Assembly (NCBI GenBank): GCA_016180575.1 | Contig: JACPAY010000003.1 | Coordinates: forward strand, 42,154-106,153 | Reading direction: 5' to 3' | DNA length: 64,000 bases | Origin: Candidatus Omnitrophota bacterium | GTDB lineage: Bacteria > Omnitrophota > Gorgyraeia > Aquiviventales > Aquiviventaceae | Shown: piece after piece, positions 1 through 64,000 of the stretch | How positions within the stretch are numbered: the first letter of the stretch is position 1 | How the letters are laid out: each line of letters starts with the position of its first letter | The notes under the pieces: model-generated | What the model was told of the DNA's origin: nothing | The model's database searches: none | What the model saw: only the letters and a program-made list of their open reading frames with translations | Program-made: the position numbers and the translations under genes

Positions 1-185
1 TTCTGGCGGGCGAGGGAAGGCAACTGGGGCAGGCTGATGAGCACGGCGACGCCGGTCTTGGCGATGAGAAACGGCAGGCGGAGGACGGTGAGGGCGCTCT
101 GTCGAAGCGGATCGAGAAAGATGAGGGCCGCCCCCACAAGGACGGCGCTCACGAGCCTCGCGCGGGGCAGATGGCGAGCGAACAT
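1..185 (-). CDS. mreC: Rod shape-determining protein MreC, N-terminal fragment (gene runs off the left edge)
   Basis: Own reverse-strand translation from ATG 185..183: MFARHLPRARLVSAVLVGAALIFLDPLRQSALTVLRLPFLIAKTGVAVLISLPQLPSLARQ. It has one N-terminal hydrophobic anchor and high GC3. AAGAGG lies just upstream. It sits directly downstream of mreB, the canonical mreBC order. It is absent from the ORF track because it is truncated. Confidence 0.5.
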   Translation of the reverse strand, partial: MFARHLPRARLVSAVLVGAALIFLDPLRQSALTVLRLPFLIAKTGVAVLISLPQLPSLARQ

Positions 186-192
186 GCCTCTT

Positions 193-248
193 CCGGTATC
201 AGATACCGGTATCAAACACGGAGTCGGTCGGCCGGTATCTGATACCGG
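193..248. promoter_or_regulatory. Pair of 17-bp perfect palindromes in the mreB-mreC gap (CCGGTATCAGATACCGG 193-209; CCGGTATCTGATACCGG 232-248)
   Basis: Read directly. The two boxes are reverse complements of each other and each is self-complementary. The same pair recurs at 26602-26642 and 32112-32152. Confidence 0.6.
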
Positions 249-250
249 GA

Positions 251-1333
251 CTACAGCTCGGCCCGGGTCGAAACGGCGATCCGGCTGCGGAGGTACCGGA
301 TGTTGTCGAGCCCCTTCCCCACCCCGAGCACCACCGCGGTCATGGGGCTGTCCGCGATGTGGACCGGCAGGCTGGTTTCTTCGGCGAGCAGCTTGTCCAG
401 CCCCCGCAGGAGCGAGCCGCCGCCTGCGAGCACGATCCCCCGGTCGATGAGGTCGGCCGAGAGCTCCGGCGGGGTCTTCTCCAGCGTTGAGCGGGCCGCG
501 TCCACGATGGCGCGGATCGGCTCGGAGAGCGCCTCGCGGACCTCCTCCGAGGTGATGGTCACGGTCTTGGGCAGGCCGGTCACCATGTCGCGGCCGCGCA
601 CCTCCATGGTGAGCTCCTCGTCCAGGGGGTAGGCCGAGCCGATGCGGATCTTGATCTCCTCGGCGGTCCGCTCGCCGATCATGAGGTTGTAGGCCTTGCG
701 GAGGTGCTCGATGACCGCCTGGTCCATCTCATCGCCCGCGATCCGGATGGAGCGCGAGACCACGATGCCGTCGAGGGAGATCACCGCCATCTCGGTCGTC
801 CCCCCGCCGATGTCGATGATCATGTTCCCGCCCGGCTCATGGATGGGCAGGCCGACCCCGATCGCCGCCGCCTTCGGCTCCTCGACGAGGAAGACCTCGC
901 GGGCGCCGGCACGCAGCGCCGAATCCCGCACCGCCCGCTTCTCCACCTCGGTGATGCCGGAGGGGATCGCGATGACGACGAGCGGCTTGTTGAGCTTCCG
1001 CGGCTGGACCTTCTTGATGAAGTAGCGGAGCATCGCCTCGGTGATCTCAAAATCCGCGATGACCCCGTCCTTCATCGGCCGGATGGCGGAGATGTTGCCG
1101 GGCGTTCGGCCGATCATGCGCTTGGCCTCGTTGCCCACCGCCAGCACCTGGGAGGAGCCCCGCTGGATGGCGACCACGGACGGCTCGCAGAGGACGGTCC
1201 CCCGCCCCTTGACGAACACGAGGCTGTTGGCGGTGCCAAGATCAATCGCGATGTCATTCGAAAACAGGCCGAGCACGAACTGGGAGAAGGTCCGGAGCGC
1301 GTCCGTCAGACGTGGGGGGAGGGGTGTCGGCAT
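251..1333 (-). CDS. mreB: Rod shape-determining actin homologue MreB
   Basis: 360-aa ORF with actin-fold motifs typical of MreB: [39 protein letters not shown] and [24 protein letters not shown]. It is followed by mreC. Confidence 0.97.
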
Positions 1334-1360
1334 GCAGGTGCGCCCATCGTAACAAAGGGG

Positions 1361-2683
1361 TTATCCCTTGTCAACCGTTTTCACCGTCGGGGAACCGGCC
1401 GCGCGCCGCAGGACGTCGAAGAATTCCGGAAAGGATTTGGAGACGCACTCGACCCCCCGGACGGTCGTGGCCCCCTCCGCCACCAGCCCGGCGACCGCCA
1501 GGCTCATGGCGGTGCGGTGGTCGCCGGCGCTGTCCACCGGGGCTCCGCGCAGCCGTCCGCCTTCGATCTCCACGCCCTCCGCCGCGTTCAGGCGGATGCG
1601 CGCGCCCAGGCGCCCGAGCGCCTCGACCATGGAGCGGACGCGATCCGTCTCCTTGACGCGCAGCTCCCCCAGGCCCTGCAGGCGGGTGGTCCCCCGGGCG
1701 CAGGCGGCGGCCACCATCAGGATGGGCAGCTCGTCAATGAGGCCCGGCACATCCGCCGCCTCGAGGGCCAGGCCCCGCAGCGGGCCTGCCTCGAGCTCCA
1801 CCGTCCCCCGGGGCTCCCACGACGCCTCGACCGCGGTCCAGCGCACCGCGGCCCCCATGCGCTGGAGGACCTCCAGCAGGCGGATGCGGGTGGGGTTGAG
1901 CCCCACGCCCTGGAGCGTCACCTGCGAACCCGGCACGCAGGCCGCCGCGACGAGCAGGAACGCCGCGCTGGAGAAGTCCCCTGGCAGGACCAGGGGGCCT
2001 GGGGCGCGCAGCGGTCCGGGCTCGACGGTCACAGCAGCCCCCTCCTGGCGCACGCGGACGCCCAAGCGGCGCAGCATCCGCTCGGTGTGGTCGCGGGTCG
2101 CCTGCGGCTCGATCACCGTCGTCGGGCCATCCGCCCATATCCCCGCCAGGAGGACGGCCGACTTGACCTGGGCGCTGGCCACGGGCAGCTCGTAGCGAAG
2201 GGCCTTGAGCGGACGGCGCCCGTGCACGATGAGCGGGGGGCACAGCTCGCCCGCGTCGGCCGATGCCGCCTCGATCCGCGCGCCCATCCGGGTGAGCGGC
2301 TCGATGATCCGCCGCATGGGCCGCCGGCTCAAGGAGGGGCCGGCGGTGAGCCGCGCAGCAAACGGCTGGCCGGCGAGCAGGCCGGCAGCGAGGCGCAGCG
2401 TCGTTCCGGACTCGCCGCAGGAGAGGTTCGCTTGCGGCTCGCGCAGCCCCGCCTCTCCCACGCCGCGGATCCGGACCGCCTCGGGCGAGACGGCGACCGA
2501 CGCCCCGAGCTGCTGAACCAGGTGGAGGGTCCGTTGGCAGTCATCCGCCGATGGCCAGGGACGGATGTCCGTCTCGCCCTCCGCCGCCGCCGCGAGGAGC
2601 ACGGCCCGGTGGCAGATCGCCTTATCGGGAGGGACGGTCAGGGTCCCGCGGAGCGGCTGGGCTGGAGTGACGATGGCGTCCAT
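1361..2683 (-). CDS. aroA: 3-phosphoshikimate 1-carboxyvinyltransferase (EPSP synthase)
   Basis: Contains LRGTLTVPPDKAICHRAVLLAAAAEG, CGESGTTLRLAAGLLAG and DHRTAMSLAVAGLVAEG. ATG at 2683 is preferred over the track start at 2728, because family N-termini begin just before the PxDK motif and a hairpin+T-run occupies 2688-2709. Confidence 0.93.
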   Translation of the reverse strand: MDAIVTPAQPLRGTLTVPPDKAICHRAVLLAAAAEGETDIRPWPSADDCQRTLHLVQQLGASVAVSPEAVRIRGVGEAGLREPQANLSCGESGTTLRLAAGLLAGQPFAARLTAGPSLSRRPMRRIIEPLTRMGARIEAASADAGELCPPLIVHGRRPLKALRYELPVASAQVKSAVLLAGIWADGPTTVIEPQATRDHTERMLRRLGVRVRQEGAAVTVEPGPLRAPGPLVLPGDFSSAAFLLVAAACVPGSQVTLQGVGLNPTRIRLLEVLQRMGAAVRWTAVEASWEPRGTVELEAGPLRGLALEAADVPGLIDELPILMVAAACARGTTRLQGLGELRVKETDRVRSMVEALGRLGARIRLNAAEGVEIEGGRLRGAPVDSAGDHRTAMSLAVAGLVAEGATTVRGVECVSKSFPEFFDVLRRAAGSPTVKTVDKG

Positions 2684-2687
2684 AGAG

Positions 2688-2709
2688 AGAAAAACCCCCT
2701 CGCGGGGGT
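2688..2709 (-). terminator. Candidate intrinsic terminator between the coiled-coil gene and aroA
   Basis: Minus-strand RNA reads CCCCC-GCGA-GGGGG followed by UUUUUCUCUCU: a 5-bp GC stem, a GNRA-type tetraloop and a U-run. It sits in the 2684-2772 gap. Confidence 0.45.
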
Positions 2710-2772
2710 GTGCGACACAACGACTCACGTCCGCCGGGGCGGCGGGGGCTTGCGCGTTCGCCGCGCCGGGCG

Positions 2773-3543
2773 CTAGAGGGGCCTGACGACGTCCCCCTCC
2801 CGGATGGCGTTTTTCTTCGACTCCGGCAGCAGCGCCGCTGCGGAGAGCTCGTCGTAGACCTTCTCCACCTTCGCCCGGCCGAGCACTTCGCTGCCGCGGA
2901 CAATCTGAAACTCCTGGCCGACCGCGAGGCCGTGGTTCCGGCCGAGGTTCATCACGATGAAATCGAACTCCCGGTTGATGACCACCACCTGCCCATCCGC
3001 CGACGGCACGGAGGTGGGTAGCGTGATTGCCTGGTCGCCCTTCACCAGCACCTTGTCCAGCTCAACCAGCGGCTGTTGTCCCGAGAGCTCCATCACCTTG
3101 GATTCCAAGTCCGCCTTCGCTTTCTCGAGATCCGCCAGCCGTTTGCGGTCGGACTGGAGCTGATCCGCGATCTGCTTGGAGTCGGCGCTGGCTTGCTCCA
3201 GGTCCTTGGCCAGGCGGGCGATCTCCTTCTCGCGGTCCTCGATGGAGCGGCTCAGCTCCTCCCGGGCCTTCACGGCGGATGCCAGCTCATCCTGCGCCTG
3301 CGCCAGCGTTTTCTTCGCCGTGGCCAGCTGCTCTTCGGCGCGGGTCTTGCTCTGCCGGGCGTCTTCCAGCTTCACCTTCAGGTCGTCGTTCTCCGCCAGC
3401 GCCAGCTGGAGCTCGCGCTCCCTCGCCAGCCGCTTGTCGCGCTCCTGGATCTGCAGGACAATGGCGACCGCCGAGACCCCCATGGCCAACGCGGCCAGCG
3501 CCCCGAGCAAGGGCACGAGCGCTTTTCCACTTCTCCTCTGCAT
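2773..3543 (-). CDS. Membrane-anchored coiled-coil protein with small C-terminal beta-rich domain (function unknown)
   Basis: N-terminal anchor ALVPLLGALAALAMGVSAVAIVL, then ~170 aa of heptad-like E/K/L/A/Q sequence. The C-terminus reads VVVINREFDFIVMNLGRNHGLAVGQEFQIVRGSEVLGRAKVEKV. ATG 3543 has GGAGG 8 nt upstream. It has the same architecture as 22949..23890. Confidence 0.6.
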   Translation of the reverse strand: MQRRSGKALVPLLGALAALAMGVSAVAIVLQIQERDKRLARERELQLALAENDDLKVKLEDARQSKTRAEEQLATAKKTLAQAQDELASAVKAREELSRSIEDREKEIARLAKDLEQASADSKQIADQLQSDRKRLADLEKAKADLESKVMELSGQQPLVELDKVLVKGDQAITLPTSVPSADGQVVVINREFDFIVMNLGRNHGLAVGQEFQIVRGSEVLGRAKVEKVYDELSAAALLPESKKNAIREGDVVRPL

Positions 3544-3583
3544 GCCGTCGCCCTCCATCAGTTGTGCTGAATGTAGCACAGCC

Positions 3584-4450
<867 letters not shown>

Positions 4451-5650
4451 TCATGTGATGACATCGGCTAGTGCGTCAATGAGCATATCGATATGCGCAT
4501 CGGTGTGGAGCGCCGTGACGCTCAGGCGCAGCCGGGCCGTGCCCTCCGGCACGGTCGGAGGGCGGATGGCCGGCGCCCAACAGCCCCGGTCCCAGAGCCG
4601 ACGGGCGACCTCGACCGCCCGTTCCGCTTCGCCCAGGATGAGCGGGAGGATGTGGGACGCTGTCCGATCGGCCGCGCCGGGCAGCCGCAGGCTCGCCAGC
4701 CGCTCCTGCAGCCGCGCCGCCTGGCGGCGCAGGACCTCGCGCCGCGCCGGCTCCTCCGCGAGCACGCGCAGGGCCGCGGCCGCGGCGGCCGCCACGGGCA
4801 CGGCAAGCGCCGTGGTATAGAGGAAGGCCCCCGCGCGGCTGTGCAGGTAGTCGATCAGGGGACTCGGCCCGGCGACGAACCCGCCTTGAGCGCCCAGGCC
4901 CTTGCCGAGCGTCGCCATATAGAGGAAGCGCTCATGGGGCACGCCCGCCGCCTCGGGCGTGCCGCGCCCGGTCGCGCCTGTGACGAACGCGCCATGGGCG
5001 TCATCCAGATAGAGGAGTGTGTCGTGGGAATCGGCCAGCTCCGCGAGCCCGGCCAGCGGGCAGGCATCCCCCTCCATGCTGAAGATCCCCTCGGTCACCA
5101 CCAGGCGGCGCCGCGCCCCGCCCGCGCGCGAGAGGAGCATGGCCAGGTGCGAGAGGTCGTTGTGGCGAAAGACGCGGAGGGTGGCCGGCGTGCGCCGGAC
5201 GGCATCGATCAGGCTTGCGTGCGCCAGGCGATCGACGAAGGCCACGTCGCGGGATGAGAGCAGGGCGCCGAGCGTGCCGAGGTTGGCCAGGTAGCCGCTG
5301 GGATAGACGATGGCGGCGTCCGTCGCGAACCATGCCGCCAGCGCCTCTTCCAGGCGGGCGTGCCACCGGGTCGAGCCGGCGAGCAGCCGCGAGGCGCGGG
5401 CGCCCACCCCCCAGTCGCGCGCAGCCGAGGCGGCGGCCTCGGCCAGCGCCGGATGGGCCGAGAGACCCAGGTAGTCGTTGGAGCACCAACTGATGAGCCG
5501 GCGGCCGCCGATCTCCACCCACGGGCCGTCGATCCGGTCCACCACCGTGAGGCGGCGGCGCAGCGCCCGGTCGTCAAGCGCCCGGAGCTCCTCAGAGAGC
5601 TCCTCCAGGAGCCGCGCCTGCGCCGAGGGGAGCGTGGAGGCGGATAACAC
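4451..5650 (-). CDS. bioF: 8-amino-7-oxononanoate synthase
   Basis: Contains WCSNDYLGLSAHPAL and the PLP-lysine context ATLGKGLGAQGGFVAG, at AONS-like length. The GTG start at 5650 abuts the upstream stop (TAGGTG). Confidence 0.92.
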   Translation of the reverse strand: MLSASTLPSAQARLLEELSEELRALDDRALRRRLTVVDRIDGPWVEIGGRRLISWCSNDYLGLSAHPALAEAAASAARDWGVGARASRLLAGSTRWHARLEEALAAWFATDAAIVYPSGYLANLGTLGALLSSRDVAFVDRLAHASLIDAVRRTPATLRVFRHNDLSHLAMLLSRAGGARRRLVVTEGIFSMEGDACPLAGLAELADSHDTLLYLDDAHGAFVTGATGRGTPEAAGVPHERFLYMATLGKGLGAQGGFVAGPSPLIDYLHSRAGAFLYTTALAVPVAAAAAAALRVLAEEPARREVLRRQAARLQERLASLRLPGAADRTASHILPLILGEAERAVEVARRLWDRGCWAPAIRPPTVPEGTARLRLSVTALHTDAHIDMLIDALADVIT

Positions 5651-6703
5651 CTAGCGGACCACCATGGGCAGGAACTCGGTCGAGCCGAACACGCCGAAGA
5701 GGCCGCGCGCCTTGAGCCACAGGCCGCGCTTCAGATACCCCAGCGCCGGCCCGATGACGTTCGCGGCCATCGTCGTCTCATCCCCAAGGATGAAGGTGTG
5801 GCTCGCTCGCTTGCCATCGAACGTCCGTCCGGTGAGGGTCATGGTGGTTGAGACGGGCTTCTTCGGATGGCGGGTGTCCATGATCCCGCCGACCTCGACC
5901 TGCTCGCGGCGCTCCACCACGCCGACGCGCTCAAGCAGCAGGTCGTCCGCGTGCTCCATGCGGCGCAGCTCAAGCAGGCCGTTGGTCCGGGCGAGGAGCG
6001 CCTCGACCTCGGCGTCGCTCATCGCCTTGGCGCGCTCCACCGTGTAGCCGGGCAGATGCGCGATGTCCTCGCGGATGGTCGCCTTGTACGCCTCCCAGTT
6101 GGCGATCCCCACCCCCCACCAGATCGCCACCTGCTCGACCTCGATGAACGACTGGGCCGCCAGCACCGCCGCGGCCGCCAGGATCCCCGGCGTCGCGCCG
6201 CAGCCGGTCATGACGACGCTGCGGGCGCGCTTCACGAGGGGATCGAGCGCGAAGAGCTGTTCCACGGCGCGGGTGCGCTTCAGGACGTCCACGAAGACGA
6301 GCGACGAGCCCGCCGCCGCGAAGCGCTCGATCACGCCCGGGATGAACTCGTTGGGCAGATTGGGCAGCGCCACGAGGACGGCATCGAGCGCGGGCGCCAT
6401 CGCCAGGATCTCCCCGATCGGATCCTCGCAATGACGTGCCTCGATCGCCGTCAGGGTGGTCACGCCGCCGGCGCCGTCCTCCCCTGGCCCGGCCTCCTGC
6501 AGGCTCCGGCAACCCTCCACGAGATCGCCGGACACCCCCGCGATCAGCTCGCCGGGCAATCCCGCCTCAGCGCGCACGAGGCCCCGGCTGTCGCAGATGG
6601 CCTGCAGGGACAGTTCCCGCTTCATGCCGATGATCCGGGCGGCGGCCTTCCCGAGCCCGCCAGCCCCCAGCACCGCCACTCTCACCCGCGCCTCATCAGG
6701 CAT
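5651..6703 (-). CDS. NAD(P)-binding Rossmann-fold oxidoreductase (saccharopine/diaminopimelate-dehydrogenase-like), co-operonic with bioF-bioD
   Basis: VRVAVLGAGGLGKAAARIIG is a GxGGxG dinucleotide fold. ATG 6703 has GAGGAGG ~11 nt upstream. The stop abuts the bioF start. Confidence 0.75.
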   Translation of the reverse strand: MPDEARVRVAVLGAGGLGKAAARIIGMKRELSLQAICDSRGLVRAEAGLPGELIAGVSGDLVEGCRSLQEAGPGEDGAGGVTTLTAIEARHCEDPIGEILAMAPALDAVLVALPNLPNEFIPGVIERFAAAGSSLVFVDVLKRTRAVEQLFALDPLVKRARSVVMTGCGATPGILAAAAVLAAQSFIEVEQVAIWWGVGIANWEAYKATIREDIAHLPGYTVERAKAMSDAEVEALLARTNGLLELRRMEHADDLLLERVGVVERREQVEVGGIMDTRHPKKPVSTTMTLTGRTFDGKRASHTFILGDETTMAANVIGPALGYLKRGLWLKARGLFGVFGSTEFLPMVVR

Positions 6704-6719
6704 CGCGTTCAACGCCTCC

Positions 6720-7727
6720 TCAACGGTCGAGCCACGTCTGCTGGCAGGACCCCCGCTCGATGAGCTCCGTCGGCAGCAGCAGCTTCGTGGGGTGGCGGGG
6801 CTTGCTGTTGATCTGCTGAAAGAGCAGCTCCAGGCCCCGGCGGCCCATCTCGCTCAGCGGCTGGCGGACGGTGGTCAGCGGCACGCGGGCGGTCGCGGCG
6901 CTGGGGATGTCGTCGAAGCCGACGATGGAGAGCTCCTCGGGGACCCGGAGCCGCTTCTCGAGGGCGACGTTGATGGTCTCCAGCGCCATGTCATCGCTGG
7001 CCACGAAAATCGCCGTCGGCCGCTCCTTCAGGGCGAGCAGCGCTTCGGCGGCCGCCCGCGCGCTCGGCAGCCCGAAATCGCCGAACCGGACATACTCGTC
7101 CCTCACCGGCAGCTGCCGGGCCTTCATCGCCTTCATGAAGCCGTCGAGGCGGTCGAGCCCGGCCTGCACCTTGAGGTCGCCGGTGATCGTGGCAATGTCC
7201 CGGTGGCCGAGGCGGACCAGATACGCGACCACGTGCTCGGCCGCGGTCCGGTTGTCGATCGCCACGCAGGTCACCGGCAGCTCCTCGAGATAGTGGTTGA
7301 GGACGACCACGGGCAGCCGGTCATCCACGATGCGGTCCAGGAGCTCCTCGCAGCCGAAGAGGTCCGCGAAGATCACCCCATTCACCGACGGGGGGAGGTC
7401 GGACGCCTTGCCGTTGGCGACGTGGAGCAGCAGGTCGCATCGCAGGCGCTCCGCGGCGATCCCGCATCCCTTGACGACCTGCAGCGCATAGTGGGAATGG
7501 AAGATGCCCTCGAAGCGGGGGATGATGAGGCCGAGGGTCGGCTTCGCCTTCCCGGAGGCCAGCCGCTGGGCGCTGGGGTTGGGCCGGTAGCCCAGCTGCC
7601 TGATCGCCGACTGGACGCGGCGCTGGTTTTCCGCCGAGACGGTGGGCACGCGGTTGATGACCCGCGAGACCGTCGTGGTGGAAACCCTGGCGGCCTTGGC
7701 GACGTGTGCGATGTCCACTTTCTTCAT
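6720..7727 (-). CDS. LacI-family transcriptional regulator
   Basis: N-terminal HTH MKKVDIAHVAKAARVSTTTVSRVINRVPTVSAENQRRVQSAIRQLGYRPNPSAQ, followed by a periplasmic-binding-protein-like sugar-binding body. Confidence 0.9.
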   Translation of the reverse strand: MKKVDIAHVAKAARVSTTTVSRVINRVPTVSAENQRRVQSAIRQLGYRPNPSAQRLASGKAKPTLGLIIPRFEGIFHSHYALQVVKGCGIAAERLRCDLLLHVANGKASDLPPSVNGVIFADLFGCEELLDRIVDDRLPVVVLNHYLEELPVTCVAIDNRTAAEHVVAYLVRLGHRDIATITGDLKVQAGLDRLDGFMKAMKARQLPVRDEYVRFGDFGLPSARAAAEALLALKERPTAIFVASDDMALETINVALEKRLRVPEELSIVGFDDIPSAATARVPLTTVRQPLSEMGRRGLELLFQQINSKPRHPTKLLLPTELIERGSCQQTWLDR

Positions 7728-7755
7728 GATGTTCGAGCGCGGCCTGGCGACCCGG

Positions 7756-9300
7756 CTAGAACGCCGCGGGGGCGTCGCTCGCGAGCCGGTCGCCGGCGGG
7801 ATTGATCAGCTGGGCGGTCACGAAGATCAGGAGATTGGAACGCTCGGCGCTGTCGTCCTCCTTGCGGAACAGCTTGCCGAGGAGCGGGACGTCTCCCAGG
7901 ACCGGCACCTTGGTCACCGTCTTGGACGTCGTGTCCTTCATGAGGCCGCCCAGGACGACCGTCTCGCCGTTCTCGATCACGACGCTCGTCTCGAGGTTCC
8001 GGGTGGTGAACCGGGGCAGGCTGACCTCGCCGCCGAAGGAGTCGCTGGTCTTCTGCTCGCTGACCTCCGGCTTGAGCGCCAGGGTGATCGTCCGCTGGTC
8101 CTGGCCGATGCTGGGCGTGACGTTCAGCAGGATGCCGAGGTCCTTCGTCACGAAGTCCTGCGGCACGTTCACGAACCGCGTCTCGGCTGTCCCGCTCACG
8201 GTGTCGAGGAAGTCGCCGTCGCTGTTGAGGTCCTTCCGGGTGACTGAGGCCTCGTACTGCGTGGCGTAGACGAACTCAGTGACCACCTTGATGGTGGCGG
8301 TCTGGTTGTTTAGGGTCGTCACGCGCGGGGCGGAGAGCGTCTTGGTCTTTTTGTTCTGGGCCAAGGCGTGGAGGACCGCCTGGTACTGGGTGCCGGTCAG
8401 GATGCCCTGGAAGGTCAGGTTCAGGGCGTTGCCGGAGGTCTGGTTCGTGAAGTCGGTGAACGCGGTCTTGGTCCCGCGCGCGAGCGACGTGCCCGTCTTG
8501 GAGAGCTGTAAGGCCGCCCCGCGCGTGCCGTCCTTGCCGGTCTTCGTGAGGAGTGTCGCATCGCCCGTCAGCGCGGCGTCGAACCCCCACTCCTTCGTAT
8601 CCGTGAAGGTGACCTCGATGAACCGCGCCTCGATGAGCACCTGCGACGGCGTCACGTCCAGCGCCGTCAGGAGCTGCTCGATCTGCTGGAGGTAGTAGGG
8701 CGCATGCGTCACGAGGAGCGAGCCGCTGCGCTCATCGAGCTGCATGGAGCTGTCGCCGAGCTGAGGGACGACCTCGTCCAGGACATCCTTGATGGTCGTC
8801 AGCTCCCGCAGGCTCGTGGCCTGGAGCGCCACGCTCTCGCGGGTTTCCGAGATCGGCTCAAACGTCGCGAAGAGCCCCGGCCCCTTGGCGAGGGAAAAGA
8901 GCCGGGTCTCCATCGGCTCCTCCTCCATCTCGTCGCGGGTCGCCACCCAGATCGCCTGCTCGTCAAACCGGTACAGGAGCCCCTGGCCCCTGAGCAGGTA
9001 CTCCAGGACCCGGATGAACGGCACGTCCACGAGGTGGACCGTGACCGGGCGGCCGAGCTCGGCCGCCTTCTCCGACACGATGACGTTGACGTCGGCGCCT
9101 TCGGCGAGGAACTGCATCGCCGCGGCGAAATCCAGCTCCTCGAAATCGGCCGTGATGGGCTGGCTCATCGCCTCGACCAGCGCGGGCGGCACCGCCCGGC
9201 TGGCCCCCTCGAGGCTCGCCAGCACATGCTCCGCCGCCGCGGCGCTCAGCGGCCCGGCCGCGAGGAGTGCCACGGCCAACAGCAGGGCGCGGGCGCTCAT
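7756..9300 (-). CDS. Secretin (GspD/PilQ family), distal copy
   Basis: Signal peptide MSARALLLAVALLAAGPLSAAAA. Secretin core: KTKTLSAPRVTTLNNQTATIKV ... VVLGGLMKDTTSKTVTKVPVLGDVPLLGKLFRKEDDSAERSNLLIFVTAQLI. Confidence 0.9.
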   Translation of the reverse strand: MSARALLLAVALLAAGPLSAAAAEHVLASLEGASRAVPPALVEAMSQPITADFEELDFAAAMQFLAEGADVNVIVSEKAAELGRPVTVHLVDVPFIRVLEYLLRGQGLLYRFDEQAIWVATRDEMEEEPMETRLFSLAKGPGLFATFEPISETRESVALQATSLRELTTIKDVLDEVVPQLGDSSMQLDERSGSLLVTHAPYYLQQIEQLLTALDVTPSQVLIEARFIEVTFTDTKEWGFDAALTGDATLLTKTGKDGTRGAALQLSKTGTSLARGTKTAFTDFTNQTSGNALNLTFQGILTGTQYQAVLHALAQNKKTKTLSAPRVTTLNNQTATIKVVTEFVYATQYEASVTRKDLNSDGDFLDTVSGTAETRFVNVPQDFVTKDLGILLNVTPSIGQDQRTITLALKPEVSEQKTSDSFGGEVSLPRFTTRNLETSVVIENGETVVLGGLMKDTTSKTVTKVPVLGDVPLLGKLFRKEDDSAERSNLLIFVTAQLINPAGDRLASDAPAAF

Positions 9301-11489
9301 GTCGTGTCTCCCCGCGGCGCCAGCAGCCGCGCGGTGATGAAGATCAGCAGGTTCTTGCGCGTGCTGGACTCGTCCGTCTGGCGGAACAGCCCGCCGACGA
9401 GCGGGATGTCCCCCAGGACCGGCACCTTGGTCACCGTCTTGGACGTCGCGTCCTTCATGAGGCCGCCCAGGACGACCGTCTGCCCGTCCTCGATGACGAC
9501 GCTGGTCGTCAGCTGGCTCGTGGTGAACTCGGGCACGGTCACCCCCCCGCCCAGGTCGCGGAACTGGCTGAAGCTGCTCACCTCGGGCGCCAGCACGAGC
9601 GTGATCGTCTTGAGGTCCTTCCCGACGCTCGGCGTCACGTTCAGGAGGATGCCCACATCCCGCTTCTGGAGGTCCTGGGGCACATTGGCGAACTCCGTCT
9701 CCCCGGCGTCATCGAAGTCGCCGTCGCCGTTGATGTCGAACTGGATGAGCGACACCTCGTAGCGGGTCGGGTAGTTGAACTCATCCACCACGCGGATCGC
9801 CGCCGATTGGTTGTTCAGCGTGGTCACGCGGGGCGCGGAGAGCGTCTTGGTCTTCTTCGACTCTTCCAGGAGGTGGAGCACCGTCTCGAACTGCGTGCCG
9901 GTCAGCACGCCCTGGAGGGTGAGGTTCAGCCCCTCGTCTTCCCGCGATAGCGCCGGGAACTTGAGGCCGCCCCCGCTCGCGATCTGATTCCCGACGCCCT
10001 GCGTCCCGTCCTGGTGCTCCTTCTTGGACAGCGTGACCGCGTTGGTCAGCACCGATTCCAGGCCGACGTGCTCCAGGTCGGTCACGACCAGCTCCACGAA
10101 CCGCGCCTCGATGAGCACCTGGATCGGCGTCACGTCCAGCTGGCTCAGCAGCCGCTCCACCTGGCGGAGGTTCTCCGCGGTGTTCGTCACGATGAGCGAG
10201 CCGCTGCGCTGGTCCACGATGAACTTGCTGTCCGGCGCCTTGGGGATCGCCTGCTCGATCAGCTTGACGATGGACTCCATGGCCAGCGCGGGGTTCGGGG
10301 AGAGGGCCGCGGTTTCCAGGGCGAAGGGCCCCAGGCCGCTCTGCAGCAGGAACACGCGGGTCTCCATCGGCTCGCTCGAGAACTCCTCCGGCGTGGAGAT
10401 GAGGATGGCGTCCCGCTCGACGCGGTAGGCGAGCGAGAGGCTCTTGGCGAGGTACTTGACCGCCCGCTCCAGCGGCATGTCCTTCACCTTGAGCGACACG
10501 CGGCGGGTCTTGAGGTCGAGCTGCGGCGAGGGGACGACGCTCACGCTGGCCGCATCCGCGATGAAGTCCAGCACATCGCTGAGCGCCACGTCGTTGAACT
10601 CAAAGCTGATCGGCTCCTGGAGCTTCCCGGCGACGGACCCATCCGGCCTCGTGGCGAGGAGCTGGCGGCCGGACGCCAGGGGGGCCTGGCGCAGGGCGGG
10701 CAGCAACTGGGCCTTCAGGACCTCGTTGTACATGGCCCGCTCGTCCCGCGCGACCTGGCGCGTGGCCCGGCGCTGCTCGTCGTCCAGCCTGGCCATCTGC
10801 GCCTGCTCGATCAGGCGGTGCGCCTCGCGGTTCGACGGGTCCTGCACCAGCACCGCGGTCAGGAGCTTGATTGCGATGTCATACTTCCGGTCCTGGATCG
10901 CCTCTTTGGCGTATTTGAACGCCGTCTCCAGCTCGATCCGCTTCTGCGTCAGCGCCTGCTCCAGCTCCGGCACGATCGCCCCGGACCGCTGCGGCGACTC
11001 GAGGCTGGCGCGCAGCCGCGCCTCGAAATGCTTCATCTCGGCCTGCGCCATCAGCCGGTCGGCGGCCTTCACCAGCGCGTGGCCGGGGTCGATCAGCGCC
11101 ATCTGCTGGAAGAGCTGCACCGCCTCCTCGTAGGCCCCGTCGCGGTAGCGGGCCAATCCCTTCTGGTAGAGCGCCTTGAGCTGCCGTTCTCTCGCGAACT
11201 GCACCTGGCGCTGCGCCTCGCGCTCCTGTGCCTGCTGCCGCTCAAGCCGCTTGCGGCCGGCGGCGATCGCCTCGCGCTGCGCCTCCTCGCGCGCGCGGGC
11301 GCGCTCCTCCTCCAGTTTGCGCTGGCGCTCTTCTTCCAGCTTGGCCTTGGCCGCATCGAGGAACTGCTGGGCCATCGGCGTCAACCGCCCCTTCGGCTCT
11401 TCCGCCTGCCCCTGCTCAGCGGCGGACAGCCGGCCGAGACAGGCGGCGGAGCATGCCAGGGCGGCGAGCAGCGCGAGGCTACGGCGCAT
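9297..11489 (-). CDS. Secretin (GspD/PilQ family) with long N-terminal coiled-coil/TPR-like extension, proximal copy
   Basis: Signal peptide MRRSLALLAALACSAACLG. About 250 aa are rich in E/R/Q/A with TPR-like helices. Secretin core: KTKTLSAPRVTTLNNQSAAIRV ... VVLGGLMKDATSKTVTKVPVLGDIPLVGGLFRQTDESSTRKNLLIFITARLL. It overlaps the next secretin by 4 nt. Confidence 0.9.
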   Translation of the reverse strand: MRRSLALLAALACSAACLGRLSAAEQGQAEEPKGRLTPMAQQFLDAAKAKLEEERQRKLEEERARAREEAQREAIAAGRKRLERQQAQEREAQRQVQFARERQLKALYQKGLARYRDGAYEEAVQLFQQMALIDPGHALVKAADRLMAQAEMKHFEARLRASLESPQRSGAIVPELEQALTQKRIELETAFKYAKEAIQDRKYDIAIKLLTAVLVQDPSNREAHRLIEQAQMARLDDEQRRATRQVARDERAMYNEVLKAQLLPALRQAPLASGRQLLATRPDGSVAGKLQEPISFEFNDVALSDVLDFIADAASVSVVPSPQLDLKTRRVSLKVKDMPLERAVKYLAKSLSLAYRVERDAILISTPEEFSSEPMETRVFLLQSGLGPFALETAALSPNPALAMESIVKLIEQAIPKAPDSKFIVDQRSGSLIVTNTAENLRQVERLLSQLDVTPIQVLIEARFVELVVTDLEHVGLESVLTNAVTLSKKEHQDGTQGVGNQIASGGGLKFPALSREDEGLNLTLQGVLTGTQFETVLHLLEESKKTKTLSAPRVTTLNNQSAAIRVVDEFNYPTRYEVSLIQFDINGDGDFDDAGETEFANVPQDLQKRDVGILLNVTPSVGKDLKTITLVLAPEVSSFSQFRDLGGGVTVPEFTTSQLTTSVVIEDGQTVVLGGLMKDATSKTVTKVPVLGDIPLVGGLFRQTDESSTRKNLLIFITARLLAPRGDTT

Positions 11490-13203
11490 GGCGGTCTCCT
11501 GGCGAGCCTCCCTCCAAGACGGCTTCCTTGGTGATGACCTGCTCGAAGAGCGCCACCGATTCCTCGTAGGCGCCCTTCTGGAACGTCTCCATCGCGCGCG
11601 CGAAGAGCCGCTCCACCTCGGCCGCCTGGGCTTCGCGCCTGGCGCGCTCCTTTTCGGCGAGGAGCTGCTCGTGCAGCACGGTGACTCGGCTCATCTGGGG
11701 CGGGTTGAGCGCCTGGGCCTGGATCACGAGGCGGATCGCCTCGTCAAACCGTCCCTTGCCCGCCAGCTCGCCGGCGCGGGCGATCAGGTCTTCCGCCTTG
11801 CGGCTGACGGCGTCCCGCTCGCGCTGCTCCGCGGCTCGTGCCTGCTGGTAGCGGGTTTCCATCTCGCGCGCCAGCTGCAGCGCGAGCTGGCGCTCGCGCA
11901 GCACCCGGTTTTGCTCCTCCAGCTGCTTCTCTTCCCGCACCTGCGTGACCAGCCGCTGCTGCAGCAGGCTCAGCTCGGTGGACAGCTCCGCGGGCGCCTG
12001 CTGGATCGCCTCGGTCAGCCACGCGATTCCCTCCACCCGTTGGCCCGCATTCTGCCGCTGGAACGTCTGCTCCAACCGCGCCAGCGACACCTGCCGCTCG
12101 GCCTGAACCGATTCCGCCCGGTGGAGCTTGGCCGTCATCTCCCGGTCGAGCTCCTCCCCGCGGCCCTGGAGCGCCGCCTGCTCCTGAACGAGCGCCTGAT
12201 GCCGCCGCTGGATGTCCGCCACTTCATCCCGCTTGGCCTGGAGGTACGCGGTGTCCTGGCGGCGCGTCTGATAGAGCAGCTCGGCCATCGACTGGCGCAG
12301 GGTGGCCTCTTTCACCGTGAGGCGCCGCGAAAGCTCCAGCGCCTGCTCCGACTTCAGCTGCTCGCCGAGCTGCGCGCGTCCCCGCTCGATGTAGGCCTCG
12401 CGCTCGGCGCTCAGCTGGGCGCGGCGGGCCTCCAGCTCGGCCTTCCGCCGCGCGAGCACCTCCTGCATGGACCGCTCGATCGAGCTGGCCAGCGCGGGGT
12501 TCGCCTCCACGCGGGCCAGGCGGTCCAGGAGATCCTGCGTCTGCAGCTCGATCTCCTTGCTCAGCTGCTGCAGCTCGCGCTCCTTGAGATTCAGATCCTG
12601 ATCCGAGGTCTTGTCGATCGCCGCCTGCTGGCGGTTCTCGAAGGTCTGCAGCTGGCGGCCGTATTCCTGCTGAAGCTCCTCGGTGATCAGCTGGCGCGTC
12701 TGCACGAGCTCCGCCGCAAGGCGGCTTTCCAGATCCTTCCGCAGGGCGGCGAGCCGATCCTGCTGCTCGCGCTCAAGCGACGCCAGCTCCTGCTCCGCGC
12801 GGCTTCGCTGCTCGCCGAGCACCTTCAGCTCGCCGGACACCGTCGACAGCTTCGTCTTCACGCTGTCCTGCGCGGCGCGCAGCTGCCGGATGTCGCGCTG
12901 CGCGTCCTCGTTGGCGGTGTAGGCCCGGAAGACCTGCTGGAGGACCGGCGCCACGTGCCGGGCTTCAGTCGGCACATGGGTGAGAAACGAGGAGAATGAG
13001 GCGGCCGTGCTGCCTGTCGAGTTAAGGCCGTCCTCGGCGGATGTCCGGGCTGCCGGAGCGGCGAGCAGGCCCGCGAGACAAAGCACAACGGCGCGGACAA
13101 CCGCCTGCTGCCGTCCGCGCCGATCCCGTGATGCGTCGTCACTGCTTCTGCGTGCGCTCACCCGATGCGACCTCCCCTTGCGTGCCACGTCTTCGCACCG
13201 CAT
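11479..13203 (-). CDS. Membrane-anchored long coiled-coil protein with C-terminal TPR-like helices (function unknown)
   Basis: Anchor AVVRAVVLCLAGLLAAPAA, then ~450 aa of heptad-like Q/E/R/L/A sequence. The C-terminus reads FDEAIRLVIQAQALNP...FARAMETFQKGAYEESVALFEQVI. It overlaps the secretin start by 11 nt. Confidence 0.7.
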   Translation of the reverse strand: MRCEDVARKGRSHRVSARRSSDDASRDRRGRQQAVVRAVVLCLAGLLAAPAARTSAEDGLNSTGSTAASFSSFLTHVPTEARHVAPVLQQVFRAYTANEDAQRDIRQLRAAQDSVKTKLSTVSGELKVLGEQRSRAEQELASLEREQQDRLAALRKDLESRLAAELVQTRQLITEELQQEYGRQLQTFENRQQAAIDKTSDQDLNLKERELQQLSKEIELQTQDLLDRLARVEANPALASSIERSMQEVLARRKAELEARRAQLSAEREAYIERGRAQLGEQLKSEQALELSRRLTVKEATLRQSMAELLYQTRRQDTAYLQAKRDEVADIQRRHQALVQEQAALQGRGEELDREMTAKLHRAESVQAERQVSLARLEQTFQRQNAGQRVEGIAWLTEAIQQAPAELSTELSLLQQRLVTQVREEKQLEEQNRVLRERQLALQLAREMETRYQQARAAEQRERDAVSRKAEDLIARAGELAGKGRFDEAIRLVIQAQALNPPQMSRVTVLHEQLLAEKERARREAQAAEVERLFARAMETFQKGAYEESVALFEQVITKEAVLEGGSPGDRHAP

Positions 13204-13225
13204 GCCTTTTGTTCGTTCTTCCTGG

Positions 13226-13765
13226 TTATTGCGGTTCCGCTTCGGCCTTAAGTTTTATGATGATCTGCTGAGCGGTTTTAATGTCCGATAATACCACTTG
13301 AGCCGGCGACATGTCAAGCACTTTGAATCCCGCAACCTCTTGTCCGACTTCAAGAAAATAGGTCTTCCCCGTGGTGGTCTCCTCCACGACGGCCCGCTGG
13401 CGCTTGCCCAAGTTGACGTGGCCCTTGTAGAGGAATTGGGGCGTGATCGGCGCGCCGGCGGCTCCGCCGGCGCTTCCGGCGGCCGGCTCGGCCTCCTCAG
13501 CGCCGACCGGACGGCGCTGCGGCGAGAAGGGGTTGGCGTTGAGGACGGCGTCCAGCCATGCCGGGTCGGCCTCCGGGATCCCCTCAGACGGCTCCGAGAC
13601 GATGGGGAACTCCTCCCGCACGCGATCCCACGGCTCGCCCGCGAGCTCGACGCGCTCCGTGCCAACGGCGGTCGCGCGCCACTGCACGATGGCGAAGGCC
13701 GCCATCGCAAGGCCCGCCGCGAGCGCCACCGGCGGCCCGGCGGAGGTGCGGTGCGTCGTCGTCAT
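13226..13765 (-). CDS. PilP/GspC-HR-like inner-membrane secretin-interacting protein
   Basis: ATG at 13765 was verified. TM segment PPVALAAGLAMAAFAIVQW, a Pro/Ala linker, and the C-terminal beta domain FLYKGHVNLGKRQRAVVEETTTGKTYFLEVGQEVAGFKVLDMSPAQVVLSD. The rest of the 388-aa track ORF is a low-complexity extension overlapping the upstream gene. Confidence 0.6.
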   Translation of the reverse strand: MTTTHRTSAGPPVALAAGLAMAAFAIVQWRATAVGTERVELAGEPWDRVREEFPIVSEPSEGIPEADPAWLDAVLNANPFSPQRRPVGAEEAEPAAGSAGGAAGAPITPQFLYKGHVNLGKRQRAVVEETTTGKTYFLEVGQEVAGFKVLDMSPAQVVLSDIKTAQQIIIKLKAEAEPQ

Positions 13766-14628
13766 GGACGGCGCTCCTTCGCGCGCGCTTTGGGCTTGCG
13801 CGGCTTCGCGGCTGGGGAGGGCTTCGGCTTCGCGGCCTCCGATGCCTCGGACTCCGCAGCGGCCGGCTCCGTCGTCTCGGCGGCCACGAGGTAGCGCGCG
13901 AGCACCAATTCCGTCTCCAGCCGCTCGCCGGCCGCCGCCGCCCCGCCCGGCGATGCCGGCCGCAGGCGGATGGCCCGCACATCGATGAGCGGCCGCGCGC
14001 GCGACAGCGCCCCGAGCGCCTTCATCATGTGAGAGAGCGAGGCCGACAGGCGGACCCGGACCGGCAGCCGCATCAGGAACGCGCCCTCCTCCGGGCGATC
14101 GGGCACCGCCTCCGGATCCTCCACCTTGAGGGACGAGATGGCCGGCACGTCCTGCTCGAAGAGCAGCGTCGCCACCTCCTCCATCAACGAGAGCTGCGCG
14201 AGCAGCCGCGGCACCGCATCGGAGGGAGGCAGCTCCTTGGGAAACCCCAGCTGCTCCGGCACCGGCACGCCGCGCGCCGCGGAGAGCCGGTCCAGCGTCC
14301 GCTGGACCTCGTGGAGGTGCTCCTGGAAGTAGAGCTGGGGATCGGCCTGCGCCGCGTCGACCAGCGGGGGGACGGCGACCGCCTTCAGCCAATGCTGGTA
14401 GCGCCGCTCCAGCGAGAGCTGGTGGGCGGTGAGATGCTCCATCACCTCCTGCGTGGGCGGGATGCCGCCGCTGAGCGCGAGCTTCTTCAGCGCCGCGCGC
14501 TTGCTGCGGATCTGGGCGTCAAGGCTCTGGAGGCTGACCCGCCAGCCGATGACGCCGGCCAGCGCGGCGCCGGCGAGGGTCGCGGCCAGGAGCGGCTGCC
14601 ACGCGATGGGGGGGCGCGGTTGGGCCAT
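13762..14628 (-). CDS. PilO/GspM-like assembly protein
   Basis: ATG 14628 makes an ATGA overlap with the upstream stop. Short cytoplasmic N-terminus, TM segment LLAATLAGAALAGVIGW, a coiled segment, then a ferredoxin-like periplasmic part (RLPVRVRLSASLSHMMKALGALS) and a basic Lys/Pro tail. Confidence 0.6.
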   Translation of the reverse strand: MAQPRPPIAWQPLLAATLAGAALAGVIGWRVSLQSLDAQIRSKRAALKKLALSGGIPPTQEVMEHLTAHQLSLERRYQHWLKAVAVPPLVDAAQADPQLYFQEHLHEVQRTLDRLSAARGVPVPEQLGFPKELPPSDAVPRLLAQLSLMEEVATLLFEQDVPAISSLKVEDPEAVPDRPEEGAFLMRLPVRVRLSASLSHMMKALGALSRARPLIDVRAIRLRPASPGGAAAAGERLETELVLARYLVAAETTEPAAAESEASEAAKPKPSPAAKPRKPKARAKERRP

Positions 14629-16082
14629 CACGGGGCGGACTCGGGTTGCAGGGGGCGCTCCACCTGCACGCTGAAGGCGATGACCTCTTTCCCGAGTGTT
14701 TCGTCGGTGATGACGTTCGTCGAGAGCGGCTTCACCGTGGTCATGCCCGCCTGGCTCTTGAGCTGCTCCAGAAACTTCGTGACGTCCTGGAACGAGGTCG
14801 CCCGCCCCTCGAGCAGCCCTCCCAGCCCGCCGCCCTTTGAGCCGTCCAGGGCCGTCAGCCAGACCGCGCGCGGCATCGCCGCGGCGATCTGCGACAGCCA
14901 GCGCGTCAGCGCGGGGGAGTCCGCCGCGAGCTGCGCGAGCTGCAGGCTGCGTCCCTCGGTGCGCTGCTGGCGCTGGATCAGGGCGCGGATCTCGGGACGC
15001 AGCGTCTGATACAGCCGCTCCCGCTGCTCGAGCGCCCGCTGGACGCCGACGCGCCGGGCGCGCACCGTCAGCATGCCGTTGGCGCCGACGAGGACGGCAA
15101 CCGCCAGACACGCGCCTGCGGCGATCAGCGAGGCCTGGCGGATGAGCCGGGCCTGTGTTTCGCGTTGCGCGCCGTCCAGCAGGTTCAGCGGGAGGGGCGC
15201 CGCCCCCACCCCTTGCAGGGCCAGGCCCAGCGCCACCGCCATCCGATCCGGCTGCTCAACCTGCACCGTGCCGAAGCCGATGGCCTTTGTGAAATCGGCT
15301 CGCTCCACCGCCGTCCCGCCCAGCGCCTGCTGCGCCGGCGCGAGCGAGTCAGGCGGGCCCACGAGCCAGACCGGGGGGGCCGCCTCGAGGCCCTCCGCGC
15401 GCAGCGCCTGCCAGGAGGCGGTGACGTGCTCCCAGAGCGCGTCGGGCGATGGGCTGGTCACCGGGACCACCTGAAGGCGGTCGGGGCCCCAGATGCTCCA
15501 CTCCGCCTGCTGCGGCTCGATCAGCGTCAGCCAGGAGGTCGTGGCGCCGCGCGAGGGAGCAAGGAGGCTCGCCGCGTTCAGCGCCGCGACGCCGTTCACC
15601 GTCACCGCGCGCACATTGAGCCCCGCGCGGCGGCACGCGGAGAGCCGCTCATCGAGCAGCGACTGCCGCATGGCCCCTGCCACCGCCTGAGCGGGGGGCT
15701 TGAGCCACTGGTAGTGCCACGCGGCGTCGGCCAGCTCGAAGGGGAGGTGCTGCTGCAGCTCAAATTGGACGGCGAGCGCCGCCCGGCGCGGGGTGACGAT
15801 CAGCGGCTGGACCGTCGTGAGGATGGCGCTCGTGCTCGGCACGCCGAGCACCACCGGGGCGGTGACGCGCAGGCGCTGCCGCAGGTCCGCCAGCGCCCGG
15901 GTGAGCGGCTCGGCCTGCGAGGTGTCGCAGGAGGCCTCCTGCGCGGCGAGGAGCTGCAGGCGCGTTCCCGCGCGCTCCACGACCACCGCCCGGAGCGAGG
16001 AGGGGCCCAGCGCGACGCCGACCCCGACCCGCCTCGACGCGCGAGCCCGCGCCAGGAGGCCGGGGAATCCGCGGAGGGGCAT
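14628..16082 (-). CDS. PilM-PilN fusion / GspL-like assembly protein
   Basis: The N-terminal ~300 aa are actin-like (VGVGVALGPSSLRAVVVE...). These are followed by TM segment ASLIAAGACLAVAVLVGANGML and a PilN-like periplasmic domain (VWLTALDGS...GRATSFQDVTKFLEQLK). Confidence 0.7.
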   Translation of the reverse strand: MPLRGFPGLLARARASRRVGVGVALGPSSLRAVVVERAGTRLQLLAAQEASCDTSQAEPLTRALADLRQRLRVTAPVVLGVPSTSAILTTVQPLIVTPRRAALAVQFELQQHLPFELADAAWHYQWLKPPAQAVAGAMRQSLLDERLSACRRAGLNVRAVTVNGVAALNAASLLAPSRGATTSWLTLIEPQQAEWSIWGPDRLQVVPVTSPSPDALWEHVTASWQALRAEGLEAAPPVWLVGPPDSLAPAQQALGGTAVERADFTKAIGFGTVQVEQPDRMAVALGLALQGVGAAPLPLNLLDGAQRETQARLIRQASLIAAGACLAVAVLVGANGMLTVRARRVGVQRALEQRERLYQTLRPEIRALIQRQQRTEGRSLQLAQLAADSPALTRWLSQIAAAMPRAVWLTALDGSKGGGLGGLLEGRATSFQDVTKFLEQLKSQAGMTTVKPLSTNVITDETLGKEVIAFSVQVERPLQPESAP

Positions 16083-16141
16083 TGTCAGACGCAGCGATCC
16101 ATACGGGGTAGCTTACACCTTCGACGCGCGCCTGTCACGGA

Positions 16142-17698
16142 TCACTCGAGTCTCCACAACTTGATGTGGGGCCCCTTGGGGAATGAGAAGAGCGAGGGCT
16201 CAACGCCGACCACCCACGTCCGCTCCGCCGGAGACGGATCCTCCTCGTCCAGCTGGATGCCCGGCGTGCCGTTGACGTCCTTCGCGGCCTTCACCCGGAA
16301 GTAGTGGTTGCCGAGGACAAGGCCTGGGACGGCCGCGGTGGCCGTCGCGCTCCAGTCGGACCACGCGTCGTTGTCGAACGCGAACGCAAACACGCAGCCG
16401 CCCTCAGGGCAGCTGAACGTGAACGTGGCCGACGGGTCCTGGCTGAAGCCGGCGGGGCCGCTGGTGATCGTCGTCTCCGGCGACAGGAGCAGGAGATCGA
16501 TGACGTCCGAGACGGGGCTGGAGGTGTTGCCCGCCTTGTCGACGAACTTCACGTACACCCGCTGCGGGCCGCGGATGGCGGTCAGCTTCCAGAACTTCCG
16601 CAGCGCCGCGTAGGGCTCCGCCACGTAGCCGGTCGCCTCGTCGTTGCTGATGAGCATGCTGGAGAGGCCGGACGTCGCGTCGGAGGCGTCCAGCTCCAGC
16701 GTGACGTGGACGCTCGTCGTCAGGTCCGCATCGCCGTTGATGAGCACCGTCCCGGTCGGGGGCTTCGTGTCAAGGGTCACGCTCCAGACGAGGGGCGTCT
16801 GGACGTTGCCCGCGACGTCGGATGCGCGCAGCTCAAGGCTGTTGGCGCCTTCCTTCCACCCGCCGCCGGCCGCGGTGAGCGTCCCGGTCGCCGGCGCGTA
16901 GGACACGCTCGCGGCGCTGCCGTTCACCTGGAGGCTCAGCGAGGAGGCATCGACCCCGCTCGCCGCATCCGCGAGGGTCGCCGTCACATTGGCGGAGGCG
17001 TTGAGCAGGCCGCCAGCCTCCGGCGTGTGGGTGACGATCTGCGGCGGCGTCGTGTCCACCCACAGCTCAAGCGAGAGCGGCTTCCCAGCGTTGCCCGCGC
17101 TGTTGAGCGCCTTGACCGTGAAGGTGTGCACCCCATCGCTCAGCGTGTTGGGGGTGGCCGCCGCCACGTCGAACGAGGTCGAGGTCGTGTCCACGACGTC
17201 ATCCGGCGCCTGGTCCAGGCCGTAGCTGTACCCCGCCACGTCCGCCCCGGTGAGCGGCGGCTCCCAGATGAAGAGCGGATCGGCATCGGTCTGCCAGGTC
17301 TGCGGGGTGATCTTCAGCCCCAGGGCGTGGGTCTTCGCATACAGGTCGGCGAGGTCCAGATCGGTGATGGGCGGGAGCGTGGTGGCGGAGAGGCTCGCGC
17401 CGAGGAAGCCGGGGACGATCCGGAACTTGGAGCTGGAGATGGTGGCCGAGGACACGCCGTCCCCGATCGATACCTGCTGGCGGAAGTTGGACGACGTGGA
17501 CGTCCCGCCGCCCTGGTTGGTGCTGCCCGTCTCCAGCTTCTGGCTGGTCCCCTCGCTGACCGCCGCCTCCGCCATCGGCGAGGTGGCGAGAAGCGCCAGC
17601 AACCATGAAAACGCTAATGTTTGGGACAGGGGACATGGGACATGGGACAACGAGCCCGCGCGACCCCCCCGTCTCCTGTCTCCTGTCTCTTGTCTCAT
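16142..17698 (-). CDS. Secreted protein with tandem Ig-like (bacterial Ig/Big-type) domains
   Basis: Hydrophobic signal LAFSWLLALLATSPMAEA. Repeated beta-sandwich modules (DTTPPQIVTHTP..., DTKPPTGTVLING...). ATG 17698 overlaps the upstream stop (TGATG). An alternative CTG start at 17629 would skip the repeat-encoded 23 aa. Confidence 0.75.
   Translation of the reverse strand: MRQETGDRRRGGRAGSLSHVPCPLSQTLAFSWLLALLATSPMAEAAVSEGTSQKLETGSTNQGGGTSTSSNFRQQVSIGDGVSSATISSSKFRIVPGFLGASLSATTLPPITDLDLADLYAKTHALGLKITPQTWQTDADPLFIWEPPLTGADVAGYSYGLDQAPDDVVDTTSTSFDVAAATPNTLSDGVHTFTVKALNSAGNAGKPLSLELWVDTTPPQIVTHTPEAGGLLNASANVTATLADAASGVDASSLSLQVNGSAASVSYAPATGTLTAAGGGWKEGANSLELRASDVAGNVQTPLVWSVTLDTKPPTGTVLINGDADLTTSVHVTLELDASDATSGLSSMLISNDEATGYVAEPYAALRKFWKLTAIRGPQRVYVKFVDKAGNTSSPVSDVIDLLLLSPETTITSGPAGFSQDPSATFTFSCPEGGCVFAFAFDNDAWSDWSATATAAVPGLVLGNHYFRVKAAKDVNGTPGIQLDEEDPSPAERTWVVGVEPSLFSFPKGPHIKLWRLE
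17623..17698. repeat. Heptamer-based inverted repeat: (GGGACAK)n - loop CGAGCCCGCGCGA - (CCTGTCY)n; copy 1
   Basis: Read directly. It is 88% identical over 78 nt to 21762-21839. It covers the first 23 codons of the track ORF. Confidence 0.7.
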
Positions 17699-20600
17699 CA
17701 GCGTTGCACCACCGTCAGGATCCGCTGCGCGGCGCCCGGCCGGTCATCGTCCATGGCCTGGCCCACGCTCTGGACCTGGAACACATCGGACCGCGTCGTC
17801 AAGAGATGCGCCACGCGGCGGAACACCTCCAGCTTGGCCTCCTCGTCGTCCCCGAAGACCTCGCCGAGCAGCAGGTCGCCGATCCCCCGGCCTTTCTCGT
17901 CCTGGTCTCCGTAGGGGCGGCCGGCGATGAGCCGCGAAATCAGGGCATCCGTCATCTCGGGCAGCGCCCGCAGGACCTCCAGGGGAGCGGTGTTCACGTT
18001 GACCGGCCCGATGCGGACGAGCTGCGGGTCGAGCCGGATGTAATCCAGGTGGCAGATGCCGCTCGGCGAGGCGCACTCCACCTCGACGGCCAGCGCGTTG
18101 GCCGACGGCCCGGCGCCCGCGGCCCCGACCGTCACCTGGCCGACGATGAGGCGCCCCTGCGCGTTGGCCGTCAGCGCCGGCGACCAGTCGGTCAGCGTCC
18201 CATCCGCCTGCTCCCACCGAACCGCCATCTGTTCCCCGCCCCAGCCGTGCAGGCTCAAGCGGTACTGTCCGTCCAGGAGCCCCGGCCACCGCCACCGCCC
18301 CGGGACGGCCGGCTGGGCGGGGCTGCTGTGCTCGTAGTAGCCCTCCGCCTTCTCCTGCCAGGCGTCCTCGCCCGCCACAAGGCGCCCCTCGGCCTCCAGG
18401 CGCAAGCCCTCGACCGTCAACCGGTCGACGAGCCTGGCGAGATCCGCGCTCGCGAACGGCTCCCACGCCTCGCCGCTCGGCAGGCCGGCCAGCTCCCCGA
18501 CCCCCCCGAGCGGCCGGTTCACCACGGTGATCTCCTCCGCCGGATCGTGCACGATCACCTCCAACTCGATGAGCTCCTTGAGGCCGTTGTTGTCATTGGG
18601 CAGGCCGGGGGTGTAGAGCTGGAGCGATGGATACCACTCGTCATCCACCCCATCCCCATCCCCGTCCGTGCGCACGCTGGGATCTCCCTTCTCCAGGCTC
18701 TGGAAATCCGCCGTCGTCGGCGGCGGCAGCGCGTACTCCACTTCGTCCACGGTGGCCGTCCCATCCTGCAGCGTCAGGCGCGTGACGCCTCCGGCGGCCA
18801 GCGCCGCCTTCAGCCAATCGTCATCGGCCGACGGTGAACCGTCCGGGAACTCGAGCTGGACGGCGCTGGCGTCATCGGCGATGTCCCACGCCTCGCGCGC
18901 GGAGATGCCGTTGCCCCCCAAGCCGGCCGGCGCATCGTCGAGGTCAACCGCCGCGACCAGCAGGCCGTGCGCCGCGATCATGGTGCCGTCCGGCAGCCGG
19001 GCCTGGCGGCCGCCGGTCAGCTCCCCGGCGATGGTCCAACCGCCCACGTCGATGTCCTGGTCGCTGAGATTGATGAGCTCCACGTACTCCGCGTCCGGCT
19101 GCAGCGAAACGCTGACGCTCTTAAGATAGTATGTCCCGTCCGAGGCGGTTTTGCCAATAGTGAGGGTGATTTTTCCATCGGAGCCGACCAGGATGGTGGA
19201 GGGGTGGCGCTGCTCGTGGAGCAGGAGCTCGCTGTCCCCTTCGACCCGCACCTCCCCGACGGTCTGGCCCGCCGCCGAGCCGAAGACGCGCAGGTGGTAG
19301 CGGCCGGGTTCCAGCGTGGGATCGGTCCAAACCCAGCGCGCCTGCCCCACCCCGCTGTTGGTGCACACCCCCTCGCCCAAACAGGCCCAGTCGGAGCCCT
19401 GGGCGTCGAAGGTCGCCGCCGAGGCCTCAAGCGTCTTGGTCGGCTCGACCATCACCTCGTTGAAGCGAACCGCCTCGATGCCGGCCACCGTCACCCCGGC
19501 GGAGCCGGATGACTCCGAGCTGAGCTCGACGCCCCGGAAGGCGCACGCCGTGCCCGCCGGCTCCCGATTATCCACCTGGACCGTCAGCGTTCCGGTAAGC
19601 GTCAAGGTGCCCAGCAGCTCATCCGCATCGGCTGAGGGGTACAGCTCCCCCGCCACCGTCACGTCGCCCACCTTCACCCCGCCCACCCCCAGGGCGCGGA
19701 TCCGGAAGGTGCCGGACGGCACCGGCAGCACCCAGGAGAGCGGCTGCCCGCCGGGGCCGTCGCTCGCGTAATGCCCCTCCGGCTCATCGCTCCACTCCCA
19801 GGAGCCCAGGGAGCCCTGGCTCGAGATGACCAGGGTCTGGGCGGACTTCGTCACTTTGGAGAGCTCAAGGTCCGCGTCCACGTAATCCGCCATGTTGACC
19901 GCCGCCTGCCAGGGATCCGCCACGCCGGCCTCGAACAGCACCTCCAGGAGCTCCTCGGCGGTCGCGGTGTTCACGTTGATCCGCGCCGCACCGGTCACGG
20001 CGGCGTTCAGGTCCCAGCTGTAGACGGTGGCCGCGCGCGCGAGGCGGCGGATGTCCTCCGCGTCCAGGCCGGCGATGGCGGCCAGATCCTCCAGGCTCTC
20101 CAGCCGCCGGTCATCGCCCTGAGGCGCCAGCGGCTGATACTCGTCCGGCTCGTCGATGGCGCCATCCCCGTCATCATCAACGCCCGAGACGCCGGGCCGA
20201 GCGTCCTCCCCGTTTCGGTACGCCTCGATGGCTTCGGCGACGGCGGCGGCGTCGCTGATCCCCGTTTCCTGCAGGAGCGTCGTGAGGTTCAGCGCCCCCA
20301 GGCCGAGGGGCGAGGGGTCGGCCTGCCCGGCGTTCAGGTTGGCCTTGCCGGACTCATCCGCCACCAGCACGGCGTAGCGCCCGACCGTCTGCTGGCTCGC
20401 ATCGGCCACCGGCCGCCACTCGGCATCCGGCGCGTCGTCGCCGTCGACATCCACGTCGCTCCCCTGGAACGCCGTCACCCACGGTTCGGTCGCGTCGTCC
20501 ACCCGTGACGCCAGGCGGTCCTCATCGAGCAGCGCCCGGGCCACGTTGACGCCGGCTTCCGCCAGGTAGCGGGCCTGGGTCGTCGAGACGAACTGCCGCG

Positions 20601-20731
20601 TGGCCTGGGTCTCCAGGTACATGGAGAACGCGAAGGCCACGCCCATGATGCCGACCACGGTGAGGAGGCTCACGACGATGAGGAGGGCGATCCCCCGCTC
20701 TGAAAGTGCCTGGCGCTGCGCTGTCGAACAT
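17698..20731 (-). CDS. GspK-like minor pseudopilin, ~1000 aa, with large insertions including a lamin-tail-like domain; start codon unresolved
   Basis: N-terminus SERGIALLIVVSLLTVVGIMGVAFAF. GspK-type motifs: ARYLAEAGVNVARALL, VLVADESGKANLN, ARINVNTATAEELLEVL and C-terminal GPVNVNTAPLEVLRALPEMT...RSDVFQVQSVG. The insertion carries EYVELINLSDQDIDVGGWTIAG. No in-frame canonical start follows the repeat (see finding). Confidence 0.7.
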
Positions 20732-21412
20732 GTCGTCTGGCCGCGGGTGACGCGGAGCCGGGGCCCCCGCCGCCTGCCCGCAGGCCGAGGAGGCCGAGGA
20801 CAGCCGGCGGGGTGGCGGCGCGGCAGGACCCTCGAAGCGCTCGGGCCTCTGCTTGCCGACGACCAACAGGATGTCGATCGCGTTGGGCAGCTGCCCGTCG
20901 GGGCCGGTGCGGCTGCGGCCGTCCCACCGGTCGAGCCACTCGGTCCCGTCGAAATAGGACACCGTGAACTGGGACACGTCGCTGCCGCAGAGCTCGCTTG
21001 TCCCGGTCGCGTAGTCGCCGTCGGCAGGCTCATCGTCGTGGCACATGAGGTCGCCGTCGGCGGTGACCCAGTAGCCGCGCTCCACGAAGCCGGTGCGTCC
21101 CGGCAGCGTCCCCACGAAGAAGAGCTCATCGGCCGCGCTGCCCTCCTGGAGCGGCGCCTCGTCGCCGGCCCGGCGACCGATCAGGGGATAGCGGCTGCTC
21201 GCCACGGCGGAGGTCAGCTCGCGGCTGAAGAGGTCGAAGAGGAGCCGGGCCTGCTGGTAGCGCTCCGTCCGCAGCTCGCCGGTGCGCCAGGCCCGGATGA
21301 TCCCGCGGAACAGCAGGGTGGCCGACGCGCTCACGGTGATGAGGATGGCCATGGCGACGAGCAGTTCCACGAGCGTCACCCCAGAGCCGCTAGGAGGGTT
21401 CCTGCCGGACAT
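20522..21412 (-). CDS. GspJ-like minor pseudopilin (3' end uncertain: ORF reads through the repeat)
   Basis: ATG 21412 gives MSGRNPPSGSG|VTLVELLVAMAILITV, a prepilin cleavage/methylation motif. The protein-like sequence ends near ...NAIDILLVVGKQRPERFEG (~20835). Beyond that the frame is repeat-derived and then out of frame with the K-like gene. Confidence 0.6.
   Translation of the reverse strand: MSGRNPPSGSGVTLVELLVAMAILITVSASATLLFRGIIRAWRTGELRTERYQQARLLFDLFSRELTSAVASSRYPLIGRRAGDEAPLQEGSAADELFFVGTLPGRTGFVERGYWVTADGDLMCHDDEPADGDYATGTSELCGSDVSQFTVSYFDGTEWLDRWDGRSRTGPDGQLPNAIDILLVVGKQRPERFEGPAAPPPRRLSSASSACGQAAGAPAPRHPRPDDMFDSAAPGTFRAGDRPPHRREPPHRGRHHGRGLRVLHVPGDPGHAAVRLDDPGPLPGGSRRQRGPGAAR
20739..20831. 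repeat. Second copy of the 97-bp GC-rich repeat; left TIR intact, right end diverged
   Basis: GGCCGCGGGTGACGCGGAGCCGGGG...GGTGGCGGCGCGGCAGG aligns with 4352-4438. It lies at the J-like/K-like gene junction. Confidence 0.7.
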
Positions 21413-21770
21413 AGGTGAGGAACGTGAGCTCGCGCGGCCGGCCGTCCTGCACAAACCGGAGCCGGACTTCAATGGCTTTCAGGCGGCTTTTGTCCTCGAG
21501 ATCCGATGGGGCCGGCTGGCTGATGCGCGTCGTCACGTCAAACCCGTCTTCCTCCGCCGTCGTTTCCCCCTCGGTGAGCGCCTCCCAGGGCTCCAGCTTC
21601 AGCGACTCGATGGTGCGCTGCGCCACCAGGGCGGCCCGGCTGTGCCGCTCGGCGCGCAGCGAGGCCCGCAGCCCCATCGGGAACACCCGCATCGCGCCGA
21701 CGAGCCCCACCGACAGGATGGCCATGGAGATGAGCAGCTCGATGAGAGAAAACGCGGACGCTTGAGACAT
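21390..21770 (-). CDS. GspI-like minor pseudopilin
   Basis: ATG 21770 gives MSQASA|FSLIELLISMAILSVGLVGA, a prepilin motif, at GspI-like length (126 aa). A longer form from ATG 21839 would add a repeat-encoded 23-aa leader. Confidence 0.7.
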   Translation of the reverse strand: MSQASAFSLIELLISMAILSVGLVGAMRVFPMGLRASLRAERHSRAALVAQRTIESLKLEPWEALTEGETTAEEDGFDVTTRISQPAPSDLEDKSRLKAIEVRLRFVQDGRPRELTFLTYVRQEPS

Positions 21771-21839
21771 GGGACATGGGACATGGGACAACGAGCCCGC
21801 CCGACTCCCCTGTCCCCTGTCCCCTGTCTCCTGTCCCAT
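21765..21839. repeat. Heptamer-based inverted repeat, copy 2: (GGGACAT)3 - loop CGAGCCCGCCCGA - (CCCCTGT)n
   Basis: Read directly. It lies between the platform-gene stop (21844) and the prepilin start. Confidence 0.7.
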
Positions 21840-21843
21840 ACGG

Positions 21844-22914
21844 TTACCCCAGGAGTTTGGTCAGCGACATGAGTGGCAGGAACATGGCGATGACGATGAA
21901 CCCGACGACGCCGCCGACGAACACGATCAGCATCGGCTCCAGCAGCTGCGTGAGCCCGGCCAGCTGCACCTCGACCTCCTCGTCGTAGCTGTCGGCGACC
22001 TGCATCAGCATCCGGTCCAGCTGCCCGGTCTCCTCGCCCAGCGCGACCATGCGGGTGACGAGGGGCGGAAAGACGCCCGAGAGCTCCATCGGCCGCGCCA
22101 GCGACTCGCCCACCTTGAGGCTGCGCTCCACGTCCTGCAGCGCCTCATCGATGACGACGTTCATGACGGTGGCGCGGGTGGTCTCGAGGGCGCTGAGGAT
22201 GGGGACGCCGCTGGAGATGAGCGTGCCGAGGGTGCGCGCGAAGCGCGAGATGAGCAGCCGCTCCACCAGCGAGCCGATGCCCGGGGCGCGCAGGAGGGTC
22301 TGGTCGACGAGCCGCCGGCCCCGCGGGGTCTTGAGCGCCGCCCGGAGGATGGCCCAGAGCCCGGCCAGGGCGAGCAGGACGATCCACCACCAGCCGCGCA
22401 CGATGTTGCAGGCGGCGATGAGAAAGCGGGTCGGCAGGGGGAGGGCCGAGCCGAGCTCCGTGAACATCCCCAGGAAGGTGGGGACGACGAAGGCCATGAG
22501 CACGATGAGAATGCCCACGGCGACCACCATGACGAACGCGGGGTACATCAACGCGCTCTTCACCCGCTCCCGCAGGCGCGCCTGCTTCTCGAGCAGCTCC
22601 GCGAGGCGCTTGAGGATCTCATCGAGCAGCCCGCCCACCTCCCCGGCGCGGACCATGTTGACGTAGAACGGGGGGAACCACGACGGGTGGGCGGAGAGCG
22701 CCTCGGAGAACTTCACCCCGGCCTCCACGTCGGATGCGATCGCCGTGAACACCTCCCGCAGCGGGCCGGGATCGAGCTGGTCGCTGACGGTGCGCAGCGC
22801 GCGCAGCAGGGGCATGCCCGCCTTCACGAGCGTCGCCAGCTGGCGAGTGGTCAGGACGAGCTGGGGCCGCCCGGAGCGCCCCAGCCGCAATCCGGGCCTC
22901 CTGCGCGAACCCAT
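21844..22914 (-). CDS. Type II secretion / type IV pilus platform protein (GspF/PilC family)
   Basis: Two T2SF-type repeats: RQLATLVKAGMPLLRALRTV...FYVNMVRAGEVGGLLDEIL and FARTLGTLISSGVPILSALETT...LVTRMVALGEETGQLDRML. Three TM segments. ATG 22914 was chosen to avoid overlap with the upstream gene. Confidence 0.9.
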   Translation of the reverse strand: MGSRRRPGLRLGRSGRPQLVLTTRQLATLVKAGMPLLRALRTVSDQLDPGPLREVFTAIASDVEAGVKFSEALSAHPSWFPPFYVNMVRAGEVGGLLDEILKRLAELLEKQARLRERVKSALMYPAFVMVVAVGILIVLMAFVVPTFLGMFTELGSALPLPTRFLIAACNIVRGWWWIVLLALAGLWAILRAALKTPRGRRLVDQTLLRAPGIGSLVERLLISRFARTLGTLISSGVPILSALETTRATVMNVVIDEALQDVERSLKVGESLARPMELSGVFPPLVTRMVALGEETGQLDRMLMQVADSYDEEVEVQLAGLTQLLEPMLIVFVGGVVGFIVIAMFLPLMSLTKLLG

Positions 22915-22948
22915 CAGCGTGCGGGTTGCGGACCGGCGGGGAGCGGGA

Positions 22949-23890
22949 TCACCGGCCGCTCTGCACCGCGTGGTCGCCGACCTGCAGGGAACCGGCGGTC
23001 TTGGCGCCCACGATGTCACAGGCCGAGAGCTGCGGGCGAACGCGGACCGCCGTCACCCGGCCCACCCGCTGCGCGCCGCGGAGCACATCGAAGCCCATGC
23101 CGGCGCGCACCCCTTCCAGGCTGCCCTTGTCGATCACGACGAACCCGTGCGAGGCGTTCACTTCGACCAGGCGCCCGCGGACGACGGCTGATACGCCCGC
23201 CTGGTCCTTCCGGACCACGATGGGGGGCAGCTCAACGGAAGCGGCCATGCCGAACGAGGCGTTCGATGGGCGCGTCTCGGGCCCCGGCTGGGGTTGCGGC
23301 TGAGGCGCAGGGACGGCGGGGGCCTGGGGGTCGTACTGGCCGATGACGTTCACGCCGGGGTGCGAGGCCGCGATGGGGGCCGCGGGCGCCGCAAGCTTTT
23401 CCGCGAGGCGGCGGTAGTCGCGGTCGAGCAATGCCATGCGCTCCCGCAGCCGGCCCAGCGCCCGGTCCAGGACCGTCTTCTCTTCGGTCAGGCGGTCGGC
23501 CCGCTGCCGGGCCTCGTCCCGCTCCCGGATGACATCGCTGAGCCGTCCCTGCAGCTGGGCGCGCTCGTCATCCACCGTCTGGAACCGGTCCTGCAGCTCC
23601 CGGCCGCCCGCCCGCGACCGGTCCAGCTCTGCGAGGGTCGTCGTCAGCTCCGTCCGGAGCGAGACCACCCGCTGCTCCAGGCCCCGGCGCTCGTCCTGGA
23701 GGTCGGTGAGCTCGCCGGCCAGCTCCTGATTCTTCGCCTGGAGCTGGGTCGCCTGCTGCTGACTCATGGCCAGCTGCTGCTGCAGGCGGGCCATCTGCTG
23801 CCGCTGCCCGATGAAGAGGACCGCGGCGATGCCCGCCGCCACCCCCCCGATGAGCAGGAGGATGAGGAGGGCCGGCGCGCGACCCTTCAT
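22949..23890 (-). CDS. Membrane-anchored coiled-coil protein with small C-terminal beta-rich domain (paralogous architecture to 2773..3543)
   Basis: ATG 23890 gives MKGRAPALLILLLIGGVAAGIAAVLFI, then ~170 aa of coiled coil. The C-terminus reads RGRLVEVNASHGFVVIDKGSLEGVRAGMGFDVLRGAQRVGRVTAVRV. Confidence 0.65.
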   Translation of the reverse strand: MKGRAPALLILLLIGGVAAGIAAVLFIGQRQQMARLQQQLAMSQQQATQLQAKNQELAGELTDLQDERRGLEQRVVSLRTELTTTLAELDRSRAGGRELQDRFQTVDDERAQLQGRLSDVIRERDEARQRADRLTEEKTVLDRALGRLRERMALLDRDYRRLAEKLAAPAAPIAASHPGVNVIGQYDPQAPAVPAPQPQPQPGPETRPSNASFGMAASVELPPIVVRKDQAGVSAVVRGRLVEVNASHGFVVIDKGSLEGVRAGMGFDVLRGAQRVGRVTAVRVRPQLSACDIVGAKTAGSLQVGDHAVQSGR

Positions 23891-23894
23891 GCCC

Positions 23895-25127
23895 TCAGGC
23901 CTGAATGAAGACTTCTCGGATGACCCAGCAGGCTCCCCCAAGCGCGACGGCGTTCTCGCCCAGCTGCGCGGGCAGGATATCGACCAAACTCGCCGGTTCT
24001 TCGTAGGCGTACTTCTTGACGGCGCGCCAGACCGGCTCGAGCAGCAGCGACCCCGCCTGCTCGATGCCCCCGCCGATGATGACGACCTCCGGATTCAGGA
24101 GGTTGACCAGGTACGCGATCCGGATGCCCAGCTGCATCGCGGCATGCTCGACCAGCTCGCGGGCCAAGGCGTCGCCTCGCTGCACCGCCTGGAGGATGGT
24201 GCTGAGGGTGATCTCCTTGAGCTCGCCCTTGACCAGCTCCTGGATCGCCGTCGCGTGCCCCTCGCCGATGAGCTTCTTCGCCTGGGCGGTCAGCCCCAAG
24301 TCCCACACGTTGGAGAGCACGAACGGTGGCGCGTTGATCCATTTCAGGTAATCATCCTGCGAGGGCGCGAAGATGCCGATCTCCCCGGCGCTTCCGGAGG
24401 AGCCCCAGTAGATGTGGCCGTTGATGATGAGGCTCGCCCCAACATCCGAATAGAGATAGAGGAGGTTCTGCACAGGCCGGTCCAGGCCGAGCCGCAGCTC
24501 CCCATAGCCTGCCAGCGTCGAGTCGTTGCCCATGAAGACCGGCAGCCGGAATTCGGCCTCCAGCTGATCGCGGACGGCCACGTAGTTGGCGCGGTTGCCG
24601 TGGAGCGATGTGTCCCGGATGGTGCCCGCCCGCTCATCCATGATGCCGGGCAGCCCCATCCCGATCCCGTAGAGGTGCTTCGCATCCACCGGGGAAGTCT
24701 CGAGCAGTTCTTTGATCAGGCCGACCAGCCGGGTCAGCAGCGGCTCCATCGCCTCGTGCTCCCGCGGCCGCGTGATGCGGTGGACGATCTGGCCGCGCAG
24801 GTCGGTGATGACCATCACCATCTGGACGCCGTCGACATCGACGGGACCGACGTCGATCCCGACCACATAGCCCGCCTTGGCGTTGAGCTCGACGAGGATG
24901 GGCTTGCGCCCGCCGGTGGAGACATCGAACCCCCGCTCGGACACCAGCCCCCGCTTGATGAACTCGTTGATGTAATTGGAGATCGTCACGATGTTGAAGC
25001 CGGTGCCTTGGGAGAGCTCGGTGCGGGTCAGAGGGCCGCGCTGGCGGAGGAGTTCCAAAATCTGAAAGCTTTTCTCTTCACGCTCGGTGAGGCGGTGCTG
25101 GTCAAGGAGCGAACGGCGCCTGAGCAT
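23895..25127 (-). CDS. ROK-family transcriptional regulator (NagC/XylR-like)
   Basis: N-terminal winged HTH FQILELLRQRGPLTRTELSQGTGFNIVTISNYINEFIKRGLV. ROK sugar-kinase-like body: VVGIDVGPVDV..., GSSGSAGEIG. Confidence 0.9.
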   Translation of the reverse strand: MLRRRSLLDQHRLTEREEKSFQILELLRQRGPLTRTELSQGTGFNIVTISNYINEFIKRGLVSERGFDVSTGGRKPILVELNAKAGYVVGIDVGPVDVDGVQMVMVITDLRGQIVHRITRPREHEAMEPLLTRLVGLIKELLETSPVDAKHLYGIGMGLPGIMDERAGTIRDTSLHGNRANYVAVRDQLEAEFRLPVFMGNDSTLAGYGELRLGLDRPVQNLLYLYSDVGASLIINGHIYWGSSGSAGEIGIFAPSQDDYLKWINAPPFVLSNVWDLGLTAQAKKLIGEGHATAIQELVKGELKEITLSTILQAVQRGDALARELVEHAAMQLGIRIAYLVNLLNPEVVIIGGGIEQAGSLLLEPVWRAVKKYAYEEPASLVDILPAQLGENAVALGGACWVIREVFIQA

Positions 25128-25134
25128 GGCTCCT

Positions 25135-25163
25135 ATTCTTCAGGAGTTCAGAAAGTTTGTCAA
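25135..25163 (-). promoter_or_regulatory. Candidate sigma70-type promoter for the ROK gene (TTGACA-17-AAGAAT)
   Basis: Minus strand: TTGACA (25163..25158), a 17-nt spacer, AAGAAT (25140..25135). The predicted start site falls at or next to the ATG at 25127. Confidence 0.3.
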
Positions 25164-25169
25164 GCTGAC

Positions 25170-26549
25170 CTAAAACATCGTGATCGTGAAGCGGAGCCTT
25201 CCCCCATAGCTTCCCGCCTTCGCGTCCGGCGGAACGCGCAGCCCGCAGCTGAGGGTGAACCGGTCCGGAGAGCCCCGGCTGTCGGAGGCATACAACGGGG
25301 TGTAGCCGATTGCCAACGGGGTGTCGGGGGCCGCCATGATGGTCCCGCGCTGAGGATCGTGCAGGGTGCAGACGAGGGCATCGGCGGGCAGCTGCTCACC
25401 CGTGTCCAGCACAAGCGAGTGATCCAGGCCGACCAACACCTGATAGGGCTGCCCCAGGTTGGTGCGGATCTCCACGATGAGACGCTGCGCCTCCGGCCGT
25501 CCCGCCCCGGACTCGGTGCGGAAGCGCAGGGCTTCCCCGGCGCCGTCCGGCGAGGTGACGGTCATGGTGAACACCTCCCGCACGAGGAGCTCGACCGGCA
25601 GCAGCAGCTCGTCGCTCGATGGCACGCCCAGCTGCATGAGCCGGACCCGCAGCGTCCCGCGATAGCGTCCTGCCGGCTGCTCAGGCGGGATGGCGGCGGC
25701 GTATGCGGCACGGACCAGCCCTCCGCCCCGCTCGTCGGTCACCAAGAGCTGGGGGGTTGTTCCCAGGGGCTGCCAGGGGCTGCTGCCTTGCGGCGAGGAG
25801 ACGCTGGATGCGATCGCGTCGGGGGAGAACGTGTCGCCGCGCTCGTTCGTCAACGGCTCCGCCAGCTCCTGCGTCAACTGCGTGGGCGAGGCCGTGTTGT
25901 TAACCACGGTCACCAGGAGCTCCGCCTCCGCGGAGCGCTGGCCCGGCTCGACTTCGCCAAGCTCCAGACGGCGCGGACCGGCGCCGGACCATTCGAGCCG
26001 GACCGCCGCCGCCACCTCGGCGCGCACGGTGAGCGTCTGCGTGTCGACCGCCCCTCCGGCCGCTTCGACGCTGAAACGCACCACCCCCCGATAGGAGCCG
26101 GCGGGCAGCGCCCGATGGGCCGGGATGGCATAGGCCACGACGACGGTGTCCGAGGTCCCATTGGGATCCGACACGAACAGCTCCTGCGAGTGGGGGGCGA
26201 CCGGCAGCACGCCCCCGGCGCTGCGGGTTCCGGTGAACCCCTGGGAGAGCTGCATGACCACCGCATCGTCCGGCAGGCGGCCGCCGCGCTCATTGGTCAG
26301 CGCGTCAAACTCCTGGTAGACGCGGTAGGGCGACCCCCCGCTGCTCGCGATGGCGAGCTCCAGCTCTTCGGTTCGCGAGGGCTCACCCGGCGCGACGGTC
26401 CCGAGGTCGAGGTCCAGGCCGCCCCGCACCACCCGGACGGTCAGCGTCACGGCGGCTGATGCGGCAGGGCAGCTGACGAGCAGGCCCGCGCTGGCAGCCA
26501 TGAGCAGCGCCGCTCCGACAGCCAGATGTGGTATACTTCGAGCGGACAA
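25170..26549 (-). CDS. Lipoprotein composed of three tandem fibre-subunit-like domains
   Basis: TTG 26549 gives MSARSIPHLAVGAALLMAASAGLLVSC with lipobox LVSC (alternative start ATG 26501). Three ~140-aa repeats each end in AGSYRGVVRFSV, AGRYRGTLRVRL or AGSYGGRLRFTITMF. The domains resemble 26773..27306. The track ORF upstream of 26549 is a shadow of the plus-strand gene. Confidence 0.75.
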   Translation of the reverse strand: MSARSIPHLAVGAALLMAASAGLLVSCPAASAAVTLTVRVVRGGLDLDLGTVAPGEPSRTEELELAIASSGGSPYRVYQEFDALTNERGGRLPDDAVVMQLSQGFTGTRSAGGVLPVAPHSQELFVSDPNGTSDTVVVAYAIPAHRALPAGSYRGVVRFSVEAAGGAVDTQTLTVRAEVAAAVRLEWSGAGPRRLELGEVEPGQRSAEAELLVTVVNNTASPTQLTQELAEPLTNERGDTFSPDAIASSVSSPQGSSPWQPLGTTPQLLVTDERGGGLVRAAYAAAIPPEQPAGRYRGTLRVRLMQLGVPSSDELLLPVELLVREVFTMTVTSPDGAGEALRFRTESGAGRPEAQRLIVEIRTNLGQPYQVLVGLDHSLVLDTGEQLPADALVCTLHDPQRGTIMAAPDTPLAIGYTPLYASDSRGSPDRFTLSCGLRVPPDAKAGSYGGRLRFTITMF

Positions 26550-26661
26550 TTCGAAAGGCAAACTATTCGAAAGAATAGGGCGCAAAGCCGCGAGTCCTCC
26601 ACCGGTATCAGATACCAAAGCGCGTTCGGTATCTGATACCGGAAGGGTTGTCGGGCTGCCG
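26550..26661. promoter_or_regulatory. Conserved leader/operator module, copy in the divergent region between two fibre genes
   Basis: TTCGAAAGGCAAACT (26550-26564), CGCAAAGCCGCG (26581-26592), palindrome pair (26602-26616, 26626-26642), CTGCCG (26656-26661). The same order and spacing occur on the minus strand at 32204..32092. Confidence 0.6.
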
Positions 26662-26772
26662 GGATCGTCGGAGGATCCCGTGATGAGCTGCGTGACGCCT
26701 GCCCGCTTTCGAGGGCGGGCATCATGGCATGGAGCGGAACCGCGATGGCGCGCCCACGATCGGGAGGCCGCC

Positions 26773-27306
26773 ATGCGGGCGCCGCGAACAGATCTCGGAT
26801 ACTGGCTCACCATCGCCGTCCTCGCGTTCCCCGCGGCCGCCTGCGCGGAATCGGACTCCAAAACGGTGCGCGTCTCCTGCACCATCCTCCCCCGGCTGGA
26901 GCTCTCGGTCACCCCGGAGACGGGCGAGTCGATCGCCTTCGGCGCCATCGAGCAGCCGGCGCCCGGCGAGACCACCGTCCGTTCGACCGCGGTGAAGCTC
27001 AACGTCTTCTCCAACATGGGACGCCCCTACCACGTGACCCAGATGGTCCGCAAGCCGCTCGCGACCCCTGAGGGGGCCGCCATCCCGGATGACCAGTTCC
27101 GCGTGCTGACCCAGGACGCCGCCCGCGGCCGGATGGGCGCGCCCCAGCCGACCCCGCTCGCTGCGGGCGTCCCCACGACCCTCTACACGTCGGATGAGCG
27201 CGGCAAAAGCGACGCCTTCTCGGCCCGGTACACACTGACCGTCACGCCCGACACCCCAGCCGGGGAGTTCGACACCGAGATCGTGTACACGGTGACCAGC
27301 CTCTAG
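26773..27306 (+). CDS. Single-domain fibre-subunit-like secreted protein (only convincing plus-strand gene)
   Basis: GGGAGG lies 6 nt before ATG 26773. Signal peptide MRAPRTDLGYWLTIAVLAFPAAACA. High GC3. Motifs NMGRPYHVTQ, LYTSDERGKSD and C-terminal AGEFDTEIVYTVTSL are shared with the triple-domain protein. Its stop overlaps the stop of the convergent gene (CTAG). Confidence 0.8.
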   Translation: MRAPRTDLGYWLTIAVLAFPAAACAESDSKTVRVSCTILPRLELSVTPETGESIAFGAIEQPAPGETTVRSTAVKLNVFSNMGRPYHVTQMVRKPLATPEGAAIPDDQFRVLTQDAARGRMGAPQPTPLAAGVPTTLYTSDERGKSDAFSARYTLTVTPDTPAGEFDTEIVYTVTSL

Positions 27307-30221
27307 CGGACCTCGGCCTCCACGTCGACCACGACCTCCTGCCTCGTCCCGTGAAGCTGCGGCGCGCGCCGCTCGCGCGGGCGCTGCAGGCCGGTGAGCG
27401 CCTCCTCCATGGCGGCCGCGCGCGCTGCCCGCCGCCGGCGCTCGCGCAAGACGTCGGCCACCACGTCCTGCATCAACACATCCCGCTCACCGAAGCGAAA
27501 ATCGATCGCGTCAAGCCCGGTCGGCTGCGGCGGCAGGTCCGCCTGCTGGACCGTCGCGCCGAGCGGCAGGTATCCCTCGAGCGGCGCCCCGCAGTTCACC
27601 GCCACCCGATGCCGCCCCCCCGCGACCCCCTTGAACAGGTACCGCCCATCCTCCTGAGTCGTGACGCGAAGCCGGTCGTCCAAACAGACCGGGACGTCCG
27701 GCAGCGCCGGCTCGCCATCGTATCGGCCGTCGCGGTTCGCATCGACGTAGACCCGCCCGCCGATGGACCGGTCGGCCAGGATGGGAAAGCCCGCCTCGGC
27801 CGTTTCCCCCTCCGCCAGCCTCCGCTCCTGCGAAAGCGGCGTGGCGGGCACGTAGCCGACGGCCAGATCCCCGAGCTGGAGGGTGGCGACGTGGGTCCCG
27901 GCCTCCAGCCCGCGAAAGGCGGCCCAGCCGGCTGAATCGGTCACGGCGGCCTTCCCATCCCGGAGCGCGACCCTCACGCCGGCCAGCGGGGCGTCGGCGG
28001 CATCGTAGGAGCCGTCATCGTTCACATCGATGAACACGCGGATGCGCAGCTCGGCCTGGGCGGCGAGCCCGAACCCCAAGGGCATCGGCGGCGGGTCGGC
28101 GACCTCGAGCACAAGCGAGCTGGGCGACGTGGGGACATAGCCCGGCGGGACGCTCGCGAGGTCCACGACGATCTCCAGGCGGTCCCCGCGCAGCCGGCCG
28201 AGGGAGAACCAGCCTGCGGCATCCGTCACCGTCTCGCGGTCCGGCCCTGCGCGCACCGTGACCCGCGGCAGGCCAGGCTCACCGTCCTGCGGCCGGCCGT
28301 CGCGGTTCGCGTCATGGTAGACCTGGCCGAAGATCCGCGCGCTGGGCTGCCAGGTGATGCCGGTATCGAACAGATATCGGACGCCGGTCGCGAGGTCCAC
28401 CTCGTATTCGCGGTCGGCGGGCCGCTGCCGCCTCAGGACTCGCGAGTCGACAAAGAGATAGCAATCCGGCGAAACGTCGTAGCGCAACCCCGCGTCCCAC
28501 GTCAGACGGTCCTCATCGGCCAGAAAGCTGCTCGGCGAGGTGGCCTCGGCGGTGAACGACGCGCTGAGGCCGCTGCGCAGGCTCAACGGGATCGTCTTCA
28601 GCCGGTGGAAATAGTTGAGGCTGGCCGTGGTCTCCCTCGGCGTGCTGACGGCGCCGGAGAGCTCTTCCTCCACCCGCGTCCATTGCTGGGCCACCTGCCA
28701 GGAGAGCTGCTCGGTCAGCGGGGCCCCCAGCCCCACCCGCACGGTGTGGCTGTCGAAATCCGAGCTCGGCGCGCTGACGCTGCGCAGGTCGCGGAACTGG
28801 TACTCCCCGAACACCGTCCCCTGCCCCACCAGGGGCATCGCGCCGAGCCGCTGCCGCAGGCTGGTGAGGAAGTGGGTCGTGTCGGAAGGAAACAGCCGGC
28901 CGAGGAGCTTCTGCCGGCCGTAGGTGGAGCTCCAGAGCGTCTTCTCGGTGAGGTCAAGGTCCGTCCCCAGCTCCCAATCCAGGTTCAGCGCGTCCGGCTC
29001 CTCGGGGTTATGGAACAGGGTGTCCCGATAGATGTCGGCCCGCTGGCGCCACCGCCAGGTCCGGAGCGGGTCAAAGCGAGAGATGAGCAGGACCCCGCGC
29101 TCGCCCTGGTCGGCCGAACGGCCCAGGAGGTTCTCGTAGCGCTGCGAGAGGTTCCGGTAGGCGGCGTCGACCGACAGCGTCCGGCGCCTCAGGAGCGACC
29201 GCAGCCGGTAGCCGTGCGCCTCCTCCTGGTTCCGGCCGACCTCCGCCCCGACGCCGAAGTCCGCGTCCGGCCAATACCAGAGATTGGCCTCCGCCGCCTG
29301 GCTGGTCTGGATGTCAACCCGATCCTCCCCCGAGGCGGCGCCGTAGGCCAGCCCCCACGTCCACGGGCGCTCCAGGTCCAGCAGCCGCGCCCCGGAGAGG
29401 AAGACGTCGTCCTCCACGTCGGCCAGCGTGGAGAGGCCGGTCGCGAAGCCGAAGCGCCGGCGGCCGTGGAAGACCTCGGCGGTGTAGGGTGCGACCGCGT
29501 AGTAGCGGAACAGGCTGCCCCGGATCGTGCTCTGCGGCAGCGTCAGGTCCGACGCGCCGGCGGTGGTGTCGCCGACGACCGCATCGAACCGCTCGAGCGG
29601 ACCGACGTCGCCGTCGGTCACGGCCGCGTACCAGGACGCGAGCTCCTGGCTGCTGTTGATGCGCTGGAATGCGGCCTGCCCGCTCAGCTCGCCGATGGGC
29701 GCCTCCATGTGGCCGAACAGCGTATGGTCGAACTGGGTCGTGGTGTGGAGGTCCGTCTCATCGAGCGCAGGACCCCGGCGCAGCGTCCGGAAGCGGTTGC
29801 GGTACTCGAACGTCAGGTGCCTGGCCCGTTCATGCGCCGCCCGCTGCTGCTCCGGAAGCGTGGGCCGCTCGATCAGGGGCTGGACGACCTGGAGGGTCCG
29901 GGTCAGGCGGCCCTCCGCCGTCCACACGTGGAGGAACGTCCGGCCGAATGACGCTGCCGACAGCTCCACGACGCCGGGCGACGCCAGCCGGGCCTCGACG
30001 ATGCCGGGCTGCACCGAGAGGACCCGGGTTGCGCCGGGGATCTGGACGGCCACGGTCTGCTGATACGGCACCTCGAGGACGGCCGCGTCAGGGACGAGGC
30101 GGATGGCGGCTGGCGGGGCGGGCGGGAGCGGCGCCGGGGCGTGCTGGGCGAACACGGGAGAAAGGCGCGGCGGGCCGGCGGCGACCAGGAGACAGGCGAG
30201 GGGCCATCGCCACGGGCGCAT
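27303..30221 (-). CDS. Large outer-membrane protein: CpaC-type N-terminal beta-sandwich + predicted beta-barrel + three SdrD-B/Cna-B-like repeats (usher position, non-usher sequence)
   Basis: Signal peptide MRPWRWPLACLLVAAGPPRLSPVFA. N-domain LVPDAAVLEVPYQQTVAVQIPGATRVLSVQPGIVEARLASPGVVELSAASFGRTFLHVWT. About 560 aa are aromatic-rich with an alternating pattern. Three repeats of the type GQVYHDANRDGRPQDGEPGLPRVTV...TDAAGWFSLGRL. Confidence 0.75.
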   Translation of the reverse strand: MRPWRWPLACLLVAAGPPRLSPVFAQHAPAPLPPAPPAAIRLVPDAAVLEVPYQQTVAVQIPGATRVLSVQPGIVEARLASPGVVELSAASFGRTFLHVWTAEGRLTRTLQVVQPLIERPTLPEQQRAAHERARHLTFEYRNRFRTLRRGPALDETDLHTTTQFDHTLFGHMEAPIGELSGQAAFQRINSSQELASWYAAVTDGDVGPLERFDAVVGDTTAGASDLTLPQSTIRGSLFRYYAVAPYTAEVFHGRRRFGFATGLSTLADVEDDVFLSGARLLDLERPWTWGLAYGAASGEDRVDIQTSQAAEANLWYWPDADFGVGAEVGRNQEEAHGYRLRSLLRRRTLSVDAAYRNLSQRYENLLGRSADQGERGVLLISRFDPLRTWRWRQRADIYRDTLFHNPEEPDALNLDWELGTDLDLTEKTLWSSTYGRQKLLGRLFPSDTTHFLTSLRQRLGAMPLVGQGTVFGEYQFRDLRSVSAPSSDFDSHTVRVGLGAPLTEQLSWQVAQQWTRVEEELSGAVSTPRETTASLNYFHRLKTIPLSLRSGLSASFTAEATSPSSFLADEDRLTWDAGLRYDVSPDCYLFVDSRVLRRQRPADREYEVDLATGVRYLFDTGITWQPSARIFGQVYHDANRDGRPQDGEPGLPRVTVRAGPDRETVTDAAGWFSLGRLRGDRLEIVVDLASVPPGYVPTSPSSLVLEVADPPPMPLGFGLAAQAELRIRVFIDVNDDGSYDAADAPLAGVRVALRDGKAAVTDSAGWAAFRGLEAGTHVATLQLGDLAVGYVPATPLSQERRLAEGETAEAGFPILADRSIGGRVYVDANRDGRYDGEPALPDVPVCLDDRLRVTTQEDGRYLFKGVAGGRHRVAVNCGAPLEGYLPLGATVQQADLPPQPTGLDAIDFRFGERDVLMQDVVADVLRERRRRAARAAAMEEALTGLQRPRERRAPQLHGTRQEVVVDVEAEVR

Positions 30222-31339
30222 CAGCGGCTCACGTCACAGGGCACCTTCCGATCCGCCGTCAGGCCCTCAGCGGTCAAATGGACATGGCACTCATAGGTCC
30301 CGGCCGCGAGAGGGTCCAGGCCCCTCAGCGCAATCGGGCGGCGCTCATCGGGCGAGAGCGTGGCCGCGGCCATGCGCCCGGCCCCCTCCGCGCCCGACGC
30401 GCCACGGACGACCACGGTCCCTTCGAAGGTGGTCTGCACGTTCCCCGCGTTGTGCACCGTGACCTCGGCGGACGAGCCGCCGGGCGCCTGCAGCCGCACG
30501 GACTCGATGACCAGCTCCCGCGCGACGCGCAGCGGCTCTTCGGCGACCAGGACGTCGTCGGCTCCGAGGTCGACCGTCACGAGGAGCGTGTAGTCGCCGA
30601 CGGGCAACCGCCCGGTCCACTCGGTCGCGGTGGAGCCGGAGCGCCCGGGGAACGTGTAGAGGGGATTGAACTCGCCCCGGCCGAAATAGCGCCCGGTCCG
30701 GTCCACGATGTTGAAGTAGGCCTTCGGCCGGAGGACGACGTTCCCGGTGTTCACAAACGAATAGCCGAGCGCCAGGGGCCGGTCATCGTCCGGCCGGCCG
30801 ACCGTGACCTCCCGAAGCTCCCCTGTCCGCTCCACGGTGCCGGCGACCTCGATCTCGAACAGCGATCCCAGCCGGCCGGTGTACTGGACGACCACCCCTT
30901 GCTCATCGGGGGGGCTTGCCCCGACGGCCGATTCGAAGAACAGGACGGCGTAGCGGCCGCCGGAAGCATCCATGGGCACGCGGACGGTGTATTCCACTGT
31001 GCCCTTCCCGCGCCCCGGCAGCTCGAGCCGGCTCGGGTAATAGCTGATCCAGCTCGATGCGGACCAGGGGCTGGAGCCAGGGGAGGAGAACTGCTTCTCG
31101 CCGTTGCCGCCCTCCAGGTATTCCCAGTCCTGGAGATAGACCTCAAGCTGCACCGGCTCGTCGCCCTGGTTCTCCACCTCGATGGCGCCGGTGACCGCCT
31201 GCCCGCGCGCGACGGTTTCCTGGACGACTGGGCGGTTGATCCGGGTCTGAAACGCTTCGGCAATCGGCGGGACCGCCGTCAGAAGCCATCCGGCGGCAAG
31301 GAGCGAGGCGGTGGCGCTCCCAACGCTCACTGGACGCAT
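30221..31339 (-). CDS. Periplasmic two-domain Ig-fold protein in chaperone position (PapD-like in architecture only)
   Basis: Signal peptide MRPVSVGSATASLLAAGWLLTAVPPIAEA. It has two beta-sandwich-like halves: GAIEVENQGDEPVQLEVYLQDWEY...LELPGRGKGTVEYTVRVP and GYSFVNTGNVVLRPKAYFNIVD. ATGA overlap with the downstream OM protein. Confidence 0.6.
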   Translation of the reverse strand: MRPVSVGSATASLLAAGWLLTAVPPIAEAFQTRINRPVVQETVARGQAVTGAIEVENQGDEPVQLEVYLQDWEYLEGGNGEKQFSSPGSSPWSASSWISYYPSRLELPGRGKGTVEYTVRVPMDASGGRYAVLFFESAVGASPPDEQGVVVQYTGRLGSLFEIEVAGTVERTGELREVTVGRPDDDRPLALGYSFVNTGNVVLRPKAYFNIVDRTGRYFGRGEFNPLYTFPGRSGSTATEWTGRLPVGDYTLLVTVDLGADDVLVAEEPLRVARELVIESVRLQAPGGSSAEVTVHNAGNVQTTFEGTVVVRGASGAEGAGRMAAATLSPDERRPIALRGLDPLAAGTYECHVHLTAEGLTADRKVPCDVSR

Positions 31340-31382
31340 GGATGCCCTGAACCCCTGAGCCGGCAGCCGCGGCGGTGGCGCG

Positions 31383-32045
31383 TTAGAGGACGGTCGCCGT
31401 GAACGTGATGGTCGTCGAGTAGTTCCCGGCCGGCTGGTCCAGCGGGATGGCTTCGGTGGCGCCCAGGGCCGGATCGTCGGTGATGCCGTACGTCGCCGCC
31501 ATCGTGTTGCTCTGGCCGCCGCTGCTGCTGAAGAGCACCTTGTTGGTCGCGACGGCGCTGCCGCGGCTCCCGACCGAGGTCCCGGGCGGCAGCGGCTTCG
31601 AGGGATCTCCTCCGACCCCGGTGAGCGGAGTCACGATGAAGGCGCCGTTCGGGATCGTGCTCCCCCCGGCGCGGAGCGGCGTCGCGGTCTGCTTGATGGT
31701 GAACGGCCGCCCCTGGGCGTTGAGGCCGAAGAACACCTGGTACGCCTTCGTCGAGTTCAGCGCCCTGGGCTGCGGACCAATCGGCCCCGGACCGTCCGGA
31801 TCAAACGTGCCGTTGCTCGCCAGGATCCCGAACTCCATCGAGGTGACTACCGGGCCGATGGTGGTGCCGCCCCCGGCCGCTGGGATCAGCTCCGTGATCG
31901 TCACCGAAAAGGCGAGGTTGGCCTCCACCTGCGCGGACACCGGCACCACCGGGCCCGCGATGTCGACGGCCCACACGGGCCCTGCGGCCAGCGCCGATGC
32001 GAGCAGCGCTGCCACGCCATCGCGCACATGAGCCAGCTTGTTCAT
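31383..32045 (-). CDS. Fibre-subunit-like secreted protein (first gene of the cluster)
   Basis: GGAGG lies 6 nt before ATG 32045. Signal peptide MNKLAHVRDGVAALLASALAAGPVWA. Gly/Thr/Pro-rich beta protein ending in AGNYSTTITFTATVL, the same terminal motif as the other subunit-like domains. Confidence 0.75.
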   Translation of the reverse strand: MNKLAHVRDGVAALLASALAAGPVWAVDIAGPVVPVSAQVEANLAFSVTITELIPAAGGGTTIGPVVTSMEFGILASNGTFDPDGPGPIGPQPRALNSTKAYQVFFGLNAQGRPFTIKQTATPLRAGGSTIPNGAFIVTPLTGVGGDPSKPLPPGTSVGSRGSAVATNKVLFSSSGGQSNTMAATYGITDDPALGATEAIPLDQPAGNYSTTITFTATVL

Positions 32046-32091
32046 CGCGCACCTCCATGGGTTTCAGCAACAAAAACGCCGGGCCGCCTTT

Positions 32092-32204
32092 CGGCAGTCC
32101 GGCTATCCTCTCCGGTATCAGATACCGAACTCGCCCCGGTATCTGATACCGGAAAGCATCCGCGACTTTGCGTCCTCACCTCACGGTGAGTTTGCCCTTT
32201 CGAA
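32092..32204 (-). promoter_or_regulatory. Conserved leader/operator module, copy upstream of the first fibre gene
   Basis: Minus strand: TTCGAAAGGGCAAACT (32204..32189), CGCAAAGTCGCG (32172..32161), palindrome pair (32152..32136, 32127..32112), CTGCCG (32097..32092). Confidence 0.6.
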
Positions 32205-32247
32205 GGTCACTAACATCAAACTTTTTAAATTTACTTCTATACCTAAT

Positions 32248-32276
32248 AGCTTAAAAAGAGCGCCGTGTTTTGTCAA
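32248..32276 (-). promoter_or_regulatory. Candidate promoter for the fibre operon (TTGACA-17-TAAGCT) in an AT-rich island
   Basis: Minus strand: TTGACA (32276..32271), a 17-nt spacer, TAAGCT (32253..32248). The surrounding ~80 bp are conspicuously AT-rich for this sequence. The -10 hexamer is weak. Confidence 0.3.
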
Positions 32277-32282
32277 GCCAAA

Positions 32283-34796
32283 TTATGCGCGGGCGCGCTC
32301 CCTTGCCCCACGCTGGTTTGACGCCGGCGCGGCGCTCGGCCGCTCAAGAACGGCACGGACACGATGCGTCTTGCCGTCCCGATGCGGCCGGATCAGGTTG
32401 CCTGAGATCCGGCGGCCGTCGACCGTCAGCTCGACCCTGCCTTTCTCCAGCCCGTGCGGATTGAGGATCTCGATGTCGTAGGTCGCCCCCCGGAACGGCC
32501 GGACCACCCGGCAGCGCCGCCAGTGCCTCGGCAGGCACGGATCGACGCGCAGCCCCTCGTAGTCCCGCCGCGCGCCGAGCACCCACTCCGTCCCGGCCAG
32601 GAACGTCCAGCCGGCCGTCCCGGTGATCCAGGTGAACGCCCCCTCGCCGTACCGGTACGGGTTCTCGGGGCCGACGAGGTACTCCGCGTACGCGTAGGGC
32701 TCGGTCTTGTACAGGTCGTAATCCGCCTGGGCGTTTGGCATGATGGCCTTCAGGTGCTCATAGCCCTTCGTCCCGCGGCCGTGCATGAGCTCGGCGACGG
32801 CCATGAACGTCGTCGCGTGGCAGAAGACCGCTGCGTTCTCCTTGGTCCCCTCGGAGAACATGCTGATGCGGCCCAGCGTGGCCTCCCACGCGGAATAGGC
32901 GGGGGAAAAGAGCGCAAGGCCGTGCGGCCCATTCAGGTGCTTGTCGACGCTCGCGAACACCTGCCGCTTCTGCTCAGGGGCCGCCAGGTCCGCCAGGAGG
33001 GCCCAGGACTGGGTGTTGAGGAAGATCCTGCCTTCCCGGTTCACGCGGGAGCCGTAGATCGTGCCGTCGTCCGTCCAGCCGCGCGCGTACCAGGCGCCGT
33101 CCCAGGCGAGCCGATTGACGCGCTCGCTCATGGTGTCCGCGCGCCGCAGGAGCTCCTGGGCCTTCTCGCCTTCCCCGATGAGCCGGGCGAGCTCCGCGAG
33201 GATCTTGAGGCTGCGCACCAGCGCCTGCGCAAGCCACACGCTCTCGCCGCGCAGCTTGATCCCGGCGGCGTCGATGGCGTCGTTCCAATCCGCGTGGCCG
33301 ATCAGCGGCAGCCCCCGCTCGCCCACGTCATGGAAGGTGAAGTCGAGGTTGCGCCACAGGTGCTCGAAGAGGGTCCCCTCCCCGTCCGTCGTCGGGCCGC
33401 CCCGGTGCTTGGGGTCGATCTCCCATCCGCGGATCCAGCGGTCCTTCAGGTACGGCAGCCGCGCCTTGAGGAGATCGGCGTCCCCCGTTTCCTTGATGTA
33501 GGCGGCGACGGTCACCGTCAGCCAGACGGGGTGGTCCTTGTTCGGCCGGTGCCCGGCGGGCCCCGTCGTGTCGGACCAGCCCGGGGCGCTGGTGCCGTCC
33601 TTGCGGATGAGGGCGGCGATCGTCAGGAGCTTCTGCTTGGCGTGCGCCGTGTCGATGGACATGATCCCTTCCGCATCCTGGCAGGAGTCGCGGTAGCCGC
33701 GGCCGCCGGAGCCTTCGTGGTAATACGACGGCGACCGGGACCAGAAGTTGCAGATGGTGAGCTGGTACTTCACCCACACGTTCATGATCTGGTCGAACGC
33801 GCGGTCCGGCGTCTCGACGCGGATGTTGTCCAGGATGCGGGAGCGCCAGGCCCGCTGGGTGCGCGCCAGCGCCTGCCGGGCGGCGGGCACCCGCCGGTAG
33901 CGCTGGATGAGCCGCGGGACGTCCCGGGGCTCCGCCTGCCCCAGCACGACGCTGAAGGTCACCGACTGCCGGGGCTTGAGCGTGAGCCGGTGCCGGAAGA
34001 CCCCGATGCCGTCCTCCCCGGAGCAGAAGGGCGCGTTCCGGAAGGAGCCGCTCGTCAGCATCTCCGGGCGCTCTTCGGTGTTGTACCGGCCGAGGAAGAG
34101 GTCTTTGATGGTGGCGTAGCCGGCCACCGGCAGGCTGGAGGCGAAGAACGCCTGGTAGGCGAAGGGCTGGATGTTCAGGTCGCCCCACGCCGCGGTCTTC
34201 TTGGCGAGGATCGCCTGGAGCTTGGGCTCCCACCAGATGCGGTTGTAGAGGTTCATGATGTTGCGGTAGCGCAGCTCGAGGTGGTAGTCCCCCAGCAGCC
34301 ACTCGACGTAGGGGAAGACCTCAAGCGTGCGCGTGCGGGCCGTGCGATTGGTCAGGGTGAAGAGCCACACCTCGCAGGGATCGTCCACCGGCACGAAATA
34401 CGTGGACGCGCACTCAAGGCCGCGCGTGCGCGTCTCGATGGTGGTGTAGCCGAGGCCGTGGCGCGCCTCGAACCGCTCAGGCGCCCGCCGCACCGGCTGG
34501 TACGCGGCGCTCCACAGCTCCGCGCCCTCCTTGATATAGAGGTAGCGCCCGGGCCGGTCGAAGTGCCAGCCCTCCGGCGCCCATCGCGTGAGGCGGTCGG
34601 TGCGGCAGTCCTGATAGAAACTGTAGCCGCCGGCGCACTGCGAGATGATGGCGCAGTAGCGCTCGTTCGTGAGGTAGTTGATCCACGGCCGCGGCGTGTC
34701 GGGCCGGGTGATGACGAACTCCGTGTCGCCGGCCGCGAAATGGCCGTACCGCGAGAGCGGGGTGCCTCGAGTGGCGGTTCGACGTGCCCGTGGCAT
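32283..34796 (-). CDS. GH94-family glycan phosphorylase (cellobiose/chitobiose/beta-glucan phosphorylase type)
   Basis: N-terminus GHFAAGDTEFVITRPDTPRPWINYLTNERYCAIISQCAGGYSFYQDCRTDRLTRW closely follows the conserved cellobiose-phosphorylase N-terminal pattern (YxITxPxTPxPWINYLG...AGGYSFY). The 837-aa length is typical. Confidence 0.9.
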   Translation of the reverse strand: MPRARRTATRGTPLSRYGHFAAGDTEFVITRPDTPRPWINYLTNERYCAIISQCAGGYSFYQDCRTDRLTRWAPEGWHFDRPGRYLYIKEGAELWSAAYQPVRRAPERFEARHGLGYTTIETRTRGLECASTYFVPVDDPCEVWLFTLTNRTARTRTLEVFPYVEWLLGDYHLELRYRNIMNLYNRIWWEPKLQAILAKKTAAWGDLNIQPFAYQAFFASSLPVAGYATIKDLFLGRYNTEERPEMLTSGSFRNAPFCSGEDGIGVFRHRLTLKPRQSVTFSVVLGQAEPRDVPRLIQRYRRVPAARQALARTQRAWRSRILDNIRVETPDRAFDQIMNVWVKYQLTICNFWSRSPSYYHEGSGGRGYRDSCQDAEGIMSIDTAHAKQKLLTIAALIRKDGTSAPGWSDTTGPAGHRPNKDHPVWLTVTVAAYIKETGDADLLKARLPYLKDRWIRGWEIDPKHRGGPTTDGEGTLFEHLWRNLDFTFHDVGERGLPLIGHADWNDAIDAAGIKLRGESVWLAQALVRSLKILAELARLIGEGEKAQELLRRADTMSERVNRLAWDGAWYARGWTDDGTIYGSRVNREGRIFLNTQSWALLADLAAPEQKRQVFASVDKHLNGPHGLALFSPAYSAWEATLGRISMFSEGTKENAAVFCHATTFMAVAELMHGRGTKGYEHLKAIMPNAQADYDLYKTEPYAYAEYLVGPENPYRYGEGAFTWITGTAGWTFLAGTEWVLGARRDYEGLRVDPCLPRHWRRCRVVRPFRGATYDIEILNPHGLEKGRVELTVDGRRISGNLIRPHRDGKTHRVRAVLERPSAAPASNQRGARERARA

Positions 34797-34814
34797 CTCT
34801 CCTCTGCTTCCCTC

Positions 34815-37800
34815 CTATTCCGACGCCTTCCACATCTGCTGGTAGAGCCGGTAGCTGGACCGCAGCTGGCGCAGGAAGGGGCTGGCGCTCCCGTCGCCCT
34901 GGCCCACCAGGCCCAGCCACTCCTCGAACATGTGCCCGCCAGGGAACGGCCCGGGCCAGTTGTACACCGTCTCCTGCACCGTCGGCAAAAACCGCGGGGG
35001 CTGGCCGGCCTTCCACCACTCATCCGACCACTCGAACACCGTGCCCCCGATCGCGTTGCCGACGCCCCGCCCGGCCATGTTGTCCGCGAGGTCCACCCAG
35101 CTCCCCAGATGATAGAGGGCCTGGCCGCGCTCCGCAACCTCGCGCGGCTGCCCGAGCTGATAGGCGGGGCAGCCGAACTCCGTCACGAGGACCGGCCGAT
35201 CGAGCGTCCGCTTGACCGCCTCGAAGAACGAGCGCCCGAACCCGTGCCAGCCGCGGTACATGTTCGCCCCGAAGATGTCGATCGCGGGCGCCTGCGCGGC
35301 GATGCGGTCCAGGAACAGCCATTCGCCGTTCCCGATGGCGACGGGATGGTCCGGGTCCTCCCGATGGATCCACCTCGCCAGCTCGTTGATGAACCGGTAG
35401 AATTCGTCCGGGTGCTGCCCCGCGTTCCCCACCCCGCCGACGATGCCGTGGACCCCCCCGTAGTTGTTCTCGTTGCCCAGCACCCACATCAGGAGGTAGG
35501 GCTCGTCCTTGTAGTCGCGGACCATCCGCTTGACGCCCTCGAACATGCGCTTGCGCTGCGCCGGGTCGAGGTAGTCGGTCCCCTCCTCCCATTTCGCGCC
35601 CGAGCCGACGGTGTACATCCCCACGAAGTCGCCCATCATGACCATGAAGCCGTGCTCCTGGTGGAGCCTGCGCAGGAGCGGCTTGGCCGCCTTGGGGTCG
35701 TGGTTTGTGTGGAAGAGCCGCAGGGTGTTGACCCCCATGTCCCGGATGAGGGCAAAGTCGCCCACGACGGGCTCGTCCGGCTCCTGCCGGTCGTTCCGGT
35801 TGGCATCCACGAACGTCTCGAGCACGTCCAGCTGGCCGCTGCCGTTCCGGTCCGCGCTCACCCAGTCCTTCATCGTGCCCTCATCGGGCGTCTCGCCGAC
35901 CGCGCTGGGAAGATAGGTCAGCCCGCGGACCGTCCAGGGGCGGCCGTCCACGCGCAGCTGCCAGTGGCCGTTCGCCAATTGGGCCGCGTGGACCCGGCCC
36001 CGCCCGATGGTCCGCTTCACGGGCAGCGACGACACCTCGGCGGTGGGCGGATTGACCGCATCAGGCGCCACGCTGACGAGGCGCCCGGGATTCACCAGGA
36101 AGACGTCGTTGTCGAGGTTGTTGTCGAAGCCATGCTGGATGACGATGCTGGCCCCCTCCAGGCGCAGCCCGAGCTCCGGATGGAGCCGCGCGAGCGCCTC
36201 GATCTTGTCGCGGGCGACGACCCCGACATACCAGGGAGTGGGAGGGTCGAACGCCGTCCAGCCGATAGACGTCGGGAAGTGAATGAGAACCGCATAGTAC
36301 GCCTTGACCGCCTGGTGCAGGAGGCCGGCGCGCTCCAGCGTCAAGCCGACAAAGAACTGTTTGACCCCGGGCTCCTCATCCGTGTCCGCCCACTTGAAGA
36401 ACGCAAGCTGGGGATCCTCATGCCAGGTGAAGTCCCAATGGCTGCCCTCCAGCTTCCCTGACCGCTTGGCCGCCTCGTACACCGAATCCCGCAGCAGGCC
36501 GCCTTCATTGGGATACACGCCCTCCCCCACAGCCGCCGCCAGGCCTTCCCAGTCCCGCACCTCATAGCGGTAGGCGGGGGTGCCCGCGCCCTCGAAGCTG
36601 CCGTACCGGCCGTAGTCCACCACCGGCTCGGTCCCAGGGGCGGCGAGCTGGAAGGCCGGCTTCGGCGGGTGCAGGCCGGCGCTCAGCTCCGCCGGAAGGC
36701 CGGCTTCCCAGATGGACGGATGGTGGCGCAGCGCGGCGACCTGGCGCACCGACACGGCGACCTCGGCCCCTGCGCGGCGCGCGGGGATGGCCGGATCGAT
36801 GGGCGTCGCCGCCGACAGCAGGAGCAGCCCTGGCTCGTGGACCAGGTAGGTGCCCTCGACGCGGCCGTCGGCGTCCGTCGTCTTGGTCTGCGTCAGGTTG
36901 GTGTTCGCCAGCGGCTCAATCACGGACCAGTAGACGGGGCGCTCCGGGAGGGGACGCCCGGCCGGATCCGTCACCGTGATGGTGTACCGGACCGATTCCA
37001 AGGCATGGTCCGCCTCGTATGAGACCCGATCGGTCGTCAGCGACGCCGTGGCCGGGATCGACCCCTCGCCCACCAGCACCGGCCGTTCCTGCCGCACCAC
37101 CAGCTGGTGCGCGGCATCGTAGGCCTCAAGCGTCAGCCCGTGCTCGGCCGAGGCCCCGTTCGGTCCGGTCGGCACCAGGACCTTCCACCAGTGCCGGTTC
37201 ACCTTGACGGCCGCTTGCCACTTCCCCTTATCGAGCCGGGCCCGCACCTGGGTGACCGCCGGCGTCGCATACACGGCCACCGGGATCTGCTGCCGGTACC
37301 ACCGGCCGCTCACCGGGCTGAGCAGGATCGCCTGGTTGTAGGTCTTCAGGGCGTCATGCGCCGGGCGGGCGGCGCCGTCCACGCGGTCCGATGCGGTGAA
37401 CTCGACGAGGCCAAACCACTCCTCCGGATCATTGTCCTCGTGCGTCTCCTCATCGCCCGCGGAGTCGCCCTGTTTCCACCACTCGTCGTTCCACTCAAAG
37501 ATGACGCCGCCCTGCGCCCCGCCCTGGAACAGCGCATCCCAGAGCTTCAGGAGCTCCGCCCGGCGCGTCTCGCGGCTCAGCCCGCCGTAGCCCGCCTTGC
37601 TCCCGGCAACCGGCGAGACCGAGAGCCCCACTTCGCTGACGATGAGCGGCCTGCTCCGCGCCGCGGTGCGCTTGAGGTGCTCGACGTAGCTCCGGAACCC
37701 GAAGACATGCGAGACATTGGACGGCTCGTAGGGGTACAGGTTGAAGCAGATAACATCCCACGGGGAGGGGTCCAGGAACGCGAGGGTCGGCCAGTTGGCG

Positions 37801-38519
37801 TACGAGACGAGGCGCCCCGGACCGGTCTCGCGGACGGTCTGCGCGGCGCGGCGCAAGATGGCTTCGATCGCCGGCGCCCCCGTCTCGTAGACCCGCTCGG
37901 GCAGCAGCTCGTTCCCCACCAGGAAGGCCAGGATGTTCCCGTGCGTGTCGGCGCGCTCCACCTCGCGCCTGACGATCTCCACCACCGCCTCCTGGAACGC
38001 CTGGGAGGAATAGTTGCCCTGCCGCTCCACCCAGATCCCCTGCAGCACCATCAGGCCGTAGCGGTCCGCCAGCGCCAGCGCCTCGGGGCGGAGCGGCGAC
38101 CAGGTCCGGATGGTGTTGAACCCCGCTGCGGCGATCCGCTGGAAGTCGCGCTCCATCACCGCCAGGTCCACCTGGTCGCGCCACGGGACCTGGCCCGGGC
38201 GGTAGGGGGAGTAGCCGATGCCCTTCACGAGGAACGGCTCCCCGTCCACGTAGAACCATTGGCCGCGCACCTCGACGCGGCGGGCGCCGGCCTGCGGCTG
38301 GGGGGGCTTGGCGGGAGGGGCCGGGGCGGCTCGGGGGGCGGCGGGCTCAGGCTGGTCGCTGCGGCCGAGCGCCTCGCACGCAGACGGCGCCGGCAGGGCG
38401 AAAAGGAGGAACCCGATCAGGCACCGCGCGGCACGGAGGGCCAGATGTGCATCACCGGGCTCGCGCCCGACTTGCCGCAGGCCGCGAGCCCGGTGACTCA
38501 GTCGATCACCAATTCTCAC
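34815..38519 (-). CDS. Secreted 1234-aa glycoside hydrolase with two clan GH-A-like (beta/alpha)8 modules
   Basis: Each module has an NE acid/base context (FLVGNELL; WVLGNENN), a nucleophile context (LIVSEVGLS; VLVTEFGCP) and the motif FEW[NS]DEWWK. Beta-sandwich-like linker regions. GTG start at 38519 is uncertain. Confidence 0.75.
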   Translation of the reverse strand: MRIGDRLSHRARGLRQVGREPGDAHLALRAARCLIGFLLFALPAPSACEALGRSDQPEPAAPRAAPAPPAKPPQPQAGARRVEVRGQWFYVDGEPFLVKGIGYSPYRPGQVPWRDQVDLAVMERDFQRIAAAGFNTIRTWSPLRPEALALADRYGLMVLQGIWVERQGNYSSQAFQEAVVEIVRREVERADTHGNILAFLVGNELLPERVYETGAPAIEAILRRAAQTVRETGPGRLVSYANWPTLAFLDPSPWDVICFNLYPYEPSNVSHVFGFRSYVEHLKRTAARSRPLIVSEVGLSVSPVAGSKAGYGGLSRETRRAELLKLWDALFQGGAQGGVIFEWNDEWWKQGDSAGDEETHEDNDPEEWFGLVEFTASDRVDGAARPAHDALKTYNQAILLSPVSGRWYRQQIPVAVYATPAVTQVRARLDKGKWQAAVKVNRHWWKVLVPTGPNGASAEHGLTLEAYDAAHQLVVRQERPVLVGEGSIPATASLTTDRVSYEADHALESVRYTITVTDPAGRPLPERPVYWSVIEPLANTNLTQTKTTDADGRVEGTYLVHEPGLLLLSAATPIDPAIPARRAGAEVAVSVRQVAALRHHPSIWEAGLPAELSAGLHPPKPAFQLAAPGTEPVVDYGRYGSFEGAGTPAYRYEVRDWEGLAAAVGEGVYPNEGGLLRDSVYEAAKRSGKLEGSHWDFTWHEDPQLAFFKWADTDEEPGVKQFFVGLTLERAGLLHQAVKAYYAVLIHFPTSIGWTAFDPPTPWYVGVVARDKIEALARLHPELGLRLEGASIVIQHGFDNNLDNDVFLVNPGRLVSVAPDAVNPPTAEVSSLPVKRTIGRGRVHAAQLANGHWQLRVDGRPWTVRGLTYLPSAVGETPDEGTMKDWVSADRNGSGQLDVLETFVDANRNDRQEPDEPVVGDFALIRDMGVNTLRLFHTNHDPKAAKPLLRRLHQEHGFMVMMGDFVGMYTVGSGAKWEEGTDYLDPAQRKRMFEGVKRMVRDYKDEPYLLMWVLGNENNYGGVHGIVGGVGNAGQHPDEFYRFINELARWIHREDPDHPVAIGNGEWLFLDRIAAQAPAIDIFGANMYRGWHGFGRSFFEAVKRTLDRPVLVTEFGCPAYQLGQPREVAERGQALYHLGSWVDLADNMAGRGVGNAIGGTVFEWSDEWWKAGQPPRFLPTVQETVYNWPGPFPGGHMFEEWLGLVGQGDGSASPFLRQLRSSYRLYQQMWKASE

Positions 38520-38523
38520 GTCC

Positions 38524-39843
38524 TCAGCCCCCTGATTCCGCCAGAATCTTGTTCAACCGGCCACGGGCCCCCACCGCCACCTTCCAGAACCACCCCTTCG
38601 GGTCCCAGCACTGCGCGTAGCCGAAATCGCTGACGACCCGCTCAAAGGCCTCCTTGGCCTCCCCGAACCGCTTCTGGACCATGAGCGACTCGCCGAGGAT
38701 GAAGTAGCAGGTGGCGACGTCGTTGAGCGCCCAGTTGTCGAACGCCTTCTCCTTCGGGGCGAACGCCGTCAGCGAGGCCTGCTGCTTCTTGGCCTCCTCT
38801 TCGTAGAGCTCGATGCACTTCCGCGTGTACAGCTCGACCCCTTTGTGGTCCTTCGCGTCCAGCGCCTCCCAGGCCTTGGTGGTCAGCGTCTGCGAGGTGT
38901 AGTCGCCGAAGTCGTAGCTCGTCCCCAGGGTGTTGAGCTGGTCGCCGGCGCCCTTCGCCACCTTCCAGAACCATCCCTGCGGGTCCCAGCACTGCGCGAA
39001 GGAGAACTTCTCGACGACCGTGTTGAAGGCGGATTTGGCCTCCTCGAGCTTGCCTTGGGCCGCGTGGGCCTTGCCGAGGATGAAGTAGCAGGTGGCGACG
39101 TCGTTCAGCGCCCAGGAGTCGAACGCCTTCTCCTTGGGCGCGAAGTCGGTCAGCGAGGCCTGCTGCTCGACCGCCTTGGGCTCGTAGAGCTCGATGCATT
39201 TCTTCGTGTACAGCTCGACCCCCTTGTAGTCGCCGGCGTCGAGCGCTTCCCAGGCCTTCGTCGTCAGCGTCTGCGAGGTGTAGTCGCCGAAGTCGTAGCT
39301 CGTCCCGCTGATGGCCAGCTGGTCCTTCGCCCCCTCCGCCACCTTCCAGAACCACCCCTTCGGGTCCCAGCACTGCGCGTAGCCGAGCTTGTCGATGACG
39401 GTCTGGAACGCCGCCTGCGCGTCCTTGGCCTTCCCCTGGGCCGCGGAGGCCTTCCCCAGGATGAAGTAGCAGGTGGCGACGTCGTTCAGCGCCCAGTAGT
39501 TGAACGCCTTTTCTTTCGGCGCGAAGTCGGTCAGCGAGGCCTGCTGCTCGACCGCTTTCTTTTCATAGAGCGAGATGCACTTCTTCGTGTAGGCCTCGAC
39601 CGCGGCGTAGTCCTTCGCGTCCAGCGCCTGCCAGGCCTTGGTCGCCAGCGTCTCCGAGCTGAAGTCGCCGAAGTCGTACTCGCCGGTCGTCGCCGGCGGA
39701 ACGGCCTTCGCAGCCCCTTCGGGGGCTGCCGGCTTCTGCTGGGATGGCGCCCCGCGGGCGCCGACCTCCTGCTGAGCCGAGGCGGCCGTCCCCACCCCTC
39801 CCGCCACCATCCCGACCACCATGAGCCACTGCACCGTCTTCAT
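38524..39843 (-). CDS. Secreted protein of three near-identical 127-aa TPR-like repeats (function unknown)
   Basis: Signal peptide MKTVQWLMVVGMVAGGVGTAASA. Repeats start at YDFGD[FY] (residues 56, 183, 310). Each contains WALNDVATCYFILG and AQCWDPxGWFWKVA. A strong AAGGAGG lies upstream. Confidence 0.8.
   Translation of the reverse strand: MKTVQWLMVVGMVAGGVGTAASAQQEVGARGAPSQQKPAAPEGAAKAVPPATTGEYDFGDFSSETLATKAWQALDAKDYAAVEAYTKKCISLYEKKAVEQQASLTDFAPKEKAFNYWALNDVATCYFILGKASAAQGKAKDAQAAFQTVIDKLGYAQCWDPKGWFWKVAEGAKDQLAISGTSYDFGDYTSQTLTTKAWEALDAGDYKGVELYTKKCIELYEPKAVEQQASLTDFAPKEKAFDSWALNDVATCYFILGKAHAAQGKLEEAKSAFNTVVEKFSFAQCWDPQGWFWKVAKGAGDQLNTLGTSYDFGDYTSQTLTTKAWEALDAKDHKGVELYTRKCIELYEEEAKKQQASLTAFAPKEKAFDNWALNDVATCYFILGESLMVQKRFGEAKEAFERVVSDFGYAQCWDPKGWFWKVAVGARGRLNKILAESGG
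38536..39678. repeat. 3 x 381-bp in-frame tandem DNA repeat inside the CDS
   Basis: The marker string CTTCCAGAAC recurs at 38581, 38962 and 39343, an exact 381-bp period. Confidence 0.8.
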
Positions 39844-39881
39844 GCCGACCTCCTTGTTTGCTGTGATAGTATACCTGATAG

Positions 39882-40760
39882 CTACCCCTTCACGGCGCCT
39901 GCAGTGATGCCCTGGATGATGGTCCGCTGCATCACAAGATAAATGGCCACGATGGGCAGGATGGAGATGACCATGCCCGCCATGAGGAGCGGATACTCGG
40001 TCAGGTGCGCCCCATGGAAGGCCAACAGGCCCCGCTGGAGCGGCATCAGCTCATGCCGGGAAAACACCAGGTACGCCAGCAGGAACTCGTTCCACGCGGC
40101 GAGCGAGGTGAGCAGGGCGACGACGCCGAGCGCGGGCTTGGCCAGCGGCAGCATGATGTGGCAGAAGACGCCCAGCACCCCGCAGCCGTCCACCTCCGCC
40201 GACTCCTCCAACTCCTTTGGGATGCCGTCAAAGAACGGCTTCAGGATGAAGATCCCGAACGCCAGCCCCCCGTTGATCTGCGGCAGGATATAGCCGACGC
40301 GCGCCAGCCAATGGCCGCTGCCCTGGTCGATGAGGCCCATCTGGTTGAGGAGGATGTAGAGGGCGACGAAGGCGCCGGGGATGGGGATCAGCATGGTGGA
40401 GAGTAGGAGCTTGTAGAAGAAGCCGGAGCCTCGGAACGTGAACCGGGAGAACGCGTAGGCGGCCAGCGCCGAGCACGCCACGACGCCCGTGACGATCAGC
40501 GCGGTGTAGCCGAGCGAGTTCAGGAAATACAGGCCGAACCGCCCCTGGGTCCACGCCCGCGCGTAATTCTCCACGTGGGGCACGGCCGGGATCAGGCTGT
40601 AGTCCGTGAAGACGGTCCGCTGGGTCTTGAGGCTGGATGACACCATCCAGACGAGCGGGAACAGGCAGGTGGCCGCCACCGGCAGGCACACCAGGTGCCA
40701 GGCCGACTGGGCCGCCTGCTGCCGCAGCCGCTGGAGCGCAATGACGACGGTTCCCGTCAT
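39882..40760 (-). CDS. Carbohydrate ABC transporter permease (MalG-like)
   Basis: ATG 40760 (ATGA overlap). Six TM segments. EAA-type loop ELEESAEVDGCGVLGVFCHIMLPLAKPAL. Confidence 0.9.
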   Translation of the reverse strand: MTGTVVIALQRLRQQAAQSAWHLVCLPVAATCLFPLVWMVSSSLKTQRTVFTDYSLIPAVPHVENYARAWTQGRFGLYFLNSLGYTALIVTGVVACSALAAYAFSRFTFRGSGFFYKLLLSTMLIPIPGAFVALYILLNQMGLIDQGSGHWLARVGYILPQINGGLAFGIFILKPFFDGIPKELEESAEVDGCGVLGVFCHIMLPLAKPALGVVALLTSLAAWNEFLLAYLVFSRHELMPLQRGLLAFHGAHLTEYPLLMAGMVISILPIVAIYLVMQRTIIQGITAGAVKG

Positions 40761-41638
40761 CAGACCGCCCGCCGTTGGAAGCGCATCTGCACGAGGGAGA
40801 AGACGAGCAGGATGAGGCCGAAGACGATCCCCTGGGCGCAGGCGTAGCCGAAGCGCGAGGTGCCCAGCATGCTGTGGAAGATGCGGGTGATGGGCACCTC
40901 GGTGTGATAGCCGGGCCCGCCGCCGGTCGTGGCGATGATGAGCGCGAAGATCTGCATGGTGCCGAGGATCGTCAGGATGGAGACGACGACGCAGACCGGC
41001 ACGAGCAGTGGCAGGGTGATGTGCCGGAAGCGCAGCCACGCGCCGGCGCCGTCCACCCGGGCCGCTTCATAGAGCTGCTCCGGGATGGTCTGCAGCCCGG
41101 CGAGGAAGATGACGAACCCCCAGCCGAACCCCTTCCACATGTGGATGATGGCCACCGCCGTGAGGGCCGTGTTCCGATCGGCCAGCCACGCGCGGGCGAA
41201 GTCCGAGAGGCCCAGGTGCGTCAGCGCCTCGTTGAGGATGCCGAAGTTGCCGTCGTAGATCCAGAACCAGACGAGCCCTACCACGATCTCCGAGAGGATG
41301 GGCGGCAGGAAGAAGACGGTCCGGTAGAACGTCCCGCCCGCCAGGCGGCGGTTGACGGCGATGGCGAGCAGGAGCGCCAGCGCGTTCTGCAGCGTCAGGG
41401 CCAGGAGCGTGATATAGCCCGCCTGGCTGAACGAGGTCCAGAAGACCGGGTCATGCGCGAGGACGTTCCAGTAGTTCGAGAAGCCGACGAACGACTTCGC
41501 GAGGCTGATGCCGTCCCACTCAAAGAGGCTCGTGTGGGTGAGGAGGTAGAACGGGTACACGCTGAAGGTGAGGAAGAGGACCAACGCGGGCAGGAAGAAG
41601 AGGTAGGGGGCGATGGCCCGGCGCTCAGTCGACGACAT
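40760..41638 (-). CDS. Carbohydrate ABC transporter permease (MalF-like)
   Basis: MSSTERRAIAPYLFFLPALVLFLTFSVYPF. EAA-type loop QLYEAARVDGAGAWLRFRHITLPLLVP. Confidence 0.9.
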   Translation of the reverse strand: MSSTERRAIAPYLFFLPALVLFLTFSVYPFYLLTHTSLFEWDGISLAKSFVGFSNYWNVLAHDPVFWTSFSQAGYITLLALTLQNALALLLAIAVNRRLAGGTFYRTVFFLPPILSEIVVGLVWFWIYDGNFGILNEALTHLGLSDFARAWLADRNTALTAVAIIHMWKGFGWGFVIFLAGLQTIPEQLYEAARVDGAGAWLRFRHITLPLLVPVCVVVSILTILGTMQIFALIIATTGGGPGYHTEVPITRIFHSMLGTSRFGYACAQGIVFGLILLVFSLVQMRFQRRAV

Positions 41639-42965
41639 GCCCCTGCTCCTGGCGGGCCGCCCTGGCCGCCCGCTGGCGTGCTTCGTGCTGCTTCGTCTGC
41701 TGGACGCGCGCGGCCACCTCCTCGGGGGTCTGCTCGCCGATCAGGATCGACTGGATGCCCTTATCGAACGCCTCAATGACGGTGGACTCCTCCTGGACGC
41801 TGAAGAGCCGCGGGTGGACCGTCTGGTCCATGTCATCCGCGAAGGCAGCCAGCGGCCCCGGCAGGTCCGCAGCCGCCGCGCGGTTGGCCGGGATGTTCTG
41901 CGTGGCTTCGGTCAGGTAGCGCTGCTGGGGCTCGGCGGTGAGCCACGTGAGGAAGGCGATCGCCTCGTCGCGGCGCGGCGACTTGGCGTTCACGAAGAAG
42001 CTGGAGCCAGCACCTCCCCAGGTCACCATCGGGCGCTTCGGATCGGTCCGCGGCGGCATCACGACGCCGTATTCGAGATCCGGGTTCATGCTCTGGTACA
42101 CGTTCACGCCCCACGTCCCGTTGAACGTGAAGAGCGCCTGCCCGTTGGCGAAGAGCTGCTCGGCGCGCTTGTTCCCGATCGTCACGATCCCCTCGGCCAG
42201 CATCCCGCTGTCGCGCAGCTCGGCGAAGCGGCCAAGGACGCGGACCCAGTCCGGATCCGTATAGGGCACCTTGCCGCGGTAGGTTGCCTCCACCTTCTTC
42301 ACCCCCATCTCATGGATGGCGTAGTCGGTGGCGAAGCAGTCGATGAGCCACAGCTCGGCCCACCCGCTGACGAAGCCGATGAGCCGCTCGGCGGCGGCAC
42401 GCCGGCCGGCGTCCAGAAACGCCTCCCAGGTGTCGGGGGGCTGGTTGGGGTCGAACCCGAGCTTGGCCAGCAGCGGCTTGTTGTAGAAGAGCTGCACGTT
42501 CATGACGTCGAGCGGCACGCCGTAGATGCCCGGCGCGACGCCGTAGGGGTTCTCGCGCGCGAACGTGTTGACCTCCAGCGCCTTGGGGAAGAAGATCGAG
42601 CGCCAGGCGTTGCCGTTGGCGCTCATCGCCGCTTCCAGCGGCAGGACGTGCCCGGCGTTGATGAAGCTGGCCAGGTCGCGCAGCTCGCCCAGGACCCCGT
42701 AGACCTCCGGCAGGCCGTCGGTCTGCGCCGCGGCGCGGACCTTCTGGACGTAGATATCCGAGGGGGCGTAGAGCTCAAAGCGGACGCGCGTGCCGGTCTC
42801 CTGCTGGTAGCGCTTCGCCAGCTCGTCGAACGCCGCCTCGCGGTCCGTCATCCAGTGCCACACCCGCAGGGGCTGGGCGGCCAGCGCGGCCGGCTTGCCG
42901 CAGCCCGCCGCGCCGACCATCAGGGCGCTGCCGAACAGGGCGAGGAACCGTCTCGAGGCTTTCAT
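41625..42965 (-). CDS. Extracellular sugar-binding lipoprotein of ABC transporter (family 1 SBP)
   Basis: MKASRRFLALFGSALMVGAAGC lipoprotein signal. Length and composition are typical of sugar SBPs. Contiguous with the permeases. Confidence 0.88.
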   Translation of the reverse strand: MKASRRFLALFGSALMVGAAGCGKPAALAAQPLRVWHWMTDREAAFDELAKRYQQETGTRVRFELYAPSDIYVQKVRAAAQTDGLPEVYGVLGELRDLASFINAGHVLPLEAAMSANGNAWRSIFFPKALEVNTFARENPYGVAPGIYGVPLDVMNVQLFYNKPLLAKLGFDPNQPPDTWEAFLDAGRRAAAERLIGFVSGWAELWLIDCFATDYAIHEMGVKKVEATYRGKVPYTDPDWVRVLGRFAELRDSGMLAEGIVTIGNKRAEQLFANGQALFTFNGTWGVNVYQSMNPDLEYGVVMPPRTDPKRPMVTWGGAGSSFFVNAKSPRRDEAIAFLTWLTAEPQQRYLTEATQNIPANRAAAADLPGPLAAFADDMDQTVHPRLFSVQEESTVIEAFDKGIQSILIGEQTPEEVAARVQQTKQHEARQRAARAARQEQGHVVD

Positions 42966-42966
42966 C

Positions 42967-43350
42967 TCAGAGCTGGCTCGGAAAGGTGGTGAGCGCCGTC
43001 ACGTCTGGGCTGAACTCGAGGGCGACGCCGAAGCGCGGCTTGCCGCCGGCCGCGGGGGTTGGCTCCAGCGCCTGCACGCGGACGACGCGGCCGCGGCCCG
43101 CCAGGCGGGTGAACGGAAAATTGCGCCGCTCCGCCTCCGGGATGGCGATGGAGGCGAAGACGGCCTCGTTCACGGCGTAATCGGGACGCTCCGTCTCGAA
43201 GTAGGCGCCGGCGAGGCTGATATTCCCGACCGCGTGCTCCTCGCGGGACGCCGCGGGACGGCCCTCAGGGCGCCGGATGAGGATCGGCGCCTGCAGGCTC
43301 ACCCGCCTGCCCCGCCGCCGGTCGACCTGCCCCTCCCCCATCCTTCCCAT
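42967..43350 (-). CDS. PilZ-domain protein (putative c-di-GMP receptor)
   Basis: RRRGRRVSL matches the RxxxR motif and VGNISLAG matches the [DN]xSxxG motif, at the usual spacing. 127 aa. The stop lies 1 nt before the SBP start. Confidence 0.75.
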   Translation of the reverse strand: MGRMGEGQVDRRRGRRVSLQAPILIRRPEGRPAASREEHAVGNISLAGAYFETERPDYAVNEAVFASIAIPEAERRNFPFTRLAGRGRVVRVQALEPTPAAGGKPRFGVALEFSPDVTALTTFPSQL

Positions 43351-43379
43351 CCCCTTTCTCAGATGGCAGTTAGCATGTT

Positions 43380-43407
43380 AGTATAACCTAACTGGCGGCC
43401 CGGTCAA
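43380..43407 (-). promoter_or_regulatory. Candidate sigma70-type promoter for PilZ + ABC transporter (TTGACC-16-TATACT)
   Basis: Minus strand: TTGACC (43407..43402), a 16-nt spacer, TATACT (43385..43380), then AAGGGG before ATG 43350. Confidence 0.45.
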
Positions 43408-46400
43408 GCGTCACAACCGTGCCGTCCCTTCTTCCCAGGCCGCGTAGAGCGTCTGGTACTCCTCGCTGACGTCCGCGGGCGCCCCCACGAAGTGCAGCGG
43501 GTCAGCCGGATCCGGGGCCACGTAGGGCGGCCGGTCGCTGCGGCCGGCGGCGGCCGCGACCTCGAGGCCCGCTCCTCCCCGGCCGTTGCGCGCACCGCGA
43601 TAAGGGCTTGGTCGAGCCGCTGGAGGCGCTGGAATTCGTTCGCCGTAGGGATCGGTGCATTCGGCGCGGGCGGATTCGGTTGGAAGGCGGCGGGCAGCGG
43701 TTCCCTGAGGTTGATCAGGACATGCCGGCGCAGCATGCCGTTGGGTGCAAGCTGGTAGAGGAGTTCCCGATCGCGCGGCTCGTCGGGAATGAACGCGTGG
43801 CTGAGCACATCAAGCGCCGCATGGTAGGCGGCGGGGGCCAAGCCGCTCGCCACATCCGACTCCGCCTGCGCTCTGAGTTGATCCTGGAACTCCCCGTTGA
43901 GCCTCGGCAACTGGTCGAGAAAACCCACCGCCAGTTCAACCTGCTGCTCGTGGTTCTCTGTCTCCCGGATCTGTTGCGCAGTCTCCAGCAGGCCTGACAA
44001 GACGGCTTCGGGACTTCCCAGGATCCGTCGAAGGTCGTCGTCATCGGCCGAAGGCGGGCCGCCCCGCGAGGCCGGCAGCATGCCGTCCCATGAGCCACGA
44101 GGGCCAAGCGGATCGGCCACCTCCGCTTGGGTGAGATCCAGGAGGCGAAGCAACCGATCGATGGTGCGAGCTTGGCGGGCGTCCTTCCCAGGGTCCGCGC
44201 GCGTGTCCGCGAGCGCCCCCAGAACCGCCTGTTGGACCTCAGGCGCGAGCGCCACCCAGCGCAGCTCGTCAATCGCGGTGCGCAGCACATCGTCCGTAGA
44301 ATCCGGCTGGACAGTGCGAGGGCCGGGACCAAGGTTGGCGAGCACCGCAACGGCCCATGTCCCTTTGAGGCCCAAGAGCTGCAGGAGGCGATTGAGCGCG
44401 GTGTCGAACGAGAGGTTACCGCGTCGGACTTCGTGCATGATCTCCCGCGCTGGCGGCTTGAGGCGCTCGAGTGCATCGCGCTCTGCGATCGTGACCGGCT
44501 GCGCTGGTGCGCCATCCTCCGCGGTTGAGCTGCCGCTCGGGGGCTGCGCCGCCTGCCGGAGTCCGATTTGCCGCTGGCGCTCCAACTCCTTCGCAAACCC
44601 CTCCACGGACAGTCCTTGGTTCATGAAGGTCTTCAGAATTTCATAGACTTCGGCGGCCAGCTCAACCACCCGTTCCTGAGTGAGCGCTTCGACTTTATAG
44701 GTCAGCATCGGCGAGGTGTTCGAGGCGCGGATCAGGAACCAGCTCCCATCCTGCAGTGCGATGCGGACGCCGTCCACCTCAATGACGCCGTCATCAGGCC
44801 CCTGCACTTTCAGGCCGTCGATATCCCAGGCTCCGGCCGTCGGCTTGACCTGGCTGCCATACCGCGCCAGCGCGAGCGCCTTGGCCTCGTCCATAATCCT
44901 GAACTTAGCTTCATCAGCCACGGGGTCCCGGATATCCGTGGTCACCGGCAGGTTTGGAATCGCGACAAAGACTTTTGTCCCGTACCGGTCCTGCCGGGGA
45001 AGCGAAACCGCAAGGCTCTGGGCCTCGTACTCGGCCGCCGTATCGAGGATTGACAGTCCCAGCACCGCCGTAAAGATGCCGTCGTCAATCTTGATGTCCG
45101 GATGGGTCGGGTCGGTCGCATAGAAGTAGTGCCCTGACGCCTCGGCGGACGTATAGGTGTTGATCAGCCGCTGGATATCCGGGTCGTCCGCCAACCCGTG
45201 CCCGGCCGCGATCTTCCTGATCTCGGCAATCTGCTGGCGCACGAACTTCCGATGGCTTGGGTAGCCGGCTGGAATGAAGAGCCCTCCCACTCCAGCATAC
45301 CGGTCGAAAAGCTGCTCGACGATTCCGCTGGCCCGCACGTCCAGCGCAAGCTTCGTCGTGTGGCCCACAGTGCGCAGCTTGGCGATGGCCGGCAGATTCT
45401 CGAGGATGAACCGGTGGTAGAGCGCCACTAGCAACCGCTCCGGAGCGATGGGCTGTCCTTGCTCATCCACGAAGGCGCTGCGGTCGCCGTCGCCATCCAG
45501 CGAGATCCCGATCCATGGCACCTCACCCGGCGCCAGCGCCGCGTTCAGCTCCCGGACTTTCTCGCTGAGGTGCCGGACCCCGCTCTCGGCATACGGCGCC
45601 TCCACACTATCCCGGGACGGGTCGGCCGGGTGGTTCGGAAACCGCGGGTGCGGCTCGCTGAACAGCTCCACCACCTCCACCCCGCGACGTCTGAGCAGCT
45701 CCACCATCGGCCTGGCGCCGACCCCATTGCCGGCATCTACGACGACCCGATGGCCGGGCTTCAGTTGGGGCAGCGCGGCGTCGAGCGCATCGATGTACTC
45801 ATCCACGAGCCTGTCCAGAACCGTCAACGTCCCCTCGGGGGCATTCCGCCGCCAGCTGTGCGTCTCGATGACCTGCTGGACATCAAGCAGCGCCCGTCCA
45901 AAGACGGCGCTGGGAATGCCCTCGGGGGCAGGTTCTCCAGCACTGTTTTGCTTTTCGGTGATTTTCAGCCCGTTGGCGTACCACGGATTGTGAGAGCCGC
46001 TGATTTGAATCGTGAGGTCATAGCCGTCGGCCAGCGCCTTGCGGCTGGTCGCCCCGGTCGGCATGAACTCGTCGGTGGTTTCGACGTTCATGCCGACCGA
46101 CCGCAGCCCTTCGATCACCGCCTGGCGCAGGGCGGGGCCGGACTCGCGGTGGTCCATCGTGATCAGGGCCCGCGCGCCGGCCCGATGGCGGGACCCCAGC
46201 GCCCTCGCGATGAGCCGCGCGCCATCCGGGGTCAGGGTCACCTGGTTGTACTGGCCGCGCTCCTCCGGCGCGTCCGAGGCCTGTCCGCGGATGTCGTAGG
46301 CGAAGCCGCGGCCGAAGAGCACATCCGGCAGGACGACGGTAGAGGGATCATCAGGAATAGGCTCGACAGCTTCCCCTTCCTCGTCTTCGATTGGCGGTCC

Positions 46401-49400
46401 GCCGCCGCTCGGGGGCTGCGCCGGCAGGCCGAGTGTCCTGGCATGCAGCGCTGTTGTGAAGGTTTCGACCCTGGCCTCGTAATCGCCGGCGGCCAGGCTG
46501 ATATTGAAGTACAGCGACCCGGGAGGAGCGGTCAGGAGACTTCGTTCCGCATTGGTTAACCCATAAATCTGACCGGCAAACGGACTCCTCTCGACGAACT
46601 CCCCGGTCGCAAGGAGCGCCGCTCGGACATCGGCCGGATCGAATCCGTGCCGTCTGGCCGGTTCGTCAACCTGCACTGGATGCCACCATTGCTTTGGACG
46701 TTCGTCGGCTTCGCCGGGTTTCAATGAACGCAGGTTGAACTCAAGTTCCACGACGAAGTCTCCCCAGGCTTCAAGGACCGCATGTTGCTCATCCGCAAAC
46801 GTTCGGAGCGACGTCAGACGCTCTAGCTGTGCCGGCTCAGACGCTCGTTCAGCAGCGGGAATGCCGGTGGTGTCGAGCCAGCTAAGAAGCGCCCTCAGGT
46901 ACCCGATCCGAGCTGCCCAATCGCTCAATCCGCTCAAACAGTAGGCGGCCGCATGGGTAGGGCCACGCGGGTCATCCAGAGCCGCCTTGACGGTGAGCGG
47001 CACCAGCACTTCTCCTGTGACGGCCTCTCTGGCAGATGCCAGCTGAATCGCTTGCCGCTCGATTGGAGCAGGTCTTCCGCCGGAATGCTCCCGGTTGAAT
47101 GCATCGGAACGGCGATCGAGCGCCGCCGACACGTCCAGGACGTAGTCCAGGACGCTCTCGAGAGGCGCTTGCTGCCGCTCAAGCTCCTCCACGAAGGCCC
47201 GGACGAGCGTAGCCGTGATGTACGCGGCGCTGCGGTGGGCCGTCGCAGCCACCTCATCCGGCGCGGTGTAGTAGTCGGACTTCGCGTAGGGGATGTATGA
47301 CACATTGCCCGGGGGCTGCGCCGGCTGGTCCCCGCTGCCGCCGCTGATCGTCCGCGTGAGGAAGAGCGAGTCGCCGGGATGCAACCGGGTCTCCGCGAGG
47401 TTCGCATCGGGCGCCAGGGTCTCGATGGCGCCGCCCGCCCGCTCAATCCCCAGCACGTAGCTCTCTTCGATTTTAGGGCGACCCTCCTGAGGGAACCGCA
47501 CGCCTTTCATCCCTGCAGGGAGATAGTCATCCAGGGCGGCCTCGACCGTTGTCTCTCTCGTGATCCGCCACTCCCAATCGCCGGTACGCCCAGCCGCCAG
47601 GGACGGGACGTCCGCAGCGCCGTCTGGCTGGTTCACTTCGCTTCGAGGCACCAACAGCCGGGCCACCTGGCTCTTCCAGGCCGATAGCTCATTAGCCGTA
47701 GGCTGTCCAGGACCGGCGGCCTCGGCGTGCTCCAAATCCGCGAACCGCTGCACCTCCAGCTTCTCCGTCCACTCGCGATCCGCATCAGACACGCGCGCGC
47801 CGCCTCTTCGCCGCGCGAACGGCAAGCCGCCGCCCTCAAGGTCGTAGGTCCCATCATCGTTTCGGCGTGCGACCACCGTTGGGTAGCCTATCAAGCGAAT
47901 GCGTTCTGAGTGGGTCGGGTCCGGCTCCCACTCGTTCGGATTGACGTAGTCGCCATTTGAAAAGCGGGCGGGCAGCACCGTCACGTGAACATCACCGACC
48001 CGCTCTCCTGCGACAGGTTCAACATAATCGAAATAGGCGCCAGCGATGAGGCGATCCTCAAGCGGACTCAAGGCCACCGACTGGCCCCAGTACTTCGGCA
48101 GGGTCTCCAGCATCCAGTGGAATTGAGGAGAAGAGGGGTCCTCCAGTGCGAGGTACTCGACCGAGGTCACATCGAGCGAGACCCGTGCCAAGAGGATGGG
48201 CCCATGCGTTGAGGTTCCAAAGACAACGTATCTGGCGGCCGGAACGTCGTCCTTGAGGTTCAGGAGACGATCTAACTGTGAGGCGGATGACTCCTCGCGC
48301 CAACGAAGCGGGGCGACATACAGCTGAATCGGCTGCCCCTTGAAGGAGAACTCACGGGTGTCGTCCTCCACGTTCATCAAGGCGGTCACGCTCCCCGGTG
48401 GGAGGGGAGGCTGCGCCGGTTCGCTCTCCTCGGTGATTATGGCCTCAACCGTTGAGCCTGTGCCCCGCTCAAAATTCATGGTGAAGGGGCGGGGGGAGGT
48501 GGCCAAAACGAACCGCACCGGCTCCCTGAAATGAAGCGGGATGGCATCCAGGATTGCGCCGCCCAGCCGCTCCCATTCATCCAACGATGCGATGGGCACA
48601 TATTCCGCCATCCGAACGAAGCCGTGGGGAAGCGTCCCCTCCACGACGCCGGGAAACGTGGTTTTGACCGTGGCGAGACCCTGTTGTTCCTCCGGCGTGC
48701 TTTCAACCATCGTCACCCGCGCCAGGATGATCGGGCCATCGCCCTGAGTCCCAAACACCATGAACTCACTCGGGACTCCCAACCGAGGGTCTTCAGAGGA
48801 AATGCCAAGCAGCGCACTCAGGAACTGCGTGTCCTCTTCGCTCAGTCCGCGCAAGGTCGCAGCGACAAATGCGGAACGTAGATCGATCTCTTGGCTGCGG
48901 ACCGGCGTCACAGCCTCTTCCAACACGGCCCTGACAGTCTCGGGCGCCCTGCCGCCAGGTGGCAATGCCGGCAGGCCGCCGCCCAGATCGCCGAAGAGGC
49001 GGAACCCGTCCGCGTCCTGCTGGATGGCATTGAAGATCTGCCCCCGCACCTCGTACTGCGAAGCGTTCGCAAAGGCCCGCTTGATGTCGCCGGCGGTCGC
49101 CGCAGGCGTTACTTGAATCGACAGGTGAAGCGGCCCCCCGTCCTCCAGCAACAGCGAATCCAGCCAAATGGCGACCGGGCCCGCCGCCAGAGACGGCGTT
49201 TCTTGGTAGGTCACCTTGACCCCCTCGCTGACTGCGAGGCGGTCAAGGACCGTTCGGAAGGTTTCGTCCCAGCCAGCTGGCCGCCTCATGGACGAGACTG
49301 TAGACCCCGCCTTGGGGCCCGCCACGCCGGGCAGGACATAGATCACCTCGCCGTCATCGAGCGGCGTGTCGCGGGCGGCGGGCTGCAAGCGGCCCTCCCG

Positions 49401-51647
49401 CCGCACCAGCACCAGCGTGTCAGGCTGCCACCGTGCTCCGAGCAGCTCGCCGGCGGTCATGTCGTCATCATCGGCGACCAGCCGATAGCCCAGCATCCGC
49501 GATGTCCGGTCCTTGAGTCGTACCGTCACGGCGTCGCCGTTGACCTGGGCCTCAGCTGGCTGCTCCATCGCGGGATCGAACGCCAGACGGATCAGGCCGT
49601 CATTGGACCACTGCTGGAGATCGCGCAAGGTGATGCCGGCCTCTGGCGAAAACCCTGCGGCCTTGCCGAAGCGGCGGAAATCGCGGCTGATTACGGTGCG
49701 CGCGAAGGCCAGCAGCCCCTCATCGATGAGACGCTCCCGCTCTCCGACCCCGGTGGCGGCGTTCGCCTTGGCCCAGAGCTCCTGAAAGAACTGGTACTTG
49801 ACCTTGCCGGTGACCGCGTGCCGACCCCCCTCATCGAGGAGCTGGAGGAGCTGCTCGACATCTGAATCCTCAGCGGCCCCGTCGAACGCCTCGAACAGCA
49901 TCCAGTCGGCCTCGCGCAGGATCCGCAACTCCTCGGCGAGCTCCTCCTCATAGCTCCTGATCTCATTATCGTGCGAGAGCTCATGGAGGAGCCGCTCGGC
50001 GACGATGCGACTGCCCACGATCCGTCCGCCGCCGCGGTGGCCCACGACTCGCTCGCTGTTCTCGAAGAATCCCAGGTCGATGGCGATGACCGGATGCCCA
50101 CGCTTCTCATCGTAGTACCTGGCCATGTGGTTCCCGCCGAGAATGATCGGCTCGACGAAGATGAACTCGATGCGGGCGTTTTCCGGGCGCGCCAAGAGAG
50201 ACGCGACGAACTGCTGCATGCCCCGGCGCCATTGGAGACGGCGATTGGCATAGCGGAGAGCCCGCTGAACCCAGACCTTCAACTCATCGCCTTCGTCTTC
50301 GTCCTGCCCCTGAAGCCAATCCAGCCATCCCCCGAGCCCGGCACGACGAAGGGTGACATCCGCTTCCGGGCGGAGGACGACGGAGTGGAGCTGATGCTTC
50401 CTGACAACGGATAAGGGCGGCAGGTCCGCTTGAGTGCCCCAGCTTTTGCCCGAAGAGGCGTGCCCGGCAGCGGCCCGCTCCAGCTCCCGGTGCACGAACG
50501 ACCGGGCGGTGTTGTCCGTGACGAAGGCGAGGAGGAACGTCCGCCACTCCGCATCGCTTGCGCCGGGCGGGGGCAGCTGCTCAGACTGTGCGCCGGCCAG
50601 GGCGACCAGTTCATAGACTTTATCCCGCAGGTGATGGGCCGTGCGCATGTAGGGATTCTCTGCGAGATCAGCCTCTTCCTCTGCCGCGTCGTACTCCTCC
50701 TCTGGACCGTATGCGGCCGCAGACTCATTCGCCGCAAGATCCGCATCCAGAGCCGCCGCTTCCAGAATCGAGAGGTGCCGCTCAACCGTGCGGCGCCATG
50801 CCTCGCTGTCGGCCATCGCCGTCGGCGCGGAGGCCTCTCTCACCAGCGCGTCAACAAGGCCTGGCTCAAGACCGGCTCCGATGAGCCGGGCCGTCGTGGC
50901 GCCAGGGCTCAAGCGGCTCAGGTGCCGCAGGGCGAGGGCCTCATAGAGGGTGGTCTGCTGGGCTTCCCGTTGGTCGGCCGGCAGGCTGTCGAGCGCCCGC
51001 TGCACAAGCCCATCAACCAGAAAGCGGTCCGTTTCGTTCAGCGTGTCAGGAGGAGGGATCCCGAGGGTATCGAAGATGGTGCGGGAAGCGGTTGGCTCTA
51101 CATACAGCTCCAGCGCCTCCGCCGGCGTCGCGGCGAGGACGACCTCGAACCACGCCGGGTCGAGCAGCCGCCGGGCGTTGTCGGTCCCCATGCCGCCGAG
51201 CGAGGCGCCGAGATCCGCGAGGACCTGATCGAGCCGCGCGCGGGCCTGGGTTTCCGTGGTGAGGTCCGGATACGCGGCGGTGGGGAACCACAGGATGAGC
51301 CGGCGCCGGCCGCCCTGGGCGCGGTAGTTCCGGAGGGCGGCGGCGGTTTCGGGCTGGCGGAGCAGGCGGACATCCAGGACGACCGGGCGGTCGCTGTTCA
51401 GCGCCGAGGGCGTGAACTGGTGCCGGAGCGCGGGGATGGCGTCTCCGAGTTGGAGGAAGGCGCGCTCGACGTACTGCAGGGCCAGCGCCTGGCGCGTCCC
51501 ATTGGGAGCGGAGGCGAGGGGGCGCAGGGCATCCAGCTCGCCCATCGCGGCGACCGCGGGAACGCCCATGGGGAAGCTGACCGCTGCCGCGATGGCGAGA
51601 CTGACCGCGCGCGACGCCCGGGACCCTCTCCAGCGCAGCCAGGTCAT
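43404..51647 (-). CDS. Giant 2747-aa protein with embedded phosphohexomutase domain (otherwise uncharacterised)
   Basis: High GC3 and a normal, diverse amino-acid composition throughout. Signal-like N-terminus, HELSH motif, internal duplicated modules, and a complete PMM/PGM domain. The last ~60 codons look out of frame (see finding). Confidence 0.85.
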   Translation of the reverse strand: MTWLRWRGSRASRAVSLAIAAAVSFPMGVPAVAAMGELDALRPLASAPNGTRQALALQYVERAFLQLGDAIPALRHQFTPSALNSDRPVVLDVRLLRQPETAAALRNYRAQGGRRRLILWFPTAAYPDLTTETQARARLDQVLADLGASLGGMGTDNARRLLDPAWFEVVLAATPAEALELYVEPTASRTIFDTLGIPPPDTLNETDRFLVDGLVQRALDSLPADQREAQQTTLYEALALRHLSRLSPGATTARLIGAGLEPGLVDALVREASAPTAMADSEAWRRTVERHLSILEAAALDADLAANESAAAYGPEEEYDAAEEEADLAENPYMRTAHHLRDKVYELVALAGAQSEQLPPPGASDAEWRTFLLAFVTDNTARSFVHRELERAAAGHASSGKSWGTQADLPPLSVVRKHQLHSVVLRPEADVTLRRAGLGGWLDWLQGQDEDEGDELKVWVQRALRYANRRLQWRRGMQQFVASLLARPENARIEFIFVEPIILGGNHMARYYDEKRGHPVIAIDLGFFENSERVVGHRGGGRIVGSRIVAERLLHELSHDNEIRSYEEELAEELRILREADWMLFEAFDGAAEDSDVEQLLQLLDEGGRHAVTGKVKYQFFQELWAKANAATGVGERERLIDEGLLAFARTVISRDFRRFGKAAGFSPEAGITLRDLQQWSNDGLIRLAFDPAMEQPAEAQVNGDAVTVRLKDRTSRMLGYRLVADDDDMTAGELLGARWQPDTLVLVRREGRLQPAARDTPLDDGEVIYVLPGVAGPKAGSTVSSMRRPAGWDETFRTVLDRLAVSEGVKVTYQETPSLAAGPVAIWLDSLLLEDGGPLHLSIQVTPAATAGDIKRAFANASQYEVRGQIFNAIQQDADGFRLFGDLGGGLPALPPGGRAPETVRAVLEEAVTPVRSQEIDLRSAFVAATLRGLSEEDTQFLSALLGISSEDPRLGVPSEFMVFGTQGDGPIILARVTMVESTPEEQQGLATVKTTFPGVVEGTLPHGFVRMAEYVPIASLDEWERLGGAILDAIPLHFREPVRFVLATSPRPFTMNFERGTGSTVEAIITEESEPAQPPLPPGSVTALMNVEDDTREFSFKGQPIQLYVAPLRWREESSASQLDRLLNLKDDVPAARYVVFGTSTHGPILLARVSLDVTSVEYLALEDPSSPQFHWMLETLPKYWGQSVALSPLEDRLIAGAYFDYVEPVAGERVGDVHVTVLPARFSNGDYVNPNEWEPDPTHSERIRLIGYPTVVARRNDDGTYDLEGGGLPFARRRGGARVSDADREWTEKLEVQRFADLEHAEAAGPGQPTANELSAWKSQVARLLVPRSEVNQPDGAADVPSLAAGRTGDWEWRITRETTVEAALDDYLPAGMKGVRFPQEGRPKIEESYVLGIERAGGAIETLAPDANLAETRLHPGDSLFLTRTISGGSGDQPAQPPGNVSYIPYAKSDYYTAPDEVAATAHRSAAYITATLVRAFVEELERQQAPLESVLDYVLDVSAALDRRSDAFNREHSGGRPAPIERQAIQLASAREAVTGEVLVPLTVKAALDDPRGPTHAAAYCLSGLSDWAARIGYLRALLSWLDTTGIPAAERASEPAQLERLTSLRTFADEQHAVLEAWGDFVVELEFNLRSLKPGEADERPKQWWHPVQVDEPARRHGFDPADVRAALLATGEFVERSPFAGQIYGLTNAERSLLTAPPGSLYFNISLAAGDYEARVETFTTALHARTLGLPAQPPSGGGPPIEDEEGEAVEPIPDDPSTVVLPDVLFGRGFAYDIRGQASDAPEERGQYNQVTLTPDGARLIARALGSRHRAGARALITMDHRESGPALRQAVIEGLRSVGMNVETTDEFMPTGATSRKALADGYDLTIQISGSHNPWYANGLKITEKQNSAGEPAPEGIPSAVFGRALLDVQQVIETHSWRRNAPEGTLTVLDRLVDEYIDALDAALPQLKPGHRVVVDAGNGVGARPMVELLRRRGVEVVELFSEPHPRFPNHPADPSRDSVEAPYAESGVRHLSEKVRELNAALAPGEVPWIGISLDGDGDRSAFVDEQGQPIAPERLLVALYHRFILENLPAIAKLRTVGHTTKLALDVRASGIVEQLFDRYAGVGGLFIPAGYPSHRKFVRQQIAEIRKIAAGHGLADDPDIQRLINTYTSAEASGHYFYATDPTHPDIKIDDGIFTAVLGLSILDTAAEYEAQSLAVSLPRQDRYGTKVFVAIPNLPVTTDIRDPVADEAKFRIMDEAKALALARYGSQVKPTAGAWDIDGLKVQGPDDGVIEVDGVRIALQDGSWFLIRASNTSPMLTYKVEALTQERVVELAAEVYEILKTFMNQGLSVEGFAKELERQRQIGLRQAAQPPSGSSTAEDGAPAQPVTIAERDALERLKPPAREIMHEVRRGNLSFDTALNRLLQLLGLKGTWAVAVLANLGPGPRTVQPDSTDDVLRTAIDELRWVALAPEVQQAVLGALADTRADPGKDARQARTIDRLLRLLDLTQAEVADPLGPRGSWDGMLPASRGGPPSADDDDLRRILGSPEAVLSGLLETAQQIRETENHEQQVELAVGFLDQLPRLNGEFQDQLRAQAESDVASGLAPAAYHAALDVLSHAFIPDEPRDRELLYQLAPNGMLRRHVLINLREPLPAAFQPNPPAPNAPIPTANEFQRLQRLDQALIAVRATAGEERASRSRPPPAAATGRPTWPRIRLTRCTSWGRPRTSARSTRRSTRPGKKGRHGCDA
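44640..46330 (-). other. alpha-D-phosphohexomutase (PMM/PGM) domain inside the giant ORF (approx. residues 1775-2335)
   Basis: All four signature loops are present: ISGSHNP (45984-46001), SLDGDGDRSAF (~45480-45497), SAEASGHYF and LIRASNTSPML. Domain borders are approximate. Confidence 0.85.
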
Positions 51648-51652
51648 CCGCT

Positions 51653-53188
51653 CTAGTCGCTCCCTGTTGTGGTGAGCCGCGAACGGTACTTGGCTTTCAG
51701 GACTTCGGCGTAGCGCGCATCGGTCTCTTCCCGGCCGACGAGCGGAGTCACGACGGCCACGTCGGCGCCCTGCTCTGCGAGCAAGCGGCTCAGCTGGCCG
51801 GCATGAAAGCCGCCGACGATCAGGACCGCGGCCGCCGCGCCCTCGGCGTCCATCTTCGCCAGCGCGCGACGGGCCATTGCCTCATCGCGTGCGGCGGCGG
51901 CCTCATAAAACCGCACGGCCAGCGCCGCTGCGGCATCGATTCGGGCGGCATCGCCGCTCCACGCCCACGGCGGGCCCTGCTGCGCCGTCTGGGCCTGCAG
52001 GACCGCCAGCCACCGTTCCACGCGCAGGGCGTCAGGATTCCGGCGATAGGCCTGGTGGTCTTCCGGCGTCCACCGGGCGGCGAGCAAGTCCGTGAGCAGC
52101 GCGGCGGCATCCGCCAGCGAGAGCAGGTCACGCTCCTCTGCGGAGCGGATGCGGCGCTCCCTCAACTGGGCGTGCAGGGCCTGGAGCTCCGACCACACCT
52201 GGCCCGCTTGCACCTGCGCCTTGAGCGCCAGATAGCGGATGTAGCGCTCCAGGTGGGGGAAGTCGGCGCGGGCAAGACCGGCCAGGTCCATTGCGGCGGC
52301 GAGCCGGTGGTAAAACGTTTGAGGGGCGACGCGGCCAGCTTGGTATGCCTGTCCGAGCGCCGTGAGCGCGTCAAGCTCGGTCCGCTCGAGCTGCTCCCGG
52401 AGGAGGGCGACCGCCGCGCGCTGGTCCTGCGCGACGCGCTCGCGCTCCATCCCCTGTTCCAAGGCCTGCAGCATCTGAAACTTGCCGAGGGGGGTTGACT
52501 CCGGAATCGGCACGCCGAGCCGGCCGGCTTCTTCAACCAGGAAGGCCACGTAGGCGCCGAGGCCGAGGGCCTCCGTCTGGAAGGCTGCCCGCCGCTGTTC
52601 CAAGGTGCGGAGCGACTGGTTAAGGACCACGCCCTGCAGGCGCTCGATGGCGGCGGCAAGCTCGCCGACCTCCCCAGAAATTGAGCCGCGCGCCTGCTCC
52701 AGCTCCATGTACATCTGATAGTGCTGGTCATACAGGGCCAGGTCATCCACCCCCCAGAGGAGGAGCGGGTGGTCGGAGACGAGGTCTAGGTACTCCTCCC
52801 CGGAAATCAGACCCTGCCGCAGATAGGCCTCCGCTTCTTCCTTGCGGATGGCTGCCGGCGCCAAGCGCCGCAGACTGGAGAGGCTGACATCCCCTTCGCC
52901 GCCCTCGACGAGGATCAGGCGGATGCCGTGATCTTCCGCCAGGCGGTCGACAATGCCGGCCAGGTGGCGCTGGGCCTCATAGTTGACATGCGCGTCCTGG
53001 ATGAGGACCACGAGCTTCGCGGGCGGACGGATGGGTGTCTCGACGACCTGGGAGACATGTCCAAGCTCTGCGGGCACAAAAACATCCGAGACCTGAGGGT
53101 CCCGGATGGTTTGGGAAAGCGCTACCTTCGGCGCGGCCAAAAAAATGGCCGTGAAGACAAAAACTCTGAGATGTCCCCTGTTCCCCAT
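51653..53188 (-). CDS. Secreted 511-aa protein of unknown function (weak ChaN/Tiki/erythromycin-esterase-like pattern)
   Basis: Signal peptide MGNRGHLRVFVFTAIFLAAPKVALSQ. LVVLIQDAHVNYEAQRHLAGIVDRL...IRLILVEGG near the N-terminus and AAVLIVGGFHAGQLSRLL near the C-terminus. The family guess is weak. Confidence 0.7.
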   Translation of the reverse strand: MGNRGHLRVFVFTAIFLAAPKVALSQTIRDPQVSDVFVPAELGHVSQVVETPIRPPAKLVVLIQDAHVNYEAQRHLAGIVDRLAEDHGIRLILVEGGEGDVSLSSLRRLAPAAIRKEEAEAYLRQGLISGEEYLDLVSDHPLLLWGVDDLALYDQHYQMYMELEQARGSISGEVGELAAAIERLQGVVLNQSLRTLEQRRAAFQTEALGLGAYVAFLVEEAGRLGVPIPESTPLGKFQMLQALEQGMERERVAQDQRAAVALLREQLERTELDALTALGQAYQAGRVAPQTFYHRLAAAMDLAGLARADFPHLERYIRYLALKAQVQAGQVWSELQALHAQLRERRIRSAEERDLLSLADAAALLTDLLAARWTPEDHQAYRRNPDALRVERWLAVLQAQTAQQGPPWAWSGDAARIDAAAALAVRFYEAAAARDEAMARRALAKMDAEGAAAAVLIVGGFHAGQLSRLLAEQGADVAVVTPLVGREETDARYAEVLKAKYRSRLTTTGSD

Positions 53189-53237
53189 GCCTCACCAGCC
53201 TCCCACAGCCAGATGCACGGTAGGGTAATTAAATCTA

Positions 53238-53265
53238 ATTATAATACTTTTCAAAGGCATGTCAA
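53238..53265 (-). promoter_or_regulatory. Consensus sigma70-type promoter (TTGACA-16-TATAAT) in a ~90-bp AT-rich island
   Basis: Minus strand: TTGACA (53265..53260), a 16-nt spacer, TATAAT (53243..53238). A/T-rich sequence lies upstream. It is ~50 nt before ATG 53188. Confidence 0.55.
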
Positions 53266-53278
53266 TAAAAATCTTGCT

Positions 53279-56200
53279 TCAGATAGCCGATGCAGCGTTC
53301 CGCTCGCCATGAACCGCCCTTTCCAGAAGCCGAGCACCTGGTTCGAAGCCCCTCTCCTGGCCGCCAACCGAAGTCCCGGAAGACAGTGCCCGCCTGGCCG
53401 CCCGCCGGAGCATTCGGCGGCGCGAGCGGAGCCTGGCGGACTTCGCCTGAGCCTTGAGCGCCCGCTGCACGCTGAATCGGTGGCGGCGGCCGTGAGCGCG
53501 TGTGCGGTCGCGCTCGCGCAGCTCACGTATGATCGGCTTGAGGAGCCGCTGAAGCCTCGGGGACCGCTCGATGGCTCCCTGCTTGCCGCGGAGGAAGCGA
53601 CCCGCACTCTCGCTATCGTCAAAATGGACGACTCCTGCCGGCGCTCCCTGGGTCTGCGCCCAGGCCGCGAAGAACTTGGTACCCCATGTGTACGGCGTCC
53701 GGGTGAATGCTTCCCAGGCGCGCTCGGCTACCGGCTCGCCCCAGCGCACCGCCAGCGCTACCAGCGCCTCAAGGAGGCGGACCTCTTGCGCCGAGCCTGG
53801 GATCTGCGGCCCGGAGGACAAGCGCTCGATCAGGCGGGCGGCCTGGCGCTCAGCCGCTTCCGGATCGGCAAGGCCCTCTGCCAGCGCCTGCTCCGCGAAG
53901 GGCTCCCGGAGCGCTTGGACCTCCCGGCGAGCTCGTAGAGGCTGCGGCGCGGTTTCGACCGCGTGCTCCGCGCGGATGCGCCGCGCAAACGCGCGCGCGG
54001 CCATGACGGCGTAGCCGGCGAGCGCGTGCAGCCTGGCCGTCAGGCGCGCGCGGCCCTCGCCAAAAGCCGCTCTGAGCCGCCGCGACAGCACGTGGAGAAA
54101 CGGCTCGAGCAATTGCGCCGGCGTTTTTCCCTGGCCCGGCGCCTGCGCCATCATCACCGTTCCGACCCCGAGTGCCATTCCCAGGATGGCGGCCACACCA
54201 AGCACAAGGACCCCGGCGCCCTTCAGGTACTCCACGGCGTTCCACAGCGCCCTGGCCTCTCGACGCAGCTGCGGCGGCTCGATCGATTCCCCGCGCAGGG
54301 TCCGCTCATGCAGCAGGCGCGCGACGTCCGCGCTCGTCCAGGCCGGCGGGAATCCGTTGGGCAGGTAATCGCGCAGCGCCGTTGGCGAGACCTCGATCAG
54401 CTGGGCGAGGTCTGCCGGGGAGGCGCCGGGATGAAAGCGCAGGTACGCATCGAGCCACCCCGCCTCCCGGCGGTAGCGCCGGAGCACCTGGTTGAGGTAG
54501 CCCTTGGAGATGGCCAGCTGCCGGGCGATCGCTCGCTTGGGCAGCGGGGACGAGGCGACGAGGCGGGCCACCTGTGCCGCGTTCAGCCTGGGCCGCCGTT
54601 TCCGGTCATGCGGGATGTCGCGGCGAGCGCGGAGGGAGCGGACATGGGAGGCAGAGATGCCCAGCCGCCGCCCGACCTCTTTGTCGCCGAAGCGGCGGTC
54701 TGCGGCCAATTGGCGCAGGGCGTCCACATCGACGCGCGAGCCGGCGCGCTTCCGCGGATAGGCGAGCCCCAATCGCGTGATGAGCCGGCGCACATGCGAC
54801 TCGGAGTACCCAAGAAGCGGGGCCAGCTTGGCCAGGGTGTGCGTCGGAGCCAGTTCCCCGAATCGGCGAACGAATTCCTGGTGGCGGCCGGCGACGGCGG
54901 CCAGCGCGAGGACGCTCGCGAGCCCGGCCAGCGCGAGGAGCCCGGCCGATGCGCCCGCCGCCGGCGACCAGGCGGAGAGGGCGACCGCCGCGATCAACAC
55001 GCTGCCCAGGTTGAAGGTGGTGGAATGGAGCGCCTGGGCGCCGCCCGCGTTCAGGCGCCGGCGATGGAGGGGGATGCGGTACGCCGCAACGGTCAGCGGC
55101 ACCGCCTCGATTTCCGAGCCGTCGGGCAGCGTGAACGGCGCGGTGTGAGTGAAGTCGATCTCGCGCGCATGAGCGGGCAGCGGCGCGCCGTTCACCATGA
55201 CGGCGCTGTCCCATGCCTGCCAGAGGCTGCGGTCGCGCATCGCGAGCACCTCGTGCTCGCCTTTGGTGATTTCACCGGCATGCACGGTGATGTCCTCGTC
55301 TTCGAGTTGGAACTGCGCTCCTGGCCAGCCTTCCTGGAGCAGCTCCTCGAGCGCCCGCGCTTCATACTCCCCCGTGCCGGGCTTGTTGGTCGAGATCAAG
55401 ACCTCGTCTGCGCCGTACCGCGCCGCCTCTTCCAGCGCAAGCAGGACCGCAGCTCGTCCGACCATGGTCTTCTGATTCCCTGTCAGATAGGGGAGCTGTT
55501 CCTGCGTCCTGTCCTGATAGAAGCCGTCATGGATCAGGGCGAGGACCAACCCGCCTCCTTGTTCGACTCGCGGGGCCAACCGCTCGAACACCACGTTGCG
55601 CTTATCGCCAGCGTGGGTGCCGAGATAGACCGTCTTGCTCACCGCCGATAACATGTCCCCCCCGAGCCGGCGGGTATCGCTGACCAAGCAGCCTGGCGCC
55701 AGGCAGAATCCGCCCGCGCTGGTGCCGATTGACAGCCAGTCCGGCAGCGAGCCTGTGGACCAGGCCCACATCTCGTAAGGCGCCAGCTTGACGCCCACAT
55801 CTTGCTGCCACGCGGTGAGGTAGCGCTCAGCGGCATCTCGGGTTATAGGGTTGGCGGCGAGCAGGCTCCTGATCGCCGCGAGTTGCCGCTGCGCCGGCTC
55901 GCTGCCGAACTTGTCCTCCCGCACATCCGCCCCGCGCTCCAGATGGGCGGCGACCACCGCCTGCAGGTCATGGATGGCTCGCTCAAGACCCTGCTTCGCT
56001 GTCGGATCGGCTTCCCGCTCGGCCGCCTTTCGCCAATCGCTGACCAGGGAGACGAACGGCCACAGGACGTCCTGGAGCCGCGCGAGCGTCTCGGCTTCAC
56101 CTTGGCGAATGCGCTCGTCAGCCGCTGAGGACAGCCGGCCGCCCAGCCAGAACCCGATTCGCGCGGTCAGCAGCTCGTAGGCACGGTCTGTCCACTGAGA

Positions 56201-59200
56201 CAGATTCCGGGCGTTGTGAATGGTCCGGGCGACCGGCGGCTCGATGAGCGGGTCATCGAGCAGCAGCGAGGCCAGATGGAACGCGCGGCTCAGGCGGTCC
56301 TGTTCCTTGCCGCTGGGCAGGGTGACGACGATCCACCACCGGTCAGGCCCAAGCGCCTGGTCCAGGGCGCGAATGATCTGCCAGGCGGCCTCGCGGCGCT
56401 GGGCGCCGCCGGATCCCGCCGTCCTGGCGACCAGATCCAGGCAGGTCTGCACGAGCTCTCGGGTCGCCTGCTTGTTCTTGGCAATGCGGGGGAGCGTCAG
56501 CCACCGCTGCAGGATCCGCTCGATGTCTTCCTGATCCTGAGCGAGAGTGAGGATTGGCAGCACGGCGGACAGCGGAACCCCGGCAGCCTCGAGCCGGTCA
56601 AACGCCGCCGGCCACCCGGGACGCGCGGGCAGCTGGGGGATGGCGTGGAACAGCGCCGAGCGGTTATCGATCGGCTCGGCGAAGAGCGCGTTGGCGCCCC
56701 GCACCAGCCGTTCAACGTCCGCCAGCGGCCAGGCCGCTGCGCGCTCGCCGCCGATCTTCTCCAGGGCTTGTCGATACCCGATCAAGGCGTTGGCGTCGGT
56801 TCGGCTCACCAAGGCCTCCAGCGCCCAAAGGCTGATGAACTCCGGATACAGCGCCACCAGGCTGAGCCACTCGCGCACCGCGCCGTCGAGGCCGTGCGTG
56901 TACTCGACCGCCATCTGGTGAAGCGCAGGATTCGCAAACGCCTCAGCCACGGCGCGCCCGTAGGGCGGACGCTCGTCAACAGGACGCCGGGCGCGCGCCA
57001 CCGCCAGGCGCGCCGCGAGCCGCCGCACCTCCAGAGGCCAGGACGGCTCCTGCAGGAAACGGGCAAACGCCTCGGCGTCCGGCTCGTCGTAGCCAAGCAG
57101 CCGCCGCGCGAACTGCGCCAGCGCCGCAACGGGGAGTTGCCCCGCGGCCGCCAACAGGATCGCGCTGGCGCGCTGCCCTTCTCCTGACGCCACGAGGAAG
57201 CGCCAATCGATGGCCGCCTCATCCTGCGCCAGCGCGGCCGCCGCCTGAGCCGCCTGCTCCGGCCCCCATCGGATATCCAGCACCAGGCGCTCTGCGAGCG
57301 ACCGCTGCGACAGGAACGCCTGACGCAAGAGCGCCGCACGGCGGCCGGGATCCTCGATGCGTCCGACCCACCGCAGGCCGTGGTCGAAGGTCATCCTCGA
57401 GGCGATGGTGTGCAGGTGGACGGGCGCCAGCCGGGCCGTTCCGTTGGCGAGGAGGGCTTCGTCAATCGCCTCATCGCCGGCGGCCAGGAGGGCGGTGATG
57501 GCTTTGGGCGTCAGGTCATGGCGCGAGGCTAGGGTGAGCTTGGCGGCGCCGCTGGCCTCTGGATGTGCGGCGAGCCGCACAGCCCATCGGCGCGGCAGCG
57601 CGGGGCTGAGCGCAAGCAGTTCTTCCGTGCTCTTCTTCTCGCGCGAGAGCGACTGCCCGCGGTCAAGCCAGGCGTAGAACTCCTGCGCCGCCCGGCCGTA
57701 GAGGAGCAGCCGCGGCTGCCGCAGCTCCCGGCTGAACCACTCGAACAGCCGTCCGCGGCGGCCGAAGAGCGGATCGGCGGAGAAGGCCGGCTCGCGATCC
57801 GGTCCCAGCGCCGCGAACACCACAGGCGCGCGCGGCGCCACGCGCGCCCTCAGCCATCGCGTCGCCCGTTGGAGTTGATCCGGTTTGACCAGCACCATGA
57901 TGGGCGCCTCGCTGGTCTCCAGGAGCTCGCGGAGCGCCGTCCGATGGAGCCGGGTGCTGGCCCCGAGCAGGCCAGGCTCATGCGCCCATCCCACCACCGC
58001 TATCGTGGTCGTTCCCGCTCGCGTGCGGGTGGCGGCGAGTCCCTGCCTGAGCTGGTCGAGCGCCTGGGCATCAAAGTCGTCTCCCGCCGCCGGGTCAAGC
58101 CGCTCCAAGGACAGGCTCAGCCACAGCCATCGAGGCGCCAGGAGGTTGTGCAGGCCGTGGCCGAGCGCGGCGAGCAGATACCCGAAGACCAGGGGATGGA
58201 GCGCAGGCAGGAGCGGGAGCTCGGTGAATTGAAGCGCCAGCCACACCAGCGGCCCACCGCCCACCGCGAGGAGGTTGATGGCAGTCGCCCAGAGGACGCG
58301 CCAGAGGAAGGCCAGCAGGTGCGCGCGGAGCGGCTGGGTGGGCGCGCGGATGAGATGCAGCGCCGCCATGAGCAGGCCGCCGAGAAGGCTCGCCGAGAGC
58401 GGATCGAACCCGCGCAGCAGCAGCCCGACGGCGACCCCCGGGAGCAGCAGCAGCTCCAGAATCGGGACGAGGAGGCTGGCGACCGCCCGGCGATCGAAGA
58501 ACCGGCGGGCCGACGCCTCGGCCTGCGCCCACGCCACCGGCATCCCGCGCAGCCGACGCCACAGCCAGACGGCGGCACCGCCCACAACGTCCCACAGCGG
58601 GAGGACCAGTTTGTTGCCACCAGGCGGTGCGGCGCGACGCGCAGATTCCCTGTGCCGCCTGATCCGCTCAAGGATTGGGTGCAACGCATCTTCCCATGGG
58701 TGCTGCCGATGGGTCTCCGCAGCGAGGGGCATATCGCTGAACCCGAAGCGGTATTCCAGTACCCGGTGGGGGAATAGGATGCGTGCGCCCAGCGCGACCC
58801 GGAGCTGCTGCACCACCTCCTGCACGGCAGAATCGTCCAATGCAAGGATGAGGAACCGCTGATGCAGCCTCACCGCAGGCCGCAGGACCCGCCTGGGGCG
58901 CTCCGCATCCAGTCGCCGCGCCAGCTCCTCGAGCGTGCGCCGATCGCCAAGTTCTTCGCCGGTCCGGATAGGCCGGTGATAGAGCCACTCGAGCATCATG
59001 CGCTTGAGCGCGCGCTCCGCCGGCGTGACCGTGAGGCGCCGCTCCACACGCCGAACGACGGCCCTCAGCTCTTCCCGCGGTAGCGCGCGGAGGGCGGCTT
59101 CGCTGCGCTGCATCATCTGCTGCATCTTGAGCCATTGCTGGACGGGCGGCCGCCGCGTGCTGGGTGCCGGTGCCCCGGGGCGCGCCTTCAAAATCTCGCG

Positions 59201-62200
59201 GCCCAGCATGCGCCAATACCGCTCCCCCAAGGGACGCGCCAGGAACCCGGCAAACGCCTTCGCCAACTGCGGCCCCCTGAGAGCCCGCTGGAGCACGGCC
59301 GGATCTGCCGAACGCAGCAAGGTCTTCAGGTGGTTGAACAGCGCCCGTTCGATGACGGCTCGGGAGTGACCCTGCGCCTTCCGATGGTTCATCTCCGTCA
59401 GGAAGCGTCTCAACAGCTTCATGATCTCAGGCCAGCCCGCCGGGGTCGCGACCAATGCCGCGAAGGAAACCTCGGCACCACCCGGACCCAGAAAGGCCAG
59501 CCCCAGCGCCAGCAGGAGCGCGGCCGCCACGGGCCAGATGGGGACGCCTTCCTTCCATCTCGGGAAGACCCCGGTGAGCCGATAGACCGGGCGGCCGGCG
59601 AGGTCGGTTTCGGACCCTTCGGCCTGCGCCTGGAACAGCCCGCTCTCGAGCCATCCTCTCATCACGGGAATCGGCGCCAGCTCATGGCTCTCGATCCGCC
59701 ACCCCGCGAAGTGCTGCAAGCGGGGCTCGGTGCCCATCACGCGATACAGCAGGGGCAGGAGCTTCTTGCCCCTCCATTCCTCTTTCACCCAGGCGTGGCG
59801 GAGCTTCAGCTTCGGCGGCTCTGACTTCGTTCTTTGTTCAATGTGGAGCGAGAGGCGGGCGATCAGGCGATCGTGGTGCATGAGCGCGACCACCAGCCTG
59901 ACGTGAGCCGCTTGCCGGGACTTGACGTGGTCATACGCATATTTAACCGTGATCCCGCGCCTCGCCAGCGCAACCGTGGCGACCCGGTGGATGGTGTCCC
60001 GCATCACGGGTTTGGTGACCGGCGCCTGCAGGACGCGATCAAGCTCGTGCAGCCCCTCCGCGATCGGCTCGGCATCCTCACTCGCCAGCTGGCCGATCAG
60101 CCGCGTCTCGTCCGCGCGACTCAGCGCGCGGCGCCGGCGCGCTCCCGCCATGCCGGCCATCCAGCCCTGCCGGCGGCCGGTCCGCTGCCACCACAGGTGG
60201 ATCAGCGACTCCGCGATGAACGGCACGACCCATTGCCAGCCGGCGCCGCTCCCCGCCGCCACCAAGAAGGATGCGGGCACGGCGTACGCCAAACGCCACA
60301 GCAGGCTCATGTCGATCAGTTGCAGGAGTACGTCCGGGAGTTCGGCGATTGGGACGCGCTCCAGCGTCCCCTGGGCGTTCCAGCGACGGACGCCGAGCAG
60401 CGCGTGGATGAGCGGAATGGCGACGAAGCTCCCCAGTGACGCGAGCAAGAGGCTGACCAGCGGATCCAACCCTTGGGCGTTGAGCCACGCCGACCCGCCG
60501 CCGGTCAGGAGCGTCCCGAAGACCAGCGTCTCGAGCCACCAGGCGATCCGCAGCGCGGTCGTTTCCGGCCGGATCCCCAGCGCCCATTCCAGCAGATCCG
60601 CAAGCAGCCCCACCATCCCGGCCGGCGCGGCGGGCCGCAGCAGGAGGGTGTCCGCCGTCCGGATCGGCTCGCGCGACTGCGAGTGCCTGAAGAAGACCGC
60701 CTGACGCTGGCTTCCGGCCTCATGTTCCATGCCATCGAAGAGCGGGTCCAGCGGCCTGGACCACGCGGCCCACCACGGATCCGGCCTGCTCGCCGCCACA
60801 GGGATCGAGCGGGAAAAATACACCACCGTATCGTCAGCAAACGCCAGCCCCTTCAGAAACGCGGCATGCTGCCCGTAGACCTGCTCCATGACGGGGCGCA
60901 GCGTCCGCAGATACGCCATCGGCTCTCCGCGCGGGGACACGGCCGCCAGCAGCCGCCCGCGCTCCGCCGCAGGCATCTGGCCCTGCCGCCCCAACCGGCT
61001 CGCGAGCTGCCATTCGAGGGCCAGGTGGTTGAAGACCATCAGCGGGATGGCGGCGTCAGCCGACACGATGAGCAAGGGTGGCGTCTCTTGGACGGCATCG
61101 AACAGGGCATCCGGCAGGGCGATGTGCGAGGCCCGCCACGGCTGGCCTTTGATCCGCCGGTACCGCTGGAGGAGGCTGGTGAGGAGCCTCCGGGCATGCT
61201 CGAGGCTGTCCGCGTTGCTGACGAGCCGCTGGAGGTCCCGCTTCAACTCGTCGCTGAGGAAGGAGAGGTCCATCTCGAGCACCTGGATGCGGCCGGCGGC
61301 AAGCTGCGGCCCAAATCCCACGGCGCGCAGCTGCCCCTCGACGCTGACGCGGTCCAGCGCGAGGATGATGGTGGCCGCGAACAGCTCATCCGTGAGCAGC
61401 TGGTCCATCGCCGCCAGCCGGATCGGGTCGCCCAGCACGATGATCGCGGAGCGCTTCTGGCCGTCGGGACGAGCGGCCCTGAGCGGCTGAAGCGCCCGCG
61501 CGTCAATGTCTCGGCGCAGGGCGCGCAGGGCGTGGACCGACGCCTCGTGCTCGGTCTGGGTTCGGGGAGCGGAGAGGGCGTCGCGGAACACGGCGCGCAG
61601 CGTCTCAGACCACTCGGCCAGGGGATCCTCAACGGCCGGCGCCGGCGCGGGCGGCTCGACACGCGGCTGAATGGCGTGGGTGAGCCTCTTGAGCAGGCGG
61701 TTGAGCTGCGGCTGGCCGGTCTGCCGCAGCCGCAATGCCTCAACGAGCCCTGCCCGCTTGGCGTTGTTGGACTGCCTCGGATCAGCCACGAGGCGATGGA
61801 TCGCCTCCGCCAGACCCGCCCCTTCCGCAAGGAGCGCGCCGTGGCCCCCCTCGCGAAGCGCCGCCTCGAGCGCCTCAAGCTGCCAGGGCTCAGGCGCGGG
61901 CACGGGCTCGCGCTGTTGCCTGCTTGCCGTCAACGTCTCTCGCAGGGCTGCGCGCGCCTCTGAGGCTGCAGGGTCGTCCCGGGAGGGGACCGCGGGCCTG
62001 GCGGCCGCTGCTGTCAGGAGGCGCTTAGGCGCAGCAAGCCGCAGCTCAGCTCGCCGCAGCCTCCGAGGCTGGGGCGGGGCCGCTGGCCGGCTGGCGAGCT
62101 CCGCCAACCTGCGCTGCCGCTCTTGAATCGCTGCGCCAATGGCGTGGCTTGCGAATGGTCGCTCGCCGTTGGTGACCCGCGGCTTGCCGAGCTGCGCGTA

Positions 62201-63985
62201 GGCATGCCGGATGCGCTGGAGTGCCCGTCCCGTCTGTGGCTGGCGCGCCACCCAGGCCTCGATGAGCCCGCGGATCTCGTCTCTCATGGTGTCATCCGCG
62301 ATGCCGTAGTACACCAGGCCGATGTCGATGAAACGTGGCCGTGACACCGCCAGCTCGTGCTCGACGAGGGCCAGGATCTTGGCCTTTGCGCCACCCCACT
62401 GGGCCAGCAGCGCCCGCGCCTGCTCGATCAGCGCTGGACTCACCGGTTGGCGGTGCCCCAGCCAGAGCCAGACCGCCTGCTCCCGATGCCCATTGGCCTG
62501 CGCGAGGACCTGCTGCATGTCCCGGAGCAGCCGGCCGACGGATCCGTTCTCGCCGAACCGGGCGCGCAGGTTGCGGTCGATGATCGTCCGGCGGTCGGCG
62601 CCTCGCGCGATGAGCTCAGCCAATGTGCCCGCCCGCTGGACCGGCTCGACGAAGGCGCTCCTGAGGAGAGCCTGCGCGTGGCGCTCGAACGCCTCAACGT
62701 CAAGGGGGTCGAGGAGGCCGCGCTCCGGCTCCTCATAGAGCCAGGCCTCCAGGGCCCGGAGGCGCTGCGCCCCCTTCTCGGTCGCCGGCGACAGGAGGGT
62801 CGTCGCCGCCCTCAGCGCCTCGGCGTCGAACCGGATCTGGTCGTGCGAGCCCAGCCGCTTCGGCAACAGCGCCACCAGCTTCAGCTCATCCGGCTGCGAT
62901 CCGGAACTGCGGGTGTACTGGAAGATCACCCGGAAATCAGCCGCCCACACGATCTCGCTGTAGCCCGCCAGCGGGCCGGTCAGCGCCTTCCCTCCCTTCC
63001 ACGCCTCCTCCGAAGAGCGATGCCATTCCTGAAGCCATGTATAGAGCTTTCGCGAGAGCTTGCGGGCGCGCGCCTGCTCGAGCTGCTGCACCGCCTCGCC
63101 GAACGCCTGGCTGAACCGAATCGTCATCGCGAGGCGCGGCCGCGGGCCGTTGGGATGGCCAGCGATGCGCGCAAGGATGGCGGCGACCGGCACCGCCACC
63201 AGCGCGCCCAGCCGCCACAGCAGGCCGTACCACGCCAGCAGCCCGCCAGCCGCCAGCGCCGCCCCGATGGCCATCATTTTCAGCGCGACGCGCGCCTGGG
63301 CTTGCGCCGCCGGCTCGGCGCGCCTCCAGGGGCGCGTGGACCAGCGCCACAGGAACCAGCTGACCAGCAGCATGCTCGCGCCCGGCCCGACGAGGAAGAC
63401 CCCCAGCAAGAAGCGGGGGTCGGCGAGCGGGTCCTGCGGCGCCACCCCGATGAATCCGTACGAGAGCAGGAGGGCGGGAATGAGGAGCAGGCCCAGCAGC
63501 CTGCGGTGCGCACCGGTGGGTGCGCGGTGGAGGGCCCAGCGCAGGTGCGCAATGCCCGAGCCGATCGCCTTGCCGAGCCCGCGGAGCCGCGGGCCAAGCC
63601 GCGTCGTGAGCGCGGAGGGCGTGCGCAGCCAATAGATGGAGCCGGTGCGTTGGCCGCCGGAGCGGGGCGCGATGACGCGCACGTGCTTGGCGATGCGCAA
63701 GGCGGGGCCCGGCTGCCACCCCTCGATGTCCGCCGCGCCTCCCAGATACACGGAGCCCGGCACAGCGCCTTTGAGCGCAGCCACGGTGTCGGGCGCAGCC
63801 GGGGCATCGGGCGCGACCGCCACGACGTGCTCAATCGGACCGGAGGCTCTCAGGAAGGCCTGAACCGCTGGATCCTCCGGATGGCCGTGGACAATCGTGA
63901 CCGAGCCGCCGGCCGGCAGGATGAGGGGCGCGAGCGACGCGACGTTCTGCGCGCTCCGCTCAAAGACGTCCTTCCGCGGCTCCAC
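53279..63985 (-). CDS. Giant >=3568-aa polytopic membrane protein with mosaic domains (5' end probably outside the window)
   Basis: High GC3 and a diverse composition. The first in-window start is GTG 63985, and the frame stays open to position 64000. It has several clusters of hydrophobic helices, a RelE/ParE-like segment, a GNAT-like segment and four tandem HTH-like motifs near the C-terminus. Confidence 0.85.
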   Translation of the reverse strand: MEPRKDVFERSAQNVASLAPLILPAGGSVTIVHGHPEDPAVQAFLRASGPIEHVVAVAPDAPAAPDTVAALKGAVPGSVYLGGAADIEGWQPGPALRIAKHVRVIAPRSGGQRTGSIYWLRTPSALTTRLGPRLRGLGKAIGSGIAHLRWALHRAPTGAHRRLLGLLLIPALLLSYGFIGVAPQDPLADPRFLLGVFLVGPGASMLLVSWFLWRWSTRPWRRAEPAAQAQARVALKMMAIGAALAAGGLLAWYGLLWRLGALVAVPVAAILARIAGHPNGPRPRLAMTIRFSQAFGEAVQQLEQARARKLSRKLYTWLQEWHRSSEEAWKGGKALTGPLAGYSEIVWAADFRVIFQYTRSSGSQPDELKLVALLPKRLGSHDQIRFDAEALRAATTLLSPATEKGAQRLRALEAWLYEEPERGLLDPLDVEAFERHAQALLRSAFVEPVQRAGTLAELIARGADRRTIIDRNLRARFGENGSVGRLLRDMQQVLAQANGHREQAVWLWLGHRQPVSPALIEQARALLAQWGGAKAKILALVEHELAVSRPRFIDIGLVYYGIADDTMRDEIRGLIEAWVARQPQTGRALQRIRHAYAQLGKPRVTNGERPFASHAIGAAIQERQRRLAELASRPAAPPQPRRLRRAELRLAAPKRLLTAAAARPAVPSRDDPAASEARAALRETLTASRQQREPVPAPEPWQLEALEAALREGGHGALLAEGAGLAEAIHRLVADPRQSNNAKRAGLVEALRLRQTGQPQLNRLLKRLTHAIQPRVEPPAPAPAVEDPLAEWSETLRAVFRDALSAPRTQTEHEASVHALRALRRDIDARALQPLRAARPDGQKRSAIIVLGDPIRLAAMDQLLTDELFAATIILALDRVSVEGQLRAVGFGPQLAAGRIQVLEMDLSFLSDELKRDLQRLVSNADSLEHARRLLTSLLQRYRRIKGQPWRASHIALPDALFDAVQETPPLLIVSADAAIPLMVFNHLALEWQLASRLGRQGQMPAAERGRLLAAVSPRGEPMAYLRTLRPVMEQVYGQHAAFLKGLAFADDTVVYFSRSIPVAASRPDPWWAAWSRPLDPLFDGMEHEAGSQRQAVFFRHSQSREPIRTADTLLLRPAAPAGMVGLLADLLEWALGIRPETTALRIAWWLETLVFGTLLTGGGSAWLNAQGLDPLVSLLLASLGSFVAIPLIHALLGVRRWNAQGTLERVPIAELPDVLLQLIDMSLLWRLAYAVPASFLVAAGSGAGWQWVVPFIAESLIHLWWQRTGRRQGWMAGMAGARRRRALSRADETRLIGQLASEDAEPIAEGLHELDRVLQAPVTKPVMRDTIHRVATVALARRGITVKYAYDHVKSRQAAHVRLVVALMHHDRLIARLSLHIEQRTKSEPPKLKLRHAWVKEEWRGKKLLPLLYRVMGTEPRLQHFAGWRIESHELAPIPVMRGWLESGLFQAQAEGSETDLAGRPVYRLTGVFPRWKEGVPIWPVAAALLLALGLAFLGPGGAEVSFAALVATPAGWPEIMKLLRRFLTEMNHRKAQGHSRAVIERALFNHLKTLLRSADPAVLQRALRGPQLAKAFAGFLARPLGERYWRMLGREILKARPGAPAPSTRRPPVQQWLKMQQMMQRSEAALRALPREELRAVVRRVERRLTVTPAERALKRMMLEWLYHRPIRTGEELGDRRTLEELARRLDAERPRRVLRPAVRLHQRFLILALDDSAVQEVVQQLRVALGARILFPHRVLEYRFGFSDMPLAAETHRQHPWEDALHPILERIRRHRESARRAAPPGGNKLVLPLWDVVGGAAVWLWRRLRGMPVAWAQAEASARRFFDRRAVASLLVPILELLLLPGVAVGLLLRGFDPLSASLLGGLLMAALHLIRAPTQPLRAHLLAFLWRVLWATAINLLAVGGGPLVWLALQFTELPLLPALHPLVFGYLLAALGHGLHNLLAPRWLWLSLSLERLDPAAGDDFDAQALDQLRQGLAATRTRAGTTTIAVVGWAHEPGLLGASTRLHRTALRELLETSEAPIMVLVKPDQLQRATRWLRARVAPRAPVVFAALGPDREPAFSADPLFGRRGRLFEWFSRELRQPRLLLYGRAAQEFYAWLDRGQSLSREKKSTEELLALSPALPRRWAVRLAAHPEASGAAKLTLASRHDLTPKAITALLAAGDEAIDEALLANGTARLAPVHLHTIASRMTFDHGLRWVGRIEDPGRRAALLRQAFLSQRSLAERLVLDIRWGPEQAAQAAAALAQDEAAIDWRFLVASGEGQRASAILLAAAGQLPVAALAQFARRLLGYDEPDAEAFARFLQEPSWPLEVRRLAARLAVARARRPVDERPPYGRAVAEAFANPALHQMAVEYTHGLDGAVREWLSLVALYPEFISLWALEALVSRTDANALIGYRQALEKIGGERAAAWPLADVERLVRGANALFAEPIDNRSALFHAIPQLPARPGWPAAFDRLEAAGVPLSAVLPILTLAQDQEDIERILQRWLTLPRIAKNKQATRELVQTCLDLVARTAGSGGAQRREAAWQIIRALDQALGPDRWWIVVTLPSGKEQDRLSRAFHLASLLLDDPLIEPPVARTIHNARNLSQWTDRAYELLTARIGFWLGGRLSSAADERIRQGEAETLARLQDVLWPFVSLVSDWRKAAEREADPTAKQGLERAIHDLQAVVAAHLERGADVREDKFGSEPAQRQLAAIRSLLAANPITRDAAERYLTAWQQDVGVKLAPYEMWAWSTGSLPDWLSIGTSAGGFCLAPGCLVSDTRRLGGDMLSAVSKTVYLGTHAGDKRNVVFERLAPRVEQGGGLVLALIHDGFYQDRTQEQLPYLTGNQKTMVGRAAVLLALEEAARYGADEVLISTNKPGTGEYEARALEELLQEGWPGAQFQLEDEDITVHAGEITKGEHEVLAMRDRSLWQAWDSAVMVNGAPLPAHAREIDFTHTAPFTLPDGSEIEAVPLTVAAYRIPLHRRRLNAGGAQALHSTTFNLGSVLIAAVALSAWSPAAGASAGLLALAGLASVLALAAVAGRHQEFVRRFGELAPTHTLAKLAPLLGYSESHVRRLITRLGLAYPRKRAGSRVDVDALRQLAADRRFGDKEVGRRLGISASHVRSLRARRDIPHDRKRRPRLNAAQVARLVASSPLPKRAIARQLAISKGYLNQVLRRYRREAGWLDAYLRFHPGASPADLAQLIEVSPTALRDYLPNGFPPAWTSADVARLLHERTLRGESIEPPQLRREARALWNAVEYLKGAGVLVLGVAAILGMALGVGTVMMAQAPGQGKTPAQLLEPFLHVLSRRLRAAFGEGRARLTARLHALAGYAVMAARAFARRIRAEHAVETAPQPLRARREVQALREPFAEQALAEGLADPEAAERQAARLIERLSSGPQIPGSAQEVRLLEALVALAVRWGEPVAERAWEAFTRTPYTWGTKFFAAWAQTQGAPAGVVHFDDSESAGRFLRGKQGAIERSPRLQRLLKPIIRELRERDRTRAHGRRHRFSVQRALKAQAKSARLRSRRRMLRRAARRALSSGTSVGGQERGFEPGARLLERAVHGERNAASAI

Positions 63986-64000
63986 CAGCCAGACCGCGGC

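Follow-up and report, generated by a model that had tools for sequence, protein, structure and literature searches.

The 64-kb window (the whole stretch of DNA analysed in this work) contains three inverted pairs of a 17-nt palindromic box that very probably belong to a family of REP/REPIN elements. We propose that the boxes are REPs (repetitive extragenic palindromes) and that the inverted pairs are REPIN-type doublets, i.e., non-autonomous elements spread in trans by a RAYT and persisting where their hairpin is harmless. As read from the sequence, the family is associated with RAYT genes in related loci, is mobile, is present in a lineage-restricted manner, and is placed in RNA stems. Published REPINs are inverted pairs of REPs whose spacer is less well conserved, and they are spread by RAYTs present in single copy (PMC3116915, PMC3337134, PMC5581495). 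The present work identifies such a REP/REPIN family, together with a RAYT clade, in poorly studied, uncultured lineages.

Repeat boxes and inverted pairs in the window

The box has the form CCGGTATC[A/T]GATACCGG, and its six copies in the window constitute the three inverted pairs listed in Table 1. The window was searched for CCGGTATCNGATACCGG with up to three mismatches, and 100 shuffles served as the background. Seven matches were found against 0.27 expected, a number attained in none of the 100 shuffles; the seventh match, at 37280, is unrelated and has three mismatches. The 13-nt core GGTATC[A/T]GATACC is exact in all six boxes. The window contains neither decayed copies of the box (at up to two mismatches) nor solitary boxes. 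Its GC content is 69%, and nearly all of its genes are located on the minus strand, as judged by third-position GC.

In every pair the central base is A in the first box and T in the second, so the two boxes are reverse complements, and their centres lie 39, 24, and 24 nt apart at sites 1, 2, and 3, respectively. Each pair is predicted to fold as RNA into a helix of 15-17 bp, with energies of -33.1, -25.6, and -30.3 kcal/mol for the pairs alone at sites 1, 2, and 3; site 1 with its flanks folds at -47.3 kcal/mol (z = -4.5). As single-stranded DNA, a single 17-mer forms a 7-bp stem with a 3-nt loop (-5.3 kcal/mol). All three sites lie between ORFs, and at none of them is the element followed on its 3' side by a T-run, as would be expected of an intrinsic terminator.

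The preliminary description of this DNA had reported twin 17-bp palindromes at three sites as a departure from chance, with all six copies intergenic, box centres 39 bp apart in the mreB-mreC gap and 24 bp apart at the two other loci, and boxes that are reverse complements able to form a 15-17-bp hairpin; all of this agrees with the results given above. It had also described an orientation mark, CCGG followed by AAG or AAAG on the side facing the downstream gene. The mark is found at sites 1 and 2 and fails at site 3, where the riboswitch and the gene are on the minus strand and AAAG is on the far side.

Two other features were considered and rejected. Assignment of the transcribed strand from G-U versus A-C mismatches near the loop was contradictory, site 3 agreeing with the riboswitch strand and site 2 disagreeing, and it was dropped. 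An SD-like GAGG after the second box, seen at all window sites and in L045 (described below), represents in part the complementary strand of riboswitch stems and shows no conservation from locus to locus.

Table 1. Features at the three repeat sites of the window; the number in brackets after each box gives its mismatches to CCGGTATCNGATACCGG.
Feature	Position	Strand	Description and basis
Element 1	193..248	-	box 232-248 (0), 22-nt spacer 210-231, box 193-209 (0); pattern search
mreB	251..1333	-	gene upstream of element 1; Pfam PF06723, 493 bits
mreC, 5' part, leaves the window	1..185	-	gene downstream of element 1, ATG at 185; synteny, full-length homologue in L141
Element 2	26602..26642	+	boxes 26602-26618 (2) and 26626-26642 (1), 7-nt spacer; distal tip of the second hairpin of the aptamer (Rfam alignment)
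c-di-GMP-I aptamer RF01051, host of element 2	26547..26663	+	57.0 bits, gathering score 35
Element 3	32112..32152	-	boxes 32136-32152 (0) and 32112-32128 (1), 7-nt spacer; distal tip of the second hairpin of the aptamer
c-di-GMP-I-GGC aptamer RF03167, host of element 3	32089..32205	-	59.3 bits, gathering score 59
Terminator-like GC hairpin and U-run	32066..32104	-	directly after aptamer 3, not part of the repeat; read from the sequence

Element 1 in the mreB-mreC gap

The gap between mreB and mreC is 65 nt long; element 1 starts 2 nt past the mreB stop codon and ends 7 nt ahead of the mreC ATG. The gene following mreB is identified as mreC because synteny is conserved in relatives, in which the gene order is murA-mreB-mreC(PF04085)-mreD-pbp2-rodA. 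With mreB recognized by Pfam and mreC by synteny, the original assignment of this gap was correct. Among named homologues, those closest to this MreB are from Candidatus Omnitrophota MAGs; a partial sequence with 99% identity is labelled candidate division NC10. In the E-value mode of Rfam, site 1 gave sub-threshold matches to miRNA-like hairpins only.

The element is restricted to a narrow group of relatives at this position. In syntenic relatives with 86-91% MreB identity, the mreB-mreC gaps measure 26-40 nt, apart from one of 188 nt, and no boxes are present in these gaps or in about 70 kb of those loci. Element 1 is shared by L141 only, whose mreB is 94.7% identical to that of the window. 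Between the window and L141, the boxes are identical at 34/34 positions and the spacer at 20/22 positions, at a divergence of about 5%, which is too little change to show selection.

Element 1 would be co-transcribed with mreB and mreC and would fold as an RNA helix. At the base of such a helix, only about 9 nt would separate the stop codon from the start codon, and this proximity probably preserves or modulates translational coupling, with termination-reinitiation proceeding despite the 56-nt insert. The helix could also shield the mreB segment against 3' exonucleases. With stop codon, hairpin, and start codon so closely spaced, the locus is a simple system in which to study whether REPINs preserve or modulate translational coupling. 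In one relative without the repeat (L170, 3113-3152), the mreB-mreC gap contains a different hairpin (AACGGC..GCCGTT) and then a T-run; attenuating structures may be a solution that recurs between these two genes.

Elements 2 and 3 at the tips of c-di-GMP-I riboswitches

Sites 2 and 3 had been regarded as leaders of fibre genes. Both are indeed intergenic, but they are located inside c-di-GMP-I aptamers, and site 2 lies between divergent genes. In the Rfam alignment, the twin boxes extend the second hairpin of both aptamers by 33-37 nt at its distal end. Aptamer 2 is located upstream of a previously unlisted plus-strand gene (26773-27306). Aptamer 3 is followed by the terminator-like hairpin with its U-run and then by the gene 32045-31383. 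This hairpin is likely the expression platform of aptamer 3, because its 5' arm and the aptamer's 3' strand overlap, and the arrangement suggests an ON switch in which ligand binding would prevent termination. Within the riboswitches, the helix of the element would merely lengthen a helix that already has a hypervariable tip, and its effect is probably neutral. REPINs nesting in riboswitch tips inflate the aptamers by about 35 nt and lower covariance scores to or below the threshold, which matters for riboswitch annotation.

Both riboswitches precede genes for small secreted proteins, in an area comprising the genes 26773-27306 (plus strand), 25170-26501, 31383-32045, and 27303-30221 (all minus strand). 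None of these small proteins matched a Pfam family. The 177-aa product is paralogous to the repeats of the 443-aa product (35% identity), and the adjoining 972-aa protein has T2SS-T3SS_pil_N, SdrD_B, and CarboxypepD_reg domains. Judging from their predicted products, the riboswitch-led genes look like a c-di-GMP-controlled surface-fibre or pilus-like cluster. The 443-aa gene perhaps starts at a TTG near 26585 and not at the ATG at 26501 (window 26502-26590, minus strand); the longer N-terminus gives the signal peptide a charged n-region, but it crosses an AT-rich stretch encoding the 5' part of the plus-strand riboswitch. The genes 26773-27306 and 27303-30221 are convergent, and their stop codons overlap by 4 nt (27303-27306). 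Giant minus-strand ORFs are also present in the window, at 43404-51647 (2747 aa) and 53279-63985 (more than 3568 aa).

Copies outside the window

A scan of GTDB (596 Gb) for the exact 17-mer, in which about 70 matches are expected by chance, returned mostly single matches at about chance level, and only those in L045 and in Gaiellaceae loci are relevant. In L045, a MAG labelled Planctomycetales, a twin pair is located between murA and rpsP. Gaiellaceae MAGs carry many copies of the 17-mer (at least 10 exact ones in a single MAG), each at the tip of a longer palindrome. A cluster of matches in Dehalococcoidia/Chloroflexia (L013, L016, L022, L034, L041, and about 17 more) was rejected as the coding sequence of one conserved gene; this gene is MetK-like by eye, and the match is a codon coincidence unrelated to the repeat. 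Searching the literature for the motif string gave nothing relevant.

Metagenomes were scanned for two exact cores separated by 6-36 nt, which yielded 56 loci; the requirement for an exact core biases any conservation test on this set. By central base, about 40 pairs are of the A,T type and 7 of the T,A type, and a dozen are same-orientation arrays; the inverted arrangement characterizes about 47 of about 60 metagenome pairs and all three window sites. The arms are conserved, while the spacers, 0-29 nt long, show no sequence relationship to one another. The outer flanks of 78 half-elements are weakly T-rich on both sides, with a weak T at -1/-2. Neither a GTAG tag nor a general CGTC tag appears in this profile; the Gaiellaceae form and a few twins do have a CGTC-like junction. 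Between co-directional genes lie 31 of the 50 inverted pairs, and 11 lie between divergent genes, these counts being approximate since they come from a crude GC3-based ORF caller that mis-picked some frames. The most common setting is a tight co-directional gap with the stop codon 2-15 nt before the element or inside it and the start codon 1-46 nt after it. The core is common to contigs of 54-71% GC and to the actinobacterial (Gaiellaceae) MAG.

Riboswitch tips are occupied in other genomes as well. L141 comes from sample Ga0114945, as do about ten other GC-rich contigs bearing the element. It contains two pairs in 12.4 kb, and the one at position 7578 caps the second hairpin of a c-di-GMP-I aptamer, as confirmed by Rfam. 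For the box-bearing aptamers in L159 (position 1038), L165, and L130, Rfam gave no confirmation, and these are by-eye calls from the consensus blocks GGCAAAC...GGACG...CAAAGCC...AGCCGGGUUGCC. In total, at least six c-di-GMP-I aptamers have the box helix at the same structural position, some of them identified by eye only.

These contexts bear on the proposal, put forward in the preliminary description, of an operator shared by cell-shape and fibre genes. In such a scheme, the boxes would be duplex-DNA operators of a dimeric transcription factor (TetR or another helix-turn-helix protein) co-regulating mreCD and the fibre-like genes. The unit does have the shape of a dimer operator, with two 6-nt half-sites around one central base (6-1-6, as in tetO-type operators of dimeric repressors), and many pairs are located just upstream of start codons; moreover, the low-GC pair L149/L161 has TTGACA in its spacer, and arrays with a 25-nt period lie ahead of the RAYT gene in L155/L180. 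Nevertheless, box centres are separated by anything from 17 to about 46 nt, and the distances show no helical phasing. The outer CC/GG is conserved but the two bases beside the spacer are variable, so that a single box lacks symmetry of its own. The gaps between co-directional genes in which most pairs are found leave no space for a promoter; other pairs occur in riboswitch helices, at 10 nt from tRNA genes (before or after them), within a gene (one copy), or on the flanks of transposase genes. The lack of solitary boxes in the window also argues against an operator, as does the orthologous mreB-mreC gap of close relatives, which is without the element; absence from such orthologous sites had itself been named beforehand as an observation that would count against the proposal. 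Context, spacing, mobility, and transposase linkage all misfit dimeric-repressor operators, and we consider this explanation very improbable. The regulatory link between cell-shape and fibre genes was a tempting false lead, which is now removed. The other possibility raised at the outset, a REP-like structural element, is supported in the more specific form of a REPIN-type doublet tied to RAYT (Y1) transposases.

Association with RAYT transposases

Translation of the neighbouring sequences revealed that Y1 transposase-like proteins adjoin the boxes, and tblastn located Y1_Tnp genes beside boxes in L131, L155, L159, L122, and the Gaiellaceae locus L027. Twin elements lie on both sides of the RAYT gene of L131 (676-107), box arrays lie on both sides of that of L155/L180, and the RAYT homologue of L027 has exact 17-mers around the gene at 4735 and 5379. 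The L131 protein matches the NCBIfam model NF047646 'REP-associated tyrosine transposase' with 97.7 bits (cutoff 80) as well as Pfam PF01797 (Y1_Tnp). Its sole PDB match is E. coli TnpArep 4ER8, with which the HUH motif (HVH) and the catalytic Tyr (RYVHLNP) are aligned. The homologues in L159/L122 reach 53.9 bits, below the NF047646 cutoff, and have QLH instead of HUH. The 64-kb window contains no RAYT homologue; a putative RAYT, being a Y1/HUH tyrosine transposase, would act in trans from elsewhere in the genome and would recognize the element as a folded single-stranded DNA hairpin.

In a test independent of the motif, homologues of the L131 RAYT, many of them named RayT by JGI, were collected by protein similarity, and five contigs were scanned. 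The homologue with 72% identity (L180) is flanked by the same boxes. At 64% identity, one homologue (L178) has the same core in its flanks, in arrays of GTATCWGATAC, and another (L179) has related but different 6-1-6 palindromes of the GGATCAGATCC type. The flanks of the homologue with 55% identity (L181) contain GGTGTCAGACACC- and GGTGCCWGGCACC-type palindromes, and the one with 51% identity (L182) has no flanking repeats. On these sequence comparisons, the graded likeness of the repeats relative to RAYT identity is the pattern predicted by REP-RAYT co-evolution.

The arrays directly upstream of the RAYT start consist of 3-4 boxes with a 25-nt period (L155 3333-3420 and 4369-4431; L180 3412-3500 and 4448-4510). 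In L155/L180, a duplicate box array is also located beside a HicAB toxin-antitoxin pair.

The inverted terminal arms, their conserved outermost bases, and the short variable interior could also describe a conventional MITE of a DDE-type insertion sequence, in which the pairs would be terminal inverted repeats enclosing almost no internal sequence. In the present family, however, the arms themselves are palindromic, and the transposase genes beside the boxes are solely of the Y1/HUH (RAYT) type. No target-site duplication is visible in the flanks, as judged by inspection rather than by statistics; Y1/HUH (RAYT) transposases make no target-site duplications. An origin of the pairs as a DDE-type MITE is thus extremely unlikely.

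Mobility and persistence of the elements

Movement of an element can be followed by comparing L159 and L122, which are about 90% identical around their RAYT-like gene. A 58-nt element with the 5-nt flanks GGGTC/ACGTT occurs in both, its spacer being the same apart from one substitution. In L159 it lies 72 nt upstream of the RAYT-like gene, at a place that is empty in L122, and in L122 it lies inside the gene. In an alignment of L159 1-830 with L122 10440-11230, the RAYT-like gene of L122 is seen to be interrupted by its own REPIN, and the RAYT-like gene of L159/L122, as its sequence reads, may be a decaying transposase. A second comparison concerns an orthologous c-di-GMP-I aptamer upstream of a pilT-like gene, which carries the box hairpin in L141 and unrelated sequences of other lengths in L174, L176, and L170. 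Filled and empty aptamer tips therefore identify the element as an insertion into, or a replacement of, the hypervariable tip.

The positions of the pairs could alternatively result from selection by the host. The pairs would then be cis-regulatory RNA hairpins bound by an RNA-binding protein or an RNase and acting in processing, stability, or translation, with the RAYT link being secondary or an exaptation. REP RNA hairpins affect mRNA stability (PMC3733652, PMC3479197), and at many loci the helix is located 0-30 nt from a start codon and spans the stop-to-start gap exactly. Moreover, the same orthologous gaps are filled in separate loci, namely the gap between helicase and lipoprotein genes in L115, L117, and L145 (60-70% GC), with unrelated spacers, and the position ahead of response-regulator genes in L120 and L134; the shared structural position in the six or more c-di-GMP-I aptamers points in the same direction. 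Against this, it is the sequence and not the pairing that is conserved, with no compensatory changes in the core, though the search demanded an exact core. The loops are unconstrained, which is atypical of RNA-protein recognition, close relatives function without the element in the same gaps, and the same element changes position between L159 and L122. As the explanation of the family, host-selected RNA hairpins are therefore rather improbable, while a selected host RNA element as a secondary layer is possible.

Under the REPIN interpretation, copies would persist only where a perfect hairpin is harmless, such as the mreB-mreC gap and the free distal tips of riboswitches. Some observations speak against this interpretation: the window has just three copies, none of them decayed, and no RAYT homologue, no GTAG/CGTC tag is present, and the core is distributed more broadly than species-specific REPs. 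Likewise, the many copies directly before starts, some of them in orthologous gaps of diverged genomes, could reflect a host function instead of neutrality.

Comparison with known repeat systems

Features by which REPs are recognized are found in this family. The unit is a short palindrome able to fold as a stem-loop; a cognate RAYT flanked by the same repeats occurs in the related loci L131, L155/L180, L178, and L027, and not in the window; placement is extragenic and mainly between co-directional genes; the units form inverted doublets; the enzyme belongs to the RAYT clade; and the elements are mobile. The density in the window is three pairs in 64 kb.

The closest known counterparts are the REPINs and REP-BIMEs of P. 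fluorescens SBW25 and E. coli (PMC3116915, PMC3337134, PMC5581495, PMC3479197), which are likewise short extragenic palindromes, usually paired in inverted orientation so that a doublet folds into a single long hairpin; their arms are conserved, their spacer is less so, they prefer co-directional gaps, and their transposase gene is flanked by the repeats. REPs and REP dimers have been reported in gaps between co-directional genes (PMC3733652; PMC3116915), REP dimers mostly between co-directional and convergent ones, and the repeats bordering Y1 genes are either REPs or untagged and self-complementary (PMC3733652). The transposase resembles TnpArep/RAYT in its HUH motif and catalytic Tyr and in its matches to the NCBIfam RAYT model and to 4ER8. 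In contrast to REPIN/REP-BIME, the present family has no 5' GTAG tag, and its arms are 15-17 nt long with a near-perfect 6-1-6 core. The elements measure 34-63 nt, with spacers down to 0-7 nt, whereas REPINs measure about 70-110 nt. The core is common to contigs of diverse GC content and to Gaiellaceae, and several copies are embedded in riboswitch stems, which also distinguishes the family. A compact, untagged family with a core conserved across phyla is a possible test case for hairpin recognition by RAYTs.

A second related group is TIRYT ('TIRtron'; Di Nocera et al. 2013, PMC3733652), whose Y1 transposases are bordered by inverted repeats that lack GTAG, are partly self-complementary, and occur as dimer families as well. 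The likeness consists in untagged self-complementary repeats flanking a Y1 transposase and in moderately abundant dimers or clusters elsewhere in the genome. The present transposase is set apart from TIRYT by its model score, which passes the NCBIfam RAYT equivalog threshold, and on inspection of the sequences no shared GGGGWSAS motif was noticed.

The Gaiellaceae form (L002, L005, L027, L054, L073, L106, and others) has the identical 17-mer CCGGTATCAGATACCGG in many copies per MAG, also flanking a RAYT homologue. It differs in that each 17-mer caps one longer palindrome (ggacACGT-box-ACGTgtcc) and in that the copies are about 105-117 nt apart in the same orientation, with no tight inverted twins.

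REP-type palindromes in riboswitch stem tips

On different contigs, at least seven c-di-GMP-I aptamers have a palindrome of one of two REP families (GGTATCWGATACC and GGTGCCWGGCACC) at the tip of their second hairpin, and this recurrence is the feature that deserves follow-up. One may speculate that the REPINs are more than passengers, either because the Y1 transposase targets the loops of DNA hairpins on single-stranded DNA or because the helix has been co-opted as a protein-binding module (for RAYT or a host factor on RNA); we consider this doubtful. If true, loop targeting would amount to a structure-directed insertion rule, and a co-opted helix would tune riboswitch output and translational coupling across the whole lineage.

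The second palindrome family, GGTGCCWGGCACC, has the same 6-1-6 shape and was observed in L120 (215-265), L138, L163, L145, L159, and L181 (at about 9950 and 10560); no GGTGCCWGGCACC palindromes occur in the window. It occupies the tip of the second hairpin of the c-di-GMP-I aptamer in L120 and flanks a RAYT homologue in L181. Some c-di-GMP-I aptamers of this lineage have an extra hairpin between GGACG and CAAAGCC (L174 15210-15351, L176, L170, L165 10800-11010, and L130 134-300). Because Rfam scores such aptamers weakly or misses them, riboswitch counts in these genomes are likely underestimated.

Follow-up and report, generated by a model that had tools for sequence, protein, structure and literature searches.

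Two overlapping secretin genes, A and B, lie in tandem in the 64,000-nucleotide stretch of Candidatus Omnitrophota DNA that we analyzed (the window). They are very probably ancient paralogs that have been kept by selection, are transcribed together and form the outer-membrane end of a type IV filament machine, with a short near-identical tract in both genes as the footprint of gene conversion between them. Both open reading frames and the four-nucleotide overlap reported in an earlier note on this DNA are confirmed, and the pair is laid out as follows.

9297 to 11489, minus strand: secretin A, 730 aa, an open reading frame with signal peptide, helical extension, N0/STN-like domain, Secretin_N domain and secretin core
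10620 to 11417, minus strand: N-terminal coiled-coil/TPR-like extension of A, residues ~25-290, from weak Pfam TPR matches and AlphaFold2
7756 to 9300, minus strand: secretin B, 514 aa, an open reading frame with signal peptide, N0/STN-like domain, Secretin_N domain and secretin core, without the extension
9297 to 9300, minus strand: 4-nt overlap (ATGA) of the A stop and the B start, read in the sequence

The two proteins are 48% identical over 460 aa in a pairwise alignment. Each has a complete secretin core, as had been claimed, with scores for the Pfam Secretin model (PF00263) of 143.7 bits for A and 145.2 bits for B, far over the cut-off of 27.5. Scores for Secretin_N are 33.1 and 30.4 bits (cut-off 28.2), while those for STN, 22.1 and 25.4 bits, fall slightly under the cut-off of 28.4. 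The α/β folds predicted in both proteins are N0- and N-domain-like, as in the periplasmic N-domains of secretins. Secretins of this superfamily assemble as gated rings of 12-15 subunits in the outer membrane. AlphaFold2 modeled the cores as monomers with low confidence (pLDDT 54 for B, 68 for the other), and a fold search and a three-dimensional placement of the tract were dropped because the B model and the A core were too poor; from the models we kept the secondary structure and, for A, the confidently predicted helices of the extension. An exact-sequence look-up of the B protein gave no match, but a homology search gave one with 100% identity, NCBI HYT90_01535, which belongs to a Candidatus Omnitrophica MAG. 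Orthologs of B number more than 120 (63-89% identity) and those of A more than 110 (57-91%), many of the latter with TPR matches.

The helical extension is restricted to the upstream protein, as the earlier note stated. Residues 38-262 of A are all-helical in the AlphaFold2 model (pLDDT 78-92), with predicted helices at 38-116, 120-133, 138-163, 173-199, 203-216 and 221-262, and Pfam TPR_2/TPR_16 match weakly at residues 86-137. The extension is kept in orthologs of A. No lipobox cysteine is conserved in A among the orthologs compared, and the idea of a self-piloting lipo-secretin was rejected because the N-terminal cysteines vary. Likewise, an origin of the extension as a duplicate of the 574-aa gene upstream was rejected because the common part is one TPR-like motif of ~24 aa (GAYEE[AS]V.LF[EQ]Q).

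A and B close a divergent type II secretion/type IV pilus-like operon of the PVC (Akkermansia Amuc_1098-1102) type. The surrounding genes are as follows.

6720 to 7727, minus strand: LacI-family regulator directly downstream of B (Pfam LacI and Peripla_BP_3)
11479 to 13203, minus strand: 574-aa coiled-coil protein with one TPR-like motif, directly upstream of A (open reading frame, weak TPR_2)
13226 to 13765, minus strand: 179-aa protein at the position expected for PilP, start set at the ATGA overlap
13762 to 14628, minus strand: PilO/GspM-like protein, 288 aa (weak T2SSM_b, weak Amuc_1100-family match)
14628 to 16082, minus strand: PilM-PilN fusion, 484 aa (Pfam PilN 28.6 bits; Amuc_1101 family and PilM, both under cut-off)
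17698 to 21129, minus strand: very large GspK-like minor pseudopilin, 1143 aa (Pfam T2SSK and LTD)
21390 to 21839, minus strand: prepilin-type pseudopilin, 149 aa (Pfam N_methyl; NCBIfam PilV/GspI-like)
21844 to 23019, minus strand: GspF/PilC platform protein, 391 aa (Pfam T2SSF 233 bits)

A pilMNOPQ-type context is one possible reading, in that the PilM-PilN fusion, the PilO/GspM-like protein and the 179-aa protein precede the secretins; however, GspK- and GspF-like proteins are present too, and all scores are under the family cut-offs. The GspK-like protein reaches 94.5 bits with NCBIfam T2SS_GspK (cut-off 130) and also matches Verru_Chthon cassette protein A, and the GspF/PilC protein reaches 393 bits with TIGR02120 (GspF, cut-off 424). 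The 179-aa protein has no Pfam or NCBIfam match. Platform and alignment genes are present in the operon as a single set; its part within the window showed no gspE, and no separate pilotin gene was recognised. Overlaps of the ATGA type recur in the operon and are not peculiar to the A/B pair. Among the relatives, the 574-aa protein is present in L054 and L056 and absent from the low-GC L051 and L052, and the LacI-family regulator holds the same position in all four and in L055. Near the type II secretion-like cluster, the window also carries giant open reading frames, one of 2747 aa and one of at least 3568 aa, together with glycoside hydrolases and genes for the ABC import of carbohydrates.

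The A-then-B order is found in 25 of 25 related loci with DNA spanning both genes, namely 20 with upstream DNA, the loci L054, L055 and L056, and L051 and L052 from relatives with 38% GC. An ACATGA junction occurs in 11 of 20 related loci and in the low-GC L051, and most of the others start B within ~25 nt of the A stop. Compared with the close relative L001, dN/dS is 0.044/0.186 for A and 0.072/0.299 for B, i.e., ~0.24 for each. Both copies are thus under purifying selection and neither is a pseudogene; the decay of one copy, which the earlier note had considered, is not seen. Within the high-GC clade, a tree of the core domains places A with A and B with B. Between high- and low-GC lineages, a neighbour-joining tree groups the paralogs by lineage and the diagnostic columns carry a weak ortholog signal for A and B. 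This lineage grouping could reflect long-term concerted evolution, independent duplication or compositional attraction (38% vs 69% GC).

The near-identical tract lies within the secretin cores in the following two places.

7891 to 7964, minus strand: conversion tract copy in B, codons T447-D470, from its identity to the A copy
9408 to 9481, minus strand: conversion tract copy in A, codons T671-D694, from its identity to the B copy

The earlier note had described 70 bp differing at one base between clearly diverged flanks, and both observations hold. Positions 7895-7964 and 9412-9481 match at 69 of 70 nt and encode the peptide named there, and the repeat extends to 74 nt with 2 mismatches (72/74), including exact runs of 37 and 32 nt. 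The two copies are 1517 nt apart. Identity between A and B is 62% at the nucleotide level across the rest of the alignment, and paralog-diagnostic residues are intact directly outside the tract. The synonymous divergence is strongly non-uniform along the alignment, with a dS of 0.051 in the tract and 0.651 in the rest. The same codon is used at 21 of the 22 degenerate positions in the tract where the amino acid is identical, compared with 65% elsewhere in the gene pair; under a null drawn from the codon usage of the two genes, the chance of 22 matches in 22 is ~1e-6. A GENECONV-style permutation over 1083 polymorphic sites, whose null ignores rate heterogeneity among sites, gave no run as long as the observed one, 52 matches with one mismatch allowed, in 2000 shuffles (p <= 0.0005). 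A dispersed repeat was rejected because the 32-nt core occurs just twice in the window, both times in the tract copies. The tract is therefore what gene conversion leaves behind, a discrete segment of high identity that includes silent sites and is bordered by diverged flanks.

Comparison with relatives, all of them short-read MAGs or metagenome contigs, separates conversion from constraint. The window and three genomes that are ~90% identical (L001, L054 and L055) are all homogenised at this tract; when the alignment is scanned from end to end, it is the sole region in these four where identity within a genome is in excess. The most similar 24-codon window between A and B lies at the tract in the window genome (97%) and in L001 (92%), whereas in other genomes it reaches 72-88% and is mostly located elsewhere. 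Inside the tract, the window paralogs are 97% identical to each other and the orthologs of the window and L001 are 93-94% identical; outside it, the corresponding values are 62% and 91-94%. Paralogs accordingly group by genome inside the tract and by ortholog outside. Furthermore, the window, L054 and L055 have lineage-specific changes common to both paralogs. The first Val of TVVLGG, which is codon 8 in the displayed segment, is GTC in both window paralogs and GTG in four of four close relatives; both copies in L055 share CTC and a Val-to-Thr change; and in L054 the tract reaches a B-type Lys. The B tract of the window ends in GAC (Asp), the A-type state, while Ser, or rarely a different residue, stands there in the other B orthologs examined, with Asp otherwise only in the converted B of L054.

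The earlier note left the choice between gene conversion and strong constraint, and only the former stands. In principle, strong codon bias (GC3 ~0.9) acting together with purifying selection on a critical peptide could yield such a tract without any transfer of DNA. Secretins are indeed most conserved in the part that holds this peptide, the window is GC-rich (69%, GC3 0.8-0.95), and even outside the tract about two thirds of identical residues share their codon. However, the same sites are free to vary in other genomes: in 17 of them, 12-19 of 24 residues and 25-69% of codons are identical between A and B, the dS of the tract is 0.68 in L025 and 0.73 in L005, and 54-55 of 72 nt are identical in L025, L005 and L056. 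Site constraint thus leaves the identity unexplained. Together with the codon-usage null, the Asp in window B and the lineage-specific variants, both synonymous and non-synonymous, in both paralogs, this makes selection and codon bias a highly improbable explanation. An assembly or binning artefact, i.e., a repeat collapsed by the assembler or a mixed population, is barely credible: the window comes from a metagenome-assembled genome, assembly graphs can tangle at short repeats, and population-level chimerism is formally possible in short-read data, but the exact runs are below the k-mer lengths with which assemblies typically finish, two intact genes would not survive a mis-join at the repeat, with its loss of 1517 nt, and L001, L054 and L055, independent assemblies from other sites, have the same homogenised tract with variants of their own.

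Sequence has moved in both directions between A and B. The 5' two-thirds of the A tract in the window has B-type codons where A of L001 and L025 retains the A-type TCG ACC, and the Asp codon in B is of A type. The process is very probably short-tract, non-reciprocal homologous recombination between the copies, which would have started where they are most conserved. Parsimony over a few dozen sites gives the order and number of events, according to which ~32 nt probably became identical in an earlier conversion that dates to the ancestor of the ~90%-identical clade, with later independent conversions in the lineages of the window, L054 and L055. These later events would have been easier because ~32 nt were already identical. 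For the window lineage, most of the tract in A appears to have been overwritten with B-type sequence, and the A-type Asp codon to have been copied into B at its 3' end. We infer a RecA-type mechanism and a self-reinforcing hotspot.

Contrary to its label in the earlier note, the tract does not correspond to the gate/lip region. Aligned to Vibrio cholerae PilQ (6w6m), it falls C-terminal to the gate hairpins, and in the secondary structure predicted by AlphaFold2 the A copy maps to the strand at 671-686 and the loop that follows. By alignment, the tract encodes the penultimate strand of the barrel wall, a variable loop and the first part of the conserved motif VPxLGDxPxxGxLF. The converted segment, i.e., a barrel strand and the start of an amphipathic helical loop motif, may be functionally interchangeable because A and B assemble alike, perhaps in one mixed ring.

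Such a ring is our tentative proposal for the function of the pair. An obligate mixed A/B secretin ring may serve the Omnitrophota machine, with only the A subunits projecting a TPR/coiled-coil arm into the periplasm, and recurrent micro-conversion at the barrel strand and the amphipathic-loop motif would keep the surfaces for membrane insertion and packing compatible. Indirect support comes from the conserved side-by-side position of A and B, the coupling of their start and stop codons and the single set of partner genes. Alternatively, A and B may form two separate homo-oligomeric rings for different substrates, filaments or sites, with conversion as a neutral by-product of tandem homology. 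This is conceivable, although we would not call it probable. It is in line with the fixed differences between A and B at 38 alignment columns in ~20 genomes, the β-lip and hairpin loops whose lengths differ between A and B, the extension in A only, and the contig L053, on which a TPR-secretin has no second copy after it. Conversely, both copies stand side by side at every other locus examined, including the 38%-GC relatives, and there is a single platform and alignment gene set for two rings to use. A third reading, in which B would be the pore and A a secretin-derived accessory whose arm targets, anchors or nucleates B assembly like a built-in pilotin or scaffold, seems unlikely. In its favor, type IVa pilus secretins are bound by pilotins that are TPR lipoproteins (PMC10653833), A has a helical, TPR-like extension, and the operon has no recognised pilotin gene of its own. 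Nevertheless, the core of A is complete, under purifying selection and conserved as well as that of B, and A has no conserved lipidation site. The stacked channel raised in the earlier note finds no support.

To our knowledge, all well-studied secretins are described as homo-oligomers with one gene per machine. A mixed A/B ring, if true, would be the first natural heteromeric secretin as far as the literature we searched shows; no published account of such a pair was found in a non-exhaustive search on Omnitrophota secretins and on tandem, heteromeric or second secretins. Omnitrophota is an uncultured, probably predatory or symbiotic phylum, and the paralog pair is conserved and tightly linked across the whole clade, beside giant-gene loci. 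Therefore, the question of a ring with two subunit types is directly testable. The tract is also a clean, datable natural case of recurrent short-tract conversion in bacteria, and sister lineages with their own events at the same 70 nt can help to estimate minimal homology and tract length in uncultured organisms. Conversion patches of this kind also distort trees or dN/dS scans of such paralogs.

Among solved structures, PilQ (E = 2e-34) and GspD are the closest. A and B share with them (6w6m, 4av2, 6ve2, 5wq8) the order of N0/STN-like domain, N-domain and C-terminal core, and the neighbours are likewise PilM/N-, PilO/GspM-, GspF- and GspK-like proteins and a pseudopilin. The differences are that A and B have no AMIN domains, that there are two paralogous secretins per operon instead of one, and that A alone has a helical extension of ~265 aa. 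Both proteins score well below the family cut-offs for GspD (TIGR02517; B 206.0 and A 192.5 bits, cut-off 351.35), PilQ (TIGR02515; 204.1 and 173.6, cut-off 284.35) and Amuc_1098 (NF042912; 193.4 and 178.5, cut-off 750).

Models of the Akkermansia muciniphila Amuc_1098-Amuc_1102 cluster match the window secretins (Amuc_1098), the PilO-like protein (Amuc_1100) and the PilM-like protein (Amuc_1101), and the model for protein A of the Verru_Chthon cassette matches the GspK-like protein. The operon is therefore nearest to systems of the PVC group, although all window scores are far under the cut-offs of these families. The pili-like Amuc_1098-Amuc_1102 cluster is described with one secretin gene (PMC5332112), whereas the window operon has two. 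Within the same phylum, West-Roberts et al. report a type II secretion-like locus beside Omnitrophota giant genes, a comparable neighbourhood; the searchable part of their text mentions gspD, gspE, gspF and rcpC and describes no tandem secretin pair (bioRxiv 10.1101/2023.11.21.568195). As noted above, gspE was not found in the operon within the window.

Full-length and N-terminally truncated PulD co-assemble in vitro and give a regular gel ladder (PMC4604470). Such multimers, with a common core and unequal N-termini, have the geometry expected of a mixed A/B ring. They consist, however, of two versions of one protein, while A and B are natural paralogs that differ at about half of their residues. 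Gene conversion between duplicated bacterial genes is known from tufA/tufB and the rRNA operons, where there is likewise a near-identical patch in diverged paralogs, with homogenised silent sites and genome-specific variants in both copies. Compared with these, the tract described here is very short (~70 nt), is found again at the same spot in several sister lineages, and has been converted bidirectionally between overlapping tandem genes.

Two secretin genes, here called A and B, lie in tandem on the minus strand of the window and overlap at a junction that reads ACATGAGC on that strand.

9297-11489, minus strand: secretin A, the upstream gene, an open reading frame of 730 aa whose TGA stop lies inside the ATG of B
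7756-9300, minus strand: secretin B, the downstream gene, an open reading frame of 514 aa

Each protein scores about 144 bits with Pfam Secretin (cut-off 27.5) and also matches Secretin_N, and STN-like N0 domains score just under the Pfam cut-off in both. They align over 460 residues with 48% identity. Only A carries an extra N-terminal region (approximately residues 25-290), in which Pfam finds weak matches to TPR repeats and which AlphaFold2, given 31 orthologs as input, predicts to be all-helical (pLDDT 78-92), with one helix of about 80 residues. The earlier description of a tandem, overlapping pair with a near-identical patch, and of an N-terminal extension in the upstream secretin only, is thus borne out by the open reading frames, Pfam matches, DNA comparison and predicted structure. 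The window has 69% GC with a GC3 of about 0.9, and a Candidatus Omnitrophica MAG encodes a protein with 100% identity to B. A direct repeat of 36 nt, with 83% identity between its copies at 11103-11138 and 11539-11574, encodes GAYEE[AS]V.LF[EQ]Q in the A extension and at the C-terminal end of the coiled-coil protein of 574 aa encoded upstream. This is a TPR-like motif common to the two, and no homology between them was found beyond it.

The DNA at 7895-7964 in B and 9412-9481 in A differs by one base, and the near-identical block grows to 74 nt with two mismatches; its 32-nt core has no further copy elsewhere in the 64-kb window. A naive reading overstates the oddity of this match since codon bias is strong, and outside the tract 65% of the residues identical between A and B also have identical codons. 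The dS between A and B is 0.051 in the 24 codons of the tract versus 0.651 in the other 417 codons, and in two related loci (L025 and L005) the corresponding 24 codons give 0.68 and 0.73, respectively. In the window, 23/24 residues and 21/22 codons of the tract are identical, compared with 12-19 of 24 residues and 25-69% of codons in 17 other genomes. The codon-usage null gives about 1e-6 for 22/22 matching codons, and a GENECONV-style permutation reached the 52-site run of concordant polymorphic sites in none of 2000 shuffles. Inside the tract, the window paralogs are 97% identical and the orthologs of the window and L001, a close relative, 93-94%, whereas outside it the corresponding values are 62% and 91-94%. 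The first Val of TVVLGG is GTC in both window copies and GTG in both copies of L001 and of two other close relatives, L054 and L055. L055 also has CTC and a Val-to-Thr change, each in both copies, and L054 has GTT and GGC in both copies, its tract continuing into the B-type Lys codon. The tract is not homogenised in L056, which is 84% identical (55/72 nt), or in L025 (54/72 nt). A scan of the whole alignment flagged this tract alone, in the window, L001, L054 and L055, and immediately on either side of it the paralog-diagnostic residues are preserved (A: DGQ and GLFRQ..STRK; B: NGE and KLFRK..ERS). Collectively, the low dS, the comparison with other genomes, the paralogs being closer than the orthologs and the genome-specific shared variants exclude constraint as the cause. 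Of the two explanations offered in the earlier note, strong constraint therefore falls and gene conversion stands, as a well-supported and recurrent process. An assembly artefact is unlikely: the stretches of exact identity are short, neither gene is disrupted, and the tract appears in four independent assemblies, each with variants of its own.

Transfer ran in both directions, since window A has B-type codons where the A copies of L001 and L025 keep the A-type TCG ACC, and window B carries an A-type GAC (Asp) at a codon that in other B orthologs, except that of L054, encodes Ser or occasionally another residue. In the simplest history, one older event would have produced the 32-nt block common to the four close genomes, and at least three independent conversion events would have followed. 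The first event may have given uninterrupted identity sufficient for efficient homologous recombination, and so created a hotspot. At L056:794-4617, B residues of about 302-325 (TGTQYQAVLHALAQNKKTKTLSAP) have an A-B nucleotide identity of 90-96% versus 62-74% cross-genome, which suggests that a second conserved site, unflagged in the scan, underwent conversion independently. Permutation p-values are low for L014 and L020 as well.

The tract had been placed in the gate/lip region, which is wrong. Alignment to Vibrio cholerae PilQ (6w6m) puts it at approximately residues 516-539, C-terminal to the gate residues, which are reported to be 445-453 and 493 (PMC7545093). In the models the tract corresponds to the last but one of the long β-strands (A 671-686, B 447-463) and a low-confidence loop after it, and the sequence then continues into VPVLGDxPLxGxLF. 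A loop putatively at this motif is described as the most conserved region of a secretin (PMC6532946).

An ortholog scan taking one genome per species gave B orthologs, or fragments of them, at 25 loci from Omnitrophota, and an A ortholog lies directly before the B ortholog in 20/20 loci that include upstream DNA. In these 20 loci, A orthologs are 59-90% and B orthologs 61-89% identical to the window proteins, while A and B inside any one genome are just about 45-50% identical. The same layout is found in three closer metagenome contigs (L054, L055 and L056). Two relatives of 38% GC have a TPR-secretin (838 or 908 aa), next to it a secretin of some 500 aa and after that the same LacI-family gene (pair loci L051:8001-12022 and L052:3156-7425); their A and B share 55% identity with each other and only about 45% with either secretin of the window. 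The question of whether relatives keep both copies, raised in the earlier note, is thereby answered in the affirmative. L053:120-3326 encodes a 1068-aa TPR-secretin followed by small genes and BioY; a second secretin was not found on this 5.7-kb contig, which represents either a single-secretin lineage or a different locus. Both A and B are under purifying selection (dN/dS between the window and L001 of 0.044/0.186 and 0.072/0.299, respectively), which rules out that either is a decaying pseudogene. An ATGA junction links A and B in 11/20 loci, and in most others B starts at most about 25 nt from the A stop. Since similar overlaps join most genes of the operon (13762-13765, ATGA; 14626-14630, TGATG; 11479-11489, 11 nt), the junction indicates co-expression and nothing specific to the pair.

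Synteny between window 4451-7727 and L051:12151-17268 takes in the LacI-family regulator and the genes that follow; past LacI lies a BioF-like aminotransferase, joined in relatives by BioB-like radical SAM and BioD-like genes. Six loci with clear pair orthologs (L003, L004, L007, L010, L012 and L025) are deposited as 'uncultured Planctomycetales bacterium', probably a problem of taxonomic labels on these MAG records.

In a neighbour-joining tree A groups with B by lineage, the low-GC pairs apart from the high-GC ones, and diagnostic columns carry a weak A-with-A and B-with-B signal. Long-term concerted evolution, independent duplications or compositional bias could each account for the lineage-wise grouping.

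The role of the two secretins can be read in several ways. A and B may form one mixed ring, which we put forward tentatively; a single assembly fits the fact that both copies are retained as neighbours throughout, the single set of partner genes and the complete cores of both, and PulD subunits with the same core and differing N-terminal length co-assemble in vitro (PMC4604470). Separate A and B rings are conceivable to a similar degree, and A as an accessory, TPR-bearing scaffold for B is rather unlikely, although TPR proteins do act as pilotins of type IVa pilus secretins (PMC10653833). The 38 fixed A/B differences, the unequal loop lengths and the single secretin in L053 speak against a single assembly and make either of these two arrangements conceivable. 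A stacked arrangement, also raised earlier, found no support in this analysis.

The pair belongs to an operon with the following genes upstream, all on the same strand.

GspF/PilC
prepilin-type pseudopilin
GspK-like protein, 1143 aa
Big_13 protein
PilM-PilN fusion
PilO/GspM-like protein
179-aa protein without a family match
574-aa coiled-coil/TPR protein

In this operon and beside it (window 7756-23019), neither a gene for a GspE/PilB-type ATPase nor one for a prepilin peptidase was found. On its upstream side, the GspF-like gene is directly bordered by a coiled-coil ORF (22949-23941) and a ROK-family regulator. Still farther upstream lie genes for carbohydrate import, enzymes of GH94 and GH2, and a pair of giant ORFs.

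43404-51647, minus strand: giant ORF, 2747 aa, with phosphoglucomutase/phosphomannomutase domains in its C-terminal part
53279-63985, minus strand: giant ORF, at least 3568 aa, running almost to the window end

Gene conversion as a process and secretins as a family are already known. A conserved tandem secretin pair in which one copy has a long helical arm appears to be undescribed, and a non-exhaustive literature search found no published description of a conserved tandem pair. The nearest NCBIfam models are GspD, PilQ, the Akkermansia Amuc_1098, Amuc_1100 and Amuc_1101 families and Verru_Chthon cassette protein A. As all scores are below the curated cut-offs, the operon falls outside the curated GspD and PilQ families and is instead a type IV filament machine of a divergent, PVC/Omnitrophota kind. 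With giant ORFs upstream of ABC sugar-import genes, GH94/GH2 enzymes and the secretion operon, the neighbourhood resembles the Omnitrophota loci in which giant genes lie near type II secretion-like genes, as described in one report (10.1101/2023.11.21.568195).

Follow-up and report, generated by a model that had tools for sequence, protein, structure and literature searches.

Two genes of the GspF-I-J-K-Big operon in the window (the whole 64-kb stretch of DNA that was analysed) begin with the same palindromic module, placed directly at the stop codon of the preceding gene. The best explanation, to which we give a probability of about 0.6, is that a stop-adjacent heptamer palindrome is translated as a removable leader and that its hairpin acts on translational coupling or on the mRNA. 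The two copies occupy positions 17607-17698 (copy 1) and 21748-21839 (copy 2) on the minus strand, which is the sense strand, and are identical at 79 of 92 positions in a pairwise comparison; the 40-nt flanks of both copies are unrelated (12/40 and 17/40 identical). The likeness of the first 26 codons of ORFs 16142-17698 and 21390-21839 (both minus strand), reported in an earlier sequence-only reading, was confirmed at 69 of 78 nt.

Each copy runs from its ATG (17698 and 21839) to GCGTTTTC and is built, as that reading had described, of two opposed arrays of about four heptamers each (GGGACAG and ATGTCCC) with a conserved loop between them. TRF and folding delimit the arms, which are period-7 arrays of 3.6-4.6 units with 90-100% matches. 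The 5' arm of copy 2 (21806-21837) has ~4.6 G-rich heptamers GGGACAG/GAGACAG and begins at the ATG, the loop region GAGTCGGGCGGGCTCG (21791-21805) is conserved between both copies, and the 3' arm (21766-21790) has ~3.6 units of (C)ATGTCC that hold the in-frame ATG 21770 attributed to it earlier. The 5' arm of copy 1 (17671-17696) has ~3.7 units of GAGACAG, and its 3' arm (17622-17649) has four units of ATGTCCC/CTGTCCC, with a CTG at the position of ATG 21770 in copy 2. On the plus strand, the loop CGAGCCCGC(G/C)CGA is kept in both copies. The 3' arms of the window copies have a systematic mismatch, reading ATGTCCC instead of CTGTCCC. A heptamer-dimer pattern gave five matches in the 64-kb window compared with 0.27 expected by chance, all of them within the two module copies, which are the only two in the window.

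Copy 2 forms the 5' end of pilI (21390-21839, minus strand), which encodes a GspI/PilV-like minor pseudopilin (N_methyl 9.5e-07, TIGR02532; 192 homologues). Its ATG lies 4 nt past the TAA (21844-21846) of the GspF/PilC-like platform gene (21844-23019, minus strand; Pfam T2SSF 6e-70, NCBIfam GspF 1e-117). Copy 1 forms the 5' end of the gene for a 518-aa secreted Ig-like protein (Big_13/OmpL47-type barrel; 16142-17698, minus strand), and its ATG overlaps the TGA (17698-17700, TGATG) of the gene for a GspK-like minor pseudopilin with an LTD insert (17698-20700, minus strand); both genes were assigned by profile searches. Both ATGs are therefore at the upstream stop, where the earlier reading had placed them. 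Copy 2 codes for a 29-aa leader, MGQETGDRGQGSRAGSLSHVPCPMSQASA, ahead of F(+1) at 21752-21750 (here and below, an arrow marks a cleavage site). The leader is hydrophilic and net positive, and the N_methyl/prepilin profile starts at residue 24-30 of the ORF. The predicted site A↓FSLIELLISMAILSVGLVGA shows the hydrophilic leader, a Phe/Met at +1, the Glu at +5 and ~20 hydrophobic residues of a prepilin. Reviews regard a Gly at -1 of prepilin signals as critical, and the usual leader length is 6-26 aa (PMC4471445). Here Ala takes the -1 position, both in the window and in 54 of 101 homologues, and the leaders, 29 aa in the window and up to 75 aa in relatives, are longer than usual; both features count against the best explanation, in which processing is a prediction. 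Copy 1 codes for the long n-region of a predicted signal peptide (17564-17698, minus strand), which continues with the h-region AFSWLLALLATSP and a putative cleavage site AEA↓AV; orthologues of the 518-aa protein have the same h-region and A-x-A pattern. The site AFSWLLALLATSPMAEA↓AV has neither the Glu at +5 nor an N_methyl match. The 518-aa protein is thus not a prepilin, since its h-region followed by AEA↓A is of the Sec type. The earlier description of the extension as an unusually long prepilin leader applies to pilI, whereas in the 518-aa gene it supplies a Sec-type n-region.

Folding of both copies, which had been proposed as a check, yielded long imperfect hairpins of 6-bp helices parted by single mismatches, with dG values of -50 and -56 kcal/mol for the 131-nt folds. 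The excess of stability over shuffled sequences is modest (copy 1, z of -1.1 to -1.8; copy 2, z of -2.4 to -3.3), and the hairpin of copy 1 contains A.C mismatches. In the folds of the window and of its relatives, the stem starts 0-12 nt past the coupled ATG. None of the 9-13 differences between copy 1 and copy 2, the only two copies compared, is compensatory, and structural support from covariation is thus absent. Nine of the differences are distributed 4/1/4 over the codon positions with five amino-acid changes, so that the suggested comparison of synonymous and non-synonymous differences revealed no synonymous bias, and the two window copies give no sign of selection on the encoded peptide. 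Rfam 15 at the gathering score has no family match at either copy, and a tRNA/tmRNA search found none. The only Rfam matches in the window are two c-di-GMP-I riboswitches, located away from the modules.

The junctions of the operon were compared in relatives, which are Omnitrophota-like MAGs of groundwater bacteria (labelled L126 and so on). The gene order ROK-cc330-F-pilI-J-K-Big-PilMN is conserved in L126-L131, L145 and L147. Almost all operon junctions of the relatives have period-7 inverted arrays or another palindrome, with a different sequence at each; the arrays average ~4.4 units and number 2-9 per ~20 kb, and some of them form no hairpin (L129 pilI>J and L131 J>K). An ATG was sought at -25 to +10 of the upstream stop at 21 insert-bearing junctions. 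At 19 of them it is in the frame of the downstream gene and open to the conserved N-terminus, so that the ORF passes the hairpin and reaches the prepilin site or the Sec signal peptide, whereas each of the other two frames is open at 1/21 (Fisher p=6.6e-12). The frame is likewise kept at five more F>pilI junctions (L139/L140, L141, L142, L143), whose leaders measure 31-75 aa, and when the F>pilI junctions are read as DNA, including those shortened by gene callers, 13 of the 13 independent ones are in frame. The distant Planctomycetota L132-L138, with a G-like pseudopilin after F, a normal spacer and a short leader, are uninformative for this junction. In L126, L129 and L131, no other in-frame ATG, GTG or TTG lies between the hairpin and the cleavage site. 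The 3'-arm units of L145 are TCACTAG, and the two units with a would-be in-frame TAG read TAT and TCG. Called leaders reach at least 18 aa in 60 of 101 homologues, and 56 of these 60 are net positive. The comparison bears out the translated N-terminal extension proposed earlier, and judged from the open frames the module is quite probably translated.

These frames also bear on the converse explanation, a hairpin that is purely non-coding and lies in a short 5' UTR between the cistrons. There the start would lie inside or 3' of the 3' arm and be sequestered by the stem, at ATG 21770 in pilI and at TTG 17650 or CTG 17629 in the 518-aa gene, and the long ORFs would be accidental. ATG 21770 is in frame, a possible alternative start of pilI with a 6-aa leader of canonical length (MSQASA↓FSL). 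Gene callers pick it or internal Mets; its choice on Logan contigs counts against the distal start, and the 149-aa pilI ORF has no exact protein record, only the 126-aa call from ATG 21770 on short Logan contigs. The GGGACAG/ATGTCCC units are stop-free in every frame, copy 2 is open in all three, and no Shine-Dalgarno sequence precedes ATG 21839 or ATG 17698. However, accidental ORFs fit poorly with the preference for the gene's own frame, with the three relatives that have no alternative start past the hairpin and with the in-frame TAGs edited out of the 3' arm of L145. Copy 1 likewise offers no ATG beyond 17698 from which the signal peptide would retain an n-region, and the start at the upstream stop appears to be ancestral, as described below. 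A non-coding 5' UTR is thus not supported and is decidedly unlikely. Sequestration of ATG 21770, one of the three readings offered earlier, is the weakest of them, as it would concern the pilI copy only: copy 1 has a CTG there and most relatives have no ATG at this position.

The stem is followed by a short T-run (GCG TTT TC), and the hairpin followed by UUUUC could in principle be an intrinsic terminator or attenuator that causes partial termination between the cistrons. TTTT(C) is found past the stem in both window copies and in L126, L127 and L128, and involves the rare Phe codon TTT in a genome of 70% GC. However, a terminator/promoter scan called nothing at either module, the T-run has only four T and lies up to 12 nt past the stem in copy 2, and it codes for the obligatory Phe+1-Ser+2 of the pilin. 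The hairpins at the J and K junctions have no T-run. A terminator is not supported, and we consider it improbable in the extreme.

Where the F>pilI site is empty, the genes overlap by ATGA and the leader is 4-6 aa long (L144 MIRRRA↓FSL, L145 MRRG↓, L147 MSGA↓), and L126 retains ATG-ATT-CGC-C with the insert thereafter. These empty-site relatives show the ATG at the upstream stop as the apparent ancestral start. The F gene of the window ends in GGG TAA, with the ATG starting 5 nt further along, and has lost the ancestral ATGA overlap, which counts against the best explanation. Alignment of filled and empty sites revealed no evident target-site duplication. In clusters of homologues, mature pilins at least 90% identical have leaders that are unrelated or absent; the comparisons show that closely related strains gain, lose and replace the element. 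In L127 a single palindrome recurs at three junctions, each time in the same frame, much as the module of the window recurs at two, and L128 has an in-frame heptamer hairpin inside PilMN. The empty sites in close strains indicate that the hairpin is dispensable at F>pilI, which weakens a regulatory reading. At the K>Big junction, a hairpin is present in all eight genomes examined, with unrelated sequences. The fixed gene order across genomes, together with the lack of R'/R'' core sites, led us to reject an integron attC-like reading.

Beyond the operon, a metagenome scan with the pattern GACAGGRGACAG-N(10-40)-TGTCCCMTGTCCC found at least 116 distinct (GGGGACA)n-loop-(TGTCCCC)n hairpins on at least 120 contigs. 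Among the matches listed, the modal number of units per arm is four, and a predicted gene 3' end lies at -10 to +15 nt in 50% of the hairpins compared with 2.2% of random segments. The exact 21-mer of the conserved core, GGGCTCGTTGTCCCATGTCCC, has no match in 185,579 species genomes, and no relevant paper came up when the literature was searched for the repeat strings themselves. The comparisons support the module as a member of a widespread class of stop-adjacent heptamer palindromes and as a copy-prone simple-sequence element.

Heptamer repeats of cyanobacteria were reportedly treated as STRR by Mazel and coworkers in 1990, and the Nostoc unit is said to be of the STRR1 type. [quoted passage not shown] 2015, PMC4692102). 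The window arrays resemble them in the 7-nt tandem head-to-tail unit with a preference for about four units, in the convergent array pairs capable of forming a stem-loop, and in the adjacency to stop codons; the G-rich unit GGGGACA of the metagenome scan is one base apart from GGGGACT of Nostoc. However, the window arrays are inside ORFs, kept in frame in leader and signal peptides, unlike the Xanthomonas and Nostoc arrays, and this clade has its own heptamer at each site, many of which are not G-rich. Heptamer inverted pairs next to stop codons were already known; the coding context is the unusual part.

REP elements, to which the module had also been compared, are multi-copy imperfect palindromes just 3' of stops, also between the cistrons of operons, with species-specific families, and they stabilise the upstream mRNA. 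They are 20-40 nt long and extragenic by definition, have no tandem heptamers, and are associated with RAYT transposases and a conserved 5' tetranucleotide. Liang, Rudd and Deutscher reportedly observed in 2015 that a REP within ~15 nt of a stop affects translation of the upstream gene. The module shares with the REPs of enterobacteria and pseudomonads the position immediately 3' of a stop codon, but it is 92 nt long, SSR-built and intragenic, and no transposase or spreading mechanism was identified for it in this analysis. The earlier idea of a REP-like insertion therefore holds for the repeat nature, given the widespread class and the gain, loss and swap in close strains, and not for membership among REPs. 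Rickettsia palindromic elements (RPEs) are in-frame, stop-free palindromes within genes that are translated with the host protein (PMC10969869; Ogata et al. 2000). They are ~100-150 bp long and not SSR-based, have a conserved peptide in each family and lie in mature parts of housekeeping proteins (PMC10969869). Like RPEs, the module is an in-frame stop-free palindrome within a coding gene, at a permissive position and variable among close relatives, as at the 19 junctions and in PilMN of L128. Unlike RPEs, it favours the junctions of translationally coupled genes, where it lies in a cleaved leader or n-region and encodes no conserved peptide. We describe the module as behaving like RPEs or in-frame MITEs and not as a member of either. 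TAACTGA direct heptamers (2-6 units) lie a few nucleotides from starts in Beggiatoaceae, cyanobacteria and Bacteroidetes and are suspected of a post-transcriptional role (MacGregor 2015, PMC4679880). They resemble the module in the closeness of the arrays to start codons, but they consist of one fixed heptamer in direct repeats with no hairpin and are necessarily untranslated, because the unit contains stop codons.

The precedent of the RPEs (PMC10969869) makes it conceivable that the module is a selfish or neutral passenger only, a palindromic SSR that spreads by its own dynamics, survives where it is harmless (cleaved leaders, signal-peptide n-regions, loops and spacers) and has no effect on expression. 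Its presence, absence or complete replacement among strains with nearly identical pilins, the empty operons L147 (F>pilI, pilI>J and J>K) and L145, the in-frame insertion within PilMN of L128, the genome-specific families reused at several junctions and the absence of compensatory substitutions between the window copies all point in this direction. However, a harmless passenger would not readily account for the K>Big hairpin in 8/8 genomes, nor for the strong positional bias of the elements, 0-15 nt from stops among the matches listed, and initiation would probably be affected by a 30-bp stem lying directly at the start codon. This explanation is on the unlikely side.

The variation of leader length among near-identical homologues, with a difference of 7 aa (21 nt, three units) in cluster 7, raises instead the matter of phase variation. 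The opa genes of Neisseria phase-vary through CTCTT repeats within the part that codes for the signal peptide. The pil1 locus of S. gallolyticus has GCAGA repeats in the leader peptide plus a stem-loop (PMC3894217), and hmw of H. influenzae phase-varies through 7-nt repeats (PMC12721329). The module likewise has a unit whose length is not divisible by 3 and lies in the leader, or at the 5' end, of genes for surface structures, with a hairpin as in some of these systems, and slippage of the 7-nt units within the ORFs could toggle the pilin genes on and off as a contingency locus. However, its arrays have ~4 units per arm, for which slippage rates would be low, and form inverted pairs, and such elements are also present between convergent genes and within genes of non-surface proteins. 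Out-of-frame alleles were not found, the 13 independent F>pilI junctions being all in frame, and the four assemblies of the window population are identical. Homologues of 111 aa starting at an internal Met were suspected to be phase-OFF alleles and were rejected as such: their DNA is in frame, and the short calls are choices of the gene callers. Phase variation is not supported, and a contingency locus is very unlikely.

The G-rich arm could also act at the DNA level as a G-quadruplex (G4). Neisseria pilin variation needs a G4, and a G4 has been proposed for the GGGAATC/GGGGAYT repeats. Similar heptamers form G4 in vitro (Rehm et al. 2015, PMC4692102); in the module, at least four GGG/GGGG tracts are present in the sense-strand 5' arms, and four units are preferred. 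However, orthologous junctions use the non-G4 heptamers TTCGGAA, GCGACAT, ATTTACG, GCTCAAG and AGTGACT with the same architecture and four-unit preference, and the complementary arm would compete with the G4. Since the clade's heptamers are site-specific and many are not G-rich, a G4 cannot be the common principle, and as an explanation of the module it is highly improbable. A CsrA-type reading of the GGA sites in the 5' arms was rejected, as the heptamers of many relatives have no GGA.

The preferred explanation, a translated palindrome with an active hairpin, would work as follows. The cistrons of the pilus/T2SS-like operon appear to be translationally coupled, each start overlapping or abutting the previous stop (ATGA, TGATG or TAA + 4 nt), so that an element landing past a stop ends up inside the next ORF. 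The presumed landing place is between the first codon or codons of that ORF and its signal-peptide cleavage region, and at coupled junctions only stop-free, in-frame copies would persist. Translation would start at the coupled ATGs 21839 (GspI/PilV-like pseudopilin) and 17698 (518-aa Ig-like protein), and the module would add a hydrophilic, net-positive N-terminal extension. Prepilin peptidase, acting at A↓FSLIELL, or signal peptidase I, acting at AEA↓AV, would then take it off. Because the peptide sequence itself would be irrelevant, the leaders could turn over unchecked. In the mRNA, an imperfect ~30-bp hairpin predicted to start at the start codon, or ~12 nt or less from it, would hinder de novo 30S initiation, so that most translation of the downstream cistron would come from ribosomes that have just finished the upstream one. 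The result would be a gated translational coupling for proteins that assemble stoichiometrically. The hairpin may also, as REPs do, shield the upstream mRNA segment from 3' exonucleases. The repeat class, the closeness to stop codons, the potential to form a hairpin, the conserved open frames and the gain, loss and replacement among strains are shown by the analysis, whereas we infer the use of the distal ATG, the removal by peptidases and any regulatory effect. Selection of the hairpin for a regulatory effect is tentative, somewhat short of an even chance, and its being a tolerated passenger comes close to an even chance.

The three earlier readings are thus not true alternatives, as the translated extension and the REP-like repeat hold together; the choice between a plain repeat and a coding leader is a false one, since both can be true at once. 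A further-reaching idea, that leader and signal-peptide regions are landing pads for fast-evolving heptamer hairpins selected as coupling valves or slow contingency switches, is speculative and rather improbable. If true, stem strength (unit number and periodic mismatches) would set the I:J:K:tip-protein stoichiometry with the peptide discarded. The hairpins would then represent cis-regulatory simple-sequence elements of a new, coding kind, whose position and architecture are conserved but whose sequence is fully turned over between strains. If the hairpins are passengers, they would be a clean non-Rickettsia example of palindromic selfish DNA inside coding sequence. The comparisons imply tolerance of prepilin leaders of 29-75 aa and of very long Sec n-regions, wider than the accepted limits of class III signal peptides, and point to the cleaved leader as the place where a tightly coupled operon tolerates inserted repeats. 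The pilin leaders and signal peptides of this clade would be mis-annotated, because gene callers cut the genes at internal Mets or at ATGs within the hairpins. The operon is also a natural experiment, in which the same junctions have different heptamers, non-heptamer palindromes or no insert in near-identical backgrounds, so that effects on coupling, mRNA stability and slippage are directly testable. The operon likewise speaks against the G-quadruplex as a general explanation of heptamer SSRs.

A second, unrelated family of GC-rich palindromes, GGCCGCGGG...CCCGCGGCC, is present at 20739-20834 (minus strand) in the leader-coding region of the K-like gene, where its role at the J>K junction matches that of the heptamer module. 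The other window copy of this family (4352-4445) was expected to be out of frame with the downstream BioD-like gene and was found open in frame from TGA-ATG, and hence it cannot be used as a negative control from a cytoplasmic gene. In L128 and L142, the F>pilI leader is likewise occupied by an element of the GC-rich type.

The genes carrying the module lie in a minus-strand T2SS/type-IV-filament-like operon that comprises a ROK regulator and a coiled-coil protein, GspF/PilC (F, 21844-23019), a GspI/PilV-like pseudopilin (pilI, 21390-21839), GspJ-like and GspK-like pseudopilins (J and K, the latter ending at 17698), a Big_13/OmpL47-like protein of 518 aa (Big, 16142-17698), a PilM-PilN fusion and further genes, all on the minus strand. 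Copy 1 of the module (17607-17698) opens with an ATG overlapping the TGA of the K gene, and a 4-nt gap separates the TAA of F from the start of copy 2 (21748-21839). Sigma-70-like promoter sequences are located directly upstream of the ROK gene (25135-25163, minus strand, TTGACA-17-AAGAAT) and of a 574-aa coiled-coil gene (13288-13317, minus strand, TTGACA-18-TATTAT). No other strong match was found in 13-26 kb, suggesting that the pilus operon would be transcribed from the ROK promoter.

Comparison of the two ORF starts showed that 69 of the 78 nt of the first 26 codons are identical, as the sequence-only reading had claimed. Over the entire copies, read on the minus strand, 79 of 92 nt are identical, with merely 12/40 and 17/40 in the 40-nt flanks. 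The described inverted heptamer build is also present in each copy, with a G-rich 5' array of ~4 heptamers (GGGACAG/GAGACAG), a conserved loop and a C-rich 3' array of ~4 (C/A)TGTCCC units (TRF period 7, 3.6-4.6 copies). The heptamer-dimer pattern matches five times in the 64 kb, always within these two copies (0.27 expected). RNA folding of both copies yielded the long imperfect hairpins that had been proposed, 6-bp helices with single mismatches between them. Their stability exceeds that of shuffled sequence modestly (z -1.1 to -3.3), and the copy 1 hairpin is weakened by A.C mismatches. Rfam holds no family for the module, and a terminator scan called neither module site. The synonymous/non-synonymous comparison of the two copies did not bear out a conserved peptide: the nine differences are distributed 4/1/4 over the codon positions, with five residues altered. 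As both copies occupy the stop position typical of the repeat class described below, the similarity of the 26 codons is real but represents one repeat in one frame rather than a conserved protein module. The proposed prepilin leader would fit pilI, in which the prepilin motif (A↓FSLIELL; ↓, predicted cleavage site) starts at residue 30 of the long ORF, but does not fit the 518-aa protein, which is no pilin and in which the module is followed by a Sec-type h-region and then AEA↓AV.

A search with the F protein found the same operon in groundwater MAGs labelled Candidatus Omnitrophota or 'Planctomycetales', with F identities to the window of 96% (locus L126) and 82-85% (L127-L131); protein look-ups brought in L139-L149. 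The operon gene order is kept among these relatives. At the junction between F and pilI, each relative has its own, different insert: (TTCGGAA)4...(CATTCCR)4 in L126, (GTKCGGA)...(CATTCCG) in L129, TCGTGRW/CGATTCR units in L131, GCRATGY units in L130, a plain inverted repeat in L127, and in L128 and L142 a GC-rich palindrome from the family that also occupies window positions 20739-20834 and 4352-4445. TRF detected inverted period-7 arrays of ~4.4 units at almost all operon junctions of L128-L131, where the heptamer differs junction by junction and every genome has its own related set. Hairpin potential is widespread in the relatives' arrays, most of which fold well (z -2 to -7.7), while a few period-7 arrays form no hairpin. 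The K-Big junction has some hairpin in all genomes examined, its sequence different every time. The more distant relative L145 has clean F-pilI, pilI-J and J-K junctions and heptamer hairpins between K and Big and between Big and PilMN (13967-14112 and 15541-15635), with the stop-containing units AGTGACT/TCACTAG and AGTGAAC/TTCACTG. In L137, a distant Planctomycetota relative, approximately four tandem 23-nt units CCCGGTCCGTCGGAAGTAG at ~600-720 include the GspF stop codon.

Empty sites have an ATGA overlap and a leader of 4-6 aa (L144, MIRRRA↓FSL; L145, MRRG↓; L147, MSGA↓). The first codons of L126 are the same as those of the empty sites, with the insert following them. Thus, the ATG at the upstream stop is the ancestral start. 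The hairpin is an insertion or in-situ expansion within the stretch that encodes the leader. In the 101 pilI homologues whose cleavage site is recognisable, the leader is at most 11 aa long in 35 and 18-49 aa long in 60. The long leaders group into families whose sequences simply translate heptamer hairpins (FGIRNSEFGI...FHSAFRIPHSA, AQGSRLKAQG...LQPSAFSLQPSA and QQATSDKQ...CHVACRMSHVA, among others), and 56 of the 60 are net-positive in charge. Homologues with mature parts at least 90% identical have leaders that are unrelated or absent, showing strain-level turnover. One palindrome is used in one frame at three junctions of L127, as the module is at two in the window. A heptamer hairpin of L128 (17198-17274; (CGGGGCT)3.9...(CAGCCCC)3.9) is inserted in frame within the PilM-PilN fusion, at a loop whose length differs between relatives and which has a different insertion in L131. 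In such reuse, in-frame insertion and turnover, the hairpins behave as Rickettsia palindromic elements have been described to do (PMC10969869). The hairpin may be a tolerated passenger, a reading to which we give slightly less than an even chance.

In the relatives, the downstream ORF crosses the insert in frame and stop-free from an ATG overlapping or abutting the upstream stop (ATGA at -3, TGATG at 0), and reaches A/G↓FSLVELL, G↓LTLVELL or ERGIALLIVVS motifs or the signal-peptide h-region of Big. This in-frame openness is conserved: the ATG at the upstream stop is in the frame of the gene at 19 of 21 insert-bearing junctions, as against 1 of 21 for each of the other two frames (Fisher p=6.6e-12). 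In L126, L129 and L131, no other ATG/GTG/TTG is available. Homologues called from an internal Met (111 aa) or from an ATG within the 3' arm (MSHVAG) are also in frame, at the DNA level, when read from the ATG located at the stop of F, which gives them leaders of 31-75 aa. In the K-Big hairpin of L145, the 5' arm (AGTGACT) is untranslated; the Big ORF starts in the hairpin loop and continues across the 3' arm (TCACTAG), in which precisely the two would-be in-frame TAG units are changed to TAT and TCG. The in-frame openness, the lack of alternative starts and the TAG changes of L145 are signatures of translation. For the 518-aa gene in the window, ATG 17698 is the sole start leaving a signal peptide with an n-region, TTG 17650 being poorer. 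Two starts are possible for pilI, of which ATG 21839 is favoured by the comparisons with relatives over ATG 21770; the latter, a possible second start, arises from a C-to-A change typical of the 3'-arm units of this genome. The ancestral ATGA is gone from the F-pilI junction of the window, where F ends GGG TAA. We estimate the probability that the module is translated at roughly three in four. Translation would proceed from the coupled ATG, after which prepilin peptidase or signal peptidase would cleave the extension off. The leader seen here lies outside textbook prepilin limits in its length and in its Ala at -1 (PMC4471445).

A scan of JGI metagenome contigs for a pair of G-rich units separated by 10-40 nt from a pair of C-rich units matched at least 120 contigs, and the matches listed include at least 116 distinct (GGGGACA)n-loop-(TGTCCCC)n hairpins. 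These are found in host DNA of 54-76% GC and have variable loops and a mode of four units per arm, constituting a repeat class. Its placement is stop-proximal: with genes predicted by a crude GC3-based caller, a gene 3' end falls within -10 to +15 nt of the hairpin edge for 50% of the listed hairpins vs. 2.2% of random segments, and fourteen of those listed lie between convergent genes. The STRR heptamers of cyanobacteria provided the first example of such repeats. [quoted passage not shown] 2015, PMC4692102). The same authors suggest G-quadruplexes and leave the function open (PMC4692102). G-quadruplexes were rejected here as a general explanation, since only a minority of the relatives' heptamers are G-rich. 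Direct TAACTGA heptamers occur immediately upstream of start codons (MacGregor 2015, PMC4679880). A literature search with the literal repeat strings returned no relevant paper. That heptamer SSRs occur as inverted pairs near stop codons, and that palindromic repeats can be translated in frame, is already known. We found no description of heptamer hairpins that are placed as a rule, and in frame, within cleaved prepilin leaders and Sec n-regions at translationally coupled junctions, nor of such hairpins keeping position and architecture under complete sequence replacement, even between strains.

Since the cistrons are coupled and the class is usually placed at the upstream stop, the module makes up the 5' end of the ORF that follows. 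Its stem begins 0-12 nt past the start codon and thus should impede free 30S initiation, in which case the downstream cistron would depend on ribosomes terminating upstream. The hairpin may also serve the upstream segment as a REP-like 3' barrier. That such an effect is regulatory and selected is a tentative proposal, somewhat short of even odds, and phase variation by these repeats seems highly improbable.

The GC-rich palindromes GGCCGCGGG...CCCGCGGCC (~95 nt, 4352-4445 and 20739-20834) are 93-98% identical, with a dG of about -65 to -71 kcal/mol. The former lies between BioF-like and BioD-like genes and is open in frame from TGA-ATG into BioD; the latter lies where the K-like gene encodes its leader. 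Approximately 45 nt, AGCGTCATCTATGTCCCCACCAGCTAAAACGTGCGCTGGGCCGCG, carrying the GspJ-like stop codon and the overlapping GspK-like ATG (MSPPAK...), are present in L002 and L004, Logan contigs of the window's own population that end within the GC-rich repeat, and absent from the window at ~20835 (between 20834 and 20840). As a result, the J ORF of the window extends to 20522 and K is left without an ATG. Either a deletion in this strain or misassembly at the repeat could explain the gap. Two c-di-GMP-I riboswitch aptamers (26547-26663, plus strand, and 32089-32205, minus strand; Rfam RF01051, 57 bits, and RF03167, 59.3 bits) point outwards from a ~5.5-kb segment, upstream of secreted-protein genes beside the pilus operon. 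Each contains the palindrome CCGGTATCAGATACC...GGTATCTGATACCGG, also detected as inverted repeat I1. Three tandem 381-nt units at 38567-39682, 75-81% identical, probably encode a repeated protein domain. Paralogous segments are found at 7807-8034/9324-9551 and 8199-8424/9704-9929.
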